From contig OY969695.1 of NCBI GenBank assembly GCA_963701965.1, forward strand, positions 3,968,001 to 4,032,000: a stretch of DNA of 64,000 nt, read 5' to 3'. The notes below the pieces were generated by a model. It saw only the letters and a list, made by a program, of their open reading frames with translations, did not search any database and was not told where the DNA came from. Source of the stretch: an uncultured Gemmatimonadales bacterium. GTDB lineage: Bacteria; Gemmatimonadota; Gemmatimonadetes; Gemmatimonadales; Gemmatimonadaceae. Made by a program: the position numbers and the translations under genes. Below, piece by piece: positions 1 to 64,000 of this stretch. The stretch's first letter is position 1; every line of letters starts with the position of its first letter.

Positions 1-1072
1 TGGCCGCCAGCACCGCGGGTTTGGGCGGCGGGGTGGTGGCGGAGTCGCCGCCGCGGAGCTTCCCGCTGATCTTCCCGCGGACTTTCCCGACGAAGTTGCC
101 CACCCCGGCCAGGCCCTCGCAGTACGCGCGCCCAAGGCCCCACGCGGGGGCGGGCGTCTGCTGGGGCGGTCGCCGGGGGACGTAGACGCCCGTGGTCGCC
201 GTGCGGACCGCGTCGACCAGCAGATTCCGCACTTCGCTCACCGCTTGCATTTTGGTCTGCTCGCCGGCCGCCACATCGACCTGGAGCTCGCAGACCGTCA
301 TTTCCCGGTCGCTCTTGTAGTCGTCGTTGGTCGAGCGCGTGAGCTGATCCCCGACGCCTTTGACGCGGATGACGTCCACGAGATAGAACATCCGCTGGAG
401 CTCCGACGGGGTAGTTTTCTGGACCTCGTTCATGGACCCATGGAACAACGTCAGCTCCAACTCCCCCGTGGCGGGGGACAGGGCCATGAGCCCACTGTCG
501 GCGTAGATGGTCCGGTCCCGCGTCGGGTCGCCCAGATCGTAGATGGTGATCTCGCGCAGCTGGTTCGTCGCCGGATCGATGTGCGTGGCGTTGAGGAACA
601 GTTTGCCGGGCGAGACTTCATTGATGACGCGCGGGCGCAGCGCGAACGTCGGCTTCTTGCGCGCGATGTCGCTCTGGAGCGTGCGCAGGCAATGGTTGGC
701 CCGCGACAGCGCCTGATCGTTGAACGCCACCATGATCAGCGTCAGGAAGAACGAGGCGATGACGACGGGGACCAGGACGCGTCCGACCGACACCCCCGTC
801 GCTTTGAGCGCCGTGATCTCGTTCTCGGCGGCCAGGCGGCTGAAGGCGTAGAGGACGGCCACCAGCACCGCCATGGGGGCCGTCAAGGCGAAGGTCAGCG
901 GGATCGAAAGGGAGATGAACTCGACGATCACCGTCCACGGCAACCCTTTCCCTACCAGCTGCCCGATCTGCTTGGCGATGTAGTTGAGCAGCAGCAGGGA
1001 CGTGAGCGAGGCGACCGCGAACACCAGCGGCCCGGCGTGCTCTCGCAACACGTACCTGTTGATTATCTTCAC
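1..1072 (-). CDS. LptF/LptG family LPS export permease (partial, runs off window start)
   Basis: Manual translation from GTG at 1072: MKIINRYVLREHAGPLVFAVASLTSLLLLNYIAKQ...PMAVLVAVLYAFSRLAAENEITALKATGVS, the typical LptF/G N-terminus. Not in the ORF track because it has no stop in the window. Confidence 0.9.
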   Translation of the reverse strand, partial: MKIINRYVLREHAGPLVFAVASLTSLLLLNYIAKQIGQLVGKGLPWTVIVEFISLSIPLTFALTAPMAVLVAVLYAFSRLAAENEITALKATGVSVGRVLVPVVIASFFLTLIMVAFNDQALSRANHCLRTLQSDIARKKPTFALRPRVINEVSPGKLFLNATHIDPATNQLREITIYDLGDPTRDRTIYADSGLMALSPATGELELTLFHGSMNEVQKTTPSELQRMFYLVDVIRVKGVGDQLTRSTNDDYKSDREMTVCELQVDVAAGEQTKMQAVSEVRNLLVDAVRTATTGVYVPRRPPQQTPAPAWGLGRAYCEGLAGVGNFVGKVRGKISGKLRGGDSATTPPPKPAVLAA

Positions 1073-1091
1073 TAGCTAAATTCCGCCGCCG

Positions 1092-2009
1092 TTGAGACCA
1101 TTTTCAAGACCGAGCCGCGTGGCCACGTTACTCTGCACGATCGCTTTACTCGGTGCGTGCAGCCGCGGGCGCGCACATACCGCGTTCGACGGTCGCGCCG
1201 CGCTCACGTTCGTCCGCGCCCAACTCGATTTCGGCCCCCGCATTCCGGGCACCGCGGGCGCGCGCCAATGTGGTGACTGGATCATCGCGCAGATGCGCGC
1301 GCGCGCCGACACGGTCATCGTGCAGAGTTGGACGCATACGACGGTGGACGGCAAGGCACTGCCCCTCCGCAACATTCTGGCGCGCTTTCGGCCGTCAGCC
1401 ACCGATCGTGTCCTCTACGTGACCCATTGGGACACGCGCCCGATTTCCGATGAGGCGCCCGACTCCGCGGAGCGGTTGTTGCCGGTGCCCGGCGCCAACG
1501 ACGGCGCCTCGGGCACCGCGCTCCTCATCGAGCTCGGGTCGGTCCTCAAGGCGACGCCACCGTCCGTCGGCGTCGATCTGCTGTTCGTCGACGGCGAGGA
1601 CTACGGCTCTTTCTCCTCCGACCGCAATGTGCTCCTCGGCTCGACGTATTTCGCGTCGCATCTGCCCGCGCCCGACTACAAGCCCCTGTTCGGCGTGCTG
1701 TGGGACATGATCGGGGATCGGGACCTCCAGATCTACGAGGAAGGGAATTCGCTCCAAAAAGCGCCCGAGGTCGTGGCCCGCGTGTGGCAGCAGGCGGCGG
1801 ATTTGGGCTACGCGAGCTACTTCATACCCCGCAACAAGTACACGGTCACGGACGACCACGTCCCCCTCCTCCGTGCCGGCCTCCGGGTCGTCGACGTCAT
1901 CGACTTCGACTACCAGGGCATCCACCACACGCCCCGGGACACGTTCGACAAGGTGTCCGCCGCCTCCCTCCAGATCGTTGGGGACGTGGCCACCAGCCTC
2001 GTCGAGTAG
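1092..2009 (+). CDS. M28-family zinc lipoprotein, glutaminyl cyclase-like
   Basis: Lipobox LLGAC; motifs HWDTRP, GANDGASG, DGEDYG, DMIGD, DDH, HHT..DT. Confidence 0.85.
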   Translation: MRPFSRPSRVATLLCTIALLGACSRGRAHTAFDGRAALTFVRAQLDFGPRIPGTAGARQCGDWIIAQMRARADTVIVQSWTHTTVDGKALPLRNILARFRPSATDRVLYVTHWDTRPISDEAPDSAERLLPVPGANDGASGTALLIELGSVLKATPPSVGVDLLFVDGEDYGSFSSDRNVLLGSTYFASHLPAPDYKPLFGVLWDMIGDRDLQIYEEGNSLQKAPEVVARVWQQAADLGYASYFIPRNKYTVTDDHVPLLRAGLRVVDVIDFDYQGIHHTPRDTFDKVSAASLQIVGDVATSLVE

Positions 2010-2217
2010 AGCTCCGCGAAGCGGAGCTCAGTTCAACCGACGGGGTCACGGGGCAGGGGTGCGTTTTTCAGCACCCTGCTCGTGACCCACCGCCCCGACG
2101 CGGCGTCCTGCAAATGCGGCGCCCCGGTGAAACCGGGCGCTACGCGCACATTCGTTTGCTTCCCGCACTTGGCTCCGGGTCCGTGGATCATTCGCGCCTC
2201 TCACCCTGTCCACTGTT

Positions 2218-4038
2218 GTGCCGGCCCCGGTAACCGCGGCCGGCCCCGACCGGATTGGTGAAACCCTGCTTAAGGAAGGGCTGATCAGTAAAGATCAGCT
2301 CGCCGCCGCGCTACGCGAGCAAAAGCAGAACGGAACCAGTATTGGGTACAGCCTCGTCAAGCTCGGGTTCCTGCCCGAGCTCGAGATCACGAAGATGTTG
2401 GCCCGGCAGCACCGCATGCCGGCCGTCGACCTGTCGAAATTCGAAGTCGACCCCAAGATCGCCAAGCTGATCCCGTCCGACCTGGCGACCAAGCACCTCG
2501 TCCTCCCCTTGAAGCGCGACGGCCGGACGCTGACCGTCGCCGTCGCCGACCCCACGAACTTGGGGGTGATCGAGGACATCAAGTTCGTCACCCGCTACGA
2601 CATCTTCCCGGTCATCGCCGGCGAGTTCACGCTCCGCAACACGATCGAGCGCTTCTACGAGTCGTCCAATGCGGCGATGCAGAGCCTGCTCGAGGACATC
2701 GCCTCCGAATCCGGGGAAGACGTCGAAGTCGTCGAGGAGAACGACGATGAAGCGGGGGGCATGGCGCTCGACGACGCCCCCGTCGTCAAGCTCCTGAACG
2801 CGATCCTGACCGACGCCGTCAAGCGCGGCGCGTCCGACATCCATTTCGAGTGCTTCGAGCACGAGCTCCGCGTCCGCTACCGCATTGACGGCGCCTTGCT
2901 CGAGGTCATGAAGCCGCCAATGAAGATGAAGGCGGCGCTGATCTCGCGATTCAAGATCATGGCCTCGCTCAATATCGCCGAGCGCCGTATCCCGCAGGAC
3001 GGCCGCATCAAGCTCAAGCTCGGCAAAAAGGTCATTGATTATCGCGTCTCGACGTTGCCGACCCTGTTCGGCGAAAAAGTCGTTCTGCGAATTCTCGACA
3101 AAGGCAACCTGACGTTCGACCTGGAGAAGTTCGGCATCGAGCCCCGCGCCGAGCGCGAGCTGATGGAAGCGATCTCCAATCCCTACGGCATGGTCCTGGT
3201 CACCGGCCCCACGGGTTCCGGCAAGACGACGACGCTCTACTCGGCGCTCTCCAAGGTCAACAACATCGACGTCAACATCATGACCGCCGAGGATCCCGTC
3301 GAGTACAACCTGTTCGGGATCAATCAGGTGTTGGTGCGGAACGAGATCGGGATGACGTTCGCCGCCGCGCTCAAGGCATTCCTGCGGCAGGACCCGAACA
3401 TCATCATGGTCGGCGAGATTCGAGACCTGGAGACCGGCGGCATCGCCATCAAGGCGGCGCTCACCGGCCACCTCGTGCTCTCCACGCTCCACACCAACTC
3501 GGCGCCAGAGACGGTGACGCGCCTCATGGACATGGGGCTGGAACCGTTCAACGTCGCCAGTGCGCTCAATCTCGTCCTGGCCCAGCGTCTCTTGCGGCGC
3601 GTGTGCAGCTCCTGCAAGGAAAAGTACGAGCCGGAGGACACCGAATTCGCGGCCGCCAAGGTCAAGCGGACGACGACGCTGCGCGAGATGCGGTTCACCG
3701 ACATGGCGCTGGCCGACGCCAAGCCCCGGGCCATTAAAGAGGCGGTGCCGTTTCTCGAGCATCTGTCGCTGGACACGACGATCGGCGAGTTGCCGTTCTT
3801 TCGGGGCACCGGCTGCAATGCCTGCAACGGCACGGGCTACAAGGGGCGCCAGGGCGCCTACGAGGTCATGATGATGACCCCCGGGCTGCGCAAGCTGATT
3901 CTGCAGAACGTCGGCGCGGCCGAGATCCGCGACGCCGCGATCGACGAAGGCATGCTCACCCTCCGAATGGACGGGTGGCTCAAGATCCTCAAGGGGATCA
4001 CCACCATCGAACAAGTCGTCCGGGAGACGAGCGCATGA
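2218..4038 (+). CDS. pilB: Type IV pilus extension ATPase PilB with N-terminal MshEN motif
   Basis: ASDIHFE, AERRIPQDGR, Walker A GPTGSGKTT, LRQDPNIIMVGEIRD, TGHLVLSTLHTN, two CxxC pairs; followed by pilT-pilC. Confidence 0.95.
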   Translation: MPAPVTAAGPDRIGETLLKEGLISKDQLAAALREQKQNGTSIGYSLVKLGFLPELEITKMLARQHRMPAVDLSKFEVDPKIAKLIPSDLATKHLVLPLKRDGRTLTVAVADPTNLGVIEDIKFVTRYDIFPVIAGEFTLRNTIERFYESSNAAMQSLLEDIASESGEDVEVVEENDDEAGGMALDDAPVVKLLNAILTDAVKRGASDIHFECFEHELRVRYRIDGALLEVMKPPMKMKAALISRFKIMASLNIAERRIPQDGRIKLKLGKKVIDYRVSTLPTLFGEKVVLRILDKGNLTFDLEKFGIEPRAERELMEAISNPYGMVLVTGPTGSGKTTTLYSALSKVNNIDVNIMTAEDPVEYNLFGINQVLVRNEIGMTFAAALKAFLRQDPNIIMVGEIRDLETGGIAIKAALTGHLVLSTLHTNSAPETVTRLMDMGLEPFNVASALNLVLAQRLLRRVCSSCKEKYEPEDTEFAAAKVKRTTTLREMRFTDMALADAKPRAIKEAVPFLEHLSLDTTIGELPFFRGTGCNACNGTGYKGRQGAYEVMMMTPGLRKLILQNVGAAEIRDAAIDEGMLTLRMDGWLKILKGITTIEQVVRETSA

Positions 4039-5153
4039 GCGCCACCGCTGCCCCGCAAGCCGCCGCGCCGCCGAGCGGCGGCGTGAATCTTCGCTCCCTC
4101 CTCGAGGAGATGATCGAGCGGGATGCGTCGGACCTGCACATCACGGCCGGCGAACGGCCGAAGCTGCGCGTGGACGGCGAGATCACGAACTCGCGCAACG
4201 AGTACGTGATGAACCCCAAGGACACGCTGACGCTCGCCTACTCCGTCCTCACCGAGAACCAGAAGAAGCGGTTCGAGATGGAGGACGAGCTGGACTTCTC
4301 CTTCGGCATCCAGAACCTGGCCCGCTTCCGCGGCAACTGCTTCAAGCAGCGCGGATGCGTGTCCATGGCCATCCGGCAGATCCCGTTCTCCATCAAGACG
4401 TTCCAGGACCTGGGATTGCCCGCCGTGATCGCCAAGATGGCGGAGAAGCCGCGCGGACTGGTGCTGGTGACCGGGCCGACGGGGTCGGGCAAGTCCACGA
4501 CGCTGGCCGCCATGATCGACAAGATCAACCGCGAGCGCCGCGGCCACATTATCACGGTCGAAGACCCGATCGAGTTCATCCACCGCCATCAAAGCTGCAT
4601 CGTCAACCAGCGCGAGGTGGGGACGGACACGAAATCGTTCCAAGCGGCCCTGAAATACGCGTTGCGGGAAGACCCCGACGTGATCCTCATCGGTGAGATG
4701 CGCGACCTGGACACGATCCAGGCGGCGCTGACCATCGCCGAGACCGGCCACTTGGCCTTCGCCACGCTGCACACGAATTCGGCGGCCGAAGCCGTCAACC
4801 GGATGATCGACGTCTTCCCGGCGCACCAACAGTCGCAGGTGCGGGCCCAGCTGGCGTTCGTGCTGGAGGGGATCATTACTCAAACGCTGCTGGCGAAAGC
4901 CAAGGGGCGGGGCCGGTCGATGGCGGCGGAGATTCTCGTCGTCACCCCGGCGATCCGGGCGCTGATCCGCGACGACAAGATCCACCAGATCTACTCGTCA
5001 ATGCAATCCGGGAAGAAGTATGGCATGCAGACGCTCAACGACTCGCTGTACGGTCTGTACATGGCGCGCGATGTCTCGGTGGAAGAGTGCCTGCGCGTCT
5101 CCAGCGACCCCAATGAGTTCTTGCGCATGATCGGCCAGCCGCCGCTCGAATGA
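4035..5153 (+). CDS. pilT: Type IV pilus retraction ATPase PilT
   Basis: ASDLHI, GPTGSGKST, EDPIEF, ALREDPD, AETGHL, AIRALIR (AIRNLIRE-like), GMQT; ATGA overlap with pilB stop. Confidence 0.95.
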   Translation: MSATAAPQAAAPPSGGVNLRSLLEEMIERDASDLHITAGERPKLRVDGEITNSRNEYVMNPKDTLTLAYSVLTENQKKRFEMEDELDFSFGIQNLARFRGNCFKQRGCVSMAIRQIPFSIKTFQDLGLPAVIAKMAEKPRGLVLVTGPTGSGKSTTLAAMIDKINRERRGHIITVEDPIEFIHRHQSCIVNQREVGTDTKSFQAALKYALREDPDVILIGEMRDLDTIQAALTIAETGHLAFATLHTNSAAEAVNRMIDVFPAHQQSQVRAQLAFVLEGIITQTLLAKAKGRGRSMAAEILVVTPAIRALIRDDKIHQIYSSMQSGKKYGMQTLNDSLYGLYMARDVSVEECLRVSSDPNEFLRMIGQPPLE

Positions 5154-5234
5154 CGGGCCCGGCGAGGCCAAAACTGCACCATCCGCCGGTAAGGCGGCGA
5201 ACGGCCGTCGTTAACTCTAGAGAGGACTGCTCAC

Positions 5235-6437
5235 ATGCCGAGCTTCACCTATACCGCGCGCGCGGTCAACGGCGAGCTGAAGACCGCGACGATCGACGCC
5301 GCTACCCGCGAGGACGTCGTCGCCCAGCTGCGGCGCCAGCGTCTCACGGTCGTCAAGGTCGACGACGCCGGTGACGCCAAGAAGAAACCGAGCGCTGGCC
5401 GGATCAAGATGCGGGACATCGTCATCTTCACCCGCCAGTTCTCGACGATGATCAACTCCGGTCTGCCGCTGGTCCAGGCGCTCGACATTCTGGCCAAGCA
5501 GAGCGAGAACAAAGCGCTGCAGTCGGTCACGCGCGCCGTGGTGTTCGACGTGGAGTCGGGCCATACCGTGGCCGACGCCCTCCGCAAACATCCCAAGGCG
5601 TTCACCGACCTGTACGTGAACATGGTCGCCGCCGGTGAGGCGGGTGGTATCCTCGATACCATCCTCATGCGGTTGGCGACGTTCATGGAAAAGAACGACA
5701 ACCTGGTGCGCAAGGTGAAGGGCGCGATGATCTACCCGGGCGTCATCATGACCGTGGCCTTCATCGCAATCGCGATCCTCTTGATCTTCGTGATTCCGGT
5801 GTTCGAAAACATGTTCGGATCGGTCGGCCTCGCGCTGCCGCTCCCGACCCGCATCGTCATCGGCCTCTCCAAGTTCCTGCGCGGCTTGGGTGGTCTGGCC
5901 GTCGCCGGCGGCGCCGTTGGGGGGTTCTTCCTCGTCAAGCAGTACTACCAGACGCCGAACGGCAAGCTGCAGATCGACAAGCTGTTGCTGTCGTTCCCGG
6001 TACTCGGTGACGTGCTCCGCAAGTCGGCCGTCTCCCGGTTCACGCGCACGCTGGGGACGTTGATCAGCTCCGGCGTCAGCATTCTCGATGGACTCGAGAT
6101 CACCGCCAAGACCGCCGGCAACCGCGTCATCCAGGACGCCATCATGGCGTCCCGCGCTTCGATCGCCGGTGGTGACACGATCGCCGCACCGCTGGCCAAG
6201 TCCCAGGTCTTCCCGCCCATGGTGATCTCGATGATCGCCGTCGGCGAGTCGACCGGTGGTCTCGACGAGATGTTGTCGAAGATCGCCGACTTCTACGACG
6301 AAGAGGTCGACGCCGCCGTCTCCGGCTTGCTCTCCTTGCTGGAGCCGGTCATGATCGTGTTCCTCGGCGTCGTCGTCGGCGGCATGGTGGTCGCCATGTA
6401 CCTGCCGATCTTCGACATGATCAACGCCGTGCAGTGA
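5235..6437 (+). CDS. pilC: Type IV pilus platform protein PilC (T2SS F family)
   Basis: FTRQFSTMINSGLPL, AGEAGGILD, VGESTGGLDEML, LLEP...AMYLPIF; RBS AGAGGA. Confidence 0.95.
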   Translation: MPSFTYTARAVNGELKTATIDAATREDVVAQLRRQRLTVVKVDDAGDAKKKPSAGRIKMRDIVIFTRQFSTMINSGLPLVQALDILAKQSENKALQSVTRAVVFDVESGHTVADALRKHPKAFTDLYVNMVAAGEAGGILDTILMRLATFMEKNDNLVRKVKGAMIYPGVIMTVAFIAIAILLIFVIPVFENMFGSVGLALPLPTRIVIGLSKFLRGLGGLAVAGGAVGGFFLVKQYYQTPNGKLQIDKLLLSFPVLGDVLRKSAVSRFTRTLGTLISSGVSILDGLEITAKTAGNRVIQDAIMASRASIAGGDTIAAPLAKSQVFPPMVISMIAVGESTGGLDEMLSKIADFYDEEVDAAVSGLLSLLEPVMIVFLGVVVGGMVVAMYLPIFDMINAVQ

Positions 6438-6474
6438 TCGCGAGCTCGCGGCGGTAAAGCCGAAGTAGTTCCAA

Positions 6475-6506
6475 CGGGGCGGCAGCCAAATTCGGCTGCC
6501 GCCCCG
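6475..6506 (+). terminator. GC-rich hairpin after pilC
   Basis: CGGGGCGGCAGCC-AAATTC-GGCTGCCGCCCCG perfect 13-bp stem; no clear U-tract. Confidence 0.6.
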
Positions 6507-6514
6507 CTCGCATC

Positions 6515-6653
6515 TATGAATGCCTTAGGGTGCATATGGATTGTCCGGACGTCTATGACTGCCTTGGGATACATAAACCTTGACTTCGGTCAATGGCTGC
6601 CATAGGATACATAGAGCGTTGCCACGTATGATATGCATCCTATAGCGCGCATA
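6515..6653. promoter_or_regulatory. Four TATG-N14-CATA operator repeats upstream of hipB
   Basis: 6515-6536, 6554-6575, 6592-6613 (AATG variant), 6632-6653; starts 38-40 bp apart; similar inner sequence. Confidence 0.8.
6580..6608 (+). promoter_or_regulatory. Sigma70-type promoter for hipBA
   Basis: TTGACT-17bp-TAGGAT, with the -10 inside operator 3. Confidence 0.7.
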
Positions 6654-6669
6654 GATAGCGAGAGAGGAG

Positions 6670-6981
6670 ATGCCACGATCAAAGCAACCTGATCTCACCC
6701 AGCTCGCGGCGGCGCCCGCGGACGCCGTCAAACGCGGGGTAAGAGTCTTCACGCCAAAGGATGTCGGGGATGTGGTCCGCGTCGCCCGCGAGCGAACGCT
6801 CGGACGTCAAGTCAATGCCACACGAAGGCTTGGTGTGAGTCGCAGCATGCTCGGGGGACTGGAACGGGGCGAAGGGGGGTCGCAGCTCGACCTGACGCTG
6901 CGCGTCCTGACGGACCTCGGATTCGACGTCGTGCTCGTGCCGCGCGATCCATCCCTTTCCGTGCGCGGAGACGATGTCTGA
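6670..6981 (+). CDS. hipB: HipB-like XRE/HTH antitoxin
   Basis: VGDVVRVARE...LGVSRSMLGGLERG...LDLTLRVLTDLG HTH; RBS GAGGAG; TGATG-coupled to hipA. Confidence 0.8.
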   Translation: MPRSKQPDLTQLAAAPADAVKRGVRVFTPKDVGDVVRVARERTLGRQVNATRRLGVSRSMLGGLERGEGGSQLDLTLRVLTDLGFDVVLVPRDPSLSVRGDDV

Positions 6982-8258
6982 TGGTGCTCACGGTATGGCG
7001 CGATGCGCGGCGTGTTGGCTTGCTCGACACCGCGCCCGACGGCCAAGTGCGATTTACCTATGATGCCGACGTGGTCGCCGATCCCCATCCGGAATACGCT
7101 GTGGGTTGGCGGTGCCCGGTCCGGGCGAAGCCATATACCGGCCTCGCGGCCGCGGCGGTCTTCGAGAATCTCCTGCCCGAAGGCGCGCTCCGCAGCGCGC
7201 TTGGACTCGCCACGAAACATGACCCCAGCGACACGGTAGGCCTGCTCGGCGTCGTTGCCGGTGAATGCGCCGGTGCGCTACAGCTCTGGCCCGCTGCCGT
7301 ATCGCCACCCCAACAGGCGGAGTACGACGACGCGTCCGATGCGACACTCAGTGCCGCGTTCACCGTCGCAAACGCACAGCTCCGCCAGGTCATGGGGCGT
7401 GCCTCGCTCTCTGGCACGCAACCGAAGCTTGCCCTCTGGCGTATGCCTCCCGTCGGAGGCGAAGACCCGCGATATAGGCTCCCGAAGAATGGGGCGCCCA
7501 CGACCGTGGTCGTTAAGCGGCCCAGTCAGGGGTTCCCGCACCTGCTGGAAGCCGAGATGGTTGGCATGCGTCTCATGCAATCAGCGGGAGTGTCTACCGC
7601 ATCGAGCGCGCCCTGTCGCCTGGCGATGGACTGTCACGAATCCGCGCGCTTCGACCGCGTGCTCACCGCGGACGGGCAGGTGCATCGGCGCCACGCGGAA
7701 GATGGATGTCAGCTGACCGGGCGCCTGTCCCAGAACAAATACGCACGACAAAACGCCCCGACGTTCTCGGAGCTCTCTGCCGTACTCAATCGTTCCAGCG
7801 CCAATCCGCTCGAGGATCGCGAAGCTCTTTTCCGATGGGCGGTGGCGAACGCCGCCGTGGGGAACTACGACGCCCATGCCAAGAATATCAGTGTGGTGTA
7901 TGTGGCCGCCGACCGCGTGCGACTCGCGCCGGCGTACGACGTCGTGGTTACCGCTGTGTATGAAGGTCTCGACCGGGAGTTCGCGCTCCACTTTGCAGGC
8001 ACCACGGATCCGCAGGCGCTGGTGCCCGCGAGTCTCAGGGTCGCTGCGCGCGAGTTCGGATTGCCAGGCGGACGCGTCACCGAGATTGCCGACGACGTCG
8101 TGCGTCGCGTCCAATCCCAGCTCCCGGATGTCTTGCAAGAAGTCTCGCGCGGCAGTGCGGCGCCGGGGATGCTGGACCGACTGAGCGCATCGGTCTTGCA
8201 GACTTCGACTGAGCTCGCTGAGCGTCTCGGCCTATCGACGACGCGCGCCACCCGCTAG
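6981..8258 (+). CDS. hipA: HipA family toxin kinase
   Basis: FENLLPEG, GECAGALQL, SLSGTQPKL P-loop, RFDR, EDGCQL, GNYDAHAKNIS, LAPAYD. Confidence 0.92.
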   Translation: MVLTVWRDARRVGLLDTAPDGQVRFTYDADVVADPHPEYAVGWRCPVRAKPYTGLAAAAVFENLLPEGALRSALGLATKHDPSDTVGLLGVVAGECAGALQLWPAAVSPPQQAEYDDASDATLSAAFTVANAQLRQVMGRASLSGTQPKLALWRMPPVGGEDPRYRLPKNGAPTTVVVKRPSQGFPHLLEAEMVGMRLMQSAGVSTASSAPCRLAMDCHESARFDRVLTADGQVHRRHAEDGCQLTGRLSQNKYARQNAPTFSELSAVLNRSSANPLEDREALFRWAVANAAVGNYDAHAKNISVVYVAADRVRLAPAYDVVVTAVYEGLDREFALHFAGTTDPQALVPASLRVAAREFGLPGGRVTEIADDVVRRVQSQLPDVLQEVSRGSAAPGMLDRLSASVLQTSTELAERLGLSTTRATR

Positions 8259-9277
8259 GGCTGGTGCGCCGAGTACCCGATCCCGTCCGACCACGCCCCG
8301 GTTGGCATCGTCGCGAGAGTCTTTCGCGCGGCGATGTCGACCGCGGCGACCAGATTTTGCCCCTGCAGGGTCACGAACGCCGTCTTGCCGTCGGGCGAGA
8401 CGATGACGCCCTCGGGACTCGGTGATCCCGGAAATTCCGCGGTCGACACGATACCGGTCGACGGGAACACCACGCTCCCCAGGAGCTTCCGGCTCCGCAC
8501 GTCGTAGAACCGCACCGCGCCGCCGGCGGGGTCCGTCACCACCATCGTCTTGCTGTCGGGCGTGACCGCCAGGCGGTAGGGGAAGCCGAAGCCCGTGATC
8601 GTGTCGGCGACCGTCCCCGTGGCCGTCATGACAACACTCACGATCTTGTTCTTGTCGCTCCCGGTCCAGACTTGATCCCCCGACGGCGTCACAGCTATTC
8701 CCTCGACCGCAGGGGCGACCGTCAGCGTCCGGACGAACGTACGATTGACGAGATCGAGCTCCGAGACAGTCCCATCACCGACGTTGGTCGTGAACGCCCG
8801 CCGTCCATCCCGCGTCACGGCCACCATGTGCGAGCCGCGCTGCTGCGTGGGAATCGCGGTCTCGATGGTGCCTTTCGCGAAATCGAGCACGAGCAATGAC
8901 TGGTTGGCCTCCGAGGTCACCACGAACAGGCTATCGCCCGGCAAGAACGCCGAGCCGTGCGGACGATGGTAGGTGCCGAGGTCGATCGTGCGTGTGACGG
9001 TCGGTTGGGTCGCGCCCAGGTGGATCACCGTCAGCGTGTTGCCCGGCGTGCCGCGCGGACCGTAGTTGGACACGACGGCCCACCGGCCATCATGAGAGAT
9101 CGCGACCTCGTGCGGCGCCTGCCCGGTCGGTAACGTCGCGACCGTGCGCTGGCCGGCCAGGTCGATAACCGTGGCCGTGTTGTCGTTCATGTTCGCCGCC
9201 ACGAGCGTCCCGTGCAACTGACACGCCCCACGACTGGCGAGGCCGAGTGAGAGTGCTACGATGAGAAAGAGGCGCAT
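8255..9277 (-). CDS. Secreted YVTN/YncE-type beta-propeller protein
   Basis: Signal peptide; repeated P(H/E)xxAx(S/T)xDG blades. Confidence 0.85.
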   Translation of the reverse strand: MRLFLIVALSLGLASRGACQLHGTLVAANMNDNTATVIDLAGQRTVATLPTGQAPHEVAISHDGRWAVVSNYGPRGTPGNTLTVIHLGATQPTVTRTIDLGTYHRPHGSAFLPGDSLFVVTSEANQSLLVLDFAKGTIETAIPTQQRGSHMVAVTRDGRRAFTTNVGDGTVSELDLVNRTFVRTLTVAPAVEGIAVTPSGDQVWTGSDKNKIVSVVMTATGTVADTITGFGFPYRLAVTPDSKTMVVTDPAGGAVRFYDVRSRKLLGSVVFPSTGIVSTAEFPGSPSPEGVIVSPDGKTAFVTLQGQNLVAAVDIAARKTLATMPTGAWSDGIGYSAHQP

Positions 9278-9295
9278 ACTCGTAGAGTATGCGCC
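9271..9295. terminator. Perfect inverted repeat between gcvP and the beta-propeller gene (possibly bidirectional terminator)
   Basis: GGCGCATACTC-GTA-GAGTATGCGCC with T-rich tails on both strands. Confidence 0.55.
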
Positions 9296-9322
9296 CTTTT
9301 CCCGCCAGGAGTCAGAAGTCTG

Positions 9323-12172
<2,850 letters not shown>

Positions 12173-12176
<4 letters not shown>

Positions 12177-13297
12177 AGGGGGGGGGATTTGGTCTTGGCG
12201 GGAGCGGGATGGGACGTGCGATAGAACGGGAGCGCCGTCACCGTGGCCGGCACGCGCCGGCCGCGAATGTCGATCGCGATGGTCGCGCCATTGGGCATGG
12301 CTTTGGGCACATACGTGGTACCGATGCCGAAGCCCAAGGTCGGGCTCATGATCCCACTGCGAACACAATCGATGACCGCGTCTCCCGAGAGCACGCCGTA
12401 CCCGTGGCGCGGGATGGCGCGGTCCACGAGACGAAACCCGGCCAGCCGTCGCGTGACGCCGGCCGCCTTCATGGCCACGAGCGCCTCGCGTCCGACGAAT
12501 CGGGGTTTGTCGAGCTTGGCGACCCACGACAGGTTCGCTTCGATCGGCGCGATCGTCTCGTCGATGTCGTTGCCGTAGAGCGCGAGCCCGGCCTCGAGGC
12601 GCAGGGAATCGCGGGCGCCCAACCCGGCCGGTGTCACATCCGGGTTGGCCACGAGGGCATCCCACACGGCCACGGCACGCCCCGCATCGAAGTACAACTC
12701 GAAACCGTCTTCGCCGGTGTACCCGGTCCTCGAGAGCAGGACCGGCGCGCCCGCGACATCCGCGTGCGTGAAGTGATAGTAGAGGATCTCGTCCAACGGC
12801 GCGGCCGTGAGCGTGCGCAGCACGCGGGCCGCCTCCGGTCCTTGGATCGCCAAGAGCGCGATCGTGTCGGAGACATCCTCGATCGCGCAGTCGAAGCCGC
12901 CCTGGAACCGCGCGATGTGCGCGATGTCTTTGGCCCGGTTGGAGGCATTCACGACGAGCATGATGCTCGACTCGAGACGATAGACAAGGCAATCGTCGAC
13001 GATCGTGCCGTGCTCGGTCAAGATCGTCGAATACTGCACTTGGCCCGGACTCAGCCGGCGCACGTCGTTCGATGTCACGAAGTCAGCGAACGCGACCGCG
13101 TCGGGACCCGTCACCATGAATTCGCCCATGTGGCTCACGTCGAACACGCCACACTGGGACCGAACGGCGAGATGTTCGTGGGTCATGCCCCGTGGGTACG
13201 AGACCGGCATGTCGTACCCCGCGAACGGGACGATTTTCGCGCCAAGCGCGACGTGCCGCTCATGCAGCGGCGTTCTTTTGAGCCCCTCTTCTGACAT
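12173..13297 (-). CDS. gcvT: Aminomethyltransferase (glycine cleavage T protein)
   Basis: [45 protein letters not shown]. Confidence 0.95.
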
Positions 13298-13449
13298 GCG
13301 TAAACAAGATGTGGGCCGCACGATCGCGAAACCAGTGTGGATGATCGACCGGACCGATCACTTCCGCAGCCCACCGCCTAAGTCGTTTGTATTTCGAAGT
13401 TTGCGCAAAACCGTCGGCTGGGGATGGAAATTTGCGTTGGGCGAAATTG

Positions 13450-14706
13450 ATGGATTCGCTCCTCTCCCTCAGCGCGCTTGGCCAAAAGCTCCTGACGACC
13501 GAGGACGAGCGCACGCTGGCGCGTGCCGTCGCCCACGCGGGCGTCGTGCTCCTGGCGGACGTGTGCCTGGTCGATGTAACGGACGCCGATGGGATGGTGC
13601 GTTGCGTCGCCACCGGCCACACCGATCCCGCCCGCGCCGAGATCCTTAAGTGTCTGGCGGAGCGATCCCGGGACCGCGGTCGCGTTTCGCCGCACCTCCT
13701 CGACATCACGCAACCCATCGTGCACGAGGTCGCCTCGGAAGTCCTCCTCAGCACGCTGGCATGCAACGACCGCGAGCTCGCCGCGCTCCTGGGCGAAGGT
13801 GGTGTCTCGTGCATCGTGACGCCGCTCCTGGCTGGTCACGGCCGGCGCGTGGGCGTGCTGACGTTGCTCGCCGGCGCCCAGCGGGGCCCATTCCAGGACC
13901 GGGATGTCGTCGTCGCCAAGGACATCGCGTGGCGCGCCGCGATCACGATCGACGCGCTCCGCATGGCGGCCGAGACGCGCAAAGCCGCGCGACGGGCCGA
14001 CGAGGCGAATCAGGCCAAGACGGACTTCCTGGCCACGATTTCCCATGAGCTACGCACGCCGCTCAACGCCGTCCTGGGATACACGGATCTCCTCTTGGGC
14101 GGCGTCCCGGCGCGTCTCTCGCCCGCGGCGCGGGCGCACGTCGAGCGCATCCACGTCGCCGCCCGCCAGCTCACCCAACTGATCGAGGAGGTGCTCTCGT
14201 TCACGCGCCTCGATGGGGAACGCGAGCGCGTGCACCTCGCGCTGGTGGAGCCGGCGACATTGCTGCGCGAGGTCGAGACCATTTTGCGACCCGTCGCCCA
14301 CGCCAAGGGCCTCGAGCTGGCGACGGCGCTCGACGCGGGCGCGCCGGCGTTCGTGACGGACGCATCCAAGGTCCGCCAGATGGTCGTCAACCTCGTGACC
14401 AACGCGGTCAAGTTCACCGACCGGGGCCGCGTGACCATCACGCTCCGCGCCGACGGCCAATCGGTCGGCATCGACGTGGCCGATACGGGCGTAGGCATCG
14501 AGGCAGCGTACCTCGAGGACATCTTCGATCCATTCTGGAAGATCCACTACCGCCCGACCGTGGAGGGCGGTACCGGCCTTGGCCTCACGGTGACCCGCCA
14601 ACTCGCCCGGTTGCTGGGCGGGGACGTCTCGGTGACCAGCATGCCCGGTCTGGGGAGCACGTTCACGATTCGCCTCCCCATGAGAAGTTTACCCGCGCGG
14701 CGCTAA
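13450..14706 (+). CDS. GAF-domain sensor histidine kinase
   Basis: GAF-like N-terminus; H-box ISHELRTPLN, N-box NLVTNAVKFT, DTGVG, GGTGLGL; start uncertain. Confidence 0.88.
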   Translation: MDSLLSLSALGQKLLTTEDERTLARAVAHAGVVLLADVCLVDVTDADGMVRCVATGHTDPARAEILKCLAERSRDRGRVSPHLLDITQPIVHEVASEVLLSTLACNDRELAALLGEGGVSCIVTPLLAGHGRRVGVLTLLAGAQRGPFQDRDVVVAKDIAWRAAITIDALRMAAETRKAARRADEANQAKTDFLATISHELRTPLNAVLGYTDLLLGGVPARLSPAARAHVERIHVAARQLTQLIEEVLSFTRLDGERERVHLALVEPATLLREVETILRPVAHAKGLELATALDAGAPAFVTDASKVRQMVVNLVTNAVKFTDRGRVTITLRADGQSVGIDVADTGVGIEAAYLEDIFDPFWKIHYRPTVEGGTGLGLTVTRQLARLLGGDVSVTSMPGLGSTFTIRLPMRSLPARR

Positions 14707-15086
14707 GAGCGCCGGCGCCACTCGTCCATCCGCCGTCGATCCTTTTTCGTTGGCCGGCCCTCGCGCTCGTACGCCGGCGTCGGCGACGCACGGAGCTGCG
14801 CGGCGAGCTGCGCGCGCGCTCTAGCGCTTTCCGCGGTTTCCTCGTACAGGGCCGCCGCCTCGGCCGCCGGGCCGCGTCGCTCGGATAACCCGCGGACCAG
14901 GATGACAGTCTCAAAGGGTGGCTGCCTGACGCGCACGTGGTCGCCGAGGGTCAGCGCTTTCGCGCGTTTGGCGCGCTCGCCGTTGACCTCGACGCGCCCA
15001 CTGTCGATCGCCTGGACCGCCAACGTACGGGTCTTATAGAACCGGGCGGCCCATAACCACTTGTCAAGCCTTACTTTATCGTGCAT
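14703..15086 (-). CDS. hslR: Ribosome-associated heat shock protein Hsp15 (S4 domain)
   Basis: VRLDKWLWAARFYKTR...GRPTKKDRR. Confidence 0.92.
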   Translation of the reverse strand: MHDKVRLDKWLWAARFYKTRTLAVQAIDSGRVEVNGERAKRAKALTLGDHVRVRQPPFETVILVRGLSERRGPAAEAAALYEETAESARARAQLAAQLRASPTPAYEREGRPTKKDRRRMDEWRRRS

Positions 15087-15101
15087 GGTATATTTACCGC
15101 G

Positions 15102-16388
15102 ATGACTGCCACCGCTTCACTGCCGTCCATAGAACACGCGCTGTTCCCGTCGGCCAATCAGACGGCCGCGTTTCGCCTCAATCTCGGTCGGAGTGAGCTG
15201 CCGCGCCAACGATTGCGGCCCGACGCGGAGATCGGCGTCCTCGACATTACCAAGTGGTTTGGTGATACGTCGGGCGGCGTCCGCACGTACCTGCTCCAGA
15301 AAGCCCGGTACGTCGAAGCCCGCCCCGATCTGCGCCAGGTGCTCGTGATCCCCGGGGCGCGCGACTCGATTACGAACGGGACCGGGGTTCGCTGCTACCG
15401 CCTACGCGGGCCGCGCGTACCGACGCAGCGTCCGTATCGGTTCATGCTGGCGACGCGGTCCATCCGCCGCATCATCCATCATGAGCAGCCGTCGATCATC
15501 GAAGTCGGGAGTTGCTTCCTCGTGCCGTGGATCACGGCCCGGGCGGCCAAGCGGGCCGATGTGCCGATGGTGTTCTTCTACCACAGCAATCTGCCGCGCA
15601 GTGTCTGCGCGTTCCCGGAGAGCGCCTCCAGCTCCAAGCGCTACGCCCACGAGCTGGCGTGGAAGTATGTCCGCAAATTGGGTGGCCTGTTCGATCTGAC
15701 GATCTGCGCGTCGCGCTTCGCGGCGGCGGATCTCCAGAGCAACGGCGTCGAACGCATCGAGCGCGTGCCCCTCGGCGTCGACCTCGATCACTTCACGCCG
15801 TTCCGGCGCTATCAGGCCCAGGAGACGCGCGAAGCGCTGGGACTGCCCACGGACGCGCCCGTCGTGGCGTTCATCGGCCGCTTTGCCCGGGAAAAGGAAG
15901 TGGACGTTCTGGTGAAGGCCTGGCCGGAGATCGCACGCCGCACGGATGCGTACTTGGTCCTCGTGGGGGACGGACCCCAGCGCGAGTACCTGCAGGGGCT
16001 GGCCGAGGGCCACAAGCGCGTGCTCTGGATGCCGTACGAGAACGATCGGGAGCAGCTGGCGAACCTGCTCGCGGCCGTCGACCTGTTCGTCGCGCCCGGC
16101 TCGATCGAGACATTCGGTCTCTCGGCGCTCGAAGCGCTGGCCTCGGGGACGCCGGTGCTGTCGGCGAACCGCGGTGGCGTGTTCGAGCAGGTGGAGGGCT
16201 CGGGCGCCGGCGCCACGTTCGCAGCCGGCGACCCGGCGGCGCTGAGCGAGGCGGCGATCGAGTTGCTGCGCGCCGATCTGGCCACGGTGGGGATGCGCGG
16301 CCGGGTGTACGCCGAGCGCGAACATTCGTGGAACAGCGTCTTCGACCGCATCTTCGAGATCTACCGCGGGGTCTTGGCCACCGGTTAG
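15102..16388 (+). CDS. GT4 family glycosyltransferase
   Basis: SGGVRTY, GRFAREK, GDGP, ETFGLSALEALASGTPV. Confidence 0.9.
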   Translation: MTATASLPSIEHALFPSANQTAAFRLNLGRSELPRQRLRPDAEIGVLDITKWFGDTSGGVRTYLLQKARYVEARPDLRQVLVIPGARDSITNGTGVRCYRLRGPRVPTQRPYRFMLATRSIRRIIHHEQPSIIEVGSCFLVPWITARAAKRADVPMVFFYHSNLPRSVCAFPESASSSKRYAHELAWKYVRKLGGLFDLTICASRFAAADLQSNGVERIERVPLGVDLDHFTPFRRYQAQETREALGLPTDAPVVAFIGRFAREKEVDVLVKAWPEIARRTDAYLVLVGDGPQREYLQGLAEGHKRVLWMPYENDREQLANLLAAVDLFVAPGSIETFGLSALEALASGTPVLSANRGGVFEQVEGSGAGATFAAGDPAALSEAAIELLRADLATVGMRGRVYAEREHSWNSVFDRIFEIYRGVLATG

Positions 16389-16398
16389 CGGATCACCG

Positions 16399-17115
16399 GT
16401 GGCTCTTCTCGTCAGCATTCACGATGTGACGCCGGCCTTGGCCTCACGCGTCGAGACGTTGTGGGCACTCTGCCGGACCCGCGGCGTCACGCCTGCGCTA
16501 CTCGTTGTACCGAATTGGCACGGGGACTGGCCTCTCGAGCGGCATACCGACTTCATGCAGTGGGTACGGGCGTGCGCCGATGCGGGTGCCGAGATATTCC
16601 TGCACGGTGAGCGGCATGACGAGGTCGGCTCCCCACGGGGGTGGCATGATCAGTGGCGCGCATTCGGGAAGACGGCTCGGGAGGGAGAGTTCCTGACCCT
16701 CGACGCCCCGGCGGCCCGGGAACGGGTCGATCGCGGGCTGGCGCTCTTTCAACGACTGGGGTTAGACCCGGTCGGGTTCGTCCCCCCCGCTTGGCTCGCG
16801 CGCGACACCTGCGCCGGCGTCGTCGGCGCTGCTGGCCTGTGCTATTTCGAAGACGACTCGTCGGTCACACTCCTGCGCAACAACCGACGCTTGACCTCAC
16901 CGGTGGTCCGCTGGAGCGGACGTACGCCTCTCCGGGCCGCGGGATCGGTGCTCGTCGCGCAAGCGCGCTGGCGCGCGCAGCGCGCCGCGCCGATCATGCG
17001 CATCGCCCTTCATCCGGGCGATCTCGACCACCCAGCGACCGCGCGATCGGTCGAGACCGAGCTCGATCGCTGGCTGGCGGTACGCCCAGCCACGCGCTAC
17101 GGCGACCTGACCTGA
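16399..17115 (+). CDS. DUF2334 / polysaccharide deacetylase-like protein
   Basis: SIHDVTP, LLVVP, LHG.RH, EGEF, GFVPPAW, RIALHP.D. Confidence 0.8.
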   Translation: MALLVSIHDVTPALASRVETLWALCRTRGVTPALLVVPNWHGDWPLERHTDFMQWVRACADAGAEIFLHGERHDEVGSPRGWHDQWRAFGKTAREGEFLTLDAPAARERVDRGLALFQRLGLDPVGFVPPAWLARDTCAGVVGAAGLCYFEDDSSVTLLRNNRRLTSPVVRWSGRTPLRAAGSVLVAQARWRAQRAAPIMRIALHPGDLDHPATARSVETELDRWLAVRPATRYGDLT

Positions 17116-17121
17116 CGCACC

Positions 17122-18024
17122 GTGGTGCTGAGCACGCCCGTCGCGCATCTCCTCTGCCTCGGTCTCATCGCGGTCGACAACCTCACGCGCGCGTGGCGTA
17201 TCCAGGTGCTGGCGCGTGGTCTCCACACGCGGGTCCGATTTCTCGATGCGTTCACGCTCAACGCGGCCAGCGACGCTACCGCGGCGCTGACCCCGCTCCG
17301 CGCGGGCGGCGAGCCGGTACGATTCGCCGGCATGGTGAACGCCGGACTCAACGTGTCGGACACGATCGCGTTGATCAGCGTCGAGGGGATCATCGAGTGG
17401 TTGGTCGTGATCGTCGTGGGCGCATTCCTGGGATGGCGATTCGGCGGCGAATGGTGGCGCACCCAACAGCGCAGCGTAGGACCGCATTTGCGTCACGTTT
17501 TGTCCTGGATCCTGTTGATCATCGTGGGCGGCCTCGTCGCCTGGCTCCTCTTTCGGCGATTCCTGCCCCGCGTGTCCGTGCACGTCGGCGGCACGCTGCG
17601 GGACTCGTTGCGGTTGGCGCGCCGCATGCGCCCATGGGCCGTCGCCACGACGGTGCCGCTCACCGCGATCCATATCGTGGCCCGCATCCTCGTCCTGCCG
17701 GTCGTGGTGGGGACCCTCACCAGTCCACCGGCATTCGGCGCCGTCCTGATCGGCTCGTTCGCGCTCCTCTACGGCCAGAACTTCGTCCCGACGCCCTCGG
17801 GCGCCGGCGCGGTCGACTTGGGCTTCATCAATGGCGTGGCGGGCGACGTCGGACCCGAAGCCAGCTCCTTGTTGCTCATGTGGCGCTTTTATACGACGCT
17901 GCTCGGCATCATCTTGGGAATAGTCTTTGGCGTGCCACTCTACGCCGCCAAGGTACGCCGTTTTCTCCTACGGCGGCGCGATGCGCGCCGCACCGTTTTG
18001 CGTGACGACGACGCTCCAGGCTGA
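17122..18024 (+). CDS. Lysylphosphatidylglycerol-synthase TM / flippase-like membrane protein (UPF0104-like)
   Basis: RAWR, LTPLRAGGEP, PTPSGAG, WRFYT; multiple TM helices. Confidence 0.8.
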   Translation: MVLSTPVAHLLCLGLIAVDNLTRAWRIQVLARGLHTRVRFLDAFTLNAASDATAALTPLRAGGEPVRFAGMVNAGLNVSDTIALISVEGIIEWLVVIVVGAFLGWRFGGEWWRTQQRSVGPHLRHVLSWILLIIVGGLVAWLLFRRFLPRVSVHVGGTLRDSLRLARRMRPWAVATTVPLTAIHIVARILVLPVVVGTLTSPPAFGAVLIGSFALLYGQNFVPTPSGAGAVDLGFINGVAGDVGPEASSLLLMWRFYTTLLGIILGIVFGVPLYAAKVRRFLLRRRDARRTVLRDDDAPG

Positions 18025-19240
18025 CACCACCGCGACCGGCGCCGCGCCGGCGACCGCCCGGCCCCTGAGGCTGGCGCTCTTCACCGACACGTATCCGCCG
18101 CAGTTGAACGGCGTGTCGCGGACGCTGGAGCGTCTGGTGCGCGCCGTTGCCGACCGCGGCGGCGAAGCCCGCGTCTACACGACGACCGATCCCGAGGCCA
18201 CGCAGGTCGATCCGGCGATCTGGCGGCGGCCGAGTATTCCGTTCTGGGCCTACCCGCAGCTGCGGTTGGCGCCGCCGGTGGGCGGGCGCATCTACAATGA
18301 TCTCATGGCCTGGCGCCCCACGCTGCTCCACGCGGCGACGCCGTTCGGCATGGGTCTCACGGGACGGGCGTGCGCGCTGCGGTTGGGGATTCCGCTGGTG
18401 ACGTCGTACCACACGTCGTTCAGCGAATACGCGAAGTTCTATCGTCTCGGGCTCCTGAGCGGCCTGGGCTGGACGTTCTTCCGTTGGTTCCACAATACGG
18501 GGCAGCGGACGTACGTGCCGACGCGCGCCATCGCCGACGAGCTCCGGCCGTTCGGGTTCGAGCGCCTGGCCGTGTGGGGACGGGGCATCGAGACGGGCCG
18601 GTTCAATCCGCGGTTTCGGTCGACCGCCACGCGGGCGGAGCTCGGCGCGACGGACGACACGATCGTCGTGGCCTATGTCGGGCGCCTGGCCGCCGAAAAG
18701 GGCCTCGACGTCGCGCTCGACGCGATGCATCGCTTGCGGGGCGAGGACGTGATCTTCGCGCTGGCCGGCAATGGCCCCTACGCCGGGGCCTGCCGGCGCA
18801 AGGCACCGGCCGGCACGCGCTTCACCGGGCGCATCGTCGGCGAGGCGTTGAGCGCGTTCTACGCGTCGGCGGATCTCTTCATCTTTCCATCGACGACGGA
18901 CACGTTCGGCAACGTGTTGCTCGAAGCCATGGCCTCCGGTCTTCCCGTGATCGCCGCCGACGTCGGACCGACGCGCGAGCTCATGGCGCGGGGCGGGGGA
19001 GTGTTGATCCCGGGTGGCAATGGCGCCGCGCTGGCCTCGGCCATTCAGGCGCTCGCCGCGGACCCCGCGCGCCGGCGCCGGCTCGCCGCCGAAGGCATCG
19101 CCGCGGCCAGCCTATGCTCATGGGAGCACATCTTCGACGCGCTCGTCGCCGACTACCGGCGCGTGCTGGCCGAGCCCGTGATGCCGCCACCGCGGCGCGC
19201 GATCACGCGGACGACGACCCGTCCGCTGTCTCCACGCTGA
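18002..19240 (+). CDS. GT4 family glycosyltransferase (PimB/MgtA-like)
   Basis: FTDTYPPQLNGVSRTL, TSYHT, GRLAAEK, FPSTTDTFGNVLLEAMASGLPV; start uncertain. Confidence 0.9.
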   Translation: MTTTLQADTTATGAAPATARPLRLALFTDTYPPQLNGVSRTLERLVRAVADRGGEARVYTTTDPEATQVDPAIWRRPSIPFWAYPQLRLAPPVGGRIYNDLMAWRPTLLHAATPFGMGLTGRACALRLGIPLVTSYHTSFSEYAKFYRLGLLSGLGWTFFRWFHNTGQRTYVPTRAIADELRPFGFERLAVWGRGIETGRFNPRFRSTATRAELGATDDTIVVAYVGRLAAEKGLDVALDAMHRLRGEDVIFALAGNGPYAGACRRKAPAGTRFTGRIVGEALSAFYASADLFIFPSTTDTFGNVLLEAMASGLPVIAADVGPTRELMARGGGVLIPGGNGAALASAIQALAADPARRRRLAAEGIAAASLCSWEHIFDALVADYRRVLAEPVMPPPRRAITRTTTRPLSPR

Positions 19241-19409
19241 CGTCGGCTCGCCCGCTCGGCCGGTAACGGACGTGCAGGCGCCACGGCTGGCAGCAGACCT
19301 GGCAGTCCTCTTCGTACACCTGAAGTCGCGCGCCGCCCGGGTCGAGCCCAATGTGGTTTGGCTCCCCGCAATACGGGCACACAATCATGGCCTCGTCATC
19401 GCGCGTCAT
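19203..19409 (-). CDS. CPXCG-motif cysteine-rich small protein
   Basis: CPYCGE...YEEDCQVCCQPW. Confidence 0.85.
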   Translation of the reverse strand: MTRDDEAMIVCPYCGEPNHIGLDPGGARLQVYEEDCQVCCQPWRLHVRYRPSGRADVSVETADGSSSA

Positions 19410-19470
19410 GCTCGAACTTAACGCCAGGACGACGGCGGCGTCTCACGAGCGAAACTCTTTTGGAGGAAAA

Positions 19471-19968
19471 ATGTTTCGTTCGCCTTTCGTGGCTGGCATG
19501 CTCGTGCTGGCCGGTAGTTTCGCTGCGCTCCCGGTGGCGATGCGCGCGCAGGAAGCCAACCCGCTGACGTATACCAGCTCGGCGTCCACGCGCCACCCGC
19601 GGCATCACCGCGCGGCCCGCGCGCTCTTTCGCGGCGTGCACCTGACCGACGCCCAGCGCGCCTCGTTCCGTACCGTGCACGCCAAGTATTCGGCGCCAAT
19701 GCGTAGCGCGCGGCAAAACGGTGATCAGCAGACGCTGCGCACGCTGCGCAAGCAGCAGATCGACGAAATGCGCGGCATGCTGACGCCGGAGCAGCAGACG
19801 AGGTTCGACGCCAACCGCGCGGCGCTACGCGCCCGCGCGCAAAAGCATCACGCGAAGCAATCCGGCACGCAGCCAAGCGCGCAGCCGGACGGGCAACCGA
19901 GTGCGCAGCTCAACGCGCCGCCGGGTTCGCCGCCCAGTACGCAGCCGAACGCGCAGTCGAATTCCTGA
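19471..19968 (+). CDS. Spy/CpxP-like periplasmic chaperone
   Basis: RBS GGAGG; signal peptide; two LTxxQ motifs (LTDAQ, LTPEQ). Confidence 0.8.
   Translation: MFRSPFVAGMLVLAGSFAALPVAMRAQEANPLTYTSSASTRHPRHHRAARALFRGVHLTDAQRASFRTVHAKYSAPMRSARQNGDQQTLRTLRKQQIDEMRGMLTPEQQTRFDANRAALRARAQKHHAKQSGTQPSAQPDGQPSAQLNAPPGSPPSTQPNAQSNS
19858..19965 (+). repeat. Nine degenerate 12-bp coding repeats (Q/P-P-x-x tetrapeptides)
   Basis: QSGT QPSA QPDG QPSA QLNA PPGS PPST QPNA QSNS. Confidence 0.7.
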
Positions 19969-19982
19969 ACGATCCCTGCGCG

Positions 19983-20408
19983 CTAGTCGTCTCGCCGCCG
20001 CCGCTCCGCTTTGATCCGGGAGCGGCGGCGTTTGTCTTCGAGTCGCGCCGCAACCGAGGACGCGGTGGGTCGGGTGGCGCGCCGCGACTTGCGCACGGCC
20101 AGGGCCTGGCGGACGAGTGTGGCCAGCCGCTCCTCGGCGGCCTCGCGATTCCGGCGCTGGCTCCGCGAGTCGGCGGCGACGACGCGGACGTCGCCGCTCG
20201 AATCCACCCGCCCGCCGAGGCGGTCGCGCACCCGCTGGCGCTGCTGGTCATCGAGCGCCGTCGTCCGCAGCACGTTCCACACGATCTCGATCCGCGTCGA
20301 CGACGTGTTGACGTGTTGCCCCCCGGGGCCACCCGCGCGCGTCGCCCGCACGGTGAGCTCGGCGCGCCGGATCCGCACCGCGTCGGTGACCACGACGTCG
20401 TCGCTCAC
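19983..20408 (-). CDS. arfB: Alternative ribosome rescue factor ArfB
   Basis: RAGGPGGQHVN, RSQRRNR, RRATRP, basic tail; GTGA overlap with upstream gene. Confidence 0.92.
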   Translation of the reverse strand: MSDDVVVTDAVRIRRAELTVRATRAGGPGGQHVNTSSTRIEIVWNVLRTTALDDQQRQRVRDRLGGRVDSSGDVRVVAADSRSQRRNREAAEERLATLVRQALAVRKSRRATRPTASSVAARLEDKRRRSRIKAERRRRDD

Positions 20409-21277
20409 GACACGCGGGTCGCGCGCAGCACGCGAAGCGCGGCCACGCGCCGCCCGTCGATGGCAATGACCTCCAGTTCGCCATCGGGAAACGGCACGCG
20501 GTCCCCGATCTTCGGCAACCGACCGAGTTTGGCGAACGCATAGCCGCCGATCGTGGTCCATTCCCCGTCGGGGATGTCGAGATGGTGCTCCGAGCGCACG
20601 TCGATGAGCGACAGGAGTCCGGCCAGCTCCAGCACGCCCTCGAACTCGAATGAACGCCGCGTCGCCGGCTCGTCCTCATCGGCGATATCGCCGATGACCT
20701 GCTCGACGAGGTCTTCCATGGTGACGATGCCGGCGGTGCCGCCGTACTCGTCGAGCACGATGGCCATGTGGGCACGGCGCCGGCGCAAGTCGGTGAGCAC
20801 CCGCTCGGCGGGCACGGAGGCCGGCACATAGATCGCCTCGCGCAGCATGTCGCCGAGCACGAAAGGCGCCCCATCGTCCAGGGCCCAGAGATCTTTGGCC
20901 AGAAAGATCCCGACGACGTCGTCGAGCGACTCCCGGTAGACCGGATATCGGGAATACCGCTCGGTGCGGAGCACCGTCCGCACATCTTCGGCTGTCGCCT
21001 CGACCGGGACCGCGACGATCTCGGTCCGTGGCCGCATGACGTCGTGCGCCCGTTTGTGCTGAAAGTCGAGCACACCGCCGAGCATGCGCGAGTTGCCGGT
21101 CCGGGCCACGACGCGCCGCACTTCATCCGGCGACATGCCGCGCACCCACATGGCGGCCATGCGGCGACTGAGGCGCTGAGCCATATCCCGTGCCGCCGTC
21201 GCAATGGTGGCGACGACGGACCACACGACGTCGAGGAACGCGGCCCACGCCCGTCCCCGCCGAGCGGTTTCATTCAC
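20405..21277 (-). CDS. CBS-pair + CorC/HlyC domain protein (no DUF21 region)
   Basis: [50 protein letters not shown]. Confidence 0.85.
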
Positions 21278-21307
21278 GCGGAAACCCTGTGCCGACAAGC
21301 TCGTCTC

Positions 21308-23038
21308 ATGATACAGCCCCTCACCCCACCGCGCACCCCGCCTGTCGTGACGTCGATCAGCCCTCCCCGGGCCAAGTTGCAGCTGGCCATGACCGACCCC
21401 GGCCGCATCATGCGCGGAATCTACATCGGTCGATTCATTGTCTCGGCGGCGATCTTCCTGGCTGCGCAGTTTGCCTGGGAACGGACACCGACAGAGACGG
21501 CGCGGCTGGCGTCGCTGATCTTCGCCGTCGCGATCCTGTTCACGGTCGCGTCGGCCGCCTATAGCGAAGTCGTCCACAAGGGCCCCTCCGCGCGCGCCTT
21601 TTTGTATATCCAGACGGCGTTCGACATCGCTTTCGTGACGGCGGTCGTGCACGTCACGGGCGGCAGCCAGTCGCCGTTCGCCTGGCTCTACATCCTCGTG
21701 ATCGCCGGCGCCGCGCTCCTCCTCCCCGTCGGAGCAGGGCTACTGATCGCGCTATCATGCAGCATCTGTTATTTCGTCGAGGTGCTCTGGCTGAGCCACA
21801 CGACTCCCGACGTCGCGGTGTGGCTGCAGCTCGTGGTGTTTGGCACCGTCGCCCTCGGCAGCGGCTACATTGGCTCACGCCTGCAACAGGCCGGCGCGGG
21901 CACCGCGGCCGAGTTGGTGTTCGTCCGCCTACAAGGGGAGGATATCCTGGGCGCGATCCGCAGCGGCATCATCACGATCGACAGCCGCGGCAACTTGCTC
22001 TACGCCAATCCCGCGGCCATCGAGCTGCTGGGTCTTCCGGTGCGGCGCTCGACCGCCGTGCCAATCCTGCCGCTGATCGCAGCGGCCGCGCCGCGTCTCG
22101 CGCGCGCGCTGGAAGACGCGGTGACCCGCCGATTCCGGACGACCCGCGGAGAAGACATCGTCACGCTGCGGGATCGCACATTCCCCATCGGCGTCACCAC
22201 GACCTACAGCCAGCAGTCGGATTCAGCGACGGCGACGGCGATCTTCCAGGACATCTCGGGGCAAAAGCGCCTGGAGAGCCTGCACGTCCGCGCTGGGCGG
22301 CTGGAGGCGGTGGCCGAGCTGGGCGCGTCGCTGGCGCACGAGATCAAGAATCCGCTCGCCTCGATCCGCAGCGCCGTGGAACAACTGGCGCGGATGCCGC
22401 AGGCGGACGACGACGCGCGAACGCTGGGCGCGCTCATCGTGCGCGAATCCGATCGCCTGTCACGACTCTTGACGGAATTTCTGGATTTCGCGCGCGTCCG
22501 GGTAACGTGTCTCCGTCCGGTCGACTTGGGGGCGGTGGCCACGGGCGCCGCCAGTTTGGTCTCGGCGCACCCGGACCGGGAGCCCGGCGTCACCATTTCC
22601 TGTTCCATTCCGGACGTCCCGCTCGTCATCGACGGGGACGAGGATCTGCTGCACCGCGCCGTGTTCAATCTGGTGCTGAACGCGGTGCAGGCGGCGCCGC
22701 CCAACGGCACGGTTCGAGTCGATGTGGCGCCAATCGCGGCCGATCAACTCCCCAGTGGCGTGTCATTCGACTCGGGCGCGGTCGCCTTGCGGGTGAGCGA
22801 CGACGGACCCGGGATCGCGTCCGAGGTCCGGGATCGCATGTTCGAGCCGTTCATGACGACAAAATCGGGTGGCAGTGGACTGGGATTGTCCGTGGTGCAC
22901 CGGGCGATCGAGGCGCACCGTGGGGTGGTCCTCGTCGACACCGGAGCGCTGGGCACGCGTCTTACCGTCCTGCTCCCCTACGCCCAGATCACCGACGACG
23001 TTCCGGTGCAATTTCGGGTGCCGCAGGAGACCGCGTGA
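21308..23038 (+). CDS. pilS: PilS-like membrane sensor histidine kinase
   Basis: ~6 TM with D...VH.TGG..SPF..LY, PAS-like region, LAHEIKNPL, NLVLNA, GSGLGL; upstream of PilR-like gene and pilA; start may be 21389. Confidence 0.8.
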   Translation: MIQPLTPPRTPPVVTSISPPRAKLQLAMTDPGRIMRGIYIGRFIVSAAIFLAAQFAWERTPTETARLASLIFAVAILFTVASAAYSEVVHKGPSARAFLYIQTAFDIAFVTAVVHVTGGSQSPFAWLYILVIAGAALLLPVGAGLLIALSCSICYFVEVLWLSHTTPDVAVWLQLVVFGTVALGSGYIGSRLQQAGAGTAAELVFVRLQGEDILGAIRSGIITIDSRGNLLYANPAAIELLGLPVRRSTAVPILPLIAAAAPRLARALEDAVTRRFRTTRGEDIVTLRDRTFPIGVTTTYSQQSDSATATAIFQDISGQKRLESLHVRAGRLEAVAELGASLAHEIKNPLASIRSAVEQLARMPQADDDARTLGALIVRESDRLSRLLTEFLDFARVRVTCLRPVDLGAVATGAASLVSAHPDREPGVTISCSIPDVPLVIDGDEDLLHRAVFNLVLNAVQAAPPNGTVRVDVAPIAADQLPSGVSFDSGAVALRVSDDGPGIASEVRDRMFEPFMTTKSGGSGLGLSVVHRAIEAHRGVVLVDTGALGTRLTVLLPYAQITDDVPVQFRVPQETA

Positions 23039-24405
23039 GCGACGGGAAGCCCACCGTCCTGGTCATTGATGACGAGTCAGGGATTCTCGACTCGTTGCGC
23101 ATCCTGCTCAAGAACGAAGGCTTCACGCCGCTCACCGCGCTGGGTGGGAAGCTGGCATTGGAGCAATTGGACAGGATCAACCCGGACATCGTCTTGAGCG
23201 ATGTCCGGATGCCGGCGGTCGGCGGCGTGCAGATCTTGAGCGCCGTGCGGGCAAAGTATCCCGAGACGCCCGTCATTCTCATGACCGCGCAGGCGACCCT
23301 GCAGTCGGCGATGCAGGCCGTCAACGAGGGCGCGTTCTACTATATTCAGAAGCCATTTGGGAACGACGAGCTCGTGGCGATCCTCAAGCGGGCGGCCGAG
23401 CATCGGCGCCTACGCGTGGAGAACTCGTCGCTCAAGCGGGAGATCAAGCGCCGCGAACGCCAGACCGACGGCCGGCCCGTAGGGTCCAGCAAGGTGTGGC
23501 TCGATGTCGTTACGCTGGCTGAAACCGTCGCCGCGACCGAGTCGACCGTCCTGATTCAGGGCGAGTCGGGCACCGGCAAGGAAGTCATCGCCCGCTACAT
23601 CCACCAACTCTCGAACCGCGCCGACGCCCAGTTCGCGTCGATCAACTGCGGCGCGCTCCCCGAGAGCTTGTTGGAGAGCGAGCTGTTCGGCCACGTCAAG
23701 GGCTCGTTCACCGGCGCCGTCAAGGACAAGAGCGGGTTGTTCACCGCCGCCGCGGGAGGGACGTTTTTCCTCGACGAGGTCGGCGAGACCACGCCCGCCA
23801 CGCAGGTCAAGCTCCTCCGTGTGTTGCAGCACCGCGAGGTGATTCCGGTCGGTGCGACCGATCCCAGTCCGATCGACGTGCGTCTGCTCGCCGCCACGAA
23901 CCGCGATCTCGAGGAGGAGATCAAGCGGGGCACATTCCGGAGCGACCTGTTCTACCGGCTGAACGTGATCGCACTGCATTTGCCGCCGCTGCGCGACCGG
24001 CGGGACGACATCCCTCTCCTCGTCGAGGCGTTTCTGCACCGCGCGGCCGAGGCGCGGTCGGAAAGCCCGAAGCGTGCCAGCGAAGCGGCGCTCGAGGCCA
24101 TGCGCAGCTTCTCCTGGCCCGGGAACGTCCGCGAGCTGGAGAACGCCCTGGAGCGCGCCGTCATTCTGACGCCGGGCGACGTCATCGATGTGTCCGCGCT
24201 GCCCGACCGTGTCACCGACCGGCAAGCCGAGCCGCTTATCTCCGAACGCACCGCGACGACGCCGACGCTCGACGTAATCGAGCGGGCCTATATCATGTGG
24301 GTTCTGCAGAGTGAGGGCGGCAACAAGACACGAGCCGCCGACGTGCTCGGCATCGACCCCTCGACTCTCTACCGCAAACTCTCCCGCTTCGGCGTCGAAG
24401 CATGA
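23035..24405 (+). CDS. pilR: PilR-like sigma54-dependent response regulator
   Basis: Receiver (IDDE, D.RMP, KPF), [31 protein letters not shown], Fis HTH. Confidence 0.85.
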
Positions 24406-26048
24406 CGCGCCGTTGGCTCCCGGCGGCGTCGATCGCGGCGCTCGCCTCCGTTGCCGCGAGCACGGGTCTCGGGAATGGATTCGCCTACGATGATCTGCCG
24501 ATCATCGCGCGGAACGCGCCCCTGCACGACTGGCACCAGCTGGCGCATCGTTTCGTCGAGTCTTACTGGCCGCTCGCGCAGGGAGGGACACTCTACCGGC
24601 CGCTGGCGACGGCGCTGTTCACCATCGAATGGACGGCCGGCGGCGGCTCGGCTCTGCCATTTCACGTGGTGAACCTCCTGCTCTACGTTGCCGTCTGCCT
24701 GGGGGTCCTTGCGCTCGCGAGAAGCATGCTGCCCGCCGGCATCGCGCTGGGCACGGCGGCCGCGTTCGCGGTGCATCCCGTGCACGTCGAGGTCTTCGCC
24801 AACTGCGTCGGACAGTCTGAGCTCATCGTGGCGGGCGCCGTGTGCGCGGCGGGGGCGCTCTACCTGCGCCGGCGCGCCGCCGGCCAGCTCCGCAGGCGCG
24901 ACCTCGCAACGCTCGCAATCCTCTTCATCGTGGGGTTGCTGGCCAAAGAGCACGCGATCGTGTTGCCCGCGCTGCTGCTGGCGGCCGAGCTCACCGTGGT
25001 CGCCGATCCCGCGCCCGCGCGCGCGCGGGCGCGATCGCTCGTGCCGCTGGGCGTTCTGCTCGCCGGGATCGCGAGTGCCTACCTGATCCTGCGGCGGTCG
25101 GTGCTCGGCGGCCTGGTCGGCGAGAACCCGGCGTTCGCATTCCGCGACGCGATGTGGACTACGCGGTCGTGGACGATGCTGGGCGTCGTGCCCCAGTGGG
25201 TCCGGCTGCTGGTATGGCCCGCGCACCTGTCGGCCGTCTATTCGCCGCCGGGGACCGCCGTCCGCGACAGCGCCGACATTGTCGCGATGGTGGGGCTGGT
25301 CGTTCTGACCGGGGGAGCCGTGCTGGCGGTCGCGGCGCGGCGCCAGCTCCCCGTGCTGTCCTTTGGCCTCGCCTGGTTCGGGATTGCCATCTTGCCCGTG
25401 AGCAACGTCGTGGTGCGCACGGGCGTTCTCCTCGCGGAACGAACACTCTTTCTGCCGAGCGTCGGCGCGATGCTGGCCGCCGGCGCGCTGGTGCCGGTCG
25501 TCGTCAACTGGCTGCCGCGCGCTGGCGTTGCGCGGCGCGCCGAGTTGGCCGGGGCGGCGACCGGCCTGACCATGCTACTTGTCGCGGGACTCGCCCGCAG
25601 CATGGTGCGCGCCCCGGTCTGGCACGACGACTCGACGCTGTTCCGTGCCGCGACTCAGGAGGAGCCGTTGAGCTATGCCGCCCACTACGGCTACGCGGGG
25701 CTGTTGTTCAACGCGGGCCAGCGCGGATCGGGCGAGCGCGAGGCGCGTCGCGCGCTTAGCCTCTACGGCGGCGACCCACGCGTCTTCATCGACTTGGCCA
25801 CCGAGTATGCGCGCGCGGGCGCCTGCGCGCCGGCGGAGCGGCTGGCCCGCCGTGCGCTGGACATCACCTCACACCTGGTGTCGGCCCGTGTCATCCTCGC
25901 CCAATGCCGCCTCGAAGCGCGCGACTACGCGGGATTGCGTTCCGTGGCGGCCGACGGTTTGTCCGACGGCGTGCGCCCCGCCCTCTTCCGCAAGATGCTC
26001 TGGACGGCCGATAGCGGGGCGCATGCAAGCGCTCTGGCCGGCCCTTAA
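24402..26048 (+). CDS. TMTC-like GT-C membrane glycosyltransferase with C-terminal TPRs (copy 1)
   Basis: F.YDD..II..N, YRPL, FH..N..L, FAVHPVHVE.FAN.VG.SEL, LLAKE, AERTLFLPS, W.DD.TLF, TPR-like tail. Confidence 0.82.
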   Translation: MTRRWLPAASIAALASVAASTGLGNGFAYDDLPIIARNAPLHDWHQLAHRFVESYWPLAQGGTLYRPLATALFTIEWTAGGGSALPFHVVNLLLYVAVCLGVLALARSMLPAGIALGTAAAFAVHPVHVEVFANCVGQSELIVAGAVCAAGALYLRRRAAGQLRRRDLATLAILFIVGLLAKEHAIVLPALLLAAELTVVADPAPARARARSLVPLGVLLAGIASAYLILRRSVLGGLVGENPAFAFRDAMWTTRSWTMLGVVPQWVRLLVWPAHLSAVYSPPGTAVRDSADIVAMVGLVVLTGGAVLAVAARRQLPVLSFGLAWFGIAILPVSNVVVRTGVLLAERTLFLPSVGAMLAAGALVPVVVNWLPRAGVARRAELAGAATGLTMLLVAGLARSMVRAPVWHDDSTLFRAATQEEPLSYAAHYGYAGLLFNAGQRGSGEREARRALSLYGGDPRVFIDLATEYARAGACAPAERLARRALDITSHLVSARVILAQCRLEARDYAGLRSVAADGLSDGVRPALFRKMLWTADSGAHASALAGP

Positions 26049-26057
26049 TGTTCCCCC

Positions 26058-26831
26058 ATGACCGAAATCACGCGCCCGGCCGAGCACCTGACCGGACCCA
26101 CGATTCCCCGCATGCGCGGCCGGACGCCGATTCCGCGACACGCCCTGCGGCTGTCCGTGCTCATCCCGGTCTACAACGAGCGGGCGACGATCGGCGCCAT
26201 CCTCGACCAGGTCCACGCGGTCAACGTCCCGAAGGAAATCATCTGCGTCAACGATTGCTCGACGGACGGGACCCGGGAGATACTCGATCGCCTGGCGGCC
26301 GAGGGACGCATCGATCGACTGATTCACCATCCGCGCAACCAGGGAAAGGGAGCGGCCATTCGGACCGCCCTGGCGGCCAGCACGGGCAACGTGGTGATCG
26401 TGCAAGACGCCGATCTCGAATACGACCCGGCCGATTGGCCGCAGATGATGGAACCGCTCATCGACGGCGTGGCCGACGCAGTGTTCGGCTCGCGATTTCT
26501 CGGCGGACCGCATCGCGTGCTCTATTTCTGGCACTCGGTCGGGAATGCCGTCCTGACGACGTTCAGCAACATCGCGACCAATATCAACCTCACCGACATG
26601 GAGACGTGCTACAAGGCGATCCGGGGCGAGGTCGCCCGATCGCTGGTGCTCACGTCGGACCGATTCGGATTCGAGGTCGAGGTGACCGCCCGGCTCGCGC
26701 AAGCGCAGGCGCGCATCTACGAGGTACCCATCAGCTACTCGGGCAGGACGTACGCCGAAGGGAAGAAGATCGGGTGGAAGGATGGGGTGGCGGCACTGTG
26801 GCACATCGTGCGCTACAACCTGCGTTCCTGA
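26058..26831 (+). CDS. GT2 glycosyltransferase, Dol-P-Man synthase (DPM1)-like
   Basis: IPVYNE, VNDCSTDGT, NQGKG.A, QDADLEYDP, GSRF, DMETCYK, FGFE.E, EGKKI.WKDG. Confidence 0.9.
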   Translation: MTEITRPAEHLTGPTIPRMRGRTPIPRHALRLSVLIPVYNERATIGAILDQVHAVNVPKEIICVNDCSTDGTREILDRLAAEGRIDRLIHHPRNQGKGAAIRTALAASTGNVVIVQDADLEYDPADWPQMMEPLIDGVADAVFGSRFLGGPHRVLYFWHSVGNAVLTTFSNIATNINLTDMETCYKAIRGEVARSLVLTSDRFGFEVEVTARLAQAQARIYEVPISYSGRTYAEGKKIGWKDGVAALWHIVRYNLRS

Positions 26832-28483
26832 CGCGCCGCGTCGCGGCGCGCGCGCCCGTCGTCATCGCGCTGATCGCCGCTCTCGTCTACGCCAATGGTC
26901 TGTCGAACGGCTTCACCCAGGACGACTGGCCGCTGATTGCCCACAATCCGATCGTTCAGTCCTTCACCGGCCTGTGGCGTGCGTTCGCGCACCCGTACTG
27001 GCCCAAGGCGTGGGGCTGGGGACAATACCGGCCGGTTGCCGTTGGCTTGTTCGTGTTGCAATGGGCGGCCGCCGGCGGGTCGCCCTCGGTGTACCACGGC
27101 GTGAGCATCGTCCTGCACGTCAGCGTATGCCTGTTGCTCCGCCGAGTGCTGATGACCATGGTGCCACCCCCCGGCGCGACGATTGGCGCGGCATGGTTCG
27201 CCCTCCAGCCCGTACACGTCGAAGCCGTCGCCAGCGCCGTAGGCCAGAGCGAGCTGCTGTCGACCGCGTTCGTCCTGGCGGCCTGGCTGGCGCATTGGCG
27301 CGAAAAGCGGATCGCCATGGTCTGGTTCGCCCTGGCGCTGCTGGCCAAAGAGACGGGGATCGTCTTCTTGGGTCTCGCCATCGTGCACGACCTGATGCAG
27401 GGAGGCGCGCGCGCCCCGCTGGCCCGCCGCCGCGCCCTGTACCTCCGCTACGGAGCGGTCGTGGTCCTCTACGCGGTGGTCCTGGCGACGATCTTCTCCG
27501 ACCAACCCCTGCGGGTGGTTGCCCAGACCTGGGACGGCGCCACGGCCGGCGCGCGTCTGCTCACGATGCTGAGTGTGGCGCCAGACTACGCGCGCCTGGT
27601 GGTGATGCCGTTCGTGCTCCGCACCAACTACGAGCCCCAGGTTATCGCGCTGCAGACCGCGTTGACGCCGCCCGTCTTCTTGGGCGGCGCCTTCGTGATC
27701 GCGGTGATCATCGCGGTGATCATGACCAGGCGGCGCGCCCCGGCGATATGCTACGGCATCGCCTGGTTCGTGATGGCGGTCGCTCCCGTGGCCAACGTGT
27801 TCTTCGCCACGGGCGTCGTCCTGGCGGAACGCACCTTGTATCTGCCGACCGCTGGTGCGGCCATCGTCATCGGCGGGCTCGCGGCGCGCGCCAGGCCGCG
27901 GCTTCGGGTGGCGGCGCTGGCCACCGCCTTCGGCCTGGCGTTCGCCGTACGCGTATGGACCCGGACGCGCGTCTGGCATGATGACCTCGCGCTGACGAGA
28001 AGCGCGCTGCATGACTCGCCGCGGTCGTACAAAGCGCACCACGCGGCCGCGATGTTTCTCGCTTCGACCGGACAGTGGACCGCCGCGGCCGGTGAATACC
28101 GGCTGGCTCGGCAACTGTTCCCCCGCGATGGCGACCCATACCGCGGAGGGGCGGAGGCCGCGCTGGCGGCGCGCGACTATGAGGGAGCGGCCGCGCTGCT
28201 CGACAGCGCGCGCCGTCTGGCCCCCACGCAGATCGGTCCCTGGCTCCGGCTCGCGGACGTGCGTGCCCTGCAACGCCGCTGGCGGGAAGCCGGGGCGCTC
28301 GCCTTCGCGGCGTATGAGCTGTGCCCCGATTCCGTGCGCGCGATTCGGGTCGCGGCGACGATGGCCGTCCGCTCGGGGAACCCCGTTGCGGCGCGCACGG
28401 CGCTGCGGCGCGGACTTGCCGACCACCCCGGCAACGCGGACTTGCATCGCGCGTATATCGCGGTGCGCGACACCGGGCCGTAA
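26828..28483 (+). CDS. TMTC-like GT-C membrane glycosyltransferase with TPRs (copy 2)
   Basis: GFTQDD, YRPV, PVHVEAVA..VG.SEL, LLAKE, AERTLYLP, WHDD. Start uncertain: GTG 26798 or CTG 26828. The longer ORF-track start overlaps the GT2 gene. Confidence 0.82.
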   Translation: MTRRVAARAPVVIALIAALVYANGLSNGFTQDDWPLIAHNPIVQSFTGLWRAFAHPYWPKAWGWGQYRPVAVGLFVLQWAAAGGSPSVYHGVSIVLHVSVCLLLRRVLMTMVPPPGATIGAAWFALQPVHVEAVASAVGQSELLSTAFVLAAWLAHWREKRIAMVWFALALLAKETGIVFLGLAIVHDLMQGGARAPLARRRALYLRYGAVVVLYAVVLATIFSDQPLRVVAQTWDGATAGARLLTMLSVAPDYARLVVMPFVLRTNYEPQVIALQTALTPPVFLGGAFVIAVIIAVIMTRRRAPAICYGIAWFVMAVAPVANVFFATGVVLAERTLYLPTAGAAIVIGGLAARARPRLRVAALATAFGLAFAVRVWTRTRVWHDDLALTRSALHDSPRSYKAHHAAAMFLASTGQWTAAAGEYRLARQLFPRDGDPYRGGAEAALAARDYEGAAALLDSARRLAPTQIGPWLRLADVRALQRRWREAGALAFAAYELCPDSVRAIRVAATMAVRSGNPVAARTALRRGLADHPGNADLHRAYIAVRDTGP

Positions 28484-28515
28484 CCTGGCGAATCCATAGG
28501 GCGTCCTTTGGGGAC

Positions 28516-30291
28516 ATGCCCCCAGCCCCCACGCACCAGATCGACGGACCGGACCAGCGCTGGCGGCAGTGGGCGATCGCCAGCATTGTGCTCGTCGCTG
28601 CCCTGTGCTACGCCAACGCGCTCGCCAACGGCTACGTGCAGGACGATCAGGGCATCATTCACGACAACCCGCTCGTCCAGACCGTCACGGGACTCTGGCG
28701 GGCGTTTGCCCATCCCTACTGGCCGGAGCACAACGGCGCCGGCCAATACCGGCCCCTGGTGATCGACTCGTTCGTCATCGATCGCGGCATCCTCCATCTG
28801 GGCGCTTGGTGGATCCACCTGGTCAATATCGGCTGGCATGTCGCCGTCTCGGTCTTGGTGTGGCGCGTGCTCTCGACGATGCTGTCGGTGTCCGGCGCGT
28901 GGTTCGGGGGCCTCTGGTTCGCGCTGCATCCGGTGCACGTGGAGGCGGTCTCCAACGGCGTCGGCCGGTGCGAGTTGATGGCTACCGCATTCGTTCTGCT
29001 CGCATGGCTCGCGCATTGGGAGAAGCGTCCGGTCGCCGTCCTGTACTTCGCGGCAGCCCTCGCGTCGAAAGAGGTGGGCATCGTCTTTCTCGGTCTCGCG
29101 GCGGCCCACGATCTCATCGTCGGCAGTTCGGCGCATTGGCGCCGTCCTTTCGTCGAGCGGCGTCGATGGTACGCCGCCTATGCCGGCGTGTGCGCGGTAT
29201 ACGCCGGCGCGTTGCTCTGGGTCTTCCGCAGCAAACCGTTCGTGGTGACGGCGGTGACGTGGGATCACGCCACGATGCTCCAGCGATGGTTGACCATGCT
29301 GCGGGTGGTCCCCGAATACGCCCGGCTCTTGCTCGCTCCCATCGATCTCAAGGTCGACTACACGCCGCGGACCATCGACCTCGTCACCGGCGTGACCCCA
29401 GCAGTGGTCGTCGGGTGCGCATTGTTAGCGGCAACGCTGCTCGTCCTCGTCGCGCTGTGGCGTCGGGCGCCCGCGGTGTCCTACGGCGTCGTCTGGTTCA
29501 TCGTCGCGATCTCGCCCGTCTCGAATGTACTCTTTCCGTCGGGCGTGGTGCTGGCCGAGCGGACGCTCTACTTGCCGAGCGTCGGCGCGGCGATCATTGC
29601 GGGCTGGATCTTCGAGCGGGCGCTGGTCGTGCGGCCCCGTTTCAGCGCCGTCTTCGCGACGGTGCTGTGTGTCGCGTTCGCCTTGCGGACCTGGACGCGG
29701 ACTCCTTTCTGGCACGACAAGCGCCAATTCCTGATGCGGGAAGTGTCCGAGCAGCCGGAATCCTATCGCGCGCACTACACCGTGTGCGTGCTGCTGTCAC
29801 TCGAGCATCATTGGTCGGAGGCCGCCACCGAGTGCCAGGTGGCCCGCCGCCTGCACGGGAGCGACGTCGGCCCCTACGTCACCGGTGCCCAGGTGGCGCT
29901 CGGCGCCCGGCAGACGCTCGTCGCCGACGCCTTGCTCGACAGTGCCAAGCAACTCAGTCCGGGGGATTACGCGACCCTGTACACGCTGGCCGAGCTGCGT
30001 CGGACGCAAGGGCGGCCGCGTGAAGCGATCGCGCTCGCGTTCAGCGCCTACGAATCCGCACCCGACAGCGTGCAGGCCATCGATCAGCTGACGAGCGCCG
30101 CGCAAGCGCTGCACGACTATGTGGACGCCGAGGCCGCGTTCCGTCGCGGTCTGGCCGACCATCCGGCGAACGTGCATCTGCGCGAAGGGTACGCGGCCAT
30201 GTTGATGGATCGCGGGGATAGCGCGGCGGGGCGGCAACAACTGGCGTTAGCCCATTCTGACGTGGTCCAGACGCTCTTCTCATCCCAATGA
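28516..30291 (+). CDS. TMTC-like GT-C membrane glycosyltransferase with TPRs (copy 3)
   Basis: GYVQDD, YRPL, HPVHVEAV...VGR.EL, SKE, AERTLYLPS, TPR-like tail. Confidence 0.82.
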   Translation: MPPAPTHQIDGPDQRWRQWAIASIVLVAALCYANALANGYVQDDQGIIHDNPLVQTVTGLWRAFAHPYWPEHNGAGQYRPLVIDSFVIDRGILHLGAWWIHLVNIGWHVAVSVLVWRVLSTMLSVSGAWFGGLWFALHPVHVEAVSNGVGRCELMATAFVLLAWLAHWEKRPVAVLYFAAALASKEVGIVFLGLAAAHDLIVGSSAHWRRPFVERRRWYAAYAGVCAVYAGALLWVFRSKPFVVTAVTWDHATMLQRWLTMLRVVPEYARLLLAPIDLKVDYTPRTIDLVTGVTPAVVVGCALLAATLLVLVALWRRAPAVSYGVVWFIVAISPVSNVLFPSGVVLAERTLYLPSVGAAIIAGWIFERALVVRPRFSAVFATVLCVAFALRTWTRTPFWHDKRQFLMREVSEQPESYRAHYTVCVLLSLEHHWSEAATECQVARRLHGSDVGPYVTGAQVALGARQTLVADALLDSAKQLSPGDYATLYTLAELRRTQGRPREAIALAFSAYESAPDSVQAIDQLTSAAQALHDYVDAEAAFRRGLADHPANVHLREGYAAMLMDRGDSAAGRQQLALAHSDVVQTLFSSQ

Positions 30292-30427
30292 CTCGTATCG
30301 GGACACCCATCGCGCCACGCAGTCTGCAAGTCGTCGTGCAAAACACACGGCACATCGGCGGCGAGCAGGTCGGGCGACTGATGCCCAACCCATTGGAGTA
30401 TTGATAGTTAGACGGCACAGTCCGCCA

Positions 30428-30443
30428 CGGCCCGTCCGTTGCC
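30428..30443 (+). promoter_or_regulatory. Sigma54 (-24/-12) promoter of pilA
   Basis: CGGCCC-GTCCG-TTGCC with GG-N10-GC spacing, ~75 nt upstream of pilA; PilR-like activator upstream. Confidence 0.7.
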
Positions 30444-30518
30444 TATGTAGTGGCCAGATGGCAGTTGCCCGGTGACCCGCAGTCACCACTTTTCTCCCCC
30501 CTCCGGAGTAGACACGTT

Positions 30519-30935
30519 ATGAAGACGGCCAAGAAAGGTTTCACCCTCATCGAGCTTCTGATCGTCGTCGTGATCATTGGTATCCTTGCCGCGATCGCGA
30601 TTCCGAAGTTCGCCGCCACCAAGTCGAAGGCGTATACCGCTTCGATGAAGACCGATCTCCGCAACCTGGTGACGGCGCAGGAAGCGTACTTCTCGGACAA
30701 CACGTCGTACGCGACGACCCTGGCCGCGCTCTCGACGTCGTTCCACCCGTCAGCCGGTAACGTGGTTGCGGATCCGAGTGCAGCGACCACGACCGGCTGG
30801 AGCACGACGGTGACGAACACGTTCGTCCCGTCCACGTCGACCGGTCATCTCTGCGCCGTGTGGGTTGGTGGCGCGGCGTCGGCCCCAGGTGGTGTCACGG
30901 CTGACACGATCGAAGGCGCGCCGGCCTGTTTGTAG
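30519..30935 (+). CDS. pilA: Type IVa major pilin
   Basis: MKTAKKG|FTLIELLIVVVIIGILAAIAIP; C-terminal Cys pair; own promoter and terminator; RBS GGAG. Confidence 0.9.
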   Translation: MKTAKKGFTLIELLIVVVIIGILAAIAIPKFAATKSKAYTASMKTDLRNLVTAQEAYFSDNTSYATTLAALSTSFHPSAGNVVADPSAATTTGWSTTVTNTFVPSTSTGHLCAVWVGGAASAPGGVTADTIEGAPACL

Positions 30936-30956
30936 CCAGCGCGCGGCACGCAGGAC

Positions 30957-30991
30957 GCGACGGGCCGGGTCCCAGTGACCCGGCCCGTCGT
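30957..30991 (+). terminator. Hairpin after pilA
   Basis: CGACGGGCCGGGTC-CCAGT-GACCCGGCCCGTCG. Confidence 0.65.
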
Positions 30992-31107
30992 GCATCCGGC
31001 AAGCAAGTCAGCGTTACCTTTGCGCCCCACGAGTCGTGTGACTGGGAGAAATGACCGGTCGGTAGGTCGATCCGACCACTCGTACACCACTAGCCCCCGG
31101 CACCCCT

Positions 31108-32151
31108 ATGGCGCTCTTTGGCCGCAAGAAAACCACGATCGGACTCGATATCGGATCCGGCCTCGTCAAAGTCGCGGTCATCGAGCACGGGCGCCAGCCC
31201 GAGCTGACGAAGGTCGCCATCGTGCCGCTGTCCGCCGACGCGATCGTCAATGGCGAGGTGATGGATCCGACGATCGTCGCCGATGCGATCCGGCAGACGC
31301 TGGAGCTCGCCGGGATCAAGAAAGCCAAACACGTCGTCACGGCCGTCGGTGGCCGCGACGTGATCATCAAGAAGATTCAGATCGAACGCGTCAAGGAATC
31401 GCAAGCGCGCGAGCTGATGCGCTGGGAAGCCGAGCAGCACGTGCCCTTCGACATGGAGTCGGTGGAGCTGGATTTCCAGATCCTCGATCCGGACGCCGAG
31501 GGCCTGGAGATGACGGTGTTGCTGGTGGCGGCCAAGCGCGAGCTCGTGGAAGCGCGGCTGCGCGTGCTGACCGATGCCGGTCTCTCGCCCATGACCGTCG
31601 ATGTCGAAGCGTTCGCGCTCCACAACGCGTTCGAGGTGAACCACCCCGACGCCATGACCGGTATCGTGGCCCTGGTCAACCTGGGACACGAAGTCACCAA
31701 CATCAATATCCTCGACGATGGCGTGCCGATTCTCACCCGCGATGTCGCGGTGGGCACCCGGCGCCTGCGCGAGGATCTGCAGCGGGAGCGCGGCCTGTCG
31801 CAGGAAGAGGCCGAAGCGCTGCTGCAAGGGTTCGATCGGTCGCCGCATCTCGACGCGGTGATCGAGTCGCGCGGTGAGGAGATCGCCGTCGGGATCGAGC
31901 GCGCCGCCGCGTTCCTGGCGTCGGCCTCGCGGTCCGCCGGACAGCTCCGCGCCGTGTTCACGTGCGGCGGCGGGGCCCGGATCCCGGGGCTCACTGAAGC
32001 GCTGGCGGCGCGGCTCCGCCTCTCCGTCGAGCAGGCGAACCCGTTGGCCAACTTGAAGGTACGTGACGGCGTCTTTGATTCGCTCGTCACAGACGAAGTC
32101 GCGCCGTTGTTGATGTTGCCGATCGGCTTGGCCCTCCGCCACGCCGCGTGA
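31108..32151 (+). CDS. pilM: Type IV pilus assembly protein PilM
   Basis: IGLDIGS, EAEQHVPF, LDFQIL, VLLVAAK, GGGA, NP, IGLALR. Confidence 0.95.
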   Translation: MALFGRKKTTIGLDIGSGLVKVAVIEHGRQPELTKVAIVPLSADAIVNGEVMDPTIVADAIRQTLELAGIKKAKHVVTAVGGRDVIIKKIQIERVKESQARELMRWEAEQHVPFDMESVELDFQILDPDAEGLEMTVLLVAAKRELVEARLRVLTDAGLSPMTVDVEAFALHNAFEVNHPDAMTGIVALVNLGHEVTNINILDDGVPILTRDVAVGTRRLREDLQRERGLSQEEAEALLQGFDRSPHLDAVIESRGEEIAVGIERAAAFLASASRSAGQLRAVFTCGGGARIPGLTEALAARLRLSVEQANPLANLKVRDGVFDSLVTDEVAPLLMLPIGLALRHAA

Positions 32152-32172
32152 CGTCCCCCCGAGAGCGATTCC

Positions 32173-32895
32173 ATGATTGAAATCAACCTGCTGCCTGGTG
32201 CTGGAAAGAAAGCGCGCGGCAAAGCCGCGCGCGCTGACGTCGGCTCGAAGGTCGCCGGCGCCGTCTCCCACATCAAGCAGCCGTATCTCATCGCCTGCGT
32301 GGCCTGCCTCGTCGTCGCCGGCGCCGTCGTCTACCTGATGAACGTGCGCCAACAGGCGGTGGCCAACGAGCTCGCCGCGACGGAACAGAAGCAGGTGCAG
32401 GACTCGACCCGGTACGCGGCCGTCCTGCGCGAGAAGCGCAAGGCCGAGACGCAGCGGGACTCGGTCATGCACCAGCTCAACATCATCAAGGCGATCGACA
32501 ACAATCGCTTCGTCTGGCCCCACGTGATGGATGAGGTCAGCCGGGCGATGCCGCAGTACACGTGGCTGACGGCCCTGGAGCAAACCAGCGCCGTGGCCGT
32601 CGTCGGCGCGATCGACACGACGAAGAAGACGAAGAAAGCCAAGGCCGAGATGGACGACGAGCCGCCGCCGGCGCTCAAGTTCCGGTTGACCGGCAACACC
32701 GTCGACATTCAGGCCCTGACGCGGTTCATGAAGCTCCTCGAGGCCTCGCCCTTCATTCAGAACGTGCAGCTCGAGAAGTCGGACCTGGCGACGGTCGATG
32801 GCAAGGACGTGACCCAATTCTCGCTCACGGCCGAGTATCAGACGCCCGATTCGACGGCGATTCGGACGGTCCCGCTCACTCTGTCGGTGAGGTAA
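32173..32895 (+). CDS. pilN: Type IV pilus assembly protein PilN
   Basis: MIEINLLP, single TM, coiled coil, W..L...P...WLT.L. Confidence 0.92.
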   Translation: MIEINLLPGAGKKARGKAARADVGSKVAGAVSHIKQPYLIACVACLVVAGAVVYLMNVRQQAVANELAATEQKQVQDSTRYAAVLREKRKAETQRDSVMHQLNIIKAIDNNRFVWPHVMDEVSRAMPQYTWLTALEQTSAVAVVGAIDTTKKTKKAKAEMDDEPPPALKFRLTGNTVDIQALTRFMKLLEASPFIQNVQLEKSDLATVDGKDVTQFSLTAEYQTPDSTAIRTVPLTLSVR

Positions 32896-32898
32896 CCC

Positions 32899-33543
32899 AT
32901 GGCCTTTCCGCCAAAGAACTCACGCGACCTGGCCTACACCGCCGGCTGCGTGGCCGCATTCGCCGGGATCTTCTTCTATTGGTCGTCGGTCTTCACGCCC
33001 AAGGAAGCGGAGCAGGCGGCCGTGCGCTCCCACATTGGCCAGCTCGAGCAGTCGAACCAGCGCGCCAAGGCCGAGTTGGCCAAAGGCAGCGTGAACGATC
33101 TGCGCGCCCAGGCGCTGCGCTATCAGCAGAACCTGCAGCTCATGCGGCAGCTGGTCCCGACCAGCAACGAAGTGCCGGCGCTCCTGGAGCAGGTCTCCAC
33201 GGCCGCCCGGCGCGTGAACCTCGAGCTCGCCGGCGTCGATCCGGAGCCGGTGATCACGGGCGACCAGTTCGACACCTATCGCTATCAGATCAGCGTGATC
33301 GGCGATTACCACGCGTTGGCCGCGTTCCTGACCAACGTCGGTTCGCTGACCCGTATCGTGGCCCCGGTCAATCTCAAGCTGGCGCCGGTCTCCGGTAATG
33401 ATGCGCGTGGACACCCCATGACGCACAGCCGGTCGGCCCTGAGCTCCAAGTTCGAGATCCAGACGTACGTGGCCCGGTCCAGCGGCGCCAATGCCGACCA
33501 GTCCCCTCACGCCCGGTTGCCGAAACCCGGAGCGAAGTCATGA
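32899..33543 (+). CDS. pilO: Type IV pilus assembly protein PilO
   Basis: TM, coiled coil, LVP..NEVPALL, G.YH.L..FL..V..L.RIV. Confidence 0.92.
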   Translation: MAFPPKNSRDLAYTAGCVAAFAGIFFYWSSVFTPKEAEQAAVRSHIGQLEQSNQRAKAELAKGSVNDLRAQALRYQQNLQLMRQLVPTSNEVPALLEQVSTAARRVNLELAGVDPEPVITGDQFDTYRYQISVIGDYHALAAFLTNVGSLTRIVAPVNLKLAPVSGNDARGHPMTHSRSALSSKFEIQTYVARSSGANADQSPHARLPKPGAKS

Positions 33544-34334
33544 TGCGTTCCTTGAGCGCGCTCGCGCTCGCGGCTCTCCTGATCCCCCGCGCGCCCGTGA
33601 GCGCGCAGGGCATGATCAACGGCCCGAAGACCGCCGCCAAGAACGCGGCGGCCGCGACCAACGCGCATACGACCGCGGAACAGAGCCCGACGGCGACAGC
33701 GACGACGACTCCGGCGACGACCACTCCGGTGGCGACGACGACCGCCAAGACGACGCCCGCGGCTCCGGCCATGGCGCCGCTCCCACCGCGCTTCACGCGT
33801 ACGACGACTTCGATCGCGGCGACGGCGAAGCCGACGACCGCGGTGCCGGCGGCCAAAGTGACCCCGGCTCCGGCCAGCGCGACGGCGATCAAGATCACGC
33901 CCAAGACCACCGCCAAGCTGACGGCGGCCTCGGCGGCGCCGGCGACGACGTCGGACACCGGTTCCCGGTCGATCTCGGTGACGCAGCGCGGCATGAAGGG
34001 GGAAGTCTCGCTGGAACGGGAAGTGTTCAGCTACGACGCGGGAGGCCGGCGCGACCCGTTCGTGTCGCTGCTCCGCAATGGCGACCTGCGGCCGATGCTG
34101 AACGACCTGCGCCTGGTGACGGTGATCTACGATCCCACCGGACGCAATTCGATCGCGATCATGCGCGACGTCTCCACCAAGGACCAGTATCGGGTGCGAG
34201 TCGGGACGACCTTGGGCCGGATGCGGGTGGCCCAGATCGAGCCGCGCGAGATCGTGTTCACGATCGAAGAGATCGGGTTCAGCCGCCAGGAACTGCTGGC
34301 GCTCGGTGATTCATCAACAGCGAGGACGCAATGA
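33540..34334 (+). CDS. PilP-position protein with Thr/Ala/Pro-rich N-terminal linker
   Basis: Between pilO and pilQ; Y...GRRDPF motif of PilP-like proteins; SPI-type signal, no lipobox. Confidence 0.7.
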   Translation: MMRSLSALALAALLIPRAPVSAQGMINGPKTAAKNAAAATNAHTTAEQSPTATATTTPATTTPVATTTAKTTPAAPAMAPLPPRFTRTTTSIAATAKPTTAVPAAKVTPAPASATAIKITPKTTAKLTAASAAPATTSDTGSRSISVTQRGMKGEVSLEREVFSYDAGGRRDPFVSLLRNGDLRPMLNDLRLVTVIYDPTGRNSIAIMRDVSTKDQYRVRVGTTLGRMRVAQIEPREIVFTIEEIGFSRQELLALGDSSTARTQ

Positions 34335-36292
34335 AGCAAGTCTGGACGCTGATCGCCGCCGGCACCGTCGCGCTTGCGAGCGCGCGCGGCGCGGGTGCGG
34401 CGACCGCCGACCCGGGGGATACCCCGCCGGCGCCCCGCGGAGCAGCCGTCACGGGGGTCAGCGTACTCCCGTCGGACGGTCGAGCGGATGTGGTGGTCGA
34501 CGTCGACGGAGCGGTCGACGTGCAGGATTTCGTTCTCGAGATGCAGCCCTATCGTGTGGTTCTCGATCTCACCGGCGCCCGGTTGAGCATCGGCTCCCAC
34601 TTCTATGATCGGATCGCGCGCGGCGCCGTCACCAACGTGCGCTACGCGCAGTACAAAGCCGGCGTCGTCCGCGTGGTGGTCGAACTGGACGGCCCGCGCA
34701 AGTACACGATGACCCGCGATGACCACGCGGTGCACCTCAAGTTCGAGGGTGGCGAGCCCAAGTTCGCCGCCTGGAACTCGGGCGTGTCGCTGGTGCCCGT
34801 CGTCGCGGTGGCGGCGGTGAAAGAGTCGCCGCGGGCCGCGGATGTCGCGGTGCCCACGCCGATGGCCTCGGATATCGTGGCCACGAACGCCGGCGTGCTG
34901 GTGACGCCGATCGTCAAGCGCTCCGATGTCCCGATGGCCGGACACAGTGTGCTGCAGCATGGAACCCAGTCCCAGCAGCCGCGCATGACGGTGACGTATC
35001 AGGACGCCGATATTCGCGATGTCCTGGCGGCGTTCGCCGCCTTCTCCGGCCGCACGGTCGTGGTGGGCCGCGAAGTCGAAGGCAAAGTGACCGCCGAAGT
35101 CCGGGATCAACCGTGGGACGTCGCGCTCCAGGCGGTGCTGAGCGCCCAGCAGCTCGCGGCCTCGGAAGACCAGTATGGCATCATTACGGTGGATTCCTAC
35201 AAGAACATTCAGTCCAAGCAAGCCAGCGAACCGTTGATCACCCAGCTGGTGTCGATCAATTACGCCAGCGCGCCGTCCTTGGTCAAAACCGTCGAGTCGC
35301 TGTTGGCGCGCGACTGCGGCGGTGCGGCCGCCGGCGGGGCGTCCGGCGCGGGCTGCCTGGCGCGCGGCAACGTGGTCGCCGACTCGGGCACGAACTCGCT
35401 CCTGATCACGGAATCGCAGTCGCACATGAACGACGTGGTCAACTATGTGCGCGACCTCGACATCCGGACGCCGCAGGTGTCGATCAAGGCCAAGATCGTG
35501 TTCATCAATCGGACGGTCACCCAGAACCTCGGGCTGGCCTACGACTTCGAGGAGCCGACCCAGTACTTCAACAAGCTCGTCGACCACGTCAATCCGACGC
35601 AGGCCCCGAGCTTGTTCGATCCGAACACGTACGTCGTGAACGTGGGTGGCGACGCGCTGGCCGGGATCTCGAACGCCAGCCGGCCGTTCGCCAGCTCGGC
35701 GGCGCTCAACCTGATCTACTCGATGAGCCTCGGGAAGTTCTCGCTGACGTCCTTCCTCGACGCGCTCTCGCTGAACAACATGTCCGACGTCCAGGCCGAG
35801 CCCAGTGTCGTGACGCTCGACAACCGCCCGGCCAAGATCCAGGTCGGACAAGAAACCCCGATCCGCGTGATCGACGCCAGCTCCAACGGCGTCGGCGGAA
35901 CGGCGCGCGCCACGGTGAGCTTCAAGGAAACCGGTATCATCCTGCAGGTGACACCGCATATCACGAACAATGGCCAGGTGCTGATGCAGCTCCACGCGGA
36001 GCAGTCGACGCTCTCGCAGACGGGCGGTGACCTGGGCTTCTTCTTCTTCAAGCGGTACGCCGACAATCAGCTGTTGGTCAACGACGGCGAGACGGCGGTG
36101 ATCGGCGGGCTCACCCAGACGACGGTCACGAAACAAAAGCAGGGTATTCCGATCCTCTCCGATCTCCCGATCATCGGCGGTCTCTTCTCCCAGACGTCGA
36201 ACGAAGAGGACAAGCAGGACTTGCTGATTCTCGTCACACCGCACATTCTGCCCGATAACGAGCCCGTTCGCTCGGCGAACGCGAACCGGTAA
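34331..36292 (+). CDS. pilQ: Type IV pilus secretin PilQ
   Basis: AMIN-like domain, DADIRDVL, PWD.AL, INYA.A, LD..TPQV.I.AKIV, L.VTPHI, GETAVIGGL, GIP.L.DLP.IG.LF. Confidence 0.93.
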   Translation: MKQVWTLIAAGTVALASARGAGAATADPGDTPPAPRGAAVTGVSVLPSDGRADVVVDVDGAVDVQDFVLEMQPYRVVLDLTGARLSIGSHFYDRIARGAVTNVRYAQYKAGVVRVVVELDGPRKYTMTRDDHAVHLKFEGGEPKFAAWNSGVSLVPVVAVAAVKESPRAADVAVPTPMASDIVATNAGVLVTPIVKRSDVPMAGHSVLQHGTQSQQPRMTVTYQDADIRDVLAAFAAFSGRTVVVGREVEGKVTAEVRDQPWDVALQAVLSAQQLAASEDQYGIITVDSYKNIQSKQASEPLITQLVSINYASAPSLVKTVESLLARDCGGAAAGGASGAGCLARGNVVADSGTNSLLITESQSHMNDVVNYVRDLDIRTPQVSIKAKIVFINRTVTQNLGLAYDFEEPTQYFNKLVDHVNPTQAPSLFDPNTYVVNVGGDALAGISNASRPFASSAALNLIYSMSLGKFSLTSFLDALSLNNMSDVQAEPSVVTLDNRPAKIQVGQETPIRVIDASSNGVGGTARATVSFKETGIILQVTPHITNNGQVLMQLHAEQSTLSQTGGDLGFFFFKRYADNQLLVNDGETAVIGGLTQTTVTKQKQGIPILSDLPIIGGLFSQTSNEEDKQDLLILVTPHILPDNEPVRSANANR

Positions 36293-36320
36293 CACGGTCC
36301 AGCGCTCCAGAACGTGGCGA

Positions 36321-36362
36321 CGAGCCCGGCCGGATGATCCGGCCGGGCTCGTGGCCTTTTCT
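36321..36362 (+). terminator. Intrinsic terminator after pilQ
   Basis: CGAGCCCGGCCGGA-TGA-TCCGGCCGGGCTCG followed by ...CCTTTTCT. Confidence 0.7.
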
Positions 36363-36376
36363 CTAGGGAGATCGGC

Positions 36377-37571
36377 GTGACGCTGCGATTCACCACCGCG
36401 GGAGAGTCACACGGCCCGGCGCTGGTCAGCGTGCTGGAAGGCATGCCGGCCGGCGTGCCGCTGCTGGCGGTCGACGTCAACGCGGACCTGGCCCGCCGCC
36501 AACAGGGCTACGGGCGCGGGCGCCGCATGGTGATCGAGCGCGACGAGATCGAGTGGCTCTCGGGCGTGCGCGCCGGCGAAACGCTCGGCTCCCCGATCGC
36601 CATGCTGATCCGGAACCGGGACTGGACCAACTGGCAGGACATCATGGACCCCGCGCCCCGTGACGACGACTCGGCGTCAGGTCGGCGCCGCGCGGTCACG
36701 CGCCCGCGCCCCGGACACGCGGACCTCACGGGGGTGCTCAAGTACGACCGCGATGATGCCCGGGACATCCTGGAACGCGCCTCGGCCCGTGAGACTACGG
36801 CGCGCGTGGCGGCGGCCGCCATATGCCGGCGTCTCCTCCGGGAGTTCGAGATCGCGATCGGCAGCCACTTGGTCCACCTGGGCGGCATCGACGCCCAACG
36901 CCCGGCGTGCCTTCCGCCCGACCTCAACGCGGCGGCCGATGTGTCCCCGCTGCGCACGCTGGACGCCGCCGCCGAGGAGCGAATGATCGCCGCGATCGAC
37001 GTCGCCAAGCGCGAGGGCAATACGCTGGGTGGCATTCTGTGAGGTCGTCGCCGATGGCCTGCCCGTCGGCCTGGGCTCGCACGTGTCGTGGGACCGCAAG
37101 CTCGATGGCCGGTTGGCGCAGGCGCTCATGTCGATTCCCGCGGTCAAAGGCGTCGAGATGGGCCTCGGATTCGAGACGGCTCGGCGCACGGGTGCCCAAG
37201 TGCACGACGAGATCGAATCGGCCCCGGGGCGAAAGCTCACGGGTAACGTGCGTCGGCGGACGAATCGCGCCGGTGGACTGGAAGCGGGGATGACGACGGG
37301 CGAGCCGCTCGTGATCCGCGTGGCCATGAAGCCCATCAGCACGCTCATGCGCCCGCTCCAAACGATCGACCTGGCGACCGGCGCGCCGGCCGCTGCCGTC
37401 GCCGAGCGCAGCGACGTGACCGCGGTACCGGCCATGGGCGTGATCGCCGAGGCGATGGTCGCGCTGGTGTTGGCGGACGCCTTCGTCGAGAAGTTCGGCG
37501 GGGATTCGTTGGGCGAGCTGCGCCGGAACTACGACGCGTACCTGGATCACATCGCGCGCCGTCTCCCTTGA
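36377..37571 (+). CDS. aroC: Chorismate synthase, frameshifted at ~37035 in this assembly
   Basis: [22 protein letters not shown] in frame 1; LGSHV.WDRKLD, NRAGGLE.G, MKPISTL, ERSDV in frame 2. Confidence 0.93.
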
Positions 37572-38083
37572 ACGCCCACCTGGTCCTGGTCGGCCTCCCG
37601 GGCGCCGGCAAGAGCTCCGTCGGGTCGGGACTGGCCGCGCGACTCAAAGCACGGTTCGTCGACCTCGATCGAGAGATCACCCGCCGGACCGGCAGGACGC
37701 CGCACATGATCATCACAGACGACGGCGAGGAGGCGTTCCGGCAGCTCGAGTTCGACACCACGGCAGAGCTCGTTACACTCGAGCCCGCTGTCGTCGCGCC
37801 GGGCGGCGGCTGGGTGACAAGACCGCGCACCGTCGCCCTGATCCGCCCGCCGGCCAAACTCGTACATCTTCGTGTCAGTCCGGACGTTGCGCTCCGTCGT
37901 CTTGGCAGCGGAATCGTGGCTCGCCCCCTGCTCGATGGGAGTGATCCGCGAGCCGTGCTCATGGCCCTCGCCGAGGCCCGGGAATCGTTCTATGGAAGCG
38001 CGGATTGGGTGGTTGATACGGAAGCCATTACCGTGCAAGAAGTTATCCACATGCTCGTCGAGCTTGTCTCTCAAGTACGTTGA
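37568..38083 (+). CDS. aroK: Shikimate kinase
   Basis: [27 protein letters not shown]. Confidence 0.92.
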
Positions 38084-38133
38084 GGATATGGTACTGCTCG
38101 GAAAGCAATGATGGCGCATTGCCCAAGGACTTT

Positions 38134-38370
38134 ATGACGTTTCGGATACTTGGCCCACACGAGCGCGCGCGGTTTGCCCCGGAAGCCTGGGGCCACCTGT
38201 TGTCGCTGCGCGGCGCGGGCATGCTGACTGCCGCCGATTTGGAGCATGTCATTGATCGTGCGCTCGTTCACATTGACGGGCGAATTGCGTTGGATGACCT
38301 TCGATCGTTGATGGAAGGCACGGGCTTCGATGATGGTGGGCCCGCGGCCGATCACGCGATCGTTCATTAA
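38134..38370 (+). CDS. Short Smg/DUF494-like protein
   Basis: FRIL...E..RF..EAWG.L..L...G.L.....E.VIDRA...VH; canonical position upstream of topA; RBS AAGGA. Confidence 0.7.
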   Translation: MTFRILGPHERARFAPEAWGHLLSLRGAGMLTAADLEHVIDRALVHIDGRIALDDLRSLMEGTGFDDGGPAADHAIVH

Positions 38371-38374
38371 TAAA

Positions 38375-40855
38375 ATGCCTACGAAAAAGAAGGGCGGACC
38401 GGAAAAGCGCAGCGCCACCAAGCGCGCAAAAGCGACTCCGGCAACCGCGAAGACTCGCAAGACTGCTCCCACGAGCGCTCGCCGCAGCGCCCCGCCGCCC
38501 GAATCCACGGACGAGCCGGGCGACGGTTCAGGGCGCGGCACGTCCCTGGTGATCGTCGAGTCGCCCGCGAAGGCCAAGACCATCGGCAAGTATCTGGGTC
38601 GTGGCTATCGCGTGAAGGCGACTGTCGGCCATCTCCGCGATCTGCCGGAGAAAAAGCTGGGGATCGATGTCGACAACGGCTTCGAGCCCGAGTACGTCAC
38701 GATCCAGGGCAAGGAAAAGACGCTGGCGGAGCTCAAGAGCGCGGCGCACGAATCGCGCGAGATCTTCCTGGCGACCGACCCTGATCGCGAAGGCGAGGCG
38801 ATCGCGTGGCACGTCTCGGAGCAGATCAAGCGGCGCGGCGGCGCGCCGATCCGCCGGGCGCGTTTTCACGAAATCACGAAAGACGCGGTGCAAAAAGCCC
38901 TGGCCGCGGCTGGCGACATCGACGACCGCAAGGTCGAAGCGCAGCAGGCGCGCCGCGTCCTCGACCGGTTGGTGGGATACAAGGCCAGCCCGGTGCTGTG
39001 GAAGACCGTGAAAAAGGGTCTCTCGGCCGGTCGCGTGCAGACGGTCGCGTTGCGCTTGTTGGTGGAGCGTGAGCGCGAGATTCGCGCGTTCAAGCCGGTG
39101 GAGTACTGGACGATCGCGGCGGCCCTGGAGCACGAGGGCCAGCAGTTCGGCGCCAAGCTCCATCAGGTCGATGGCAAGAAGCCGGAGATCTCCACCCAAG
39201 ACGAAGCGCAGCGCATCGTCGATGAGGCGACCGCCGCCGCCGCGCAGCTGCGCGCCGTGGCCAATGGCGCGCGCCCGTCGACGGATGGCGTTGGCGTCTT
39301 TCTCGTTACGGATCTCAAGCGCCGCGAGCGCCGCAAGAACCCCCAGGCGCCGTTCACGACCAGTACGCTGCAACAGGAAGCGGCCAAGAAGCTGGGCTAC
39401 GGGTCAAAGCGCACGATGCGTCTGGCGCAGGATCTGTACGAGGGCATCGAAGTGGGCGCCGACGGCCAGGTCGGACTCATCACGTATATGCGGACCGACT
39501 CGACCCGCATCGCCGAGAGCGCCGCGACGCAAGCGCGCGACTATCTGCGCGGATTGTTCGGGGAGGACTATCTGGCCGCCGGCGGCCCGCAACTCTATGG
39601 GGACGGCAAAGCCAAGAACGCGCAGGAGGCCCACGAGGGCATTCGGCCCACCGATCCGACGCGGCGTCCAGAACTGATCCAGCGCCATCTGTCGCCGGAC
39701 CAGTTCAAGCTCTACCAGTTGATCTGGCAACGGTTCATGGCGTCGCAGATGGCGCCCGCCATCTTCGACACGACGACGGTCGATTTCGATCTGGGCCGGT
39801 ATCTGTTCCGTTCCACCGGCAGCGTCATCAAGTTCACGGGGTTCCTGACGCTGTACCGGGAAACGCGCGAAGAGGGCGACGGCCGCACGCTGGAGGACGA
39901 GCAGGCGCTGCCGGTGCTGGAGACGGGTGCCTACGTCCCGGTGCGGGAGATCGCGCCGTCACAGCATTTCACCGAGCCGCCGCCGCGCTTTTCGGAGGCG
40001 AGCCTGGTGAAAGAGCTGGAGCGCCTCGGCATCGGACGTCCGTCGACGTACGCGTCGATCATCTCGACGCTGGTCGATCGGCGCTACGCGCAGCTCGAGC
40101 AGCGGCGCTTTTTCCCGACGCCGTTGGGCGAGAGTGTCGAGAAGGTCATGATCCGGCAGTTCCCGGACGTGTTCGACGTGACGTTTACGTCGAGCATGGA
40201 AGACCAGCTCGACAAGATCGAGGACGGCGAACGGAGTTGGCAGCGCGTGCTGACGGACTTCTACAAGCCGTTCTCCAACCGCCTGGCGCGCGTCGACGTC
40301 GAAGATTTGATCGGCGCCGCGCACGACTTGACGGCGGTCGCCGGCGAGCGGTGTCCGGACTGCGGCGGACGGCTGGTGCCCAAGGGTGGATTCTTCGGGC
40401 CGTTCCTGGCGTGCGAAAACCACCCCAAACTCTGCAAGCACACGCGTCCGCTCCGCGGGGACCGCAAGCCGGCGGAGCCCACGAACTACAAGTGCCACGA
40501 GTGTGGCTCGCCGATGCTCAAGCGCAACGGGCGGGCTGGGGACTTCCTCGGCTGCAGCCGCTTCCCGAAGTGCCGGGGCACGCGATCCATGCCGACGGGC
40601 GTCATGTGCCCGAAGGACGGTGGCGAACTGGCCGCGCGGCGGTCGAAGAAGCGCGGCAAGGCGTTCTACGGTTGCGAGAACTACCCGAATTGCGACTTCG
40701 TGACCTGGGACAAGCCGGTGCGGGAGACGTGCCCCGAGTGCGGGTACGAGGGCGCCGAGGCCAAGTCGACGAAGGCCCGCGGCGAGTACCGCCGGTGCCT
40801 CAAGTGCGCCAACGAATGGGACATCAAGACGCCCGAGGCGGCTGTCGCGGTTTAG
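38375..40855 (+). CDS. topA: DNA topoisomerase I
   Basis: IVESPAKAKTI, ATDPDREGEAI, SAGRVQ, ITYMRTDS, GIGRPSTY, C-terminal Zn ribbons. Confidence 0.97.
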   Translation: MPTKKKGGPEKRSATKRAKATPATAKTRKTAPTSARRSAPPPESTDEPGDGSGRGTSLVIVESPAKAKTIGKYLGRGYRVKATVGHLRDLPEKKLGIDVDNGFEPEYVTIQGKEKTLAELKSAAHESREIFLATDPDREGEAIAWHVSEQIKRRGGAPIRRARFHEITKDAVQKALAAAGDIDDRKVEAQQARRVLDRLVGYKASPVLWKTVKKGLSAGRVQTVALRLLVEREREIRAFKPVEYWTIAAALEHEGQQFGAKLHQVDGKKPEISTQDEAQRIVDEATAAAAQLRAVANGARPSTDGVGVFLVTDLKRRERRKNPQAPFTTSTLQQEAAKKLGYGSKRTMRLAQDLYEGIEVGADGQVGLITYMRTDSTRIAESAATQARDYLRGLFGEDYLAAGGPQLYGDGKAKNAQEAHEGIRPTDPTRRPELIQRHLSPDQFKLYQLIWQRFMASQMAPAIFDTTTVDFDLGRYLFRSTGSVIKFTGFLTLYRETREEGDGRTLEDEQALPVLETGAYVPVREIAPSQHFTEPPPRFSEASLVKELERLGIGRPSTYASIISTLVDRRYAQLEQRRFFPTPLGESVEKVMIRQFPDVFDVTFTSSMEDQLDKIEDGERSWQRVLTDFYKPFSNRLARVDVEDLIGAAHDLTAVAGERCPDCGGRLVPKGGFFGPFLACENHPKLCKHTRPLRGDRKPAEPTNYKCHECGSPMLKRNGRAGDFLGCSRFPKCRGTRSMPTGVMCPKDGGELAARRSKKRGKAFYGCENYPNCDFVTWDKPVRETCPECGYEGAEAKSTKARGEYRRCLKCANEWDIKTPEAAVAV

Positions 40856-40858
40856 CGT

Positions 40859-41845
40859 CTAGGTCGTCGTCGACGGGAGGGGAAGGGGTGCGTCTTCCGT
40901 GCGGTCCAAGAGTCGCATGTCGATGCGCACACGGCCGTCCGGGGCCGGTTTGATGAAGACGTTGGAGAAGCGCGCGCCCCACCGGATTTCCGGCGCCGTG
41001 TACGACGAGCGCGAGTGCACCAGCTGGGACAGCACCTCGTCGGTCGCCGTCAGCATGATGAGCACCTCGGCCTCCGACTCCACCAGCTCCTCGTGCGTCA
41101 GCCCGTAGAGCGGGCTGTCTTCCCCGATCGGGTGCACGATAGTCCACGACAGGGAAAAGAAGATCACGCGCTGGCGCTCGAGCTTGAGCTCCGTGAACGT
41201 GCGGATCCGCACCCCGTCGACCAACTCGAACCGCGAGAACGTCACGGTGACGTCGACGTTCACCAACTCGGCCTGCCGCTCATTGGCCATCCGAAACATG
41301 AAGGCCGTCATGCCGCGATACGGCGACACCACCGCCTGGTCACTGAACCGGATGCGCGGCGCGGGCCGGGCGAACCGGGCGAAGATGACGCCCGTGGACA
41401 GCGCGATGGTCAGGATGCTGACCGTCGACTCCACGACGACCACGAAGTTCGCGGCCACCCCGTTGGGGATGATGTTGCCGTAGCCGATCGTGCCGAACGT
41501 CTCGACGCTGAAAAAGAACGCCTGCAGAAACCGGCCGCCCAGGGCGACGTTGGGGGGCGGGGTGAGCGCGCCCGGACCCATGGCATAAAAGATCAACCCG
41601 AACGTCGCGTTGATCACGAGGTAGACCGCGACGAACAGGAGCAGAAACTTGGGCCAGGAGATGGTCAGGAGCGACTGATAGGCCGAGAGTCGCGCCGAGA
41701 GGGTCTGACCGGCGCGTTCGGCATTGAACGTCCCGTCGCGATTCAGGAGTCGGAGACGACTCTCACGGGCGACGACGGAACCGAAGCCGAGGTCGTTCTG
41801 CTCTTGTCCGGGAACTAAGGGCTCGGGCTCGCGGGAAGTGCGCAT
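40859..41845 (-). CDS. KirBac-type inward rectifier potassium channel
   Basis: FFFSVETFGTIGYG filter, FARFARP, FRMAN.R, WTIVHPI...SPL, RSSY...EI.WG.RF. Confidence 0.9.
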   Translation of the reverse strand: MRTSREPEPLVPGQEQNDLGFGSVVARESRLRLLNRDGTFNAERAGQTLSARLSAYQSLLTISWPKFLLLFVAVYLVINATFGLIFYAMGPGALTPPPNVALGGRFLQAFFFSVETFGTIGYGNIIPNGVAANFVVVVESTVSILTIALSTGVIFARFARPAPRIRFSDQAVVSPYRGMTAFMFRMANERQAELVNVDVTVTFSRFELVDGVRIRTFTELKLERQRVIFFSLSWTIVHPIGEDSPLYGLTHEELVESEAEVLIMLTATDEVLSQLVHSRSSYTAPEIRWGARFSNVFIKPAPDGRVRIDMRLLDRTEDAPLPLPSTTT

Positions 41846-41885
41846 ACGCTGCCACGAGTATAGCGGACGACGCTAAATTCCCGCC

Positions 41886-43208
41886 ATGCGCGTCCACGTG
41901 GTTGGCGGGGGTCTGGCCGGGTGCGAGGCCGCGTGGCAACTCGCCCAGCGCGGCGTCGGGGTCGTGCTCCACGAGATGCGGCCGGACCGGGCAACGCCGG
42001 CGCATCGGACGGATCGGCTGGCGGAGCTGGTCTGCTCCAACACGTTCAAGAGCACCGAGCGCACCAACGCGCACGGTCTCCTCAAGGAGGAGATGCGGCG
42101 CCTCGGCTCCATGATCCTGGAGGCCGCCGACGCCGCGCGCGTCCCCGCCGGCACGGCGCTGGGCGTCGACCGCGACCGGTTCGCCGAGATCGTGACGGCG
42201 CGGATCACCGCGCACCCGTGCATCACCGTGGAACGCGGCGAGGTGACCACGCTGCCATCTCCGGGCATCATAGCCACGGGCCCCCTGACATCCGATGCCC
42301 TGGCCGGAGCGATGGCCGGCCGCCTCGGGCAGTCGGCGCTGGCGTTCTACGACGCGATCGCGCCGATCGTCGCCGCCGAGTCGATCGACGAAGATGTGGC
42401 GTTTCGCGCGTCGCGTTACGGCAAGGAGACGTCAGGCGAAGTCGCCGAAGGCGCATACACGAACTGCCCGCTCACGCGCGAGGAGTACGACGCGTTTCTC
42501 GATGCGCTGCTCGCGGCCGACCAGCATCAAGGGCACGCGTTCGACGAGGTGCCGTATTTCGAGGGGTGTCTGCCCGTCGAGGTGATGGCTGCGCGCGGCC
42601 GCAATGTGCTGCGCTTCGGCCCCCTCAAGCCCGTCGGGCTGGTCGATCCCCGGCGCCCGGGCCGCCCGTATGCGGTCGTGCAGTTGCGGATGGAGGATCG
42701 GGGCGGCCGGATGTGGAATCTCGTCGGATTCCAAACCCGGTTGCGCATCCCCGAGCAGGAGCGGGTGTTCCGGATGATTCCCGGTCTCGCCCACGCCGAG
42801 TTTCTGCGGTACGGGTCGATCCATCGGAACTCGTATCTCAACGCCCCCGCGGCGCTGACGCCGCATCTCTCGGCGCGCGATGACCCGTCGCTGCTGTTCG
42901 CGGGACAGATCACGGGTGTCGAGGGCTATACCGAGAGCGCCGCCACCGGACTGCTCGCGGGGCGCAACCTGGCGCGTCTCGTCGCGGGCGCGGCGCCGGT
43001 GGTTCCGCCGCCGACCACGATGCTGGGCGCGCTCTACCGGTACTTGCGAGAGGCCGACGCGGCCCATTTCCAGCCGATGAACGCGAATTTCGGCCTGCTC
43101 GACGATCTCGCCGAGCCGGTCCGCGACAAACGCGTCAAGCGCGAGCGGTTCGCGGATCGGGCGCTGGCCGATCTCGACCTCTGGGTGCGGGCGACGGACC
43201 GCGCGTGA
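41886..43208 (+). CDS. trmFO: tRNA (uracil-54) methyltransferase TrmFO
   Basis: GGGLAG.EAAWQLA, AELVCSN, YFEGCLP, VGFQT, AGQITGVEGY, FQPMNANFG. Confidence 0.95.
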   Translation: MRVHVVGGGLAGCEAAWQLAQRGVGVVLHEMRPDRATPAHRTDRLAELVCSNTFKSTERTNAHGLLKEEMRRLGSMILEAADAARVPAGTALGVDRDRFAEIVTARITAHPCITVERGEVTTLPSPGIIATGPLTSDALAGAMAGRLGQSALAFYDAIAPIVAAESIDEDVAFRASRYGKETSGEVAEGAYTNCPLTREEYDAFLDALLAADQHQGHAFDEVPYFEGCLPVEVMAARGRNVLRFGPLKPVGLVDPRRPGRPYAVVQLRMEDRGGRMWNLVGFQTRLRIPEQERVFRMIPGLAHAEFLRYGSIHRNSYLNAPAALTPHLSARDDPSLLFAGQITGVEGYTESAATGLLAGRNLARLVAGAAPVVPPPTTMLGALYRYLREADAAHFQPMNANFGLLDDLAEPVRDKRVKRERFADRALADLDLWVRATDRA

Positions 43209-44149
43209 GCGATGCCCCGGGCGAGTTCCTCATCCATCTGGAAAAAGAGCGGAACGTCTCCGCGCACACCCTGGTCGCCTATCGCCGCGACCTGGCGCTT
43301 CTCTCGGCGTTCCTGGGGTCATACCACAAGGACGCGGCGTGGTCGTGGGAGTCGGTCGATCACCGCGCGCTCCGGGCGTTCCTCGCCCATCTCACGCGTC
43401 AGGGCTTGAGCAAACGCTCGATCGCCCGGACGATGTCGGCGGTCCGGTCGCTGTACAAGTTCTTGCAGCGTTCCGACGTCGTGGAGACGAACCCGGCGCG
43501 CGCCGTCGGGTCGCCGAAGCTCGATCGCTATCTCCCGAGCTATTTGACGCGCCCGCAGATGGAGACCGTGTTCGCGCTGGCCACGACTCGCGCCATGGAG
43601 GGCGCCATTGCTCACGTGCGGAACCTGGCGATGTTCGAGCTCCTCTACTCGACCGGGGTGCGCGTGTCCGAGTTGCACGGTCTCAACCGCGCCGACGTCG
43701 ATCTGGTCGCCCAGCAGATGAAAGTCCGGGGCAAGGGGCGAAAAGAACGCATTGTGCCCGTGGGCGATCACGCCACGTTGGCGCTCCGGAACTACGAGGC
43801 GAAGCGCGACGAGCTGGTGCACTCGATCGGGCCAACGGCGGACCGGACTGCCGTATTCTTGAACCCGCGCGGCAAGCGTTTGAGCGTGTCGGGCATTCAA
43901 AAGATCGTGTCCCAGTTCCTGGCCGTGGTCGCCGAGGGGGCGGGTCTCAGCACCCACTCGCTCCGCCACACTTTCGCGACGCACCTGCTCAATGGCGGCG
44001 CCGACCTGCGGGCCGTACAGGAGCTCCTAGGCCACGCGTCGGTTTCGACGACGCAGATCTATACGCACACCAGTGTCGAGCGACTCAAGCAGGTCTACCA
44101 AAAGGCGCACCCGAGAGGCGGGACGCGCGACGGGCGCCGGGACCGGTAA
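43205..44149 (+). CDS. xerC: Tyrosine recombinase XerC
   Basis: S.HT..AY.RDL, G.RVSE, GKG.KER, HSLRHTFATH, VQELLGH, TTQIYTH; trmFO-xerC-hslVU synteny. Confidence 0.9.
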   Translation: MSDAPGEFLIHLEKERNVSAHTLVAYRRDLALLSAFLGSYHKDAAWSWESVDHRALRAFLAHLTRQGLSKRSIARTMSAVRSLYKFLQRSDVVETNPARAVGSPKLDRYLPSYLTRPQMETVFALATTRAMEGAIAHVRNLAMFELLYSTGVRVSELHGLNRADVDLVAQQMKVRGKGRKERIVPVGDHATLALRNYEAKRDELVHSIGPTADRTAVFLNPRGKRLSVSGIQKIVSQFLAVVAEGAGLSTHSLRHTFATHLLNGGADLRAVQELLGHASVSTTQIYTHTSVERLKQVYQKAHPRGGTRDGRRDR

Positions 44150-44180
44150 CAGTCGCCCGACTCTTGCGTTACGGCGGGGC

Positions 44181-44519
44181 ATGTTGCTGGAGCGGATCTT
44201 GACATCGGTGTTCGGCTCGTTGGCGATGTTTGCCGCCGTTGGCCTGATCGTGGACTCGGCGCTGGCGCCGACCAACGTCTCGGGAGTCGAGCGGCGCCGC
44301 CGAACCCGCGCCGAGCGGAGCCGCGCGGGAGAGCTCCTTTTGGGGTTGGGGCTGTGCAGTCTCGCCGCCGCCATGTTCGGGCTAGATCGCTGGCGCTATA
44401 CGACGGTGGCCGTTCTGACCGGCGCGCTCTTTTTCGCGATCGGCGCGTCCCTGAATTGGCGGTTACTCGTGGAAAGCGTGCGTGTGCGTGGGGCAGCCCG
44501 TCGCCGGTCGAGCGGCTAA
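44181..44519 (+). CDS. Small three-TM membrane protein
   Basis: Three hydrophobic segments; fills the gap between xerC and hslV. Confidence 0.65.
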   Translation: MLLERILTSVFGSLAMFAAVGLIVDSALAPTNVSGVERRRRTRAERSRAGELLLGLGLCSLAAAMFGLDRWRYTTVAVLTGALFFAIGASLNWRLLVESVRVRGAARRRSSG

Positions 44520-44528
44520 CTTTCCCGC

Positions 44529-45074
44529 ATGTCCTTCGTACCAACCATATACGCGACGACGATCCTCGCCGTCCGGCGGAACGGTCGTGTCGCGCTCGGC
44601 GGCGACGGCCAGGTGACGGTCGGCGAGACCGTCATGAAGTCCAATGCCCAGAAGGTGCGTGCACTGCGCGGCGGGAAGCTCCTGGCGGGGTTTGCCGGCG
44701 CCGCGGCCGACGCCTTTACGCTCTTTGAGAAGTTCGAAGAGAAGATGGAGCGGTTTCCCGGCAACATGCCACGCGCTGCGGTCGAGCTCGCCAAGGATTG
44801 GCGGAGCGACCGTGTGCTGCGCCGTTTGGAGGCATTGCTGGCCGTCGCCGACAGCACCCATGGATTTGTGATCTCGGGCACGGGCGACATCATCGAGCCC
44901 GACGACGGCATTCTCGCGATCGGGTCCGGCGGCGCCTACGCGCTCGCCTCGGCCCGCGCGCTCGTCGCCAACACCGACCTGTCGGCCGGCGAGGTCGTGC
45001 GCCGGTCATTGGCGATCGCGGCCGACATCTGCATTTATACGAATACCAACATCACTGTACTCGAGCCGTCCTAG
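44529..45074 (+). CDS. hslV: ATP-dependent protease subunit HslV
   Basis: ATTILAV, GDGQVT, GFAG..ADA.TL, IGSGG, DICIYTN. Confidence 0.96.
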
Positions 45075-46564
45075 TGTCATCGAAGCATACCCAGCAAGCC
45101 CTGGCCCGGCTGGCCGATCTGACGCCGCGCCAGATCGTCGCCGAGCTCAATCGCTATATCGTCGGGCAGAGTGAGGCCAAGAAGTCGGTCGCGATCGCGT
45201 TGCGCAACCGGTGGCGCCGGCAGCGCGCCCCCGAGGGCATTCGCGAAGAGATCTCGCCCAACAACATCATCTTGATCGGGCCGACCGGCGTCGGGAAGAC
45301 GGAGATTGCCCGGCGTCTGGCCAAGCTCTCCGGGGCGCCGTTCGTCAAGGTCGAAGCCTCGAAGTTCACCGAAGTCGGGTACGTCGGCCGCGACGTCGAG
45401 GGGATGGTGCGCGATCTGGTCGAGAACGCGATCGACATGGTGCGCACGGAGCGCGAGAGCGAGGTCGAGGACCTGGCCAACGAGCGCGTCGATGAGCGGT
45501 TGCTCGATCTGTTGCTGCCGCGGCCGGAGGCGCCCAAGCCGGTGGCCCAGGCGGCGCCCCAGCCGGCTCCCGCCGCTGCCGTCGGCGCCCAGGCCGACCG
45601 CAACGTCTTCGTCGTGTCTCCGACGGGCGGCGTGACGCAGGAGTTGGCGGAGAACGGCAATGCCGCGCAGGCGCGGTATCAGCGGACGCGGGAGAAGCTC
45701 AAGCAGTTGCTGCTGGACGGCCAGCTCGAGGGGCGCGAGGTCGAAGTCGAGATCACGCACACCGGGCCGCAGATGTTCGACATGATGCTGCCACAGGGCG
45801 CGCCCGAGGGCATGGAGAACTTCATGGAGATGCTGCAGGAGCTGTCGCCCAAGCGCAAGAAGAAGCGCTCGGTGAAAGTCTCCGAGGCGCGGCGGATCCT
45901 GTTGGAGCAGGAGCTGGACAAGCTCATCGACGTCGAGGATGTCACGACCGACGCGCTGGAGCGCGTCGAAAAGCTCGGCATCATCTTCCTGGACGAGATC
46001 GACAAGATCGCGGGCGAACGCGGGCAGGCTGGGGGCGGTCCCGACGTCTCGCGCGAGGGGGTCCAGCGCGATCTCTTGCCGATCGTCGAGGGCTCGAACG
46101 TCCAGACCAAGTACGGCATGGTGAAGACCGACCACGTGCTGTTCATCGCCGCCGGCGCATTTCACGTCTCCAAGCCGAGCGACCTCATTCCCGAGCTGCA
46201 AGGGCGGTTTCCGATTCGTGTCGAGCTCAAGCCGTTGACGGAAGAGGATTTCGTTCGGATCATGACCGAGCCGGAGAATGCGCTCACCAAACAGTATGCG
46301 GCGCTGGTGGAGGCCGAGGGTGCCCAACTGACGTTCACCGCCGAGGGGATCGCCGAGGTGGCGCGCATTGCGGCGCAGGTCAACGACCGCATGGAGAACA
46401 TTGGGGCCCGGCGGTTGCACACCGTGATGACGACGTTGCTCGAGGAGCTGCTGTACGAGCTGCCCGATCGCGGGACGGCACCGGTGACGATCGACGCGCC
46501 CCACGTGCGCGATCGTCTCAAGTCGGTCGTGGAGGACGAAGACCTGCGCCGGTATATCCTGTGA
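45074..46564 (+). CDS. hslU: ATP-dependent protease ATPase HslU
   Basis: [50 protein letters not shown]. Confidence 0.96.
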
Positions 46565-47532
46565 GCGCGCCGACCAGTGAGCGCGCGCCGGGCGAGCGGT
46601 TGTCGCCCGGCGCCGCCGAGCCGGCGCACCGGGATTTTCTGACCATCCCCGATTTCACGCGGCGCGAGCTGCTCGGTTTGTTGGCGTTGTCGGAGCGTAT
46701 CCGGAACGGCGAGTACGTGCGGCGGCCGCTCGCCGGCCGTTCGCTGGCGATGATCTTTACCAAGCCGTCGACGCGGACGCGCGTCTCCTTCGAGGTGGGC
46801 GCCTACCAGCTCGGCGGCCAGCCGGTGTTCTTGTCCGGTCGGGACATTCAGATCGGTCGTGGCGAGCCGATCGCCGACACCGCGCGCGTGTTGTCGCGCT
46901 ACGTGCACGGAATCATGATCCGCACGTTTTCGCACGCCGAGGTCGAGGAGCTGGCCCGCTGGTCGACGGTCCCGGTCATCAATGGGCTCACCGACTGGCA
47001 GCATCCCTGCCAGGTGCTCGCCGACATCGCCACGGTACGGCAGCACCGCGGGACCCATGAGGGCATGCGCGTGGCGTGGATCGGCGACGGGAACAACGTC
47101 GCCAACTCCTGGATCGACGCCGCGTACCGGCTGGGGTTTGCGCTGACCTTGGCCTGTCCGGAGGGCTACGATCCCGATCTCGCGCTCGTGCGTCGCGCCG
47201 CGGGCGAGGCTGACGTCCGCGTCGTCCGTGATCCGCTGGAGGCCGTGGAAGGGGCGGACGTCGTGACCACCGACGTGTGGGCCTCGATGGGGCAGGAGGA
47301 AGAGCACGCGGCCCGCGTGCGGGCCTTTGCGGGTTACACCGTCAATGCGGCGATGATGGCCCGCGCGGCGCCGGGCGCCATGTTCCTGCACTGCCTGCCC
47401 GCGCACCGCGGCGAGGAAGTCACCGCGGAGGTCATCGATGGTCCGCGGAGCCACGTGTTCGACGAGGCCGAGCATCGGTTGCACGTGCAAAAGGCGATAC
47501 TGGCCGTTCTCATGGGAGGGGAGCCACTGTGA
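46561..47532 (+). CDS. argF: Ornithine carbamoyltransferase
   Basis: STRTR, HPCQ, DVWASMG, HCLP. Confidence 0.95.
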
Positions 47533-48044
47533 TCGACGTGGGGAAGGAAGCGCCGGGCTTTTCGGTCCAGGCGGACAATGGTCGGGATGTGACGTTGGCC
47601 TCCTACCGCGGCCGATACGTCGTGCTCTACTTCTATCCAAAGGATGACACGCCGGGGTGCACGACCGAGGCGTGCGAGCTGCGCGACGCTTTTCCGCGGT
47701 TTCGCGCGACGGACGCCGTCGTTTTGGGGGTGAGCCCTGACAGCGTCGCGTCCCATCAGAAGTTCAAGGCGAAGTTCAGCCTGCCCTTTACGCTGTTGGC
47801 GGACACCGACCACGTGATTGCCGAGGCGTACGGGGTGTGGAAGGAGAAGTCGATGTACGGCCGCACGTACTTGGGCGTGGAGCGGACGACGTATCTGATC
47901 GACCCCAACGGGGTCGTGGTGTGTGTCTGGCCCAAGGTGAAGGCCGAGGGGCATGCCGCGGCGGTGGCCGCGGCGCTGGCCGAGGTGAGCGGCGTTTCGA
48001 CGACCGCTCCGGCCAAGAAACAGACGGCCAAGAAGCGGGCGTAA
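47529..48044 (+). CDS. bcp: Peroxiredoxin Bcp
   Basis: YFYPKDDTPGCTTEAC, K.MYG..Y.GVERTT. Confidence 0.93.
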   Translation: MIDVGKEAPGFSVQADNGRDVTLASYRGRYVVLYFYPKDDTPGCTTEACELRDAFPRFRATDAVVLGVSPDSVASHQKFKAKFSLPFTLLADTDHVIAEAYGVWKEKSMYGRTYLGVERTTYLIDPNGVVVCVWPKVKAEGHAAAVAAALAEVSGVSTTAPAKKQTAKKRA

Positions 48045-48057
48045 GGGTTGGGGAACA

Positions 48058-48093
48058 CCGGTTGGGTGACCCCCGTCACCCAACCGGCTGTTT
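48058..48093 (+). terminator. Hairpin terminator after bcp
   Basis: CCGGTTGGGTGAC-CCCC-GTCACCCAACCGG followed by CTGTTT. Confidence 0.7.
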
Positions 48094-48311
48094 ATCGTCC
48101 TTGTACGAGGATTGAGCCCGGATAGCCAGGGCCAACTCCCGATGGGGGAGCCTTAAACCCGCGCCGGACCACGTGTTACATACGCGGCCCGAGCTCGTTT
48201 GGTGTGACGCGACAGTCTCGCAGCGTGACGGTACCGCCAGCGGGAATCCCTAGCTTGGTCCTCGTACCAACGGGACTCCCAACCCCGGGAGACTCGTATG
48301 CGAGGACTATT

Positions 48312-48914
48312 ATGGACCGGTTGATCGCGACGCGAGGGCGGCGGGGCTACACGCTGGTGGAAATGCTGATCGTGGTCACCATGATCGCGATCATCACCGC
48401 GTTCGCCATGCCCCACATCGACTATCAGGCGTATCGCCAGGATGCCGCGGTGCGCGGGGTGCGGGGTGCGCTGCAGCAGGCGCAGGCCTACGCCGTGAGC
48501 TCGCAGCACAACGTGTTCGTCAATGTCGATCAGCCGAAGGGTGTGTTGTACGTCGTCTACGACTACAACGACAATCTCACGTGGGACTCGGGGAACAACG
48601 AGCATGTGCTCGCGGTGCCCCTGCAAGACGGTGTGGTGATCGCGCAACCCACGGTGGTGTTGCCGTCGGTCGGTGCGCCGACGGCCGGGATCGGCATGAC
48701 GACCCCGGCGACGGTGACCGTGACCGGCAAGACGTCATCGCAGCTCGGTTTCGTGTATCGCGCCGACGGCGCGGTCTCGACCGACGTGCAGATCTATCTC
48801 AACTCGAAGCGCCATGCGGTCCGGGATTGGCGGGCGTTGAACGTGACGCCGGCGACCGGGCGCGTGGATTGGTACAAGCTGGTGAACGGTGTCTGGGTCA
48901 AGGGAGGCTTCTGA
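48312..48914 (+). CDS. Minor pilin, FimU/FimT-like
   Basis: RRG|YTLVEMLIVV...MP; L..A...A; F..DG; TG.V; RBS GAGGA. Confidence 0.85.
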   Translation: MDRLIATRGRRGYTLVEMLIVVTMIAIITAFAMPHIDYQAYRQDAAVRGVRGALQQAQAYAVSSQHNVFVNVDQPKGVLYVVYDYNDNLTWDSGNNEHVLAVPLQDGVVIAQPTVVLPSVGAPTAGIGMTTPATVTVTGKTSSQLGFVYRADGAVSTDVQIYLNSKRHAVRDWRALNVTPATGRVDWYKLVNGVWVKGGF

Positions 48915-49327
48915 TGCGCGCGTCAGGGCGGGGCCCCACGGCGGGCATGACGTTGATCGAGGTCCTGGTGGCGCTCGTGATCCTCGCGGGGTCGCTCGTG
49001 GCCATGGGCAACTTCATGGGGCAGTTCACGCACGCGCAGCGGATCGCGTCGCTGCGCCAGGATGCGATCGACATCGCGTCGGACGTCCTCGATTCGGCGT
49101 CGCATGACTCGACGGCGGCCGCGGTGTCCCACGACTACGCCGGGACGCGGTCGGTGACGCGGGACAATGCCACGTTCACGCGCGTGACGACGGTGAAGCA
49201 GATGGGCAGTGCTACGACCGGTACGTACGACTACTTCATTGTGACCGCGACCGTCACGCCGCCGGGGAACGTCATGTCGAGCGGCGCCCGGTTGATGCCG
49301 GTCTCGAAGACCATCGTCGTCCAATAA
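48914..49327 (+). CDS. Minor pilin, PilV-like
   Basis: AG|MTLIEVLVALVILA; TGATG-coupled. Confidence 0.85.
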   Translation: MRASGRGPTAGMTLIEVLVALVILAGSLVAMGNFMGQFTHAQRIASLRQDAIDIASDVLDSASHDSTAAAVSHDYAGTRSVTRDNATFTRVTTVKQMGSATTGTYDYFIVTATVTPPGNVMSSGARLMPVSKTIVVQ

Positions 49328-49331
49328 TCCC

Positions 49332-50513
49332 ATGCGCACTCACTTTGCCCGTTCCAACCGCCGCGGTTTCACGCTGGCCGAAATGATCATCGCCGTGACG
49401 ATGTTGTCGATGTTCGGCGCCAGCGCGATCACGTTCTACTTGCGCAGTCTGCGGTCGGTGACGAACACCGCCGGCCGGAACGACGCGCAGCAGAACGCCA
49501 CGTACGCGCTGGACTTCATCGATCACGACCTGCGCATCGCGGGCACCGGGCTCGCGCCCAGCCAGTCGTTGCTGGTCGAAGCCAATGGGCGGGCGGTGGC
49601 GTTCAACGGCGATCTCATCACGCACGACACGACGGCGACGGCGCCGGGGACCTACTACGATCCCAGCGTCGACGACAGCGTGGTCCTGGCCTGGCAGCAG
49701 TCGCGCGCCGGTGCGTTGCCGCTGACCAACATCGCGTATCCGGAGAGCACGTACTACGCGAACGGTGGAGCAACCGGGCCGATCGGCGGGGCGGAGACGA
49801 TTCAGTTCTGGGTGGCTTCGGACACGACCAACCCGCTGCCGAACCGGTATAAGCTCTGGCGGCGGGTCAACAACAACTCGCCCGTCGTCGTGGCCGAGAA
49901 CATCTATCTGGCGACGCCGACCACGCCCGTGTTCCAGTACTGGCGGACGCAGACCGCAGCCCCGGGCGCCGGCGTGAACTCGAATGCCCTCGTGCCGCTG
50001 ACGGCGGCGCAGGTCCCGCTGTACCACGTGCGCAACGACACGGTGCAGCAGAACAAGTTGAACAACATTCGCGCGGTGCGGGTCACGCTGACCAGCGCCT
50101 ATCGCGATCCACAGCGGAACGTGGACGTGCTGCGGACGGTCAACGAGCAGATCGAGATGCCCAACGCGGGCGCGACGAACGTCAACCAGTGCGGCGGCAG
50201 CCCCGGCGCGCCGGCGGGCCTGTCGGCGACGCCCAGCGCGGGCGGTCAGGACACCGTCGGGTTGTCGTGGACGAATTCGGCCGATGATGGCGCGGGCCGC
50301 AACACGGTCCGCATGTACCTGATCTATCGCAAGCTGCACGCCGATTCGTTGTACGCGCCAATGTTCAGCGTGACGGCGACCGGCGTGGGGACGTACAACT
50401 ATAGTGACACCCAAGTGACGCTAGGGCAGTCGTACGACTACAGCCTGGCGGCGCGGGACTGCACACCGTCCCTCTCGTCGTTCGTCACGGCGACGAACGT
50501 GACACCCAACTAG
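49332..50513 (+). CDS. Minor pilin, PilW-like, with C-terminal fibronectin type III-like domain
   Basis: RRG|FTLAEMIIA; DLRIAG; tail PGAPAGLSAT..V.LSWT..Y.IYR..Y.DT.V..G..YDY.L.A.D. Confidence 0.85.
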   Translation: MRTHFARSNRRGFTLAEMIIAVTMLSMFGASAITFYLRSLRSVTNTAGRNDAQQNATYALDFIDHDLRIAGTGLAPSQSLLVEANGRAVAFNGDLITHDTTATAPGTYYDPSVDDSVVLAWQQSRAGALPLTNIAYPESTYYANGGATGPIGGAETIQFWVASDTTNPLPNRYKLWRRVNNNSPVVVAENIYLATPTTPVFQYWRTQTAAPGAGVNSNALVPLTAAQVPLYHVRNDTVQQNKLNNIRAVRVTLTSAYRDPQRNVDVLRTVNEQIEMPNAGATNVNQCGGSPGAPAGLSATPSAGGQDTVGLSWTNSADDGAGRNTVRMYLIYRKLHADSLYAPMFSVTATGVGTYNYSDTQVTLGQSYDYSLAARDCTPSLSSFVTATNVTPN

Positions 50514-50526
50514 TCAGGAGCCTTCG

Positions 50527-52827
50527 ATGATCTCCCTCCGACGTCACCGCGCCGTGGTCCGAGAGCGTCGAGGCTCGGCGATGATCCTGGTGCTCATGCT
50601 GACCTTCGCGCTGGCCGCGCTGGCCGGCTCGGCGATTCTGCTCTCTACGACCGCGACGCAATCGACCAAGTCCCGCGAAGGCGAAAAGGATCTTCGCTAC
50701 GCGGCCGATGCGGCGGCGGCGATCGGTGAGAGCAAGGTCGCCATGAACCCGACGGCCTTGCCGGCGACGGGGTACACGCAGATGGCGTCCAACGCGCAGA
50801 TGCTGGCGGCCGACTCGACGAACCTGCCAGGCATCACGTACAACCTGTGGGGCGGGCTCACCGGGTCGGTGACGCGCCAGAACGGGCGGTTCGTGACCCT
50901 GGTGGCCCAGGCCATCGACTCGGCGCACCACCGCACGTTCATCCGGCACGTCGAGCTGGCGCAGGAGTCGTTCGCGCGGTTTGCCTACTTCTCGAACAAC
51001 GAGAACGGCATCTGCTTCGGTTCCGGCGACATTCTGTACGGGCCCGTGTTCTCGAACGGAGACATCTCGACCTGCAGCGGGCAGAAGGCGACGTTCTATG
51101 ATTCCGTCGGCGCGGCCGGTTCGGTGACCAACGGCAACCCGGCGCAGGACACGTTTTATGACGGGTTCAAGACCGGACAGGCGCCCATCACGCTGCCGAA
51201 CACGTCGGCCCTCTCGGGGCTTTTCGCTCGCGCCGCGGTTGGTTCCACGGAGTTCACGTCCGTGAACGCCAACACCGATTCGTCGAGCCTCCTCAAGTCG
51301 CGGCTCGAGTTCGTGGCCTACAATACCACGACGCCGGCGACCGGAGATTCCACGGGACCCGGCGAAGGGTTCGTCAAGTTCTACTCGGTCGACAAAACTC
51401 GGCACTACTGGACGGCGACCTTCACCGCGGCGAAACGCGACTCGGCCGCCGCGAGCTATCTGCGTGCAGGGTTGAACAAGAAGGGTGATCAGCGTAACTG
51501 CGGCGACTGGCACTTCGTCGCCGACTCGGCGCCGGGAGCGACTGGGCCGAAGTACAGCTGGCAGTTCTTCCCGGCCGCGGTGCATGACTCGAGCTGGTTC
51601 CAGCTTCCCGAAAAGGACAGTGGATCAATTGCCGTTCGGGGCCAGAACTTCGCCTGGCGCAGTGGCGACTCCACGGTGCATTGGTTCGTCAGGGACAGTG
51701 GCGCCGGGCCGCAGTATAAGCCCGGTCTGGACTCGAACTTCATGCAGGTCTTCGACCCGCAGCATCCTCAGCTGACTTCTACGTACAACAAGTCGGAGCG
51801 CACCAGAGACACGGTGGAGCGTGCGGCATCCCCGGCCACTGCGGCGCAACTCTGGGCAGTCTGGCTCTCCGCGATTACTCCCAGTCGTGACGCGAGCGCG
51901 CCAGCGCCAGCCTGTTTCGCCGCCGGCGATCCGCACCTCGTGTCGATGGAACGCACTGGCTGGAAGAACGCCACCAACCAAGGGTTCGGTTGGCGCGGTG
52001 GTACGGACTCGACGTACACGTACGGCACGGGGGGCCCTGGTCGCCTGATGCCGGACACACTCGGCGTCGGCAAGTGGCAACTGTGGACTGGTGGGGCGCT
52101 CGCCTTCCCGGCGTCTATGACGGCGGCCCACAAGGACTGGCCAGTCCTCTTCCCGATTGACACGACCTATAACGCGGCGTTCCAAGGCGTCATCGCCGTA
52201 CACGGCGCCACCGCGATCAGCGGTAACGTCGACGGTCACGTGACGGTCTACAGCGACGGCACCGTCGGGATGATCGACAACCTGCGTCTCGTGACTGACG
52301 AGAGCGACACGCTCTGCAAGCACGGTATAGGTATCGTGTCCGGTAACGACATTACCGCGCTGGACAATGCGATCAACGTCCCTCAGCACTGGACCCCGAG
52401 CGACCCGAGTAGCACCACGGGTACGCACTGGGTGACGCTCCGCAACGGCTCGTTCGGCGGCTCGTTGTACGTCGAGTCGACGGTGATGTCGCTGGGTTCA
52501 TGGGGCGCCGAGGGTTTGACAGCGGACTCGTCATACACGTCGAGCGTGCTGTGCCCGACGTCGGCACCGCCGGACAACATTTACAAGCGCGGCTGCTTGT
52601 ACGTGTTCGGCAGCATCATTCAAAACCTCCGCGTGACGGTGAACTCCGGCTCGAACGGTGCGGCCGGCTTCGGCTACTCCAAGCGCTATCAATACGACAT
52701 CTGCGCCGTGAAGAACCCGCTGCCGTACTTCCCGACGACCGGTCGTTTGATCCTCAACCGGTACTACGAGCACGACCCCAACCAGTTCAACGTCGCGGCG
52801 CTGTACGCGGCCCTGGCGACACCATAA
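50527..52827 (+). CDS. Very large PilX-like minor pilin / putative tip adhesin
   Basis: RRG|SAMILVLML (no Glu5, as in PilX/GspK), A.YAADA helix, FARFAYF...GPV.SNG, GSIIQ, GYSK.Y.YD, PYFP; 766 aa. Confidence 0.8.
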   Translation: MISLRRHRAVVRERRGSAMILVLMLTFALAALAGSAILLSTTATQSTKSREGEKDLRYAADAAAAIGESKVAMNPTALPATGYTQMASNAQMLAADSTNLPGITYNLWGGLTGSVTRQNGRFVTLVAQAIDSAHHRTFIRHVELAQESFARFAYFSNNENGICFGSGDILYGPVFSNGDISTCSGQKATFYDSVGAAGSVTNGNPAQDTFYDGFKTGQAPITLPNTSALSGLFARAAVGSTEFTSVNANTDSSSLLKSRLEFVAYNTTTPATGDSTGPGEGFVKFYSVDKTRHYWTATFTAAKRDSAAASYLRAGLNKKGDQRNCGDWHFVADSAPGATGPKYSWQFFPAAVHDSSWFQLPEKDSGSIAVRGQNFAWRSGDSTVHWFVRDSGAGPQYKPGLDSNFMQVFDPQHPQLTSTYNKSERTRDTVERAASPATAAQLWAVWLSAITPSRDASAPAPACFAAGDPHLVSMERTGWKNATNQGFGWRGGTDSTYTYGTGGPGRLMPDTLGVGKWQLWTGGALAFPASMTAAHKDWPVLFPIDTTYNAAFQGVIAVHGATAISGNVDGHVTVYSDGTVGMIDNLRLVTDESDTLCKHGIGIVSGNDITALDNAINVPQHWTPSDPSSTTGTHWVTLRNGSFGGSLYVESTVMSLGSWGAEGLTADSSYTSSVLCPTSAPPDNIYKRGCLYVFGSIIQNLRVTVNSGSNGAAGFGYSKRYQYDICAVKNPLPYFPTTGRLILNRYYEHDPNQFNVAALYAALATP

Positions 52828-52861
52828 GGTCACCGTTCTGCACCAGTCTGACGAACGCCAC

Positions 52862-52890
52862 GACAGCCCGGGCCGATGCCCGGGCTGTTG
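52862..52890 (+). terminator. Hairpin after the minor pilin operon
   Basis: ACAGCCCGGGC-CGAT-GCCCGGGCTGT. Confidence 0.65.
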
Positions 52891-52929
52891 TGCATTGATG
52901 GGCGCGAAGGCGCATATTCAGAGACCATT

Positions 52930-53430
52930 ATGCGAATTGCCGTGCTCACGATCTCCGACGCCGGTGCGGCGGGGCAGAGAATCGACACGTCGGGGGATGC
53001 CATCGCGGCCTGGGCGGCAGAGCGGCGCGCCGCCGTGGCGGCCCGCGCCATCGTCCCCGACGCCTCCGCGGCCATTGTGGCGCAGCTCGTCGCCTGGTGC
53101 GATGCCGACCAGGCCGATGTGGTGTTGACGACGGGCGGCACCGGTTTGAGCCCGCGTGACGTGACGCCCGAGGCCACGCGGGCCGTGCTCGAGCGCGAGG
53201 CCCCGGGGATCGCCGAGCGGATCCGGATCACGCGGCTCGAGGCGTTCCCCCGGGCGGCGCTGTCGCGCGGCACCGCCGGTGTCCGGCATCGGACGCTGAT
53301 CGTAAACCTCCCCGGCTCGGCCGGGGGCGTGCGCGACGGATTGGCCGCGCTCGCCCCCATCATCGACCACGCCGTCGACATCATTCGCGGCAACGCGACG
53401 GACCACGGTCCGGGGCGCGACGCGCCATGA
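52930..53430 (+). CDS. MogA/MoaB molybdopterin adenylyltransferase family
   Basis: LTISD, D.SG, TTGGTG..PRDVTPEAT, LSRG.AG, NLPGS. Confidence 0.9.
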   Translation: MRIAVLTISDAGAAGQRIDTSGDAIAAWAAERRAAVAARAIVPDASAAIVAQLVAWCDADQADVVLTTGGTGLSPRDVTPEATRAVLEREAPGIAERIRITRLEAFPRAALSRGTAGVRHRTLIVNLPGSAGGVRDGLAALAPIIDHAVDIIRGNATDHGPGRDAP

Positions 53431-54980
53431 AGATCTTGCTGACCCTGACCGACGTCGAGCCCGCCGTGCGGCTCAACGCCCTCTTGGAGCAGTCGGGGAT
53501 CGAGACCGATCTCGTCTCGCCGCTCGACGACATTCGCGCCGCGATCCGGAAGTTCAAGCCGGACATTCTGGTGCTGACCGGCGCCTTGCTGGACGCCCAG
53601 AGCGTGGCCGTGGTGCGCGAGGAGCTGTGGGACGGGACGCCGGTGGTGGGACTCGCCGACGTCGGCGACCCGGACCTCATGCAGCGCATGCGGACGATTG
53701 GCTTCAGCGAGATCTACGTGAAGCCGCTGGCCTACGACGACGCGTTGGCGGGGTTGCGCCGGTTGGCGGACCGCCGGGTGCTGGCGCAGGAGACGGGGCT
53801 CTACGGCGACTCCGAGGCGATCCGCGAGGTCCTGGTCAAGGTCGAGCAGATGGCGCCGGTGTCCAGCACCGTGATGATCGAGGGCGAGAGCGGCACCGGC
53901 AAGGAGTTGGTCGCGCGGGCGATGCATCAGCTGAGCCCCCGCCGGGGCAAGCCATTCATTGCGGTGAACGTCGGTGCGTTGCCCGACACGTTGGTGGAGA
54001 GCGAGTTGTTCGGGCACGAGAAGGGGGCGTTCACGGGCGCGGCGGAGCGCCGCATCGGGCGGTTCGAGCTGGCCGATACGGGGACGTTGTTCCTCGACGA
54101 GGTGGGGGAGATTTCGCCGGGGACGCAGGTCAAGCTGCTCCGGGTATTGGAAGAGCGGGAGCTGACGCGGGTCGGGGGGACGCAGCCGATCAAGGTCGAT
54201 GTGCGCGTGATCGCGGCGACCAACCGGTCGCTGCGCGAGGCGGTGGAGCAGGGGGCGTTTCGCTCGGATCTCTATTACCGCTTGAACGTGCTGGATATCT
54301 ACTTGCCGCCGCTGCGCGAGCGGCGTGAGGATATTCCAATCCTGGTGCGGCGGTTTATTCAGGAGTTTTCGGCGCGGCATGACCGGCCGTTTCACGGGAT
54401 CTCGGCGGAGGCGATGGAGCTTTTGGGCGCCTATGCGTGGCCGGGGAACGTGCGCGAGCTGCGGAATCTGGTGGAGAGTATGGTAGTCCTGTCGCCGGGC
54501 CACGAGATCGGGCCGGGGGACATTCCCCGCCAGTTCCGCGATGGGAATGCGCGGTTCCTTCCCGTGCCCGTGGGGCCGATAGTGCGAGGCCGGGACGGGG
54601 TGGATGGGCGCGAGATCGAGTTCATCGTGCGGAGTTTGGTGGAGCTCAAGCTGCAGGTGGAGGAGTTGCGGCGGCGGATTGACAGTGAGCGTGTGGGGCC
54701 GGCGGGGTGGGTGGGCGAGTTACAACCCGTTGCGGGGGGCGGATTGAGCGGGTTGCCGGCGGGGATCGAGCCGCGGGAAGCGGCGCCGCCGCCTAATATC
54801 GTGACAGTGACGCCGGGTATGACGATGGCGCAGATCGAGCGAGCGGCGATCGAGGCGGCGCTCAAGGAGACGCGGGGAAACCGAAGAAAGGCCGCGGAGA
54901 TGTTGGGCATCGGGGAGCGGACGCTCTATCGAAAGTTACGCGAATATCAGATTCCCGATGCGGCGATGATCCTTGATTAA
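53427..54980 (+). CDS. Sigma54 enhancer-binding protein with degenerate receiver domain
   Basis: [31 protein letters not shown], Fis HTH; receiver fold lacking the phospho-Asp. Confidence 0.9.
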
Positions 54981-55001
54981 AACAACTTACGAGCGCATAA
55001 T
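54973..55001 (+). promoter_or_regulatory. Sigma70-type promoter
   Basis: TTGATT-17bp-CATAAT. Confidence 0.65.
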
Positions 55002-55122
55002 AGAGCGCGTTTTCAACCGTTGGTTGTAGGACCATTTCAGCCTGCGGGGACGGCGATGTCGCTAGTCGTCCTTGTTACTACTACACAGGACACTCGAGAC
55101 ATTGTTGCCAGGTCCAGCCAAC

Positions 55123-55845
55123 TTGTCCTCTCAACTGTCGAGTCCGCCTCTCTCGATCGCCGGCAGCGTGTTGCCGATTCGTCGTGCCGAGGAGTTGTTA
55201 GCGACGTTGCCGGGTGTGTTGTCGGCGAAGATCGTGGCGTCGGACGCGGGTGCGGTCGACGAGATCCACGTGCTGACGACGGCCGAGTACACGCCAAAGC
55301 AGACGGTGCGCAACATCGAGAGCGCGTTGATCGCGCACTTGGGGATGCGCGTCGATCATCGGAAGATTTCGGTGGCGACGTCGAGCGAGCCGCCGAAGCC
55401 GCGAGAGGCGCTGCCGATCGATCCCGAATTGGTGCAAGCTGTCGCCGAGGATTTGACTCGGCGACGTTTGTATTTCGAGGACGTGGAGGTGCGCCGCTCG
55501 CGCACGCGCGGTGTGACGTGTCGCGTAACGCTGCGGAAGGGGGACTCGTCCTACGTGGGAGAGGCCGAGGGTGCCGAGAGCGAGCGGGCGCGGGTGGATT
55601 TGGCGGCGCGCGCGGCGGTCAAGGCGATCAGTCAGGCCGAGCGGGGCGAACGCACACTGGCGCTCGATGGAGCGAAAGTGATCGACGCGTTCGACCGCGC
55701 GTTCGTTTTTGTCGGAATTTCAGCTCGGGTGGGACGCGAGAGCGCGTTGCTCACGGGCAGCTGTGAGATCAAGGAGAGCGCCGAGACGGCGAGCGTGCTC
55801 GCGGCACTCGACGCGACCAATCGGTGGATCGCGTACGGCCGGTAG
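55123..55845 (+). CDS. Hypothetical protein (C-terminal half resembles the LeuA allosteric fold)
   Basis: Native codon usage; EIHVL...PKQ.VR.IES..IDHRKIS.A-like N-domain; GEAEG..AA.A.VKAI / LTGSC..A.LDATNR; start uncertain (55102-55168). Confidence 0.75.
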   Translation: MSSQLSSPPLSIAGSVLPIRRAEELLATLPGVLSAKIVASDAGAVDEIHVLTTAEYTPKQTVRNIESALIAHLGMRVDHRKISVATSSEPPKPREALPIDPELVQAVAEDLTRRRLYFEDVEVRRSRTRGVTCRVTLRKGDSSYVGEAEGAESERARVDLAARAAVKAISQAERGERTLALDGAKVIDAFDRAFVFVGISARVGRESALLTGSCEIKESAETASVLAALDATNRWIAYGR

Positions 55846-55985
55846 CAGTCGCTGGCTTGTGAGGCGCGGTCTTGATGGGTGAGTGAGAGGTCGGAAGTGT
55901 TCTTTCGATTCTTGGCGATGCAAGCTGGAAGCGCCCGGTCGAGACCTTAGCGCAGAAGCCCAAACTATACCTAGCACAAAAAAAC

Positions 55986-56225
55986 TGAGAACCCCCGTTG
56001 TCGGCTGAGCAGAGCGGAGCGGGCAAGCTACCGAAGGATGAGCGGAGCCAACCTTGAACAGCGCCTCGACGAGCGTCGGAGGCGACTGAAACGAAGGGAG
56101 GTGACGCGAAATGAAGGCACTCCGGTATTTGGGCTTGCTCGCCGGTATTGCAAGCATGCTGCACGCAGTTGTTTCCAAGCTGGGCGAGTCGATTTCTTGG
56201 GGTTAATGCCGCAGCGGGGTTCTCA
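55986..56225 (+). ncRNA. Candidate structured cis-regulatory RNA enclosing the peptide ORF
   Basis: TGAGAACCCC (55986-55995) / GGGGTTCTCA (56216-56225) inverted repeat; internal stems at 56022-56049 and 56052-56097. Confidence 0.4.
56111..56206 (+). CDS. 31-aa small peptide MKALRYLGLLAGIASMLHAVVSKLGESISWG
   Basis: Strong RBS AAGGGAGGTGA ending 6 nt before ATG; basic-hydrophobic-polar layout; TAA 30 nt before the HD-GYP start; below ORF-track cutoff. Confidence 0.75.
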   Translation: MKALRYLGLLAGIASMLHAVVSKLGESISWG

Positions 56226-56236
56226 TCGCAACTGCA

Positions 56237-57559
56237 ATGAATCGCAAGGTTCAAGCCTACGTCTCGCTAGTTAGCATCCTGGCGGCAATTGCTATCGTCG
56301 TGGTCTATCACTTAGACCCGACGAACGATTCGCTCGCGGTCCAGGCGGTTTTGTGTTTTGGAATACTCGGACTCTTCGCCGAGGTCCTCCGCTACCGCCT
56401 CGCGCCAGAGACGTTCGGTTCAATCGTCTTCATACCGTTCACTGCGGCGGCGTGTCTCACTCCGTCATGGCTAGCTATTGCCATGGTGGTTGCTGTAATT
56501 GGTGCCGGCGGCCTGTTTCTAGGCCAGTCACCGATTAAGGTCTTATTCAACGTCGCCCAATACTCGATAGCCCAAGCTCTGGCCATCCTGAGCTATCGGA
56601 CCTTCGGCGGGGGGCCACTCCTCGGACACCATCCGATAAGCTGGGTAGCCTATTCTTTCATGTTCGCGAGTTTCATCGCGACTAACACCCTGTTGGTGAG
56701 CGGTGTAATCGGACTAAGCCAAGGAACCAGCGTTTGGAAGACTTGGCGAGAAACGATGAGGAATTCTCTCCTCTACGATTTGCTCTCACTTCCATTTGCG
56801 TTTGTCTTCGCATCGGTATACGTGCAGTTTGGCACACTGGGTGTCGTGGTTCTGGCTGTACCGCTCTTGGGGGCGAGGCAGCTATACAAGACCAATTGGC
56901 AGCTTGAAAGAACGAATCAGGAGTTGCTTGAGTTGATGGTCGCCGCCATTGAGGCGCGTGATCCTTATACGTCTGGCCACTCGCGGCGAGTGGCCCACAA
57001 CGCGAGAGTCATAGCGCGGGCTCTTGGCTTCAGTACGCGAGAGGTCGAGCGAGTGGGCCGTGCCGCGCTTCTGCATGACGTCGGTAAGATTCACGAAGTG
57101 TTCGCACCTATCCTCCGGAAGCCAGGCAAGCTGACCTCCGAAGAGCGCCTGATTATGGAGACGCATCCGATCAAGAGCGCCGATCTCGTGCAAGGCGTGT
57201 CCCAGTTGCGGGATCTCGTTGGGCCAATCCGCCACCATCATGAGAATTGGGATGGAACTGGATATCCCGACGGTCTAAGCGCCGAGCAGATTCCGACTAT
57301 CGCGCGAGTCATAATGTTCGCCGACACGATCGACGCAATGACGACAGACAGGCCGTATCGAGCCGCGATGGGAAGAGCCGAGGTGACCGCAGAGCTTACA
57401 CGGCTTCGGGGCAAGCAGTTCGACCCTAGCATCTGCGATACGCTGCTTGCGAGCCCATTGTACGACACACTCTTCGAGCGCCTGGCTACTGCCACGCCGG
57501 CTCGCCCATTGCTCTGGCGTCATAGGGAGTCTGTGGCTGCAGTGCGAGCTCGGGCCTAG
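56237..57559 (+). CDS. Membrane-bound HD-GYP c-di-GMP phosphodiesterase
   Basis: ~7-8 TM N-terminus with K..FN.AQ motif; EARDPYT.GHS.RV, LLHDVGK, HHENWDGTGYP, D..DAMT.DRPYR, GKQFDP. Confidence 0.92.
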   Translation: MNRKVQAYVSLVSILAAIAIVVVYHLDPTNDSLAVQAVLCFGILGLFAEVLRYRLAPETFGSIVFIPFTAAACLTPSWLAIAMVVAVIGAGGLFLGQSPIKVLFNVAQYSIAQALAILSYRTFGGGPLLGHHPISWVAYSFMFASFIATNTLLVSGVIGLSQGTSVWKTWRETMRNSLLYDLLSLPFAFVFASVYVQFGTLGVVVLAVPLLGARQLYKTNWQLERTNQELLELMVAAIEARDPYTSGHSRRVAHNARVIARALGFSTREVERVGRAALLHDVGKIHEVFAPILRKPGKLTSEERLIMETHPIKSADLVQGVSQLRDLVGPIRHHHENWDGTGYPDGLSAEQIPTIARVIMFADTIDAMTTDRPYRAAMGRAEVTAELTRLRGKQFDPSICDTLLASPLYDTLFERLATATPARPLLWRHRESVAAVRARA

Positions 57560-60500
57560 TCAACTTCGTAAGATATCGGGGAAGAGGGTATCTTTCTCGA
57601 CGGTGTAGCTTCGTGTAATCCCTCAAAAGCTGATTGGTCCGTGCCGGATCGCTTCTTACCATGAGAGCCGATCCTAGCGCGAACGCCACGAAGTCTTGCT
57701 CTCCAAGCCGTTGGAGCCGCAGGAACCTTTTCTCCAATGTCGCGATGTCTCTCTCCGACCCCGGTGTAGCGCTCTCCGAAAGTGAGAGCAGAACCGTTAT
57801 CGCGAGCGAGTAGTACGCGCCTCTGTCGCCGGCCGCATTCAGCGCCCGGCGCGATTGCTTGAACTCGCGCGATCTCACTAGGCGCCGAGCCTCGACTTCT
57901 TCCCCACCGGCCAGCGCAATCATCACTCGAAATACAATCGCGTCAGTTGCCCGGTAAGGGAAGAGTCGGCGATCATCTCGGGTCAACGTCGTATTGAGTA
58001 TCTGTCGAGCAGAATCAAAATCATCCTGTTCGATATAAGTCTGGGCAGTCATGTTTGCCGCGGCTAGTACGTAGCTGCGGCTCCCCATTCGTCGCGCCAA
58101 TTCCAAAGCTTCGGACAGGGCTCCATGCGCCTCCGCAAATCGTCCCATTAGCCTAAGCGCCTTGGCATATCTCCGAAGGCTCTGTGCGATCGCACCCCGT
58201 GAGCCTGTCGCGCGGGTCAGAGCTACCAGCTCAGATCCTGCTATAGTCGCCTTGTCCAAATCGCCGACCGCGCTATGGAACACCAACTCAACCGTGGCGC
58301 GATCCGATGCTGGGAATTCGAACTTGTCCGACAGAGCGAGCAATTGATCGTGTACTGCCGATAAGCGACCGGCATCAGTCAGGTTGTACGCGCAGATGAG
58401 CGCACAGACGCCTGCTCGTGCCCGCAACGCAAGCGCAGTGCATTCATCGGCCAAACATGTTAGGGCGGCGTCCAAAATTGGGCTAGGATCACCGAGGGAG
58501 TACATGCGTGCTTCCAGCGCGGCGATCTGCCATTCAGCCCATGGCCGACCGGCGCTGTGACGTAGTGACATGCGAAGGCGCAGAGCGTCAGCGGCGCAGC
58601 TTTCAGCCCGATTGAGGTCACCCAATGATCGGAGCACAGGAATTAGAGTCTCCTGCAGCCCCAAGCGTTCTTTGTCAGTCGCACACCAAGTTGCGGCGCG
58701 TTCGCAAATAGTAAGTGCCTCGGCGGGTTGACCGATCTCCAGGAGACGGGCCGCGCTTTGGGTCAAAAGGGAAATGGCATCCTGGGTGTCACCAGCCAAT
58801 CGAAAATGTTCAGCACAATCCCAGAGAATGGGTGCATCGTGGGGTCGATCGATCTCTGCCCGCAGAGCGATTGCAATGCGGCGGTGCAGCTGACGAACAC
58901 TCCCGGCCGGCAGCAGTGCACTGACTATCTCACGCAACATGTCGTGGGCCAGATCTACGACGCCGTTTGTTGAGCAAACGAGATTGCTGCGCTCGAGCGT
59001 GTTCACCGCTTCCGATATCTCGGACTTGGCAAGTGTGATCGTCCTTGAGAGGCGCTCAACCGTTGCGTGTTTCGCAAATAGAGTGACAACCTGCAATGTC
59101 TCCAGTGCTGACCGTCCCAGCGCGGCAATGCGACGTTCAATGGTCGAACGGAGCAAAGAAGGTATTGGCAAGGATGGTCCATACTCGCACCAATGGCTTG
59201 CCAGGTCGTGGATGACGGCTGGATTGCCATCCGATGAATCGCCATAGAATCTGCATGTGGCGTTTTCCAGGGCTGGCGCACTGACAGTGAGCTGGCGAAG
59301 CAGGGTGATTGACTCGGTACGGCTCAAAGGCAGCAACGGCCACGGTATCAGGTCGGTCCCAGCTGCTGCCAGGATACTAGTGGCGTTGGACGAGCGGCCA
59401 GCCAGAAGAAAAAGCACGCTCATTTCCTTGCAAGCGCTGATCAAGTCGGTTACAAGGTGGAGCGATGATGCGTCAGCCCGGTCGATCGCGTCAATAACAA
59501 CCAAGAGCGAGTGCTCATGCGTGACGGCGCTCAAAAGGTCAAGAATGGGGGTTCGCAGAGCAGAGTACGGAAGAAGCGTGGCCGCAGCGGAATGCAATGC
59601 TTCCGCCCCGGAGGCGATTAGCTTGTCCACGTGGTTCATGGATGTTGGCGAGCATCCGATGGCGCCAGGAAGGTTGCGCAGCAATGAGACAAATGCTGTC
59701 ACTGCGGAAAGCGGCAGCTGTGAATCCGTTGGCGCGCACTCGAATGCGACTACCCTGATCCCGTCAAGGGCCGCCGCACGCGCCAGCTCTTGAATTAATC
59801 TCGTCTTGCCGATGCCCTGATCTCCTGTGATCAAATAGCCGCGGCCAACCTTCCGTTGCGTCTCCCTGATCGAGAGGCCAATAGTCGCCACTGCGGACGC
59901 ACGACCGACCAGCGGGCTACTGTGAGGACTTTGTGCCGCCGGGATGCGAGTCGAGATTCGACGACGCAAGACTTCGGCTGGTAGTCCTATTCTCGGCGCG
60001 TAGTGGCCGAGTTCCTGTAGGTATTCATCAAGGATCTTGAGGGCCCCTACCTTGTTTCCCCCCATCGCGGTGGCCTCCGCAATGGCAAGCGTCGCTTCCT
60101 CGTTCAGCGGATCAATGTCAAGGCATCGCTGTGCCACGCGCGTCAAGTCGGCCCAGCGGCAACCAACCCGTTGGACATCAAGCGCTGCGACCAGTGCGGA
60201 CAGAATTCGAAGGTTGACTTGGTCACAGAGGCTCTGGAACCACACTCCGAATGCATGCGACACTTTCGGGACATATCCCGGAAGAAATGTGTCCAGCAGC
60301 GGAGTATAGTCTGCCCTGCAATTACCGATCGCGTCGTACACATCGACCACGACTCGCTCGGTGGGCAGCTGTAGGTAATGCTATCCCGACCGAAGTCGAC
60401 ACCATCGACTCGCAATACGTAGAGGAGTTGGCGGAGGCGGTGTCCCTGTTCGAGCTCCGGGACGTGCGGCCAGAGCAGTGCCTGAAGTTGTGAGCGCGGC

Positions 60501-60652
60501 ACCCGCCTGCTGGGCTCAAGCATCAGATATAGCATCGCCGCCAACGTTACTTCTGAGTTGGCGTCGACCCTGTGCGATCCAATGTGAACTGCGCAGTCGC
60601 CAAGCGACACCAGGCGCGCTATTGTCGGTTGCGCTTCAGCAAGGTCTGTCAT
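57486..60652 (-). CDS. wHTH/BTAD + AAA ATPase + TPR transcriptional regulator, frameshifted near 60380
   Basis: N-part R..L..LLWP...RLRQLLY.LR; then FLPGY....F..W, DPLNEEA, LVGR, G..GIGKTRL, GNP, HD..RE, TPR-like helices in a second frame. Confidence 0.8.
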
Positions 60653-61111
60653 CTACGTCGAGGGTCCATGTAGTCGCACACGATCGAGGGCAAGCGTCAG
60701 GGGGCCGTCAGCCGTACCGTGCGGTGTTGAAGGATCCTGGCGCCCTGATCGAAGGCCCAAATTGCATTTGGTGAGTCGGCGCCGCAAATTTTCATCGCTT
60801 CGACATCAGCCCGACGGAATCAGTCTGGTCCCACTCAGCCCGCCAGCTGTTAAGACCGCATACAGTCAACGCGATTCGGCCGCAACACGGTCAAACTGTA
60901 CATGGTCATCTCAGCCGATTTTGAGACACGGGGCCGCGTCGCCACGCGCGATGTAACAATGTCGCGCGCCGTTCACCCGTCACGCGTGCAAATCCGTAGT
61001 GACGCGATCGGTGATATACGCGGCGCGAGCGTGGTCGCGGCGCTGGGATGACAAAGGAGCGATTGTGATGCGGCGCCGGTCGATGGCGCCGGCGTCGGGC
61101 GACGAGCTGCG

Positions 61112-62128
61112 CTAGCGACGGAACTCGAGGAGGCGCTCGACGCCGATGCCGTCGGCCTCGCCCTGGAAATTCACGAGGACGCGGTGGCGCAGGACCGCAA
61201 GCGCCACGGAGCGAACATCGTCAATGTCCGGAATCGCGCGCCCATCCATCGCCGCGCGCGCCTTCGCCCCCAACACGAGATACTGCGACGCACGCGGACC
61301 CGCACCGTAGCTCACGTACTTGCGCACGTCCGGCGTCGCCTCGGCGGCCGCCGGCCGCGTCGAGCGCGCCAAGCGAACCGCGTACTGCACCACCGTCGGC
61401 GGCGCCGGCAACCGCCGCACCAAATGCTGCAACTCCGCCAGCTGCGTACCCCGCAACACCGGCGTCACCGACGCCGTGACGTCTCCCGTCGTCGTCTGTA
61501 CGATCGCCTCTTCTTCGTCCTTCGTCGGATAATCGACGCGCAACTCGAACATGAACCGATCGAGCTGCGCCTCCGGCAACGGATACGTGCCTTCCTGCTC
61601 GATCGGATTCTGCGTCGCCAACACGAAGAACGGCGCCGGCAACGCCCGCGTCTCCCCCGCCGTCGTCACCGTATGCTCCTGCATCGCCTGCAGCAACGCC
61701 GCCTGCGTCTTCGGCGGCGCCCGATTGATCTCATCCGCCAACACCACATTCGCGAACACCGGCCCCGGCATGAACCGGAACGCCCGCCGCCCCGTGGCGT
61801 GATCCTCCTCCATCACCTCCGTCCCGGTGATGTCACTCGGCATGAGATCCGGCGTGAACTGCACGCGCGAGAACGACAGCTCGAGCGCCTGCGCCACCGT
61901 CTGCACCAACAACGTCTTGGCCAGCCCCGGCACACCCACGAGCAGCGCATGCCCACCCGCCAACAACGCCGCCACCAAATTGTCGACAATCTCGCGCTGA
62001 CCCACGATGCGCCGCCCAATCTGCTCGACCAACGCCCGCCGGCCTACGGCGAGACGCTCGAGCAATGCGACGTCCTGATCGTCGGGCATACTCCGCCCAT
62101 CACGCGCGACAACGGGTTGCGTGGCCAT
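61112..62128 (-). CDS. MoxR family AAA+ ATPase
   Basis: [65 protein letters not shown]. Confidence 0.93.
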
Positions 62129-62223
62129 CGGCTAAAGATCGGCCGGGGGGCCGACAGAATGGAAGGGACCCGCCCGCAGTCGCTGCGCACGCGCGGGCGG
62201 CGCACCCCAGCGCCCGCCCAACA

Positions 62224-62730
62224 CTACGGGAGCGCGAACTCCGCCCGAGCCGTGCTCGGATAATTCGTGCTCGTCAGCGTCGCCACCGCCACCAGCGGCC
62301 CATGAATCACCGGATGCCGCCACTGCGCCGTGTACGACAACGACTCCCGCACATCCAACGGCTTGTTCCGCAGCGACTGCGTGAACATCTGCCCCGTACT
62401 CCAGCGCCACACCTCGCCACCCGCCGCATCGTACACGACCACGTCATACGTCTGACCACTCGGAAACGTCAGCTCGACCTTCCGCCCACCCGTGTTCGTC
62501 ACCGTGAGATTGAACTTCACATCCCCCGACCCGACCGCCACGTCGAGCGACGACTCCAACGAGATCGGCGGCTTCTTCGCCACCACGCCCCGCCCAATCC
62601 GCCCCGCCGACGCATACGGCGTCACCGACGCCGTGGCCAGCGACGGCGCCGCGGCCAGATGCGTTCGCGCAACTCCAATGTAGGCGATCGCCGCAGCGAC
62701 CAAGACAAACTGAATGAGACGGGCGTTCAT
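62224..62730 (-). CDS. Exported BsuPI-like (proteinase inhibitor-related) protein
   Basis: N-terminal signal/TM; LTFPSGQTYD..V.D..G.EVWRWS.GQMFTQ. Confidence 0.75.
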   Translation of the reverse strand: MNARLIQFVLVAAAIAYIGVARTHLAAAPSLATASVTPYASAGRIGRGVVAKKPPISLESSLDVAVGSGDVKFNLTVTNTGGRKVELTFPSGQTYDVVVYDAAGGEVWRWSTGQMFTQSLRNKPLDVRESLSYTAQWRHPVIHGPLVAVATLTSTNYPSTARAEFALP

Positions 62731-62946
62731 GAGTACGGTACGGTCGCGAGGCGACACGGGAAATCACGAATATGGTGTAAGCGAACTTATCAACACTTGC
62801 AAAAAGCGTCAAGACACATTACAGGCGCTAAGTCATAACACAATGGCTACTTGCCATGCAACCCCGCTCCAGCTTCGGCGTGCCTTCGGCGGATGAGCTG
62901 GCTTTGCTTGCGAAAGATTTCACAAGCCCGTAATTTCCCGCCGGCG

Positions 62947-63246
62947 ATGGGGGATCGGGACAAGCGAACCGTGGCGAACCCAACGGGAGCGGAAGACTCC
63001 CCGGAGTCGTCGCGCGGGACAGGGCCGGCTGCACTCGCCGGTGCGGGATTTGAATTCGCGGGTGCGATCCTGCTCGGACTCTTCGCCGGACAATGGTTGG
63101 ACAAAAAACTGGGCACCGCACCCTGGCTCCTCGTGCTCGGCGCATTCCTCGGCGCCGCAGCGGGATTCGTACAACTCATTCGCATCCTCACGACTGCCCA
63201 ACGCCGTGCAAAGTCACGCACGAATTCGCGTGATCTCCCGCGCTGA
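62947..63246 (+). CDS. AtpZ/AtpI family ATP synthase accessory protein
   Basis: G..FA..ILLG...G.WLD...GT.PW....G..LG..AG. Confidence 0.85.
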   Translation: MGDRDKRTVANPTGAEDSPESSRGTGPAALAGAGFEFAGAILLGLFAGQWLDKKLGTAPWLLVLGAFLGAAAGFVQLIRILTTAQRRAKSRTNSRDLPR

Positions 63247-63249
63247 ACT

Positions 63250-63618
63250 GTGAGCGCGATCACACGTCCGCGCACGTGGATGATCGCGCCGCTCCTCGGC
63301 GCCACCGTCATCGCGGGAATCGCATGCGCGCTCGCCGGATTCGTCTTCACGGGAGCCGACAGCCGACGCGCCGTCGCGATCTCCGCCGGCGTCGCCTTCG
63401 CCGTGCAGAGCGCCGGCTTCGCCATCGTCTGGCGCCTCAAACGCTGGAACATCATGGGCGCCTGGGGCCTCGCCGCCGGACTCCGGTTCCTGGCCCTCGC
63501 CGCCTATGGCCTGATCGCCGTCCGCACGCTCGCCCTCCCGGCAACCGCCGCACTGTTCAGTTTGGTGACATTCTTTTTCGTGACAACTTTGGCCGAACCG
63601 TGGCTCCTTCGACCATGA
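63250..63618 (+). CDS. AtpI-like four-TM membrane protein
   Basis: Four TM helices; position between atpZ-like gene and atpB. Confidence 0.7.
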   Translation: MSAITRPRTWMIAPLLGATVIAGIACALAGFVFTGADSRRAVAISAGVAFAVQSAGFAIVWRLKRWNIMGAWGLAAGLRFLALAAYGLIAVRTLALPATAALFSLVTFFFVTTLAEPWLLRP

Positions 63619-64000
63619 TGGCTCTCCGTAGAATCTCCCGCCTCGCCCTGGGCTTTGCCCTCGCCGCGTCGCTCGCTCCCGCCGCGCTCCGCGCGCAGGA
63701 ACCGCAAGCACCGGCCGCAAACCAGGACATCATCACCCCGCACATCACCGACTCCCACGAGCTGGACGTCCCGTGGCTGTCGCCCAGCACCGGCTATATC
63801 AAGGTGGTGCAGCTGCCCGAGTGGCCCCCGGTCCACGTCGGCCCGGTCACCCTCGACCTGTCCCCCACCAAGCACGTCGTCTTCCTGGTCCTCGCCGGTG
63901 TGCTCTGTATCGCCACCCTGCTCCCCGCCGCCTCGTGGCACCGCCGCCACCTCCAAGACCCGGGCACCCCCCGGGGCTTCGCCGGCGGCATCGAAGCCAT
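63615..64000 (+). CDS. atpB: F0 ATP synthase subunit a (partial)
   Basis: Manual translation: MMALRRISRLALGFALAASLAPAALRAQEPQ...DIITPHITDS...DLSPTKHVVFL...PRGFAGGIEA. Confidence 0.85.
   Translation, partial: MMALRRISRLALGFALAASLAPAALRAQEPQAPAANQDIITPHITDSHELDVPWLSPSTGYIKVVQLPEWPPVHVGPVTLDLSPTKHVVFLVLAGVLCIATLLPAASWHRRHLQDPGTPRGFAGGIEA

Follow-up and report, generated by a model that had tools for sequence, protein, structure and literature searches.

A candidate TfpW-type cassette for O-glycosylation of the pilin between pilSR and pilA in an uncultured Gemmatimonadales bacterium

Gene layout of the pilSR-pilA locus

The window (the whole stretch of 64,000 nucleotides of contig OY969695.1 that was analysed) contains a type IV pilus locus with the gene order pilS-pilR-T1-GT2-T2-T3, a candidate sigma54 site, pilA and then pilMNOPQ (Table 1). 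The glycosyltransferase-like genes are tightly coupled to pilSR: pilR and T1 overlap by 4 nt, GT2 starts 9 nt after the end of T1, and gaps of 32 nt and 227 nt separate T2 from T3 and T3 from pilA, respectively. There is no ATG near the beginning of T2, and its candidate starts, GTG at 26798 or CTG at 26828, both overlap the end of GT2. The listed start of the PilS-like ORF is probably too early, the true start lying near 21.4 kb.

Of 57 related loci, 33 carry the sigma54-type pattern before pilA, compared with 0.54 in shuffled sequence. A scan for sigma70 promoters and terminators gave matches at chance level. Both the compact array directly before pilA and its sigma54 promoter had been described in an earlier note on this DNA, with which the coordinates, the overlaps and short gaps, and the recurrence of the -24/-12 site agree.

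Table 1. Features of the pil locus (positions in the window)
Feature	Position	Strand	Basis
PilS-like sensor kinase	20768..23038	+	Pfam 6TM_PilS, HisKA, HATPase_c
PilR-like sigma54 response regulator	23035..24405	+	Pfam Response_reg, Sigma54_activat, HTH_8
T1, TMTC-like GT-C/TPR protein, 548 aa, deep paralog	24402..26048	+	profile and motif evidence
GT2, soluble polyprenol-phosphate monosaccharide synthase type, predicted donor synthase	26058..26831	+	Pfam PF00535, E 6.6e-34
T2, TMTC-like GT-C/TPR protein, ~551 aa	26828..28483	+	motifs; non-ATG start
T3, TMTC-like GT-C/TPR protein, 591 aa	28516..30291	+	DUF1736 below cut-off; model
Predicted sigma54 -24/-12 promoter of pilA	30428..30442	+	pattern also upstream of relatives' pilA
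pilA, type IVa major pilin	30519..30935	+	N_methyl motif; NF041775 below cut-off
pilMNOPQ	31108..36292	+	Pfam PilM_2, PilN, PilO, Secretin
PilP-position protein, Thr/Ala/Pro-rich linker (within pilMNOPQ)	33540-34334	+	read from sequence

The mature PilA has 131 amino acids, 32 of which are serine or threonine; a recount agrees with the number given earlier. The use of this richness as a sign of glycosylation is weak, since pilins still average 16.7% Ser/Thr where the locus lacks a GT-C gene (20.4% otherwise), and the difference is not significant in independent pairs. A second candidate acceptor is the Thr/Ala/Pro-rich linker of the protein in the PilP position.

TMTC-like proteins and the GT2 enzyme

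The eukaryotic TMTC1-4 (CAZy GT105, Pfam DUF1736) resemble T1-T3 in the combination of 11 transmembrane segments with TPRs and in the motifs DD, YRP, P-x-H-x-E, KE and ER-x-x-Y (PMC7801869). DD, YRP, P-x-H-x-E, KE and ER are present in T1, T2 and T3 alike. The longer motifs previously ascribed to all three hold in part, as HPVHVE is replaced by QPVHVE in T2, and AERTLYLP by AERTLFLP in T1. Similarly, TPR tails had been claimed for all paralogs, and the T1 match falls below the Pfam cut-off (E 0.001). T2 and T3 are 48% identical, T1 is 32-34% identical to either. The pil-linked proteins of Gemmatimonadota show no exception to R-P, P-x-H-x-E, K-E or the R of E-R (151/151), and DD is kept in at least 149 of the 151.

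On the other hand, the TMTC motif SHKS preceding YRP, whose H-K-S residues are placed against mannose in a published model (PMC7801869), is absent from T1-T3, and the DW position, assigned to metal binding in the model, reads D-Y in T3, N-Y in T2 and V-Y in T1. TMTC1-4 use Dol-P-Man as the donor and cadherins as acceptors, which may not apply to T1-T3. A profile comparison with TMTC/DUF1736, suggested in the earlier note, gave no match above the cut-off for T1-T3: T3 scores 21.7-25.3 bits against 27, and T1 and T2 have no DUF1736 match in the Pfam search. T1 has a weak match to PMT_2 (E 7.6e-4). Among family members, 14/49 match PMT_2 and 8/49 match TMTC_DUF1736; the DUF1736 matches of other bacterial relatives reach E 2.7e-10, and a eukaryotic DUF1736 cluster of the Atlas is matched at 0.92.

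The predicted model of T3 (pLDDT 89.4) contains 11 long helices and one loop helix before residue 400, followed by TPR hairpins (DSSP string), that is, 11 probable transmembrane helices and a TPR tail; simple hydropathy finds just 7-8 segments in T1-T3. All matches listed by Foldseek for the full-length T3 model are TPR-type proteins, and no GT-C structure was matched in PDB sequence and profile searches with the membrane domain. The assignment of T1-T3 as TMTC-like proteins, predicted to be of the GT-C/TPR type, is supported.

A similar layout is known from TfpW, the pilin D-arabinofuranosyltransferase of the Pseudomonas aeruginosa group IV strains Pa5196 and PA7. According to the published description (bioRxiv 2020.04.19.049825), TfpW is a GT-C enzyme of 646 aa with 11 predicted transmembrane helices and C-terminal TPRs, an essential DDX in periplasmic loop 1 and the pattern Y-x6-P-F-x7-P in loop 4; its gene adjoins pilA, and several serines and threonines are modified. 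Judged by this description, T1-T3 have the same layout (11 transmembrane segments, loop-1 DD, TPRs, location near pilA), and since the preprint describes this architecture next to pilA, the two systems are most likely of one kind. For the same reason, the contrast with TfpW drawn in the earlier note was probably wrong. The described TfpW system does differ. TfpW is a single protein encoded downstream of pilA, whereas the window has three paralogs upstream. Its D-Araf donor is made via DPPR synthase, DprE1 and DprE2, none of which was found in the window's slot between pilR and pilA, where GT2 is the sole donor-type gene. The proline pattern of TfpW is exact in T2, and a looser form occurs in 116/151 relatives; as proof of membership the exact form was rejected, since it is shared by 1/151 relatives.

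T1-T3, or T1 and T2 alone, might instead be non-catalytic pilin chaperones or assembly factors similar to TfpX/Y/Z. Indeed, the loop-4 Asp is missing in T1 (Val there) and in T2, and inactive GT-C members such as PIG-U exist (PMC7801869). However, DD, RP, HxE, KE and ER are near-invariant, and GT2 strictly co-occurs with GT-C-type genes (see below), so that this explanation is very improbable.

The GT2 protein matches the NCBIfam families AglJ (120 bits), PpgS (67) and archaeal Dol-P-hexose transferase (67), all below the cut-off, and its best PDB match is the DPM synthase of P. furiosus (5MLZ), at E 1.6e-15. It resembles AglJ, PpgS, DPM synthase, GtrB and ArnC in the GT2 fold, the DxD motif and weak full-length similarity, but it is below the cut-off of every named family and has no membrane anchor, as no transmembrane segment was found. 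By sequence comparison, AglJ and PpgS are at least as near to it as DPM synthase. Of the DPM1-like synthase proposed earlier, the reading as a soluble GT2 of the polyprenol-phosphate sugar synthase type is supported. A hexose or HexNAc is the probable sugar. Mannose in particular is unsupported and seems doubtful, because GT2 is not nearer to DPM synthase than to those other families and the TMTC SHKS motif is absent. No GtrA-family flippase was found in this 95%-complete genome.

Distribution of the cassette

Forty-nine loci of Gemmatimonadota were picked by pilR. TMTC-like genes occupy the pilR-pilA slot in 31 of them, three slots have GT-C-type genes of another kind in place of a TMTC-like gene, and 15/49 contain neither a TMTC/GT-C-type gene nor GT2. 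The GT2 orthologue occurs in the slot solely together with a GT-C-type gene (26/26, and 0/15 slots lacking such a gene). At least 10 changes fall on a PilR tree; the linkage to pilA is conserved, yet it has been repeatedly gained or lost. In Desulfobacterota, a TMTC-like gene is located at most 6 kb from a pilin gene in 11/32 genomes versus 1.46 expected, and these cases stem from several separate clades. The co-occurrence with pilA across genomes, which the earlier note had proposed as a check, is far beyond chance. In three Desulfobacterota loci (L146, L150, L158) a DPPR-synthase-like (pentose-donor) gene adjoins the TMTC-like gene, and a TfpX/TfpZ-like gene is present in one Desulfobacterota locus. 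DPPR synthase and TfpX/TfpZ are components of the TfpW system.

The TMTC-like family as a whole is not pilin-specific, because in Acidobacteriota the linkage was seen in just 1/15. The family is very large: a profile including the TPR tail matched 38,564 representatives at E<=1e-30. One possibility is that the genes constitute a general periplasmic O-glycosylation system parked at the pil locus and acting on several envelope proteins (the PilP linker, PilQ, minor pilins, adhesins), with PilA as a minor target or no target. Outside this setting the family is for the most part encoded away from pilin genes, and the Bacteroidota and Planctomycetota loci that were viewed are likewise mostly unlinked to pilins; some Desulfobacterota genomes have 13-30 copies; TMTC-like genes away from pil loci showed no common neighbour in the neighbourhood survey; and the PilP-position protein has its Thr-rich linker. 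However, T1-T3 are the only TMTC-like genes found by a profile search in all ORFs of the window's 5.1-Mb genome, and all sit in the slot. Where the gene is lost from the slot, it is lost from the whole genome, as none of the 13 newly tested genomes lacking a slot TMTC has a match genome-wide (13/13), and the gene adjoins pilA itself in unrelated Desulfobacterota clades. This makes a general system unlikely.

Still less probable is a three-component Gtr/ArnT-like system co-regulated with the pili, whose target would be a lipid or a polysaccharide such as LPS or EPS and not a protein. Pairing a GT2 with a GT-C enzyme is described as standard for systems of this type (PMC11127046), the slots of relatives contain additional GT-C-like families and methyltransferases, and in Geobacter-type loci pilA stands among polysaccharide genes. 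On the other hand, the characterised enzymes consisting of a membrane domain plus TPRs (TMTC, TfpW) act on proteins, and the window's slot contains no polysaccharide export or polymerase genes.

Proposed function and relation to TMTC

The locus likely encodes an accessory cassette that O-glycosylates the pilin in the manner of TfpW. T1-T3 and GT2 would be co-transcribed with pilSR. The predicted role of GT2 is to attach a single sugar to polyprenol phosphate, and the loaded donor would be flipped across the membrane. In the periplasm, T1-T3 would transfer the sugar to serines or threonines of membrane-anchored PilA, the presumed acceptor, before assembly; the likeliest site may be the alpha-beta loop, about Thr55-Thr60 of the mature protein. 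The three paralogs may serve different sites or different pilus proteins. The likely purpose would be masking of the pilus from phages, for which there is a precedent, as pilin glycans block phage, or alteration of the pilus surface properties. The finding suggests pilus glycosylation by a variable cassette in the majority of the piliated Gemmatimonadales sampled. GT-C pilin glycosylation is already known from TfpW, which makes this less surprising. For the bacterial TMTC-like family, which is very large and uncharacterised, the locus offers a specific hypothesis on the substrate.

A broader and more tentative reading is that TfpW, the pilA-linked enzymes of Gemmatimonadota and Desulfobacterota, and TMTC1-4 form one protein O-glycosyltransferase family, which bacteria repeatedly combine with pilA and with exchangeable donor modules (GT2 for hexose or HexNAc here; in Geobacter-like loci, the DPPR type for pentose). 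On this reading the window would encode O-mannosylation or O-hexosylation of the TMTC type, with paralogs split by site. If so, glycosylated pili would be implied in Geobacter-like bacteria, and the bacterial enzymes would be a simple model for TMTC catalysis, the kit of GT2, enzyme and pilin allowing direct in vitro work.

Among the papers listed by a literature search, with most subscription journals and preprint supplements outside its scope, none joins TMTC with pilins or TfpW, and none covers Gemmatimonadota and type IV pili together with pilin and glycosylation. In cable bacteria, where the TPR proteins are not called TMTC- or TfpW-like in the part of the published text considered, a pilA cluster likewise combines pilA with genes for sugar-modifying enzymes and TPR proteins (PMC10580974).

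Layout of the locus

The gene order in the window is pilS, pilR, T1, GT2, T2, T3, pilA, pilMNOPQ, aroC, aroK, where T1-T3 are TMTC-like GT-C/TPR proteins and GT2 is a predicted polyprenol-phosphate sugar synthase. The genome is 5.1 Mb in one contig, and its closest named homologues belong to Gemmatimonadaceae. The tight packing between pilSR and pilA, described in the earlier note, is borne out by the coordinates, by overlaps of pilR with T1 (4 nt) and of GT2 with T2, and by gaps of 9 nt (T1-GT2) and 32 nt (T2-T3); 227 nt separate T3 from pilA. A sigma54-type site, as expected before pilA, lies in this last gap. Among 57 related loci, 33 show the consensus pattern 5' of pilA, versus 0.54 in shuffles. 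T1-T3 are the sole ORFs matched genome-wide by the membrane-domain profile.

Features of the pilR-pilA region (window positions)
Feature	Position	Remark
T1	24402-26048	
GT2	26058-26831	
T2	ends 28483	start codon not ATG
T3	28516-30291	
pilA	30519-30935	
sigma54-type site	30428-30442	inside T3-pilA gap

The aroC gene (36377-37571) consists of two overlapping ORFs with a frameshift near 37,035; it is a single ORF of more than 400 codons in relatives (L036, L048, L131), and the split is probably an assembly error. Upstream of the cassette, DUF2334, LPG-synthase-TM and GT4 genes (16399-19240) make up a small cluster of their own for modifying lipids or glycans.

The encoded enzymes and TfpW

The cassette is real, conserved and variable; its most likely function is O-glycosylation, in which a lipid-linked monosaccharide would be the donor and PilA the acceptor. 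GT2, a soluble protein, resembles polyprenol-phosphate sugar synthases only in general and points to no particular sugar, with all named families under the cut-off (AglJ 120 bits, PpgS 67); the E-value with the P. furiosus DPM synthase is 1.6e-15. Mannose, proposed in the earlier note, is thus possible but unsupported.

The TMTC motifs (Eisenhaber-type set, as described in excerpts of PMC7801869) are retained in part. DD, YRP, P-x-H-x-E, KE and ER are near-invariant across 151 pil-linked Gemmatimonadota proteins, but SHKS is absent, and in place of the loop-4 Asp T1 has Val and T2 has Asn. The suggested HMM comparison gave a DUF1736 match of T3 under the cut-off; among 49 aligned relatives, 14 matched PMT_2 and eight DUF1736 at E<=0.01. 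The Atlas feature search listed a eukaryotic DUF1736 cluster at 0.92. In the AlphaFold model of T3 (38-sequence alignment; pLDDT 89.4, pTM 0.87) we count 11 helices of membrane length and a single loop helix, followed by a TPR tail. Foldseek with this model gave, among the matches listed, only TPR-type proteins. In a quick tree covering 124 of 217 domains, T2 and T3 share one starred clade and T1 falls into another.

TfpW, according to excerpts of its description (10.1101/2020.04.19.049825), is a GT-C enzyme whose 646 aa include 11 TM helices, a TPR tail, an essential DDX in loop 1 and a proline motif in loop 4; its gene adjoins pilA and it modifies several Ser/Thr residues. T1-T3 share the layout given there. 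That they would work like TfpW is well supported by this analogy, and they are likely homologous to it, the comparison being with the published description rather than the sequence. The GT2 donor module and the paralog expansion are new relative to TfpW-type glycosylation. None of the papers listed in our literature searches links TMTC to pilins. Excerpts of other papers describe sugar-enzyme and TPR genes clustered with pilA in cable bacteria (PMC10580974) and pilin glycans blocking phages in P. aeruginosa (10.1101/150227; PMC11841053).

Gemmatimonadota loci and their pilins

The main non-protein alternative is that the GT2 and GT-C pair acts on polysaccharides, as such systems do in excerpts of PMC11127046. 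Co-occurrence of the cassette with pilA, a check proposed earlier, was followed across genomes. So as not to select on the trait, PilR served as the query against 80 other Gemmatimonadota genomes; it had a match at E<=1e-150 in 55, and loci of 49 were examined. Omitted were G156, G055 and G059 (pilR close to the contig end), G187, G047 and G038; in the last two, whose earlier loci lacked pilR, two TMTC-like genes adjoin pilA. One to three TMTC-like genes occupy the pilR-pilA slot in 31 of the 49 loci, accompanied by a GT2 orthologue in 24, a distant GT2 in four and no GT2 in three. Three slots hold only other GT-C-like genes, and 15 have neither GT-C genes nor GT2; genes 3' of pilR decided the class of L037, where no pilin was detected, and of L202, where the contig ends. 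Among 25 genomes without slot TMTC (13 newly searched, 12 already negative or weak in the earlier search), 24 gave no genome-wide match and one a partial match. Cassette presence shows at least 10 changes on the PilR tree (75 rows). The cassette, gained or lost and absent from part of the loci, is therefore accessory and does not belong to the core machinery of assembly.

Relatives' slots often add a methyltransferase and two further GT-C-like families (30 sequences of ~500 aa, nine of ~660 aa), all absent from the window's slot, which suggests longer or modified glycans in these relatives. The ~500-aa membrane family (L037, L039, L048, L174, L178, L182 and others) has no Pfam match, shows weak similarity to the TMTC domain (hhalign 66%) and accompanies GT2 even where TMTC-like genes are missing; it may stand in for the initiating enzyme or carry out elongation. 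A ~1,020-aa ORF also recurs between pilR and pilA (L089, L103, L105, L124, L166, L176), and is a fused MFS/spermidine-synthase-like protein in two members scanned.

Recounting gave the same 32 Ser/Thr among the 131 residues of mature PilA as before. Mean pilin Ser/Thr is 20.4% with TMTC slots (n=51) versus 16.7% without GT-C genes (n=19), a difference with a naive p of 0.0004 and no significance across seven independent pairs; the comparison excludes truncated pilins, those not within 105-150 aa and one that is apparently frameshifted. In a post hoc comparison Ser/Thr occurs at mature position 55 in 45% versus 0% and at position 58 in 43% versus 5%. These positions probably belong to the alpha-beta loop and lie near in numbering to Thr64/Thr66, the sites in the TfpW substrate (10.1101/2020.04.19.049825, excerpts); the enrichment is only a hint of an acceptor site. 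A second major-pilin-like gene, far from the cassette (G000:C1:2841355-2841774; 54% identity to PilA), encodes another possible acceptor.

Other phyla

TMTC-like genes were found in 33 of 61 genomes from Desulfobacterota, the phylum that includes Trichloromonas genome G062. Among the matches listed, with coordinates for 32 genomes (11 further matches were unlisted), a TMTC-like gene lies within 6 kb of a pilin match in 11, versus 1.46 expected under a rough model that counts related, non-independent genomes. The pilin-linked proteins are spread over several clades of the tree. A DPPR-synthase-like gene occurs at three such loci (L150 over the cut-off, L146 and L158 under), and L154 has a TfpX/TfpZ-like gene (under the cut-off) with a GT2 57% identical to that of the window.

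The Acidobacteriota locus L096 repeats the order pilS-pilR-TMTC-GT2-TMTC-pilins. Linkage was seen in one of 15 further Acidobacteriota genomes having both genes (0.26 expected); the tally of 22/41 for this phylum takes in the unpublished G211, not one of the 15. No pilin was found at the Bacteroidota, Ignavibacteria and Planctomycetota TMTC-like loci looked at. Therefore the TMTC-like family has other substrates in most lineages.

Geobacter-type pilins of 58-65 aa lie near a TMTC-like gene at L146, L147, L148 and L150; a DPPR-synthase-like gene is also present at two of these loci, and such pili may be glycosylated with a pentose. Four genomes of the Desulfobacterota sample (G122, G120, G101, G123) have 15-30 TMTC-like genes each, often in tandem arrays. 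Divergent TMTC-like proteins are also encoded on viral DNA, in IMG/VR contigs L186 and L187, the latter with RecT and LPD38 genes.
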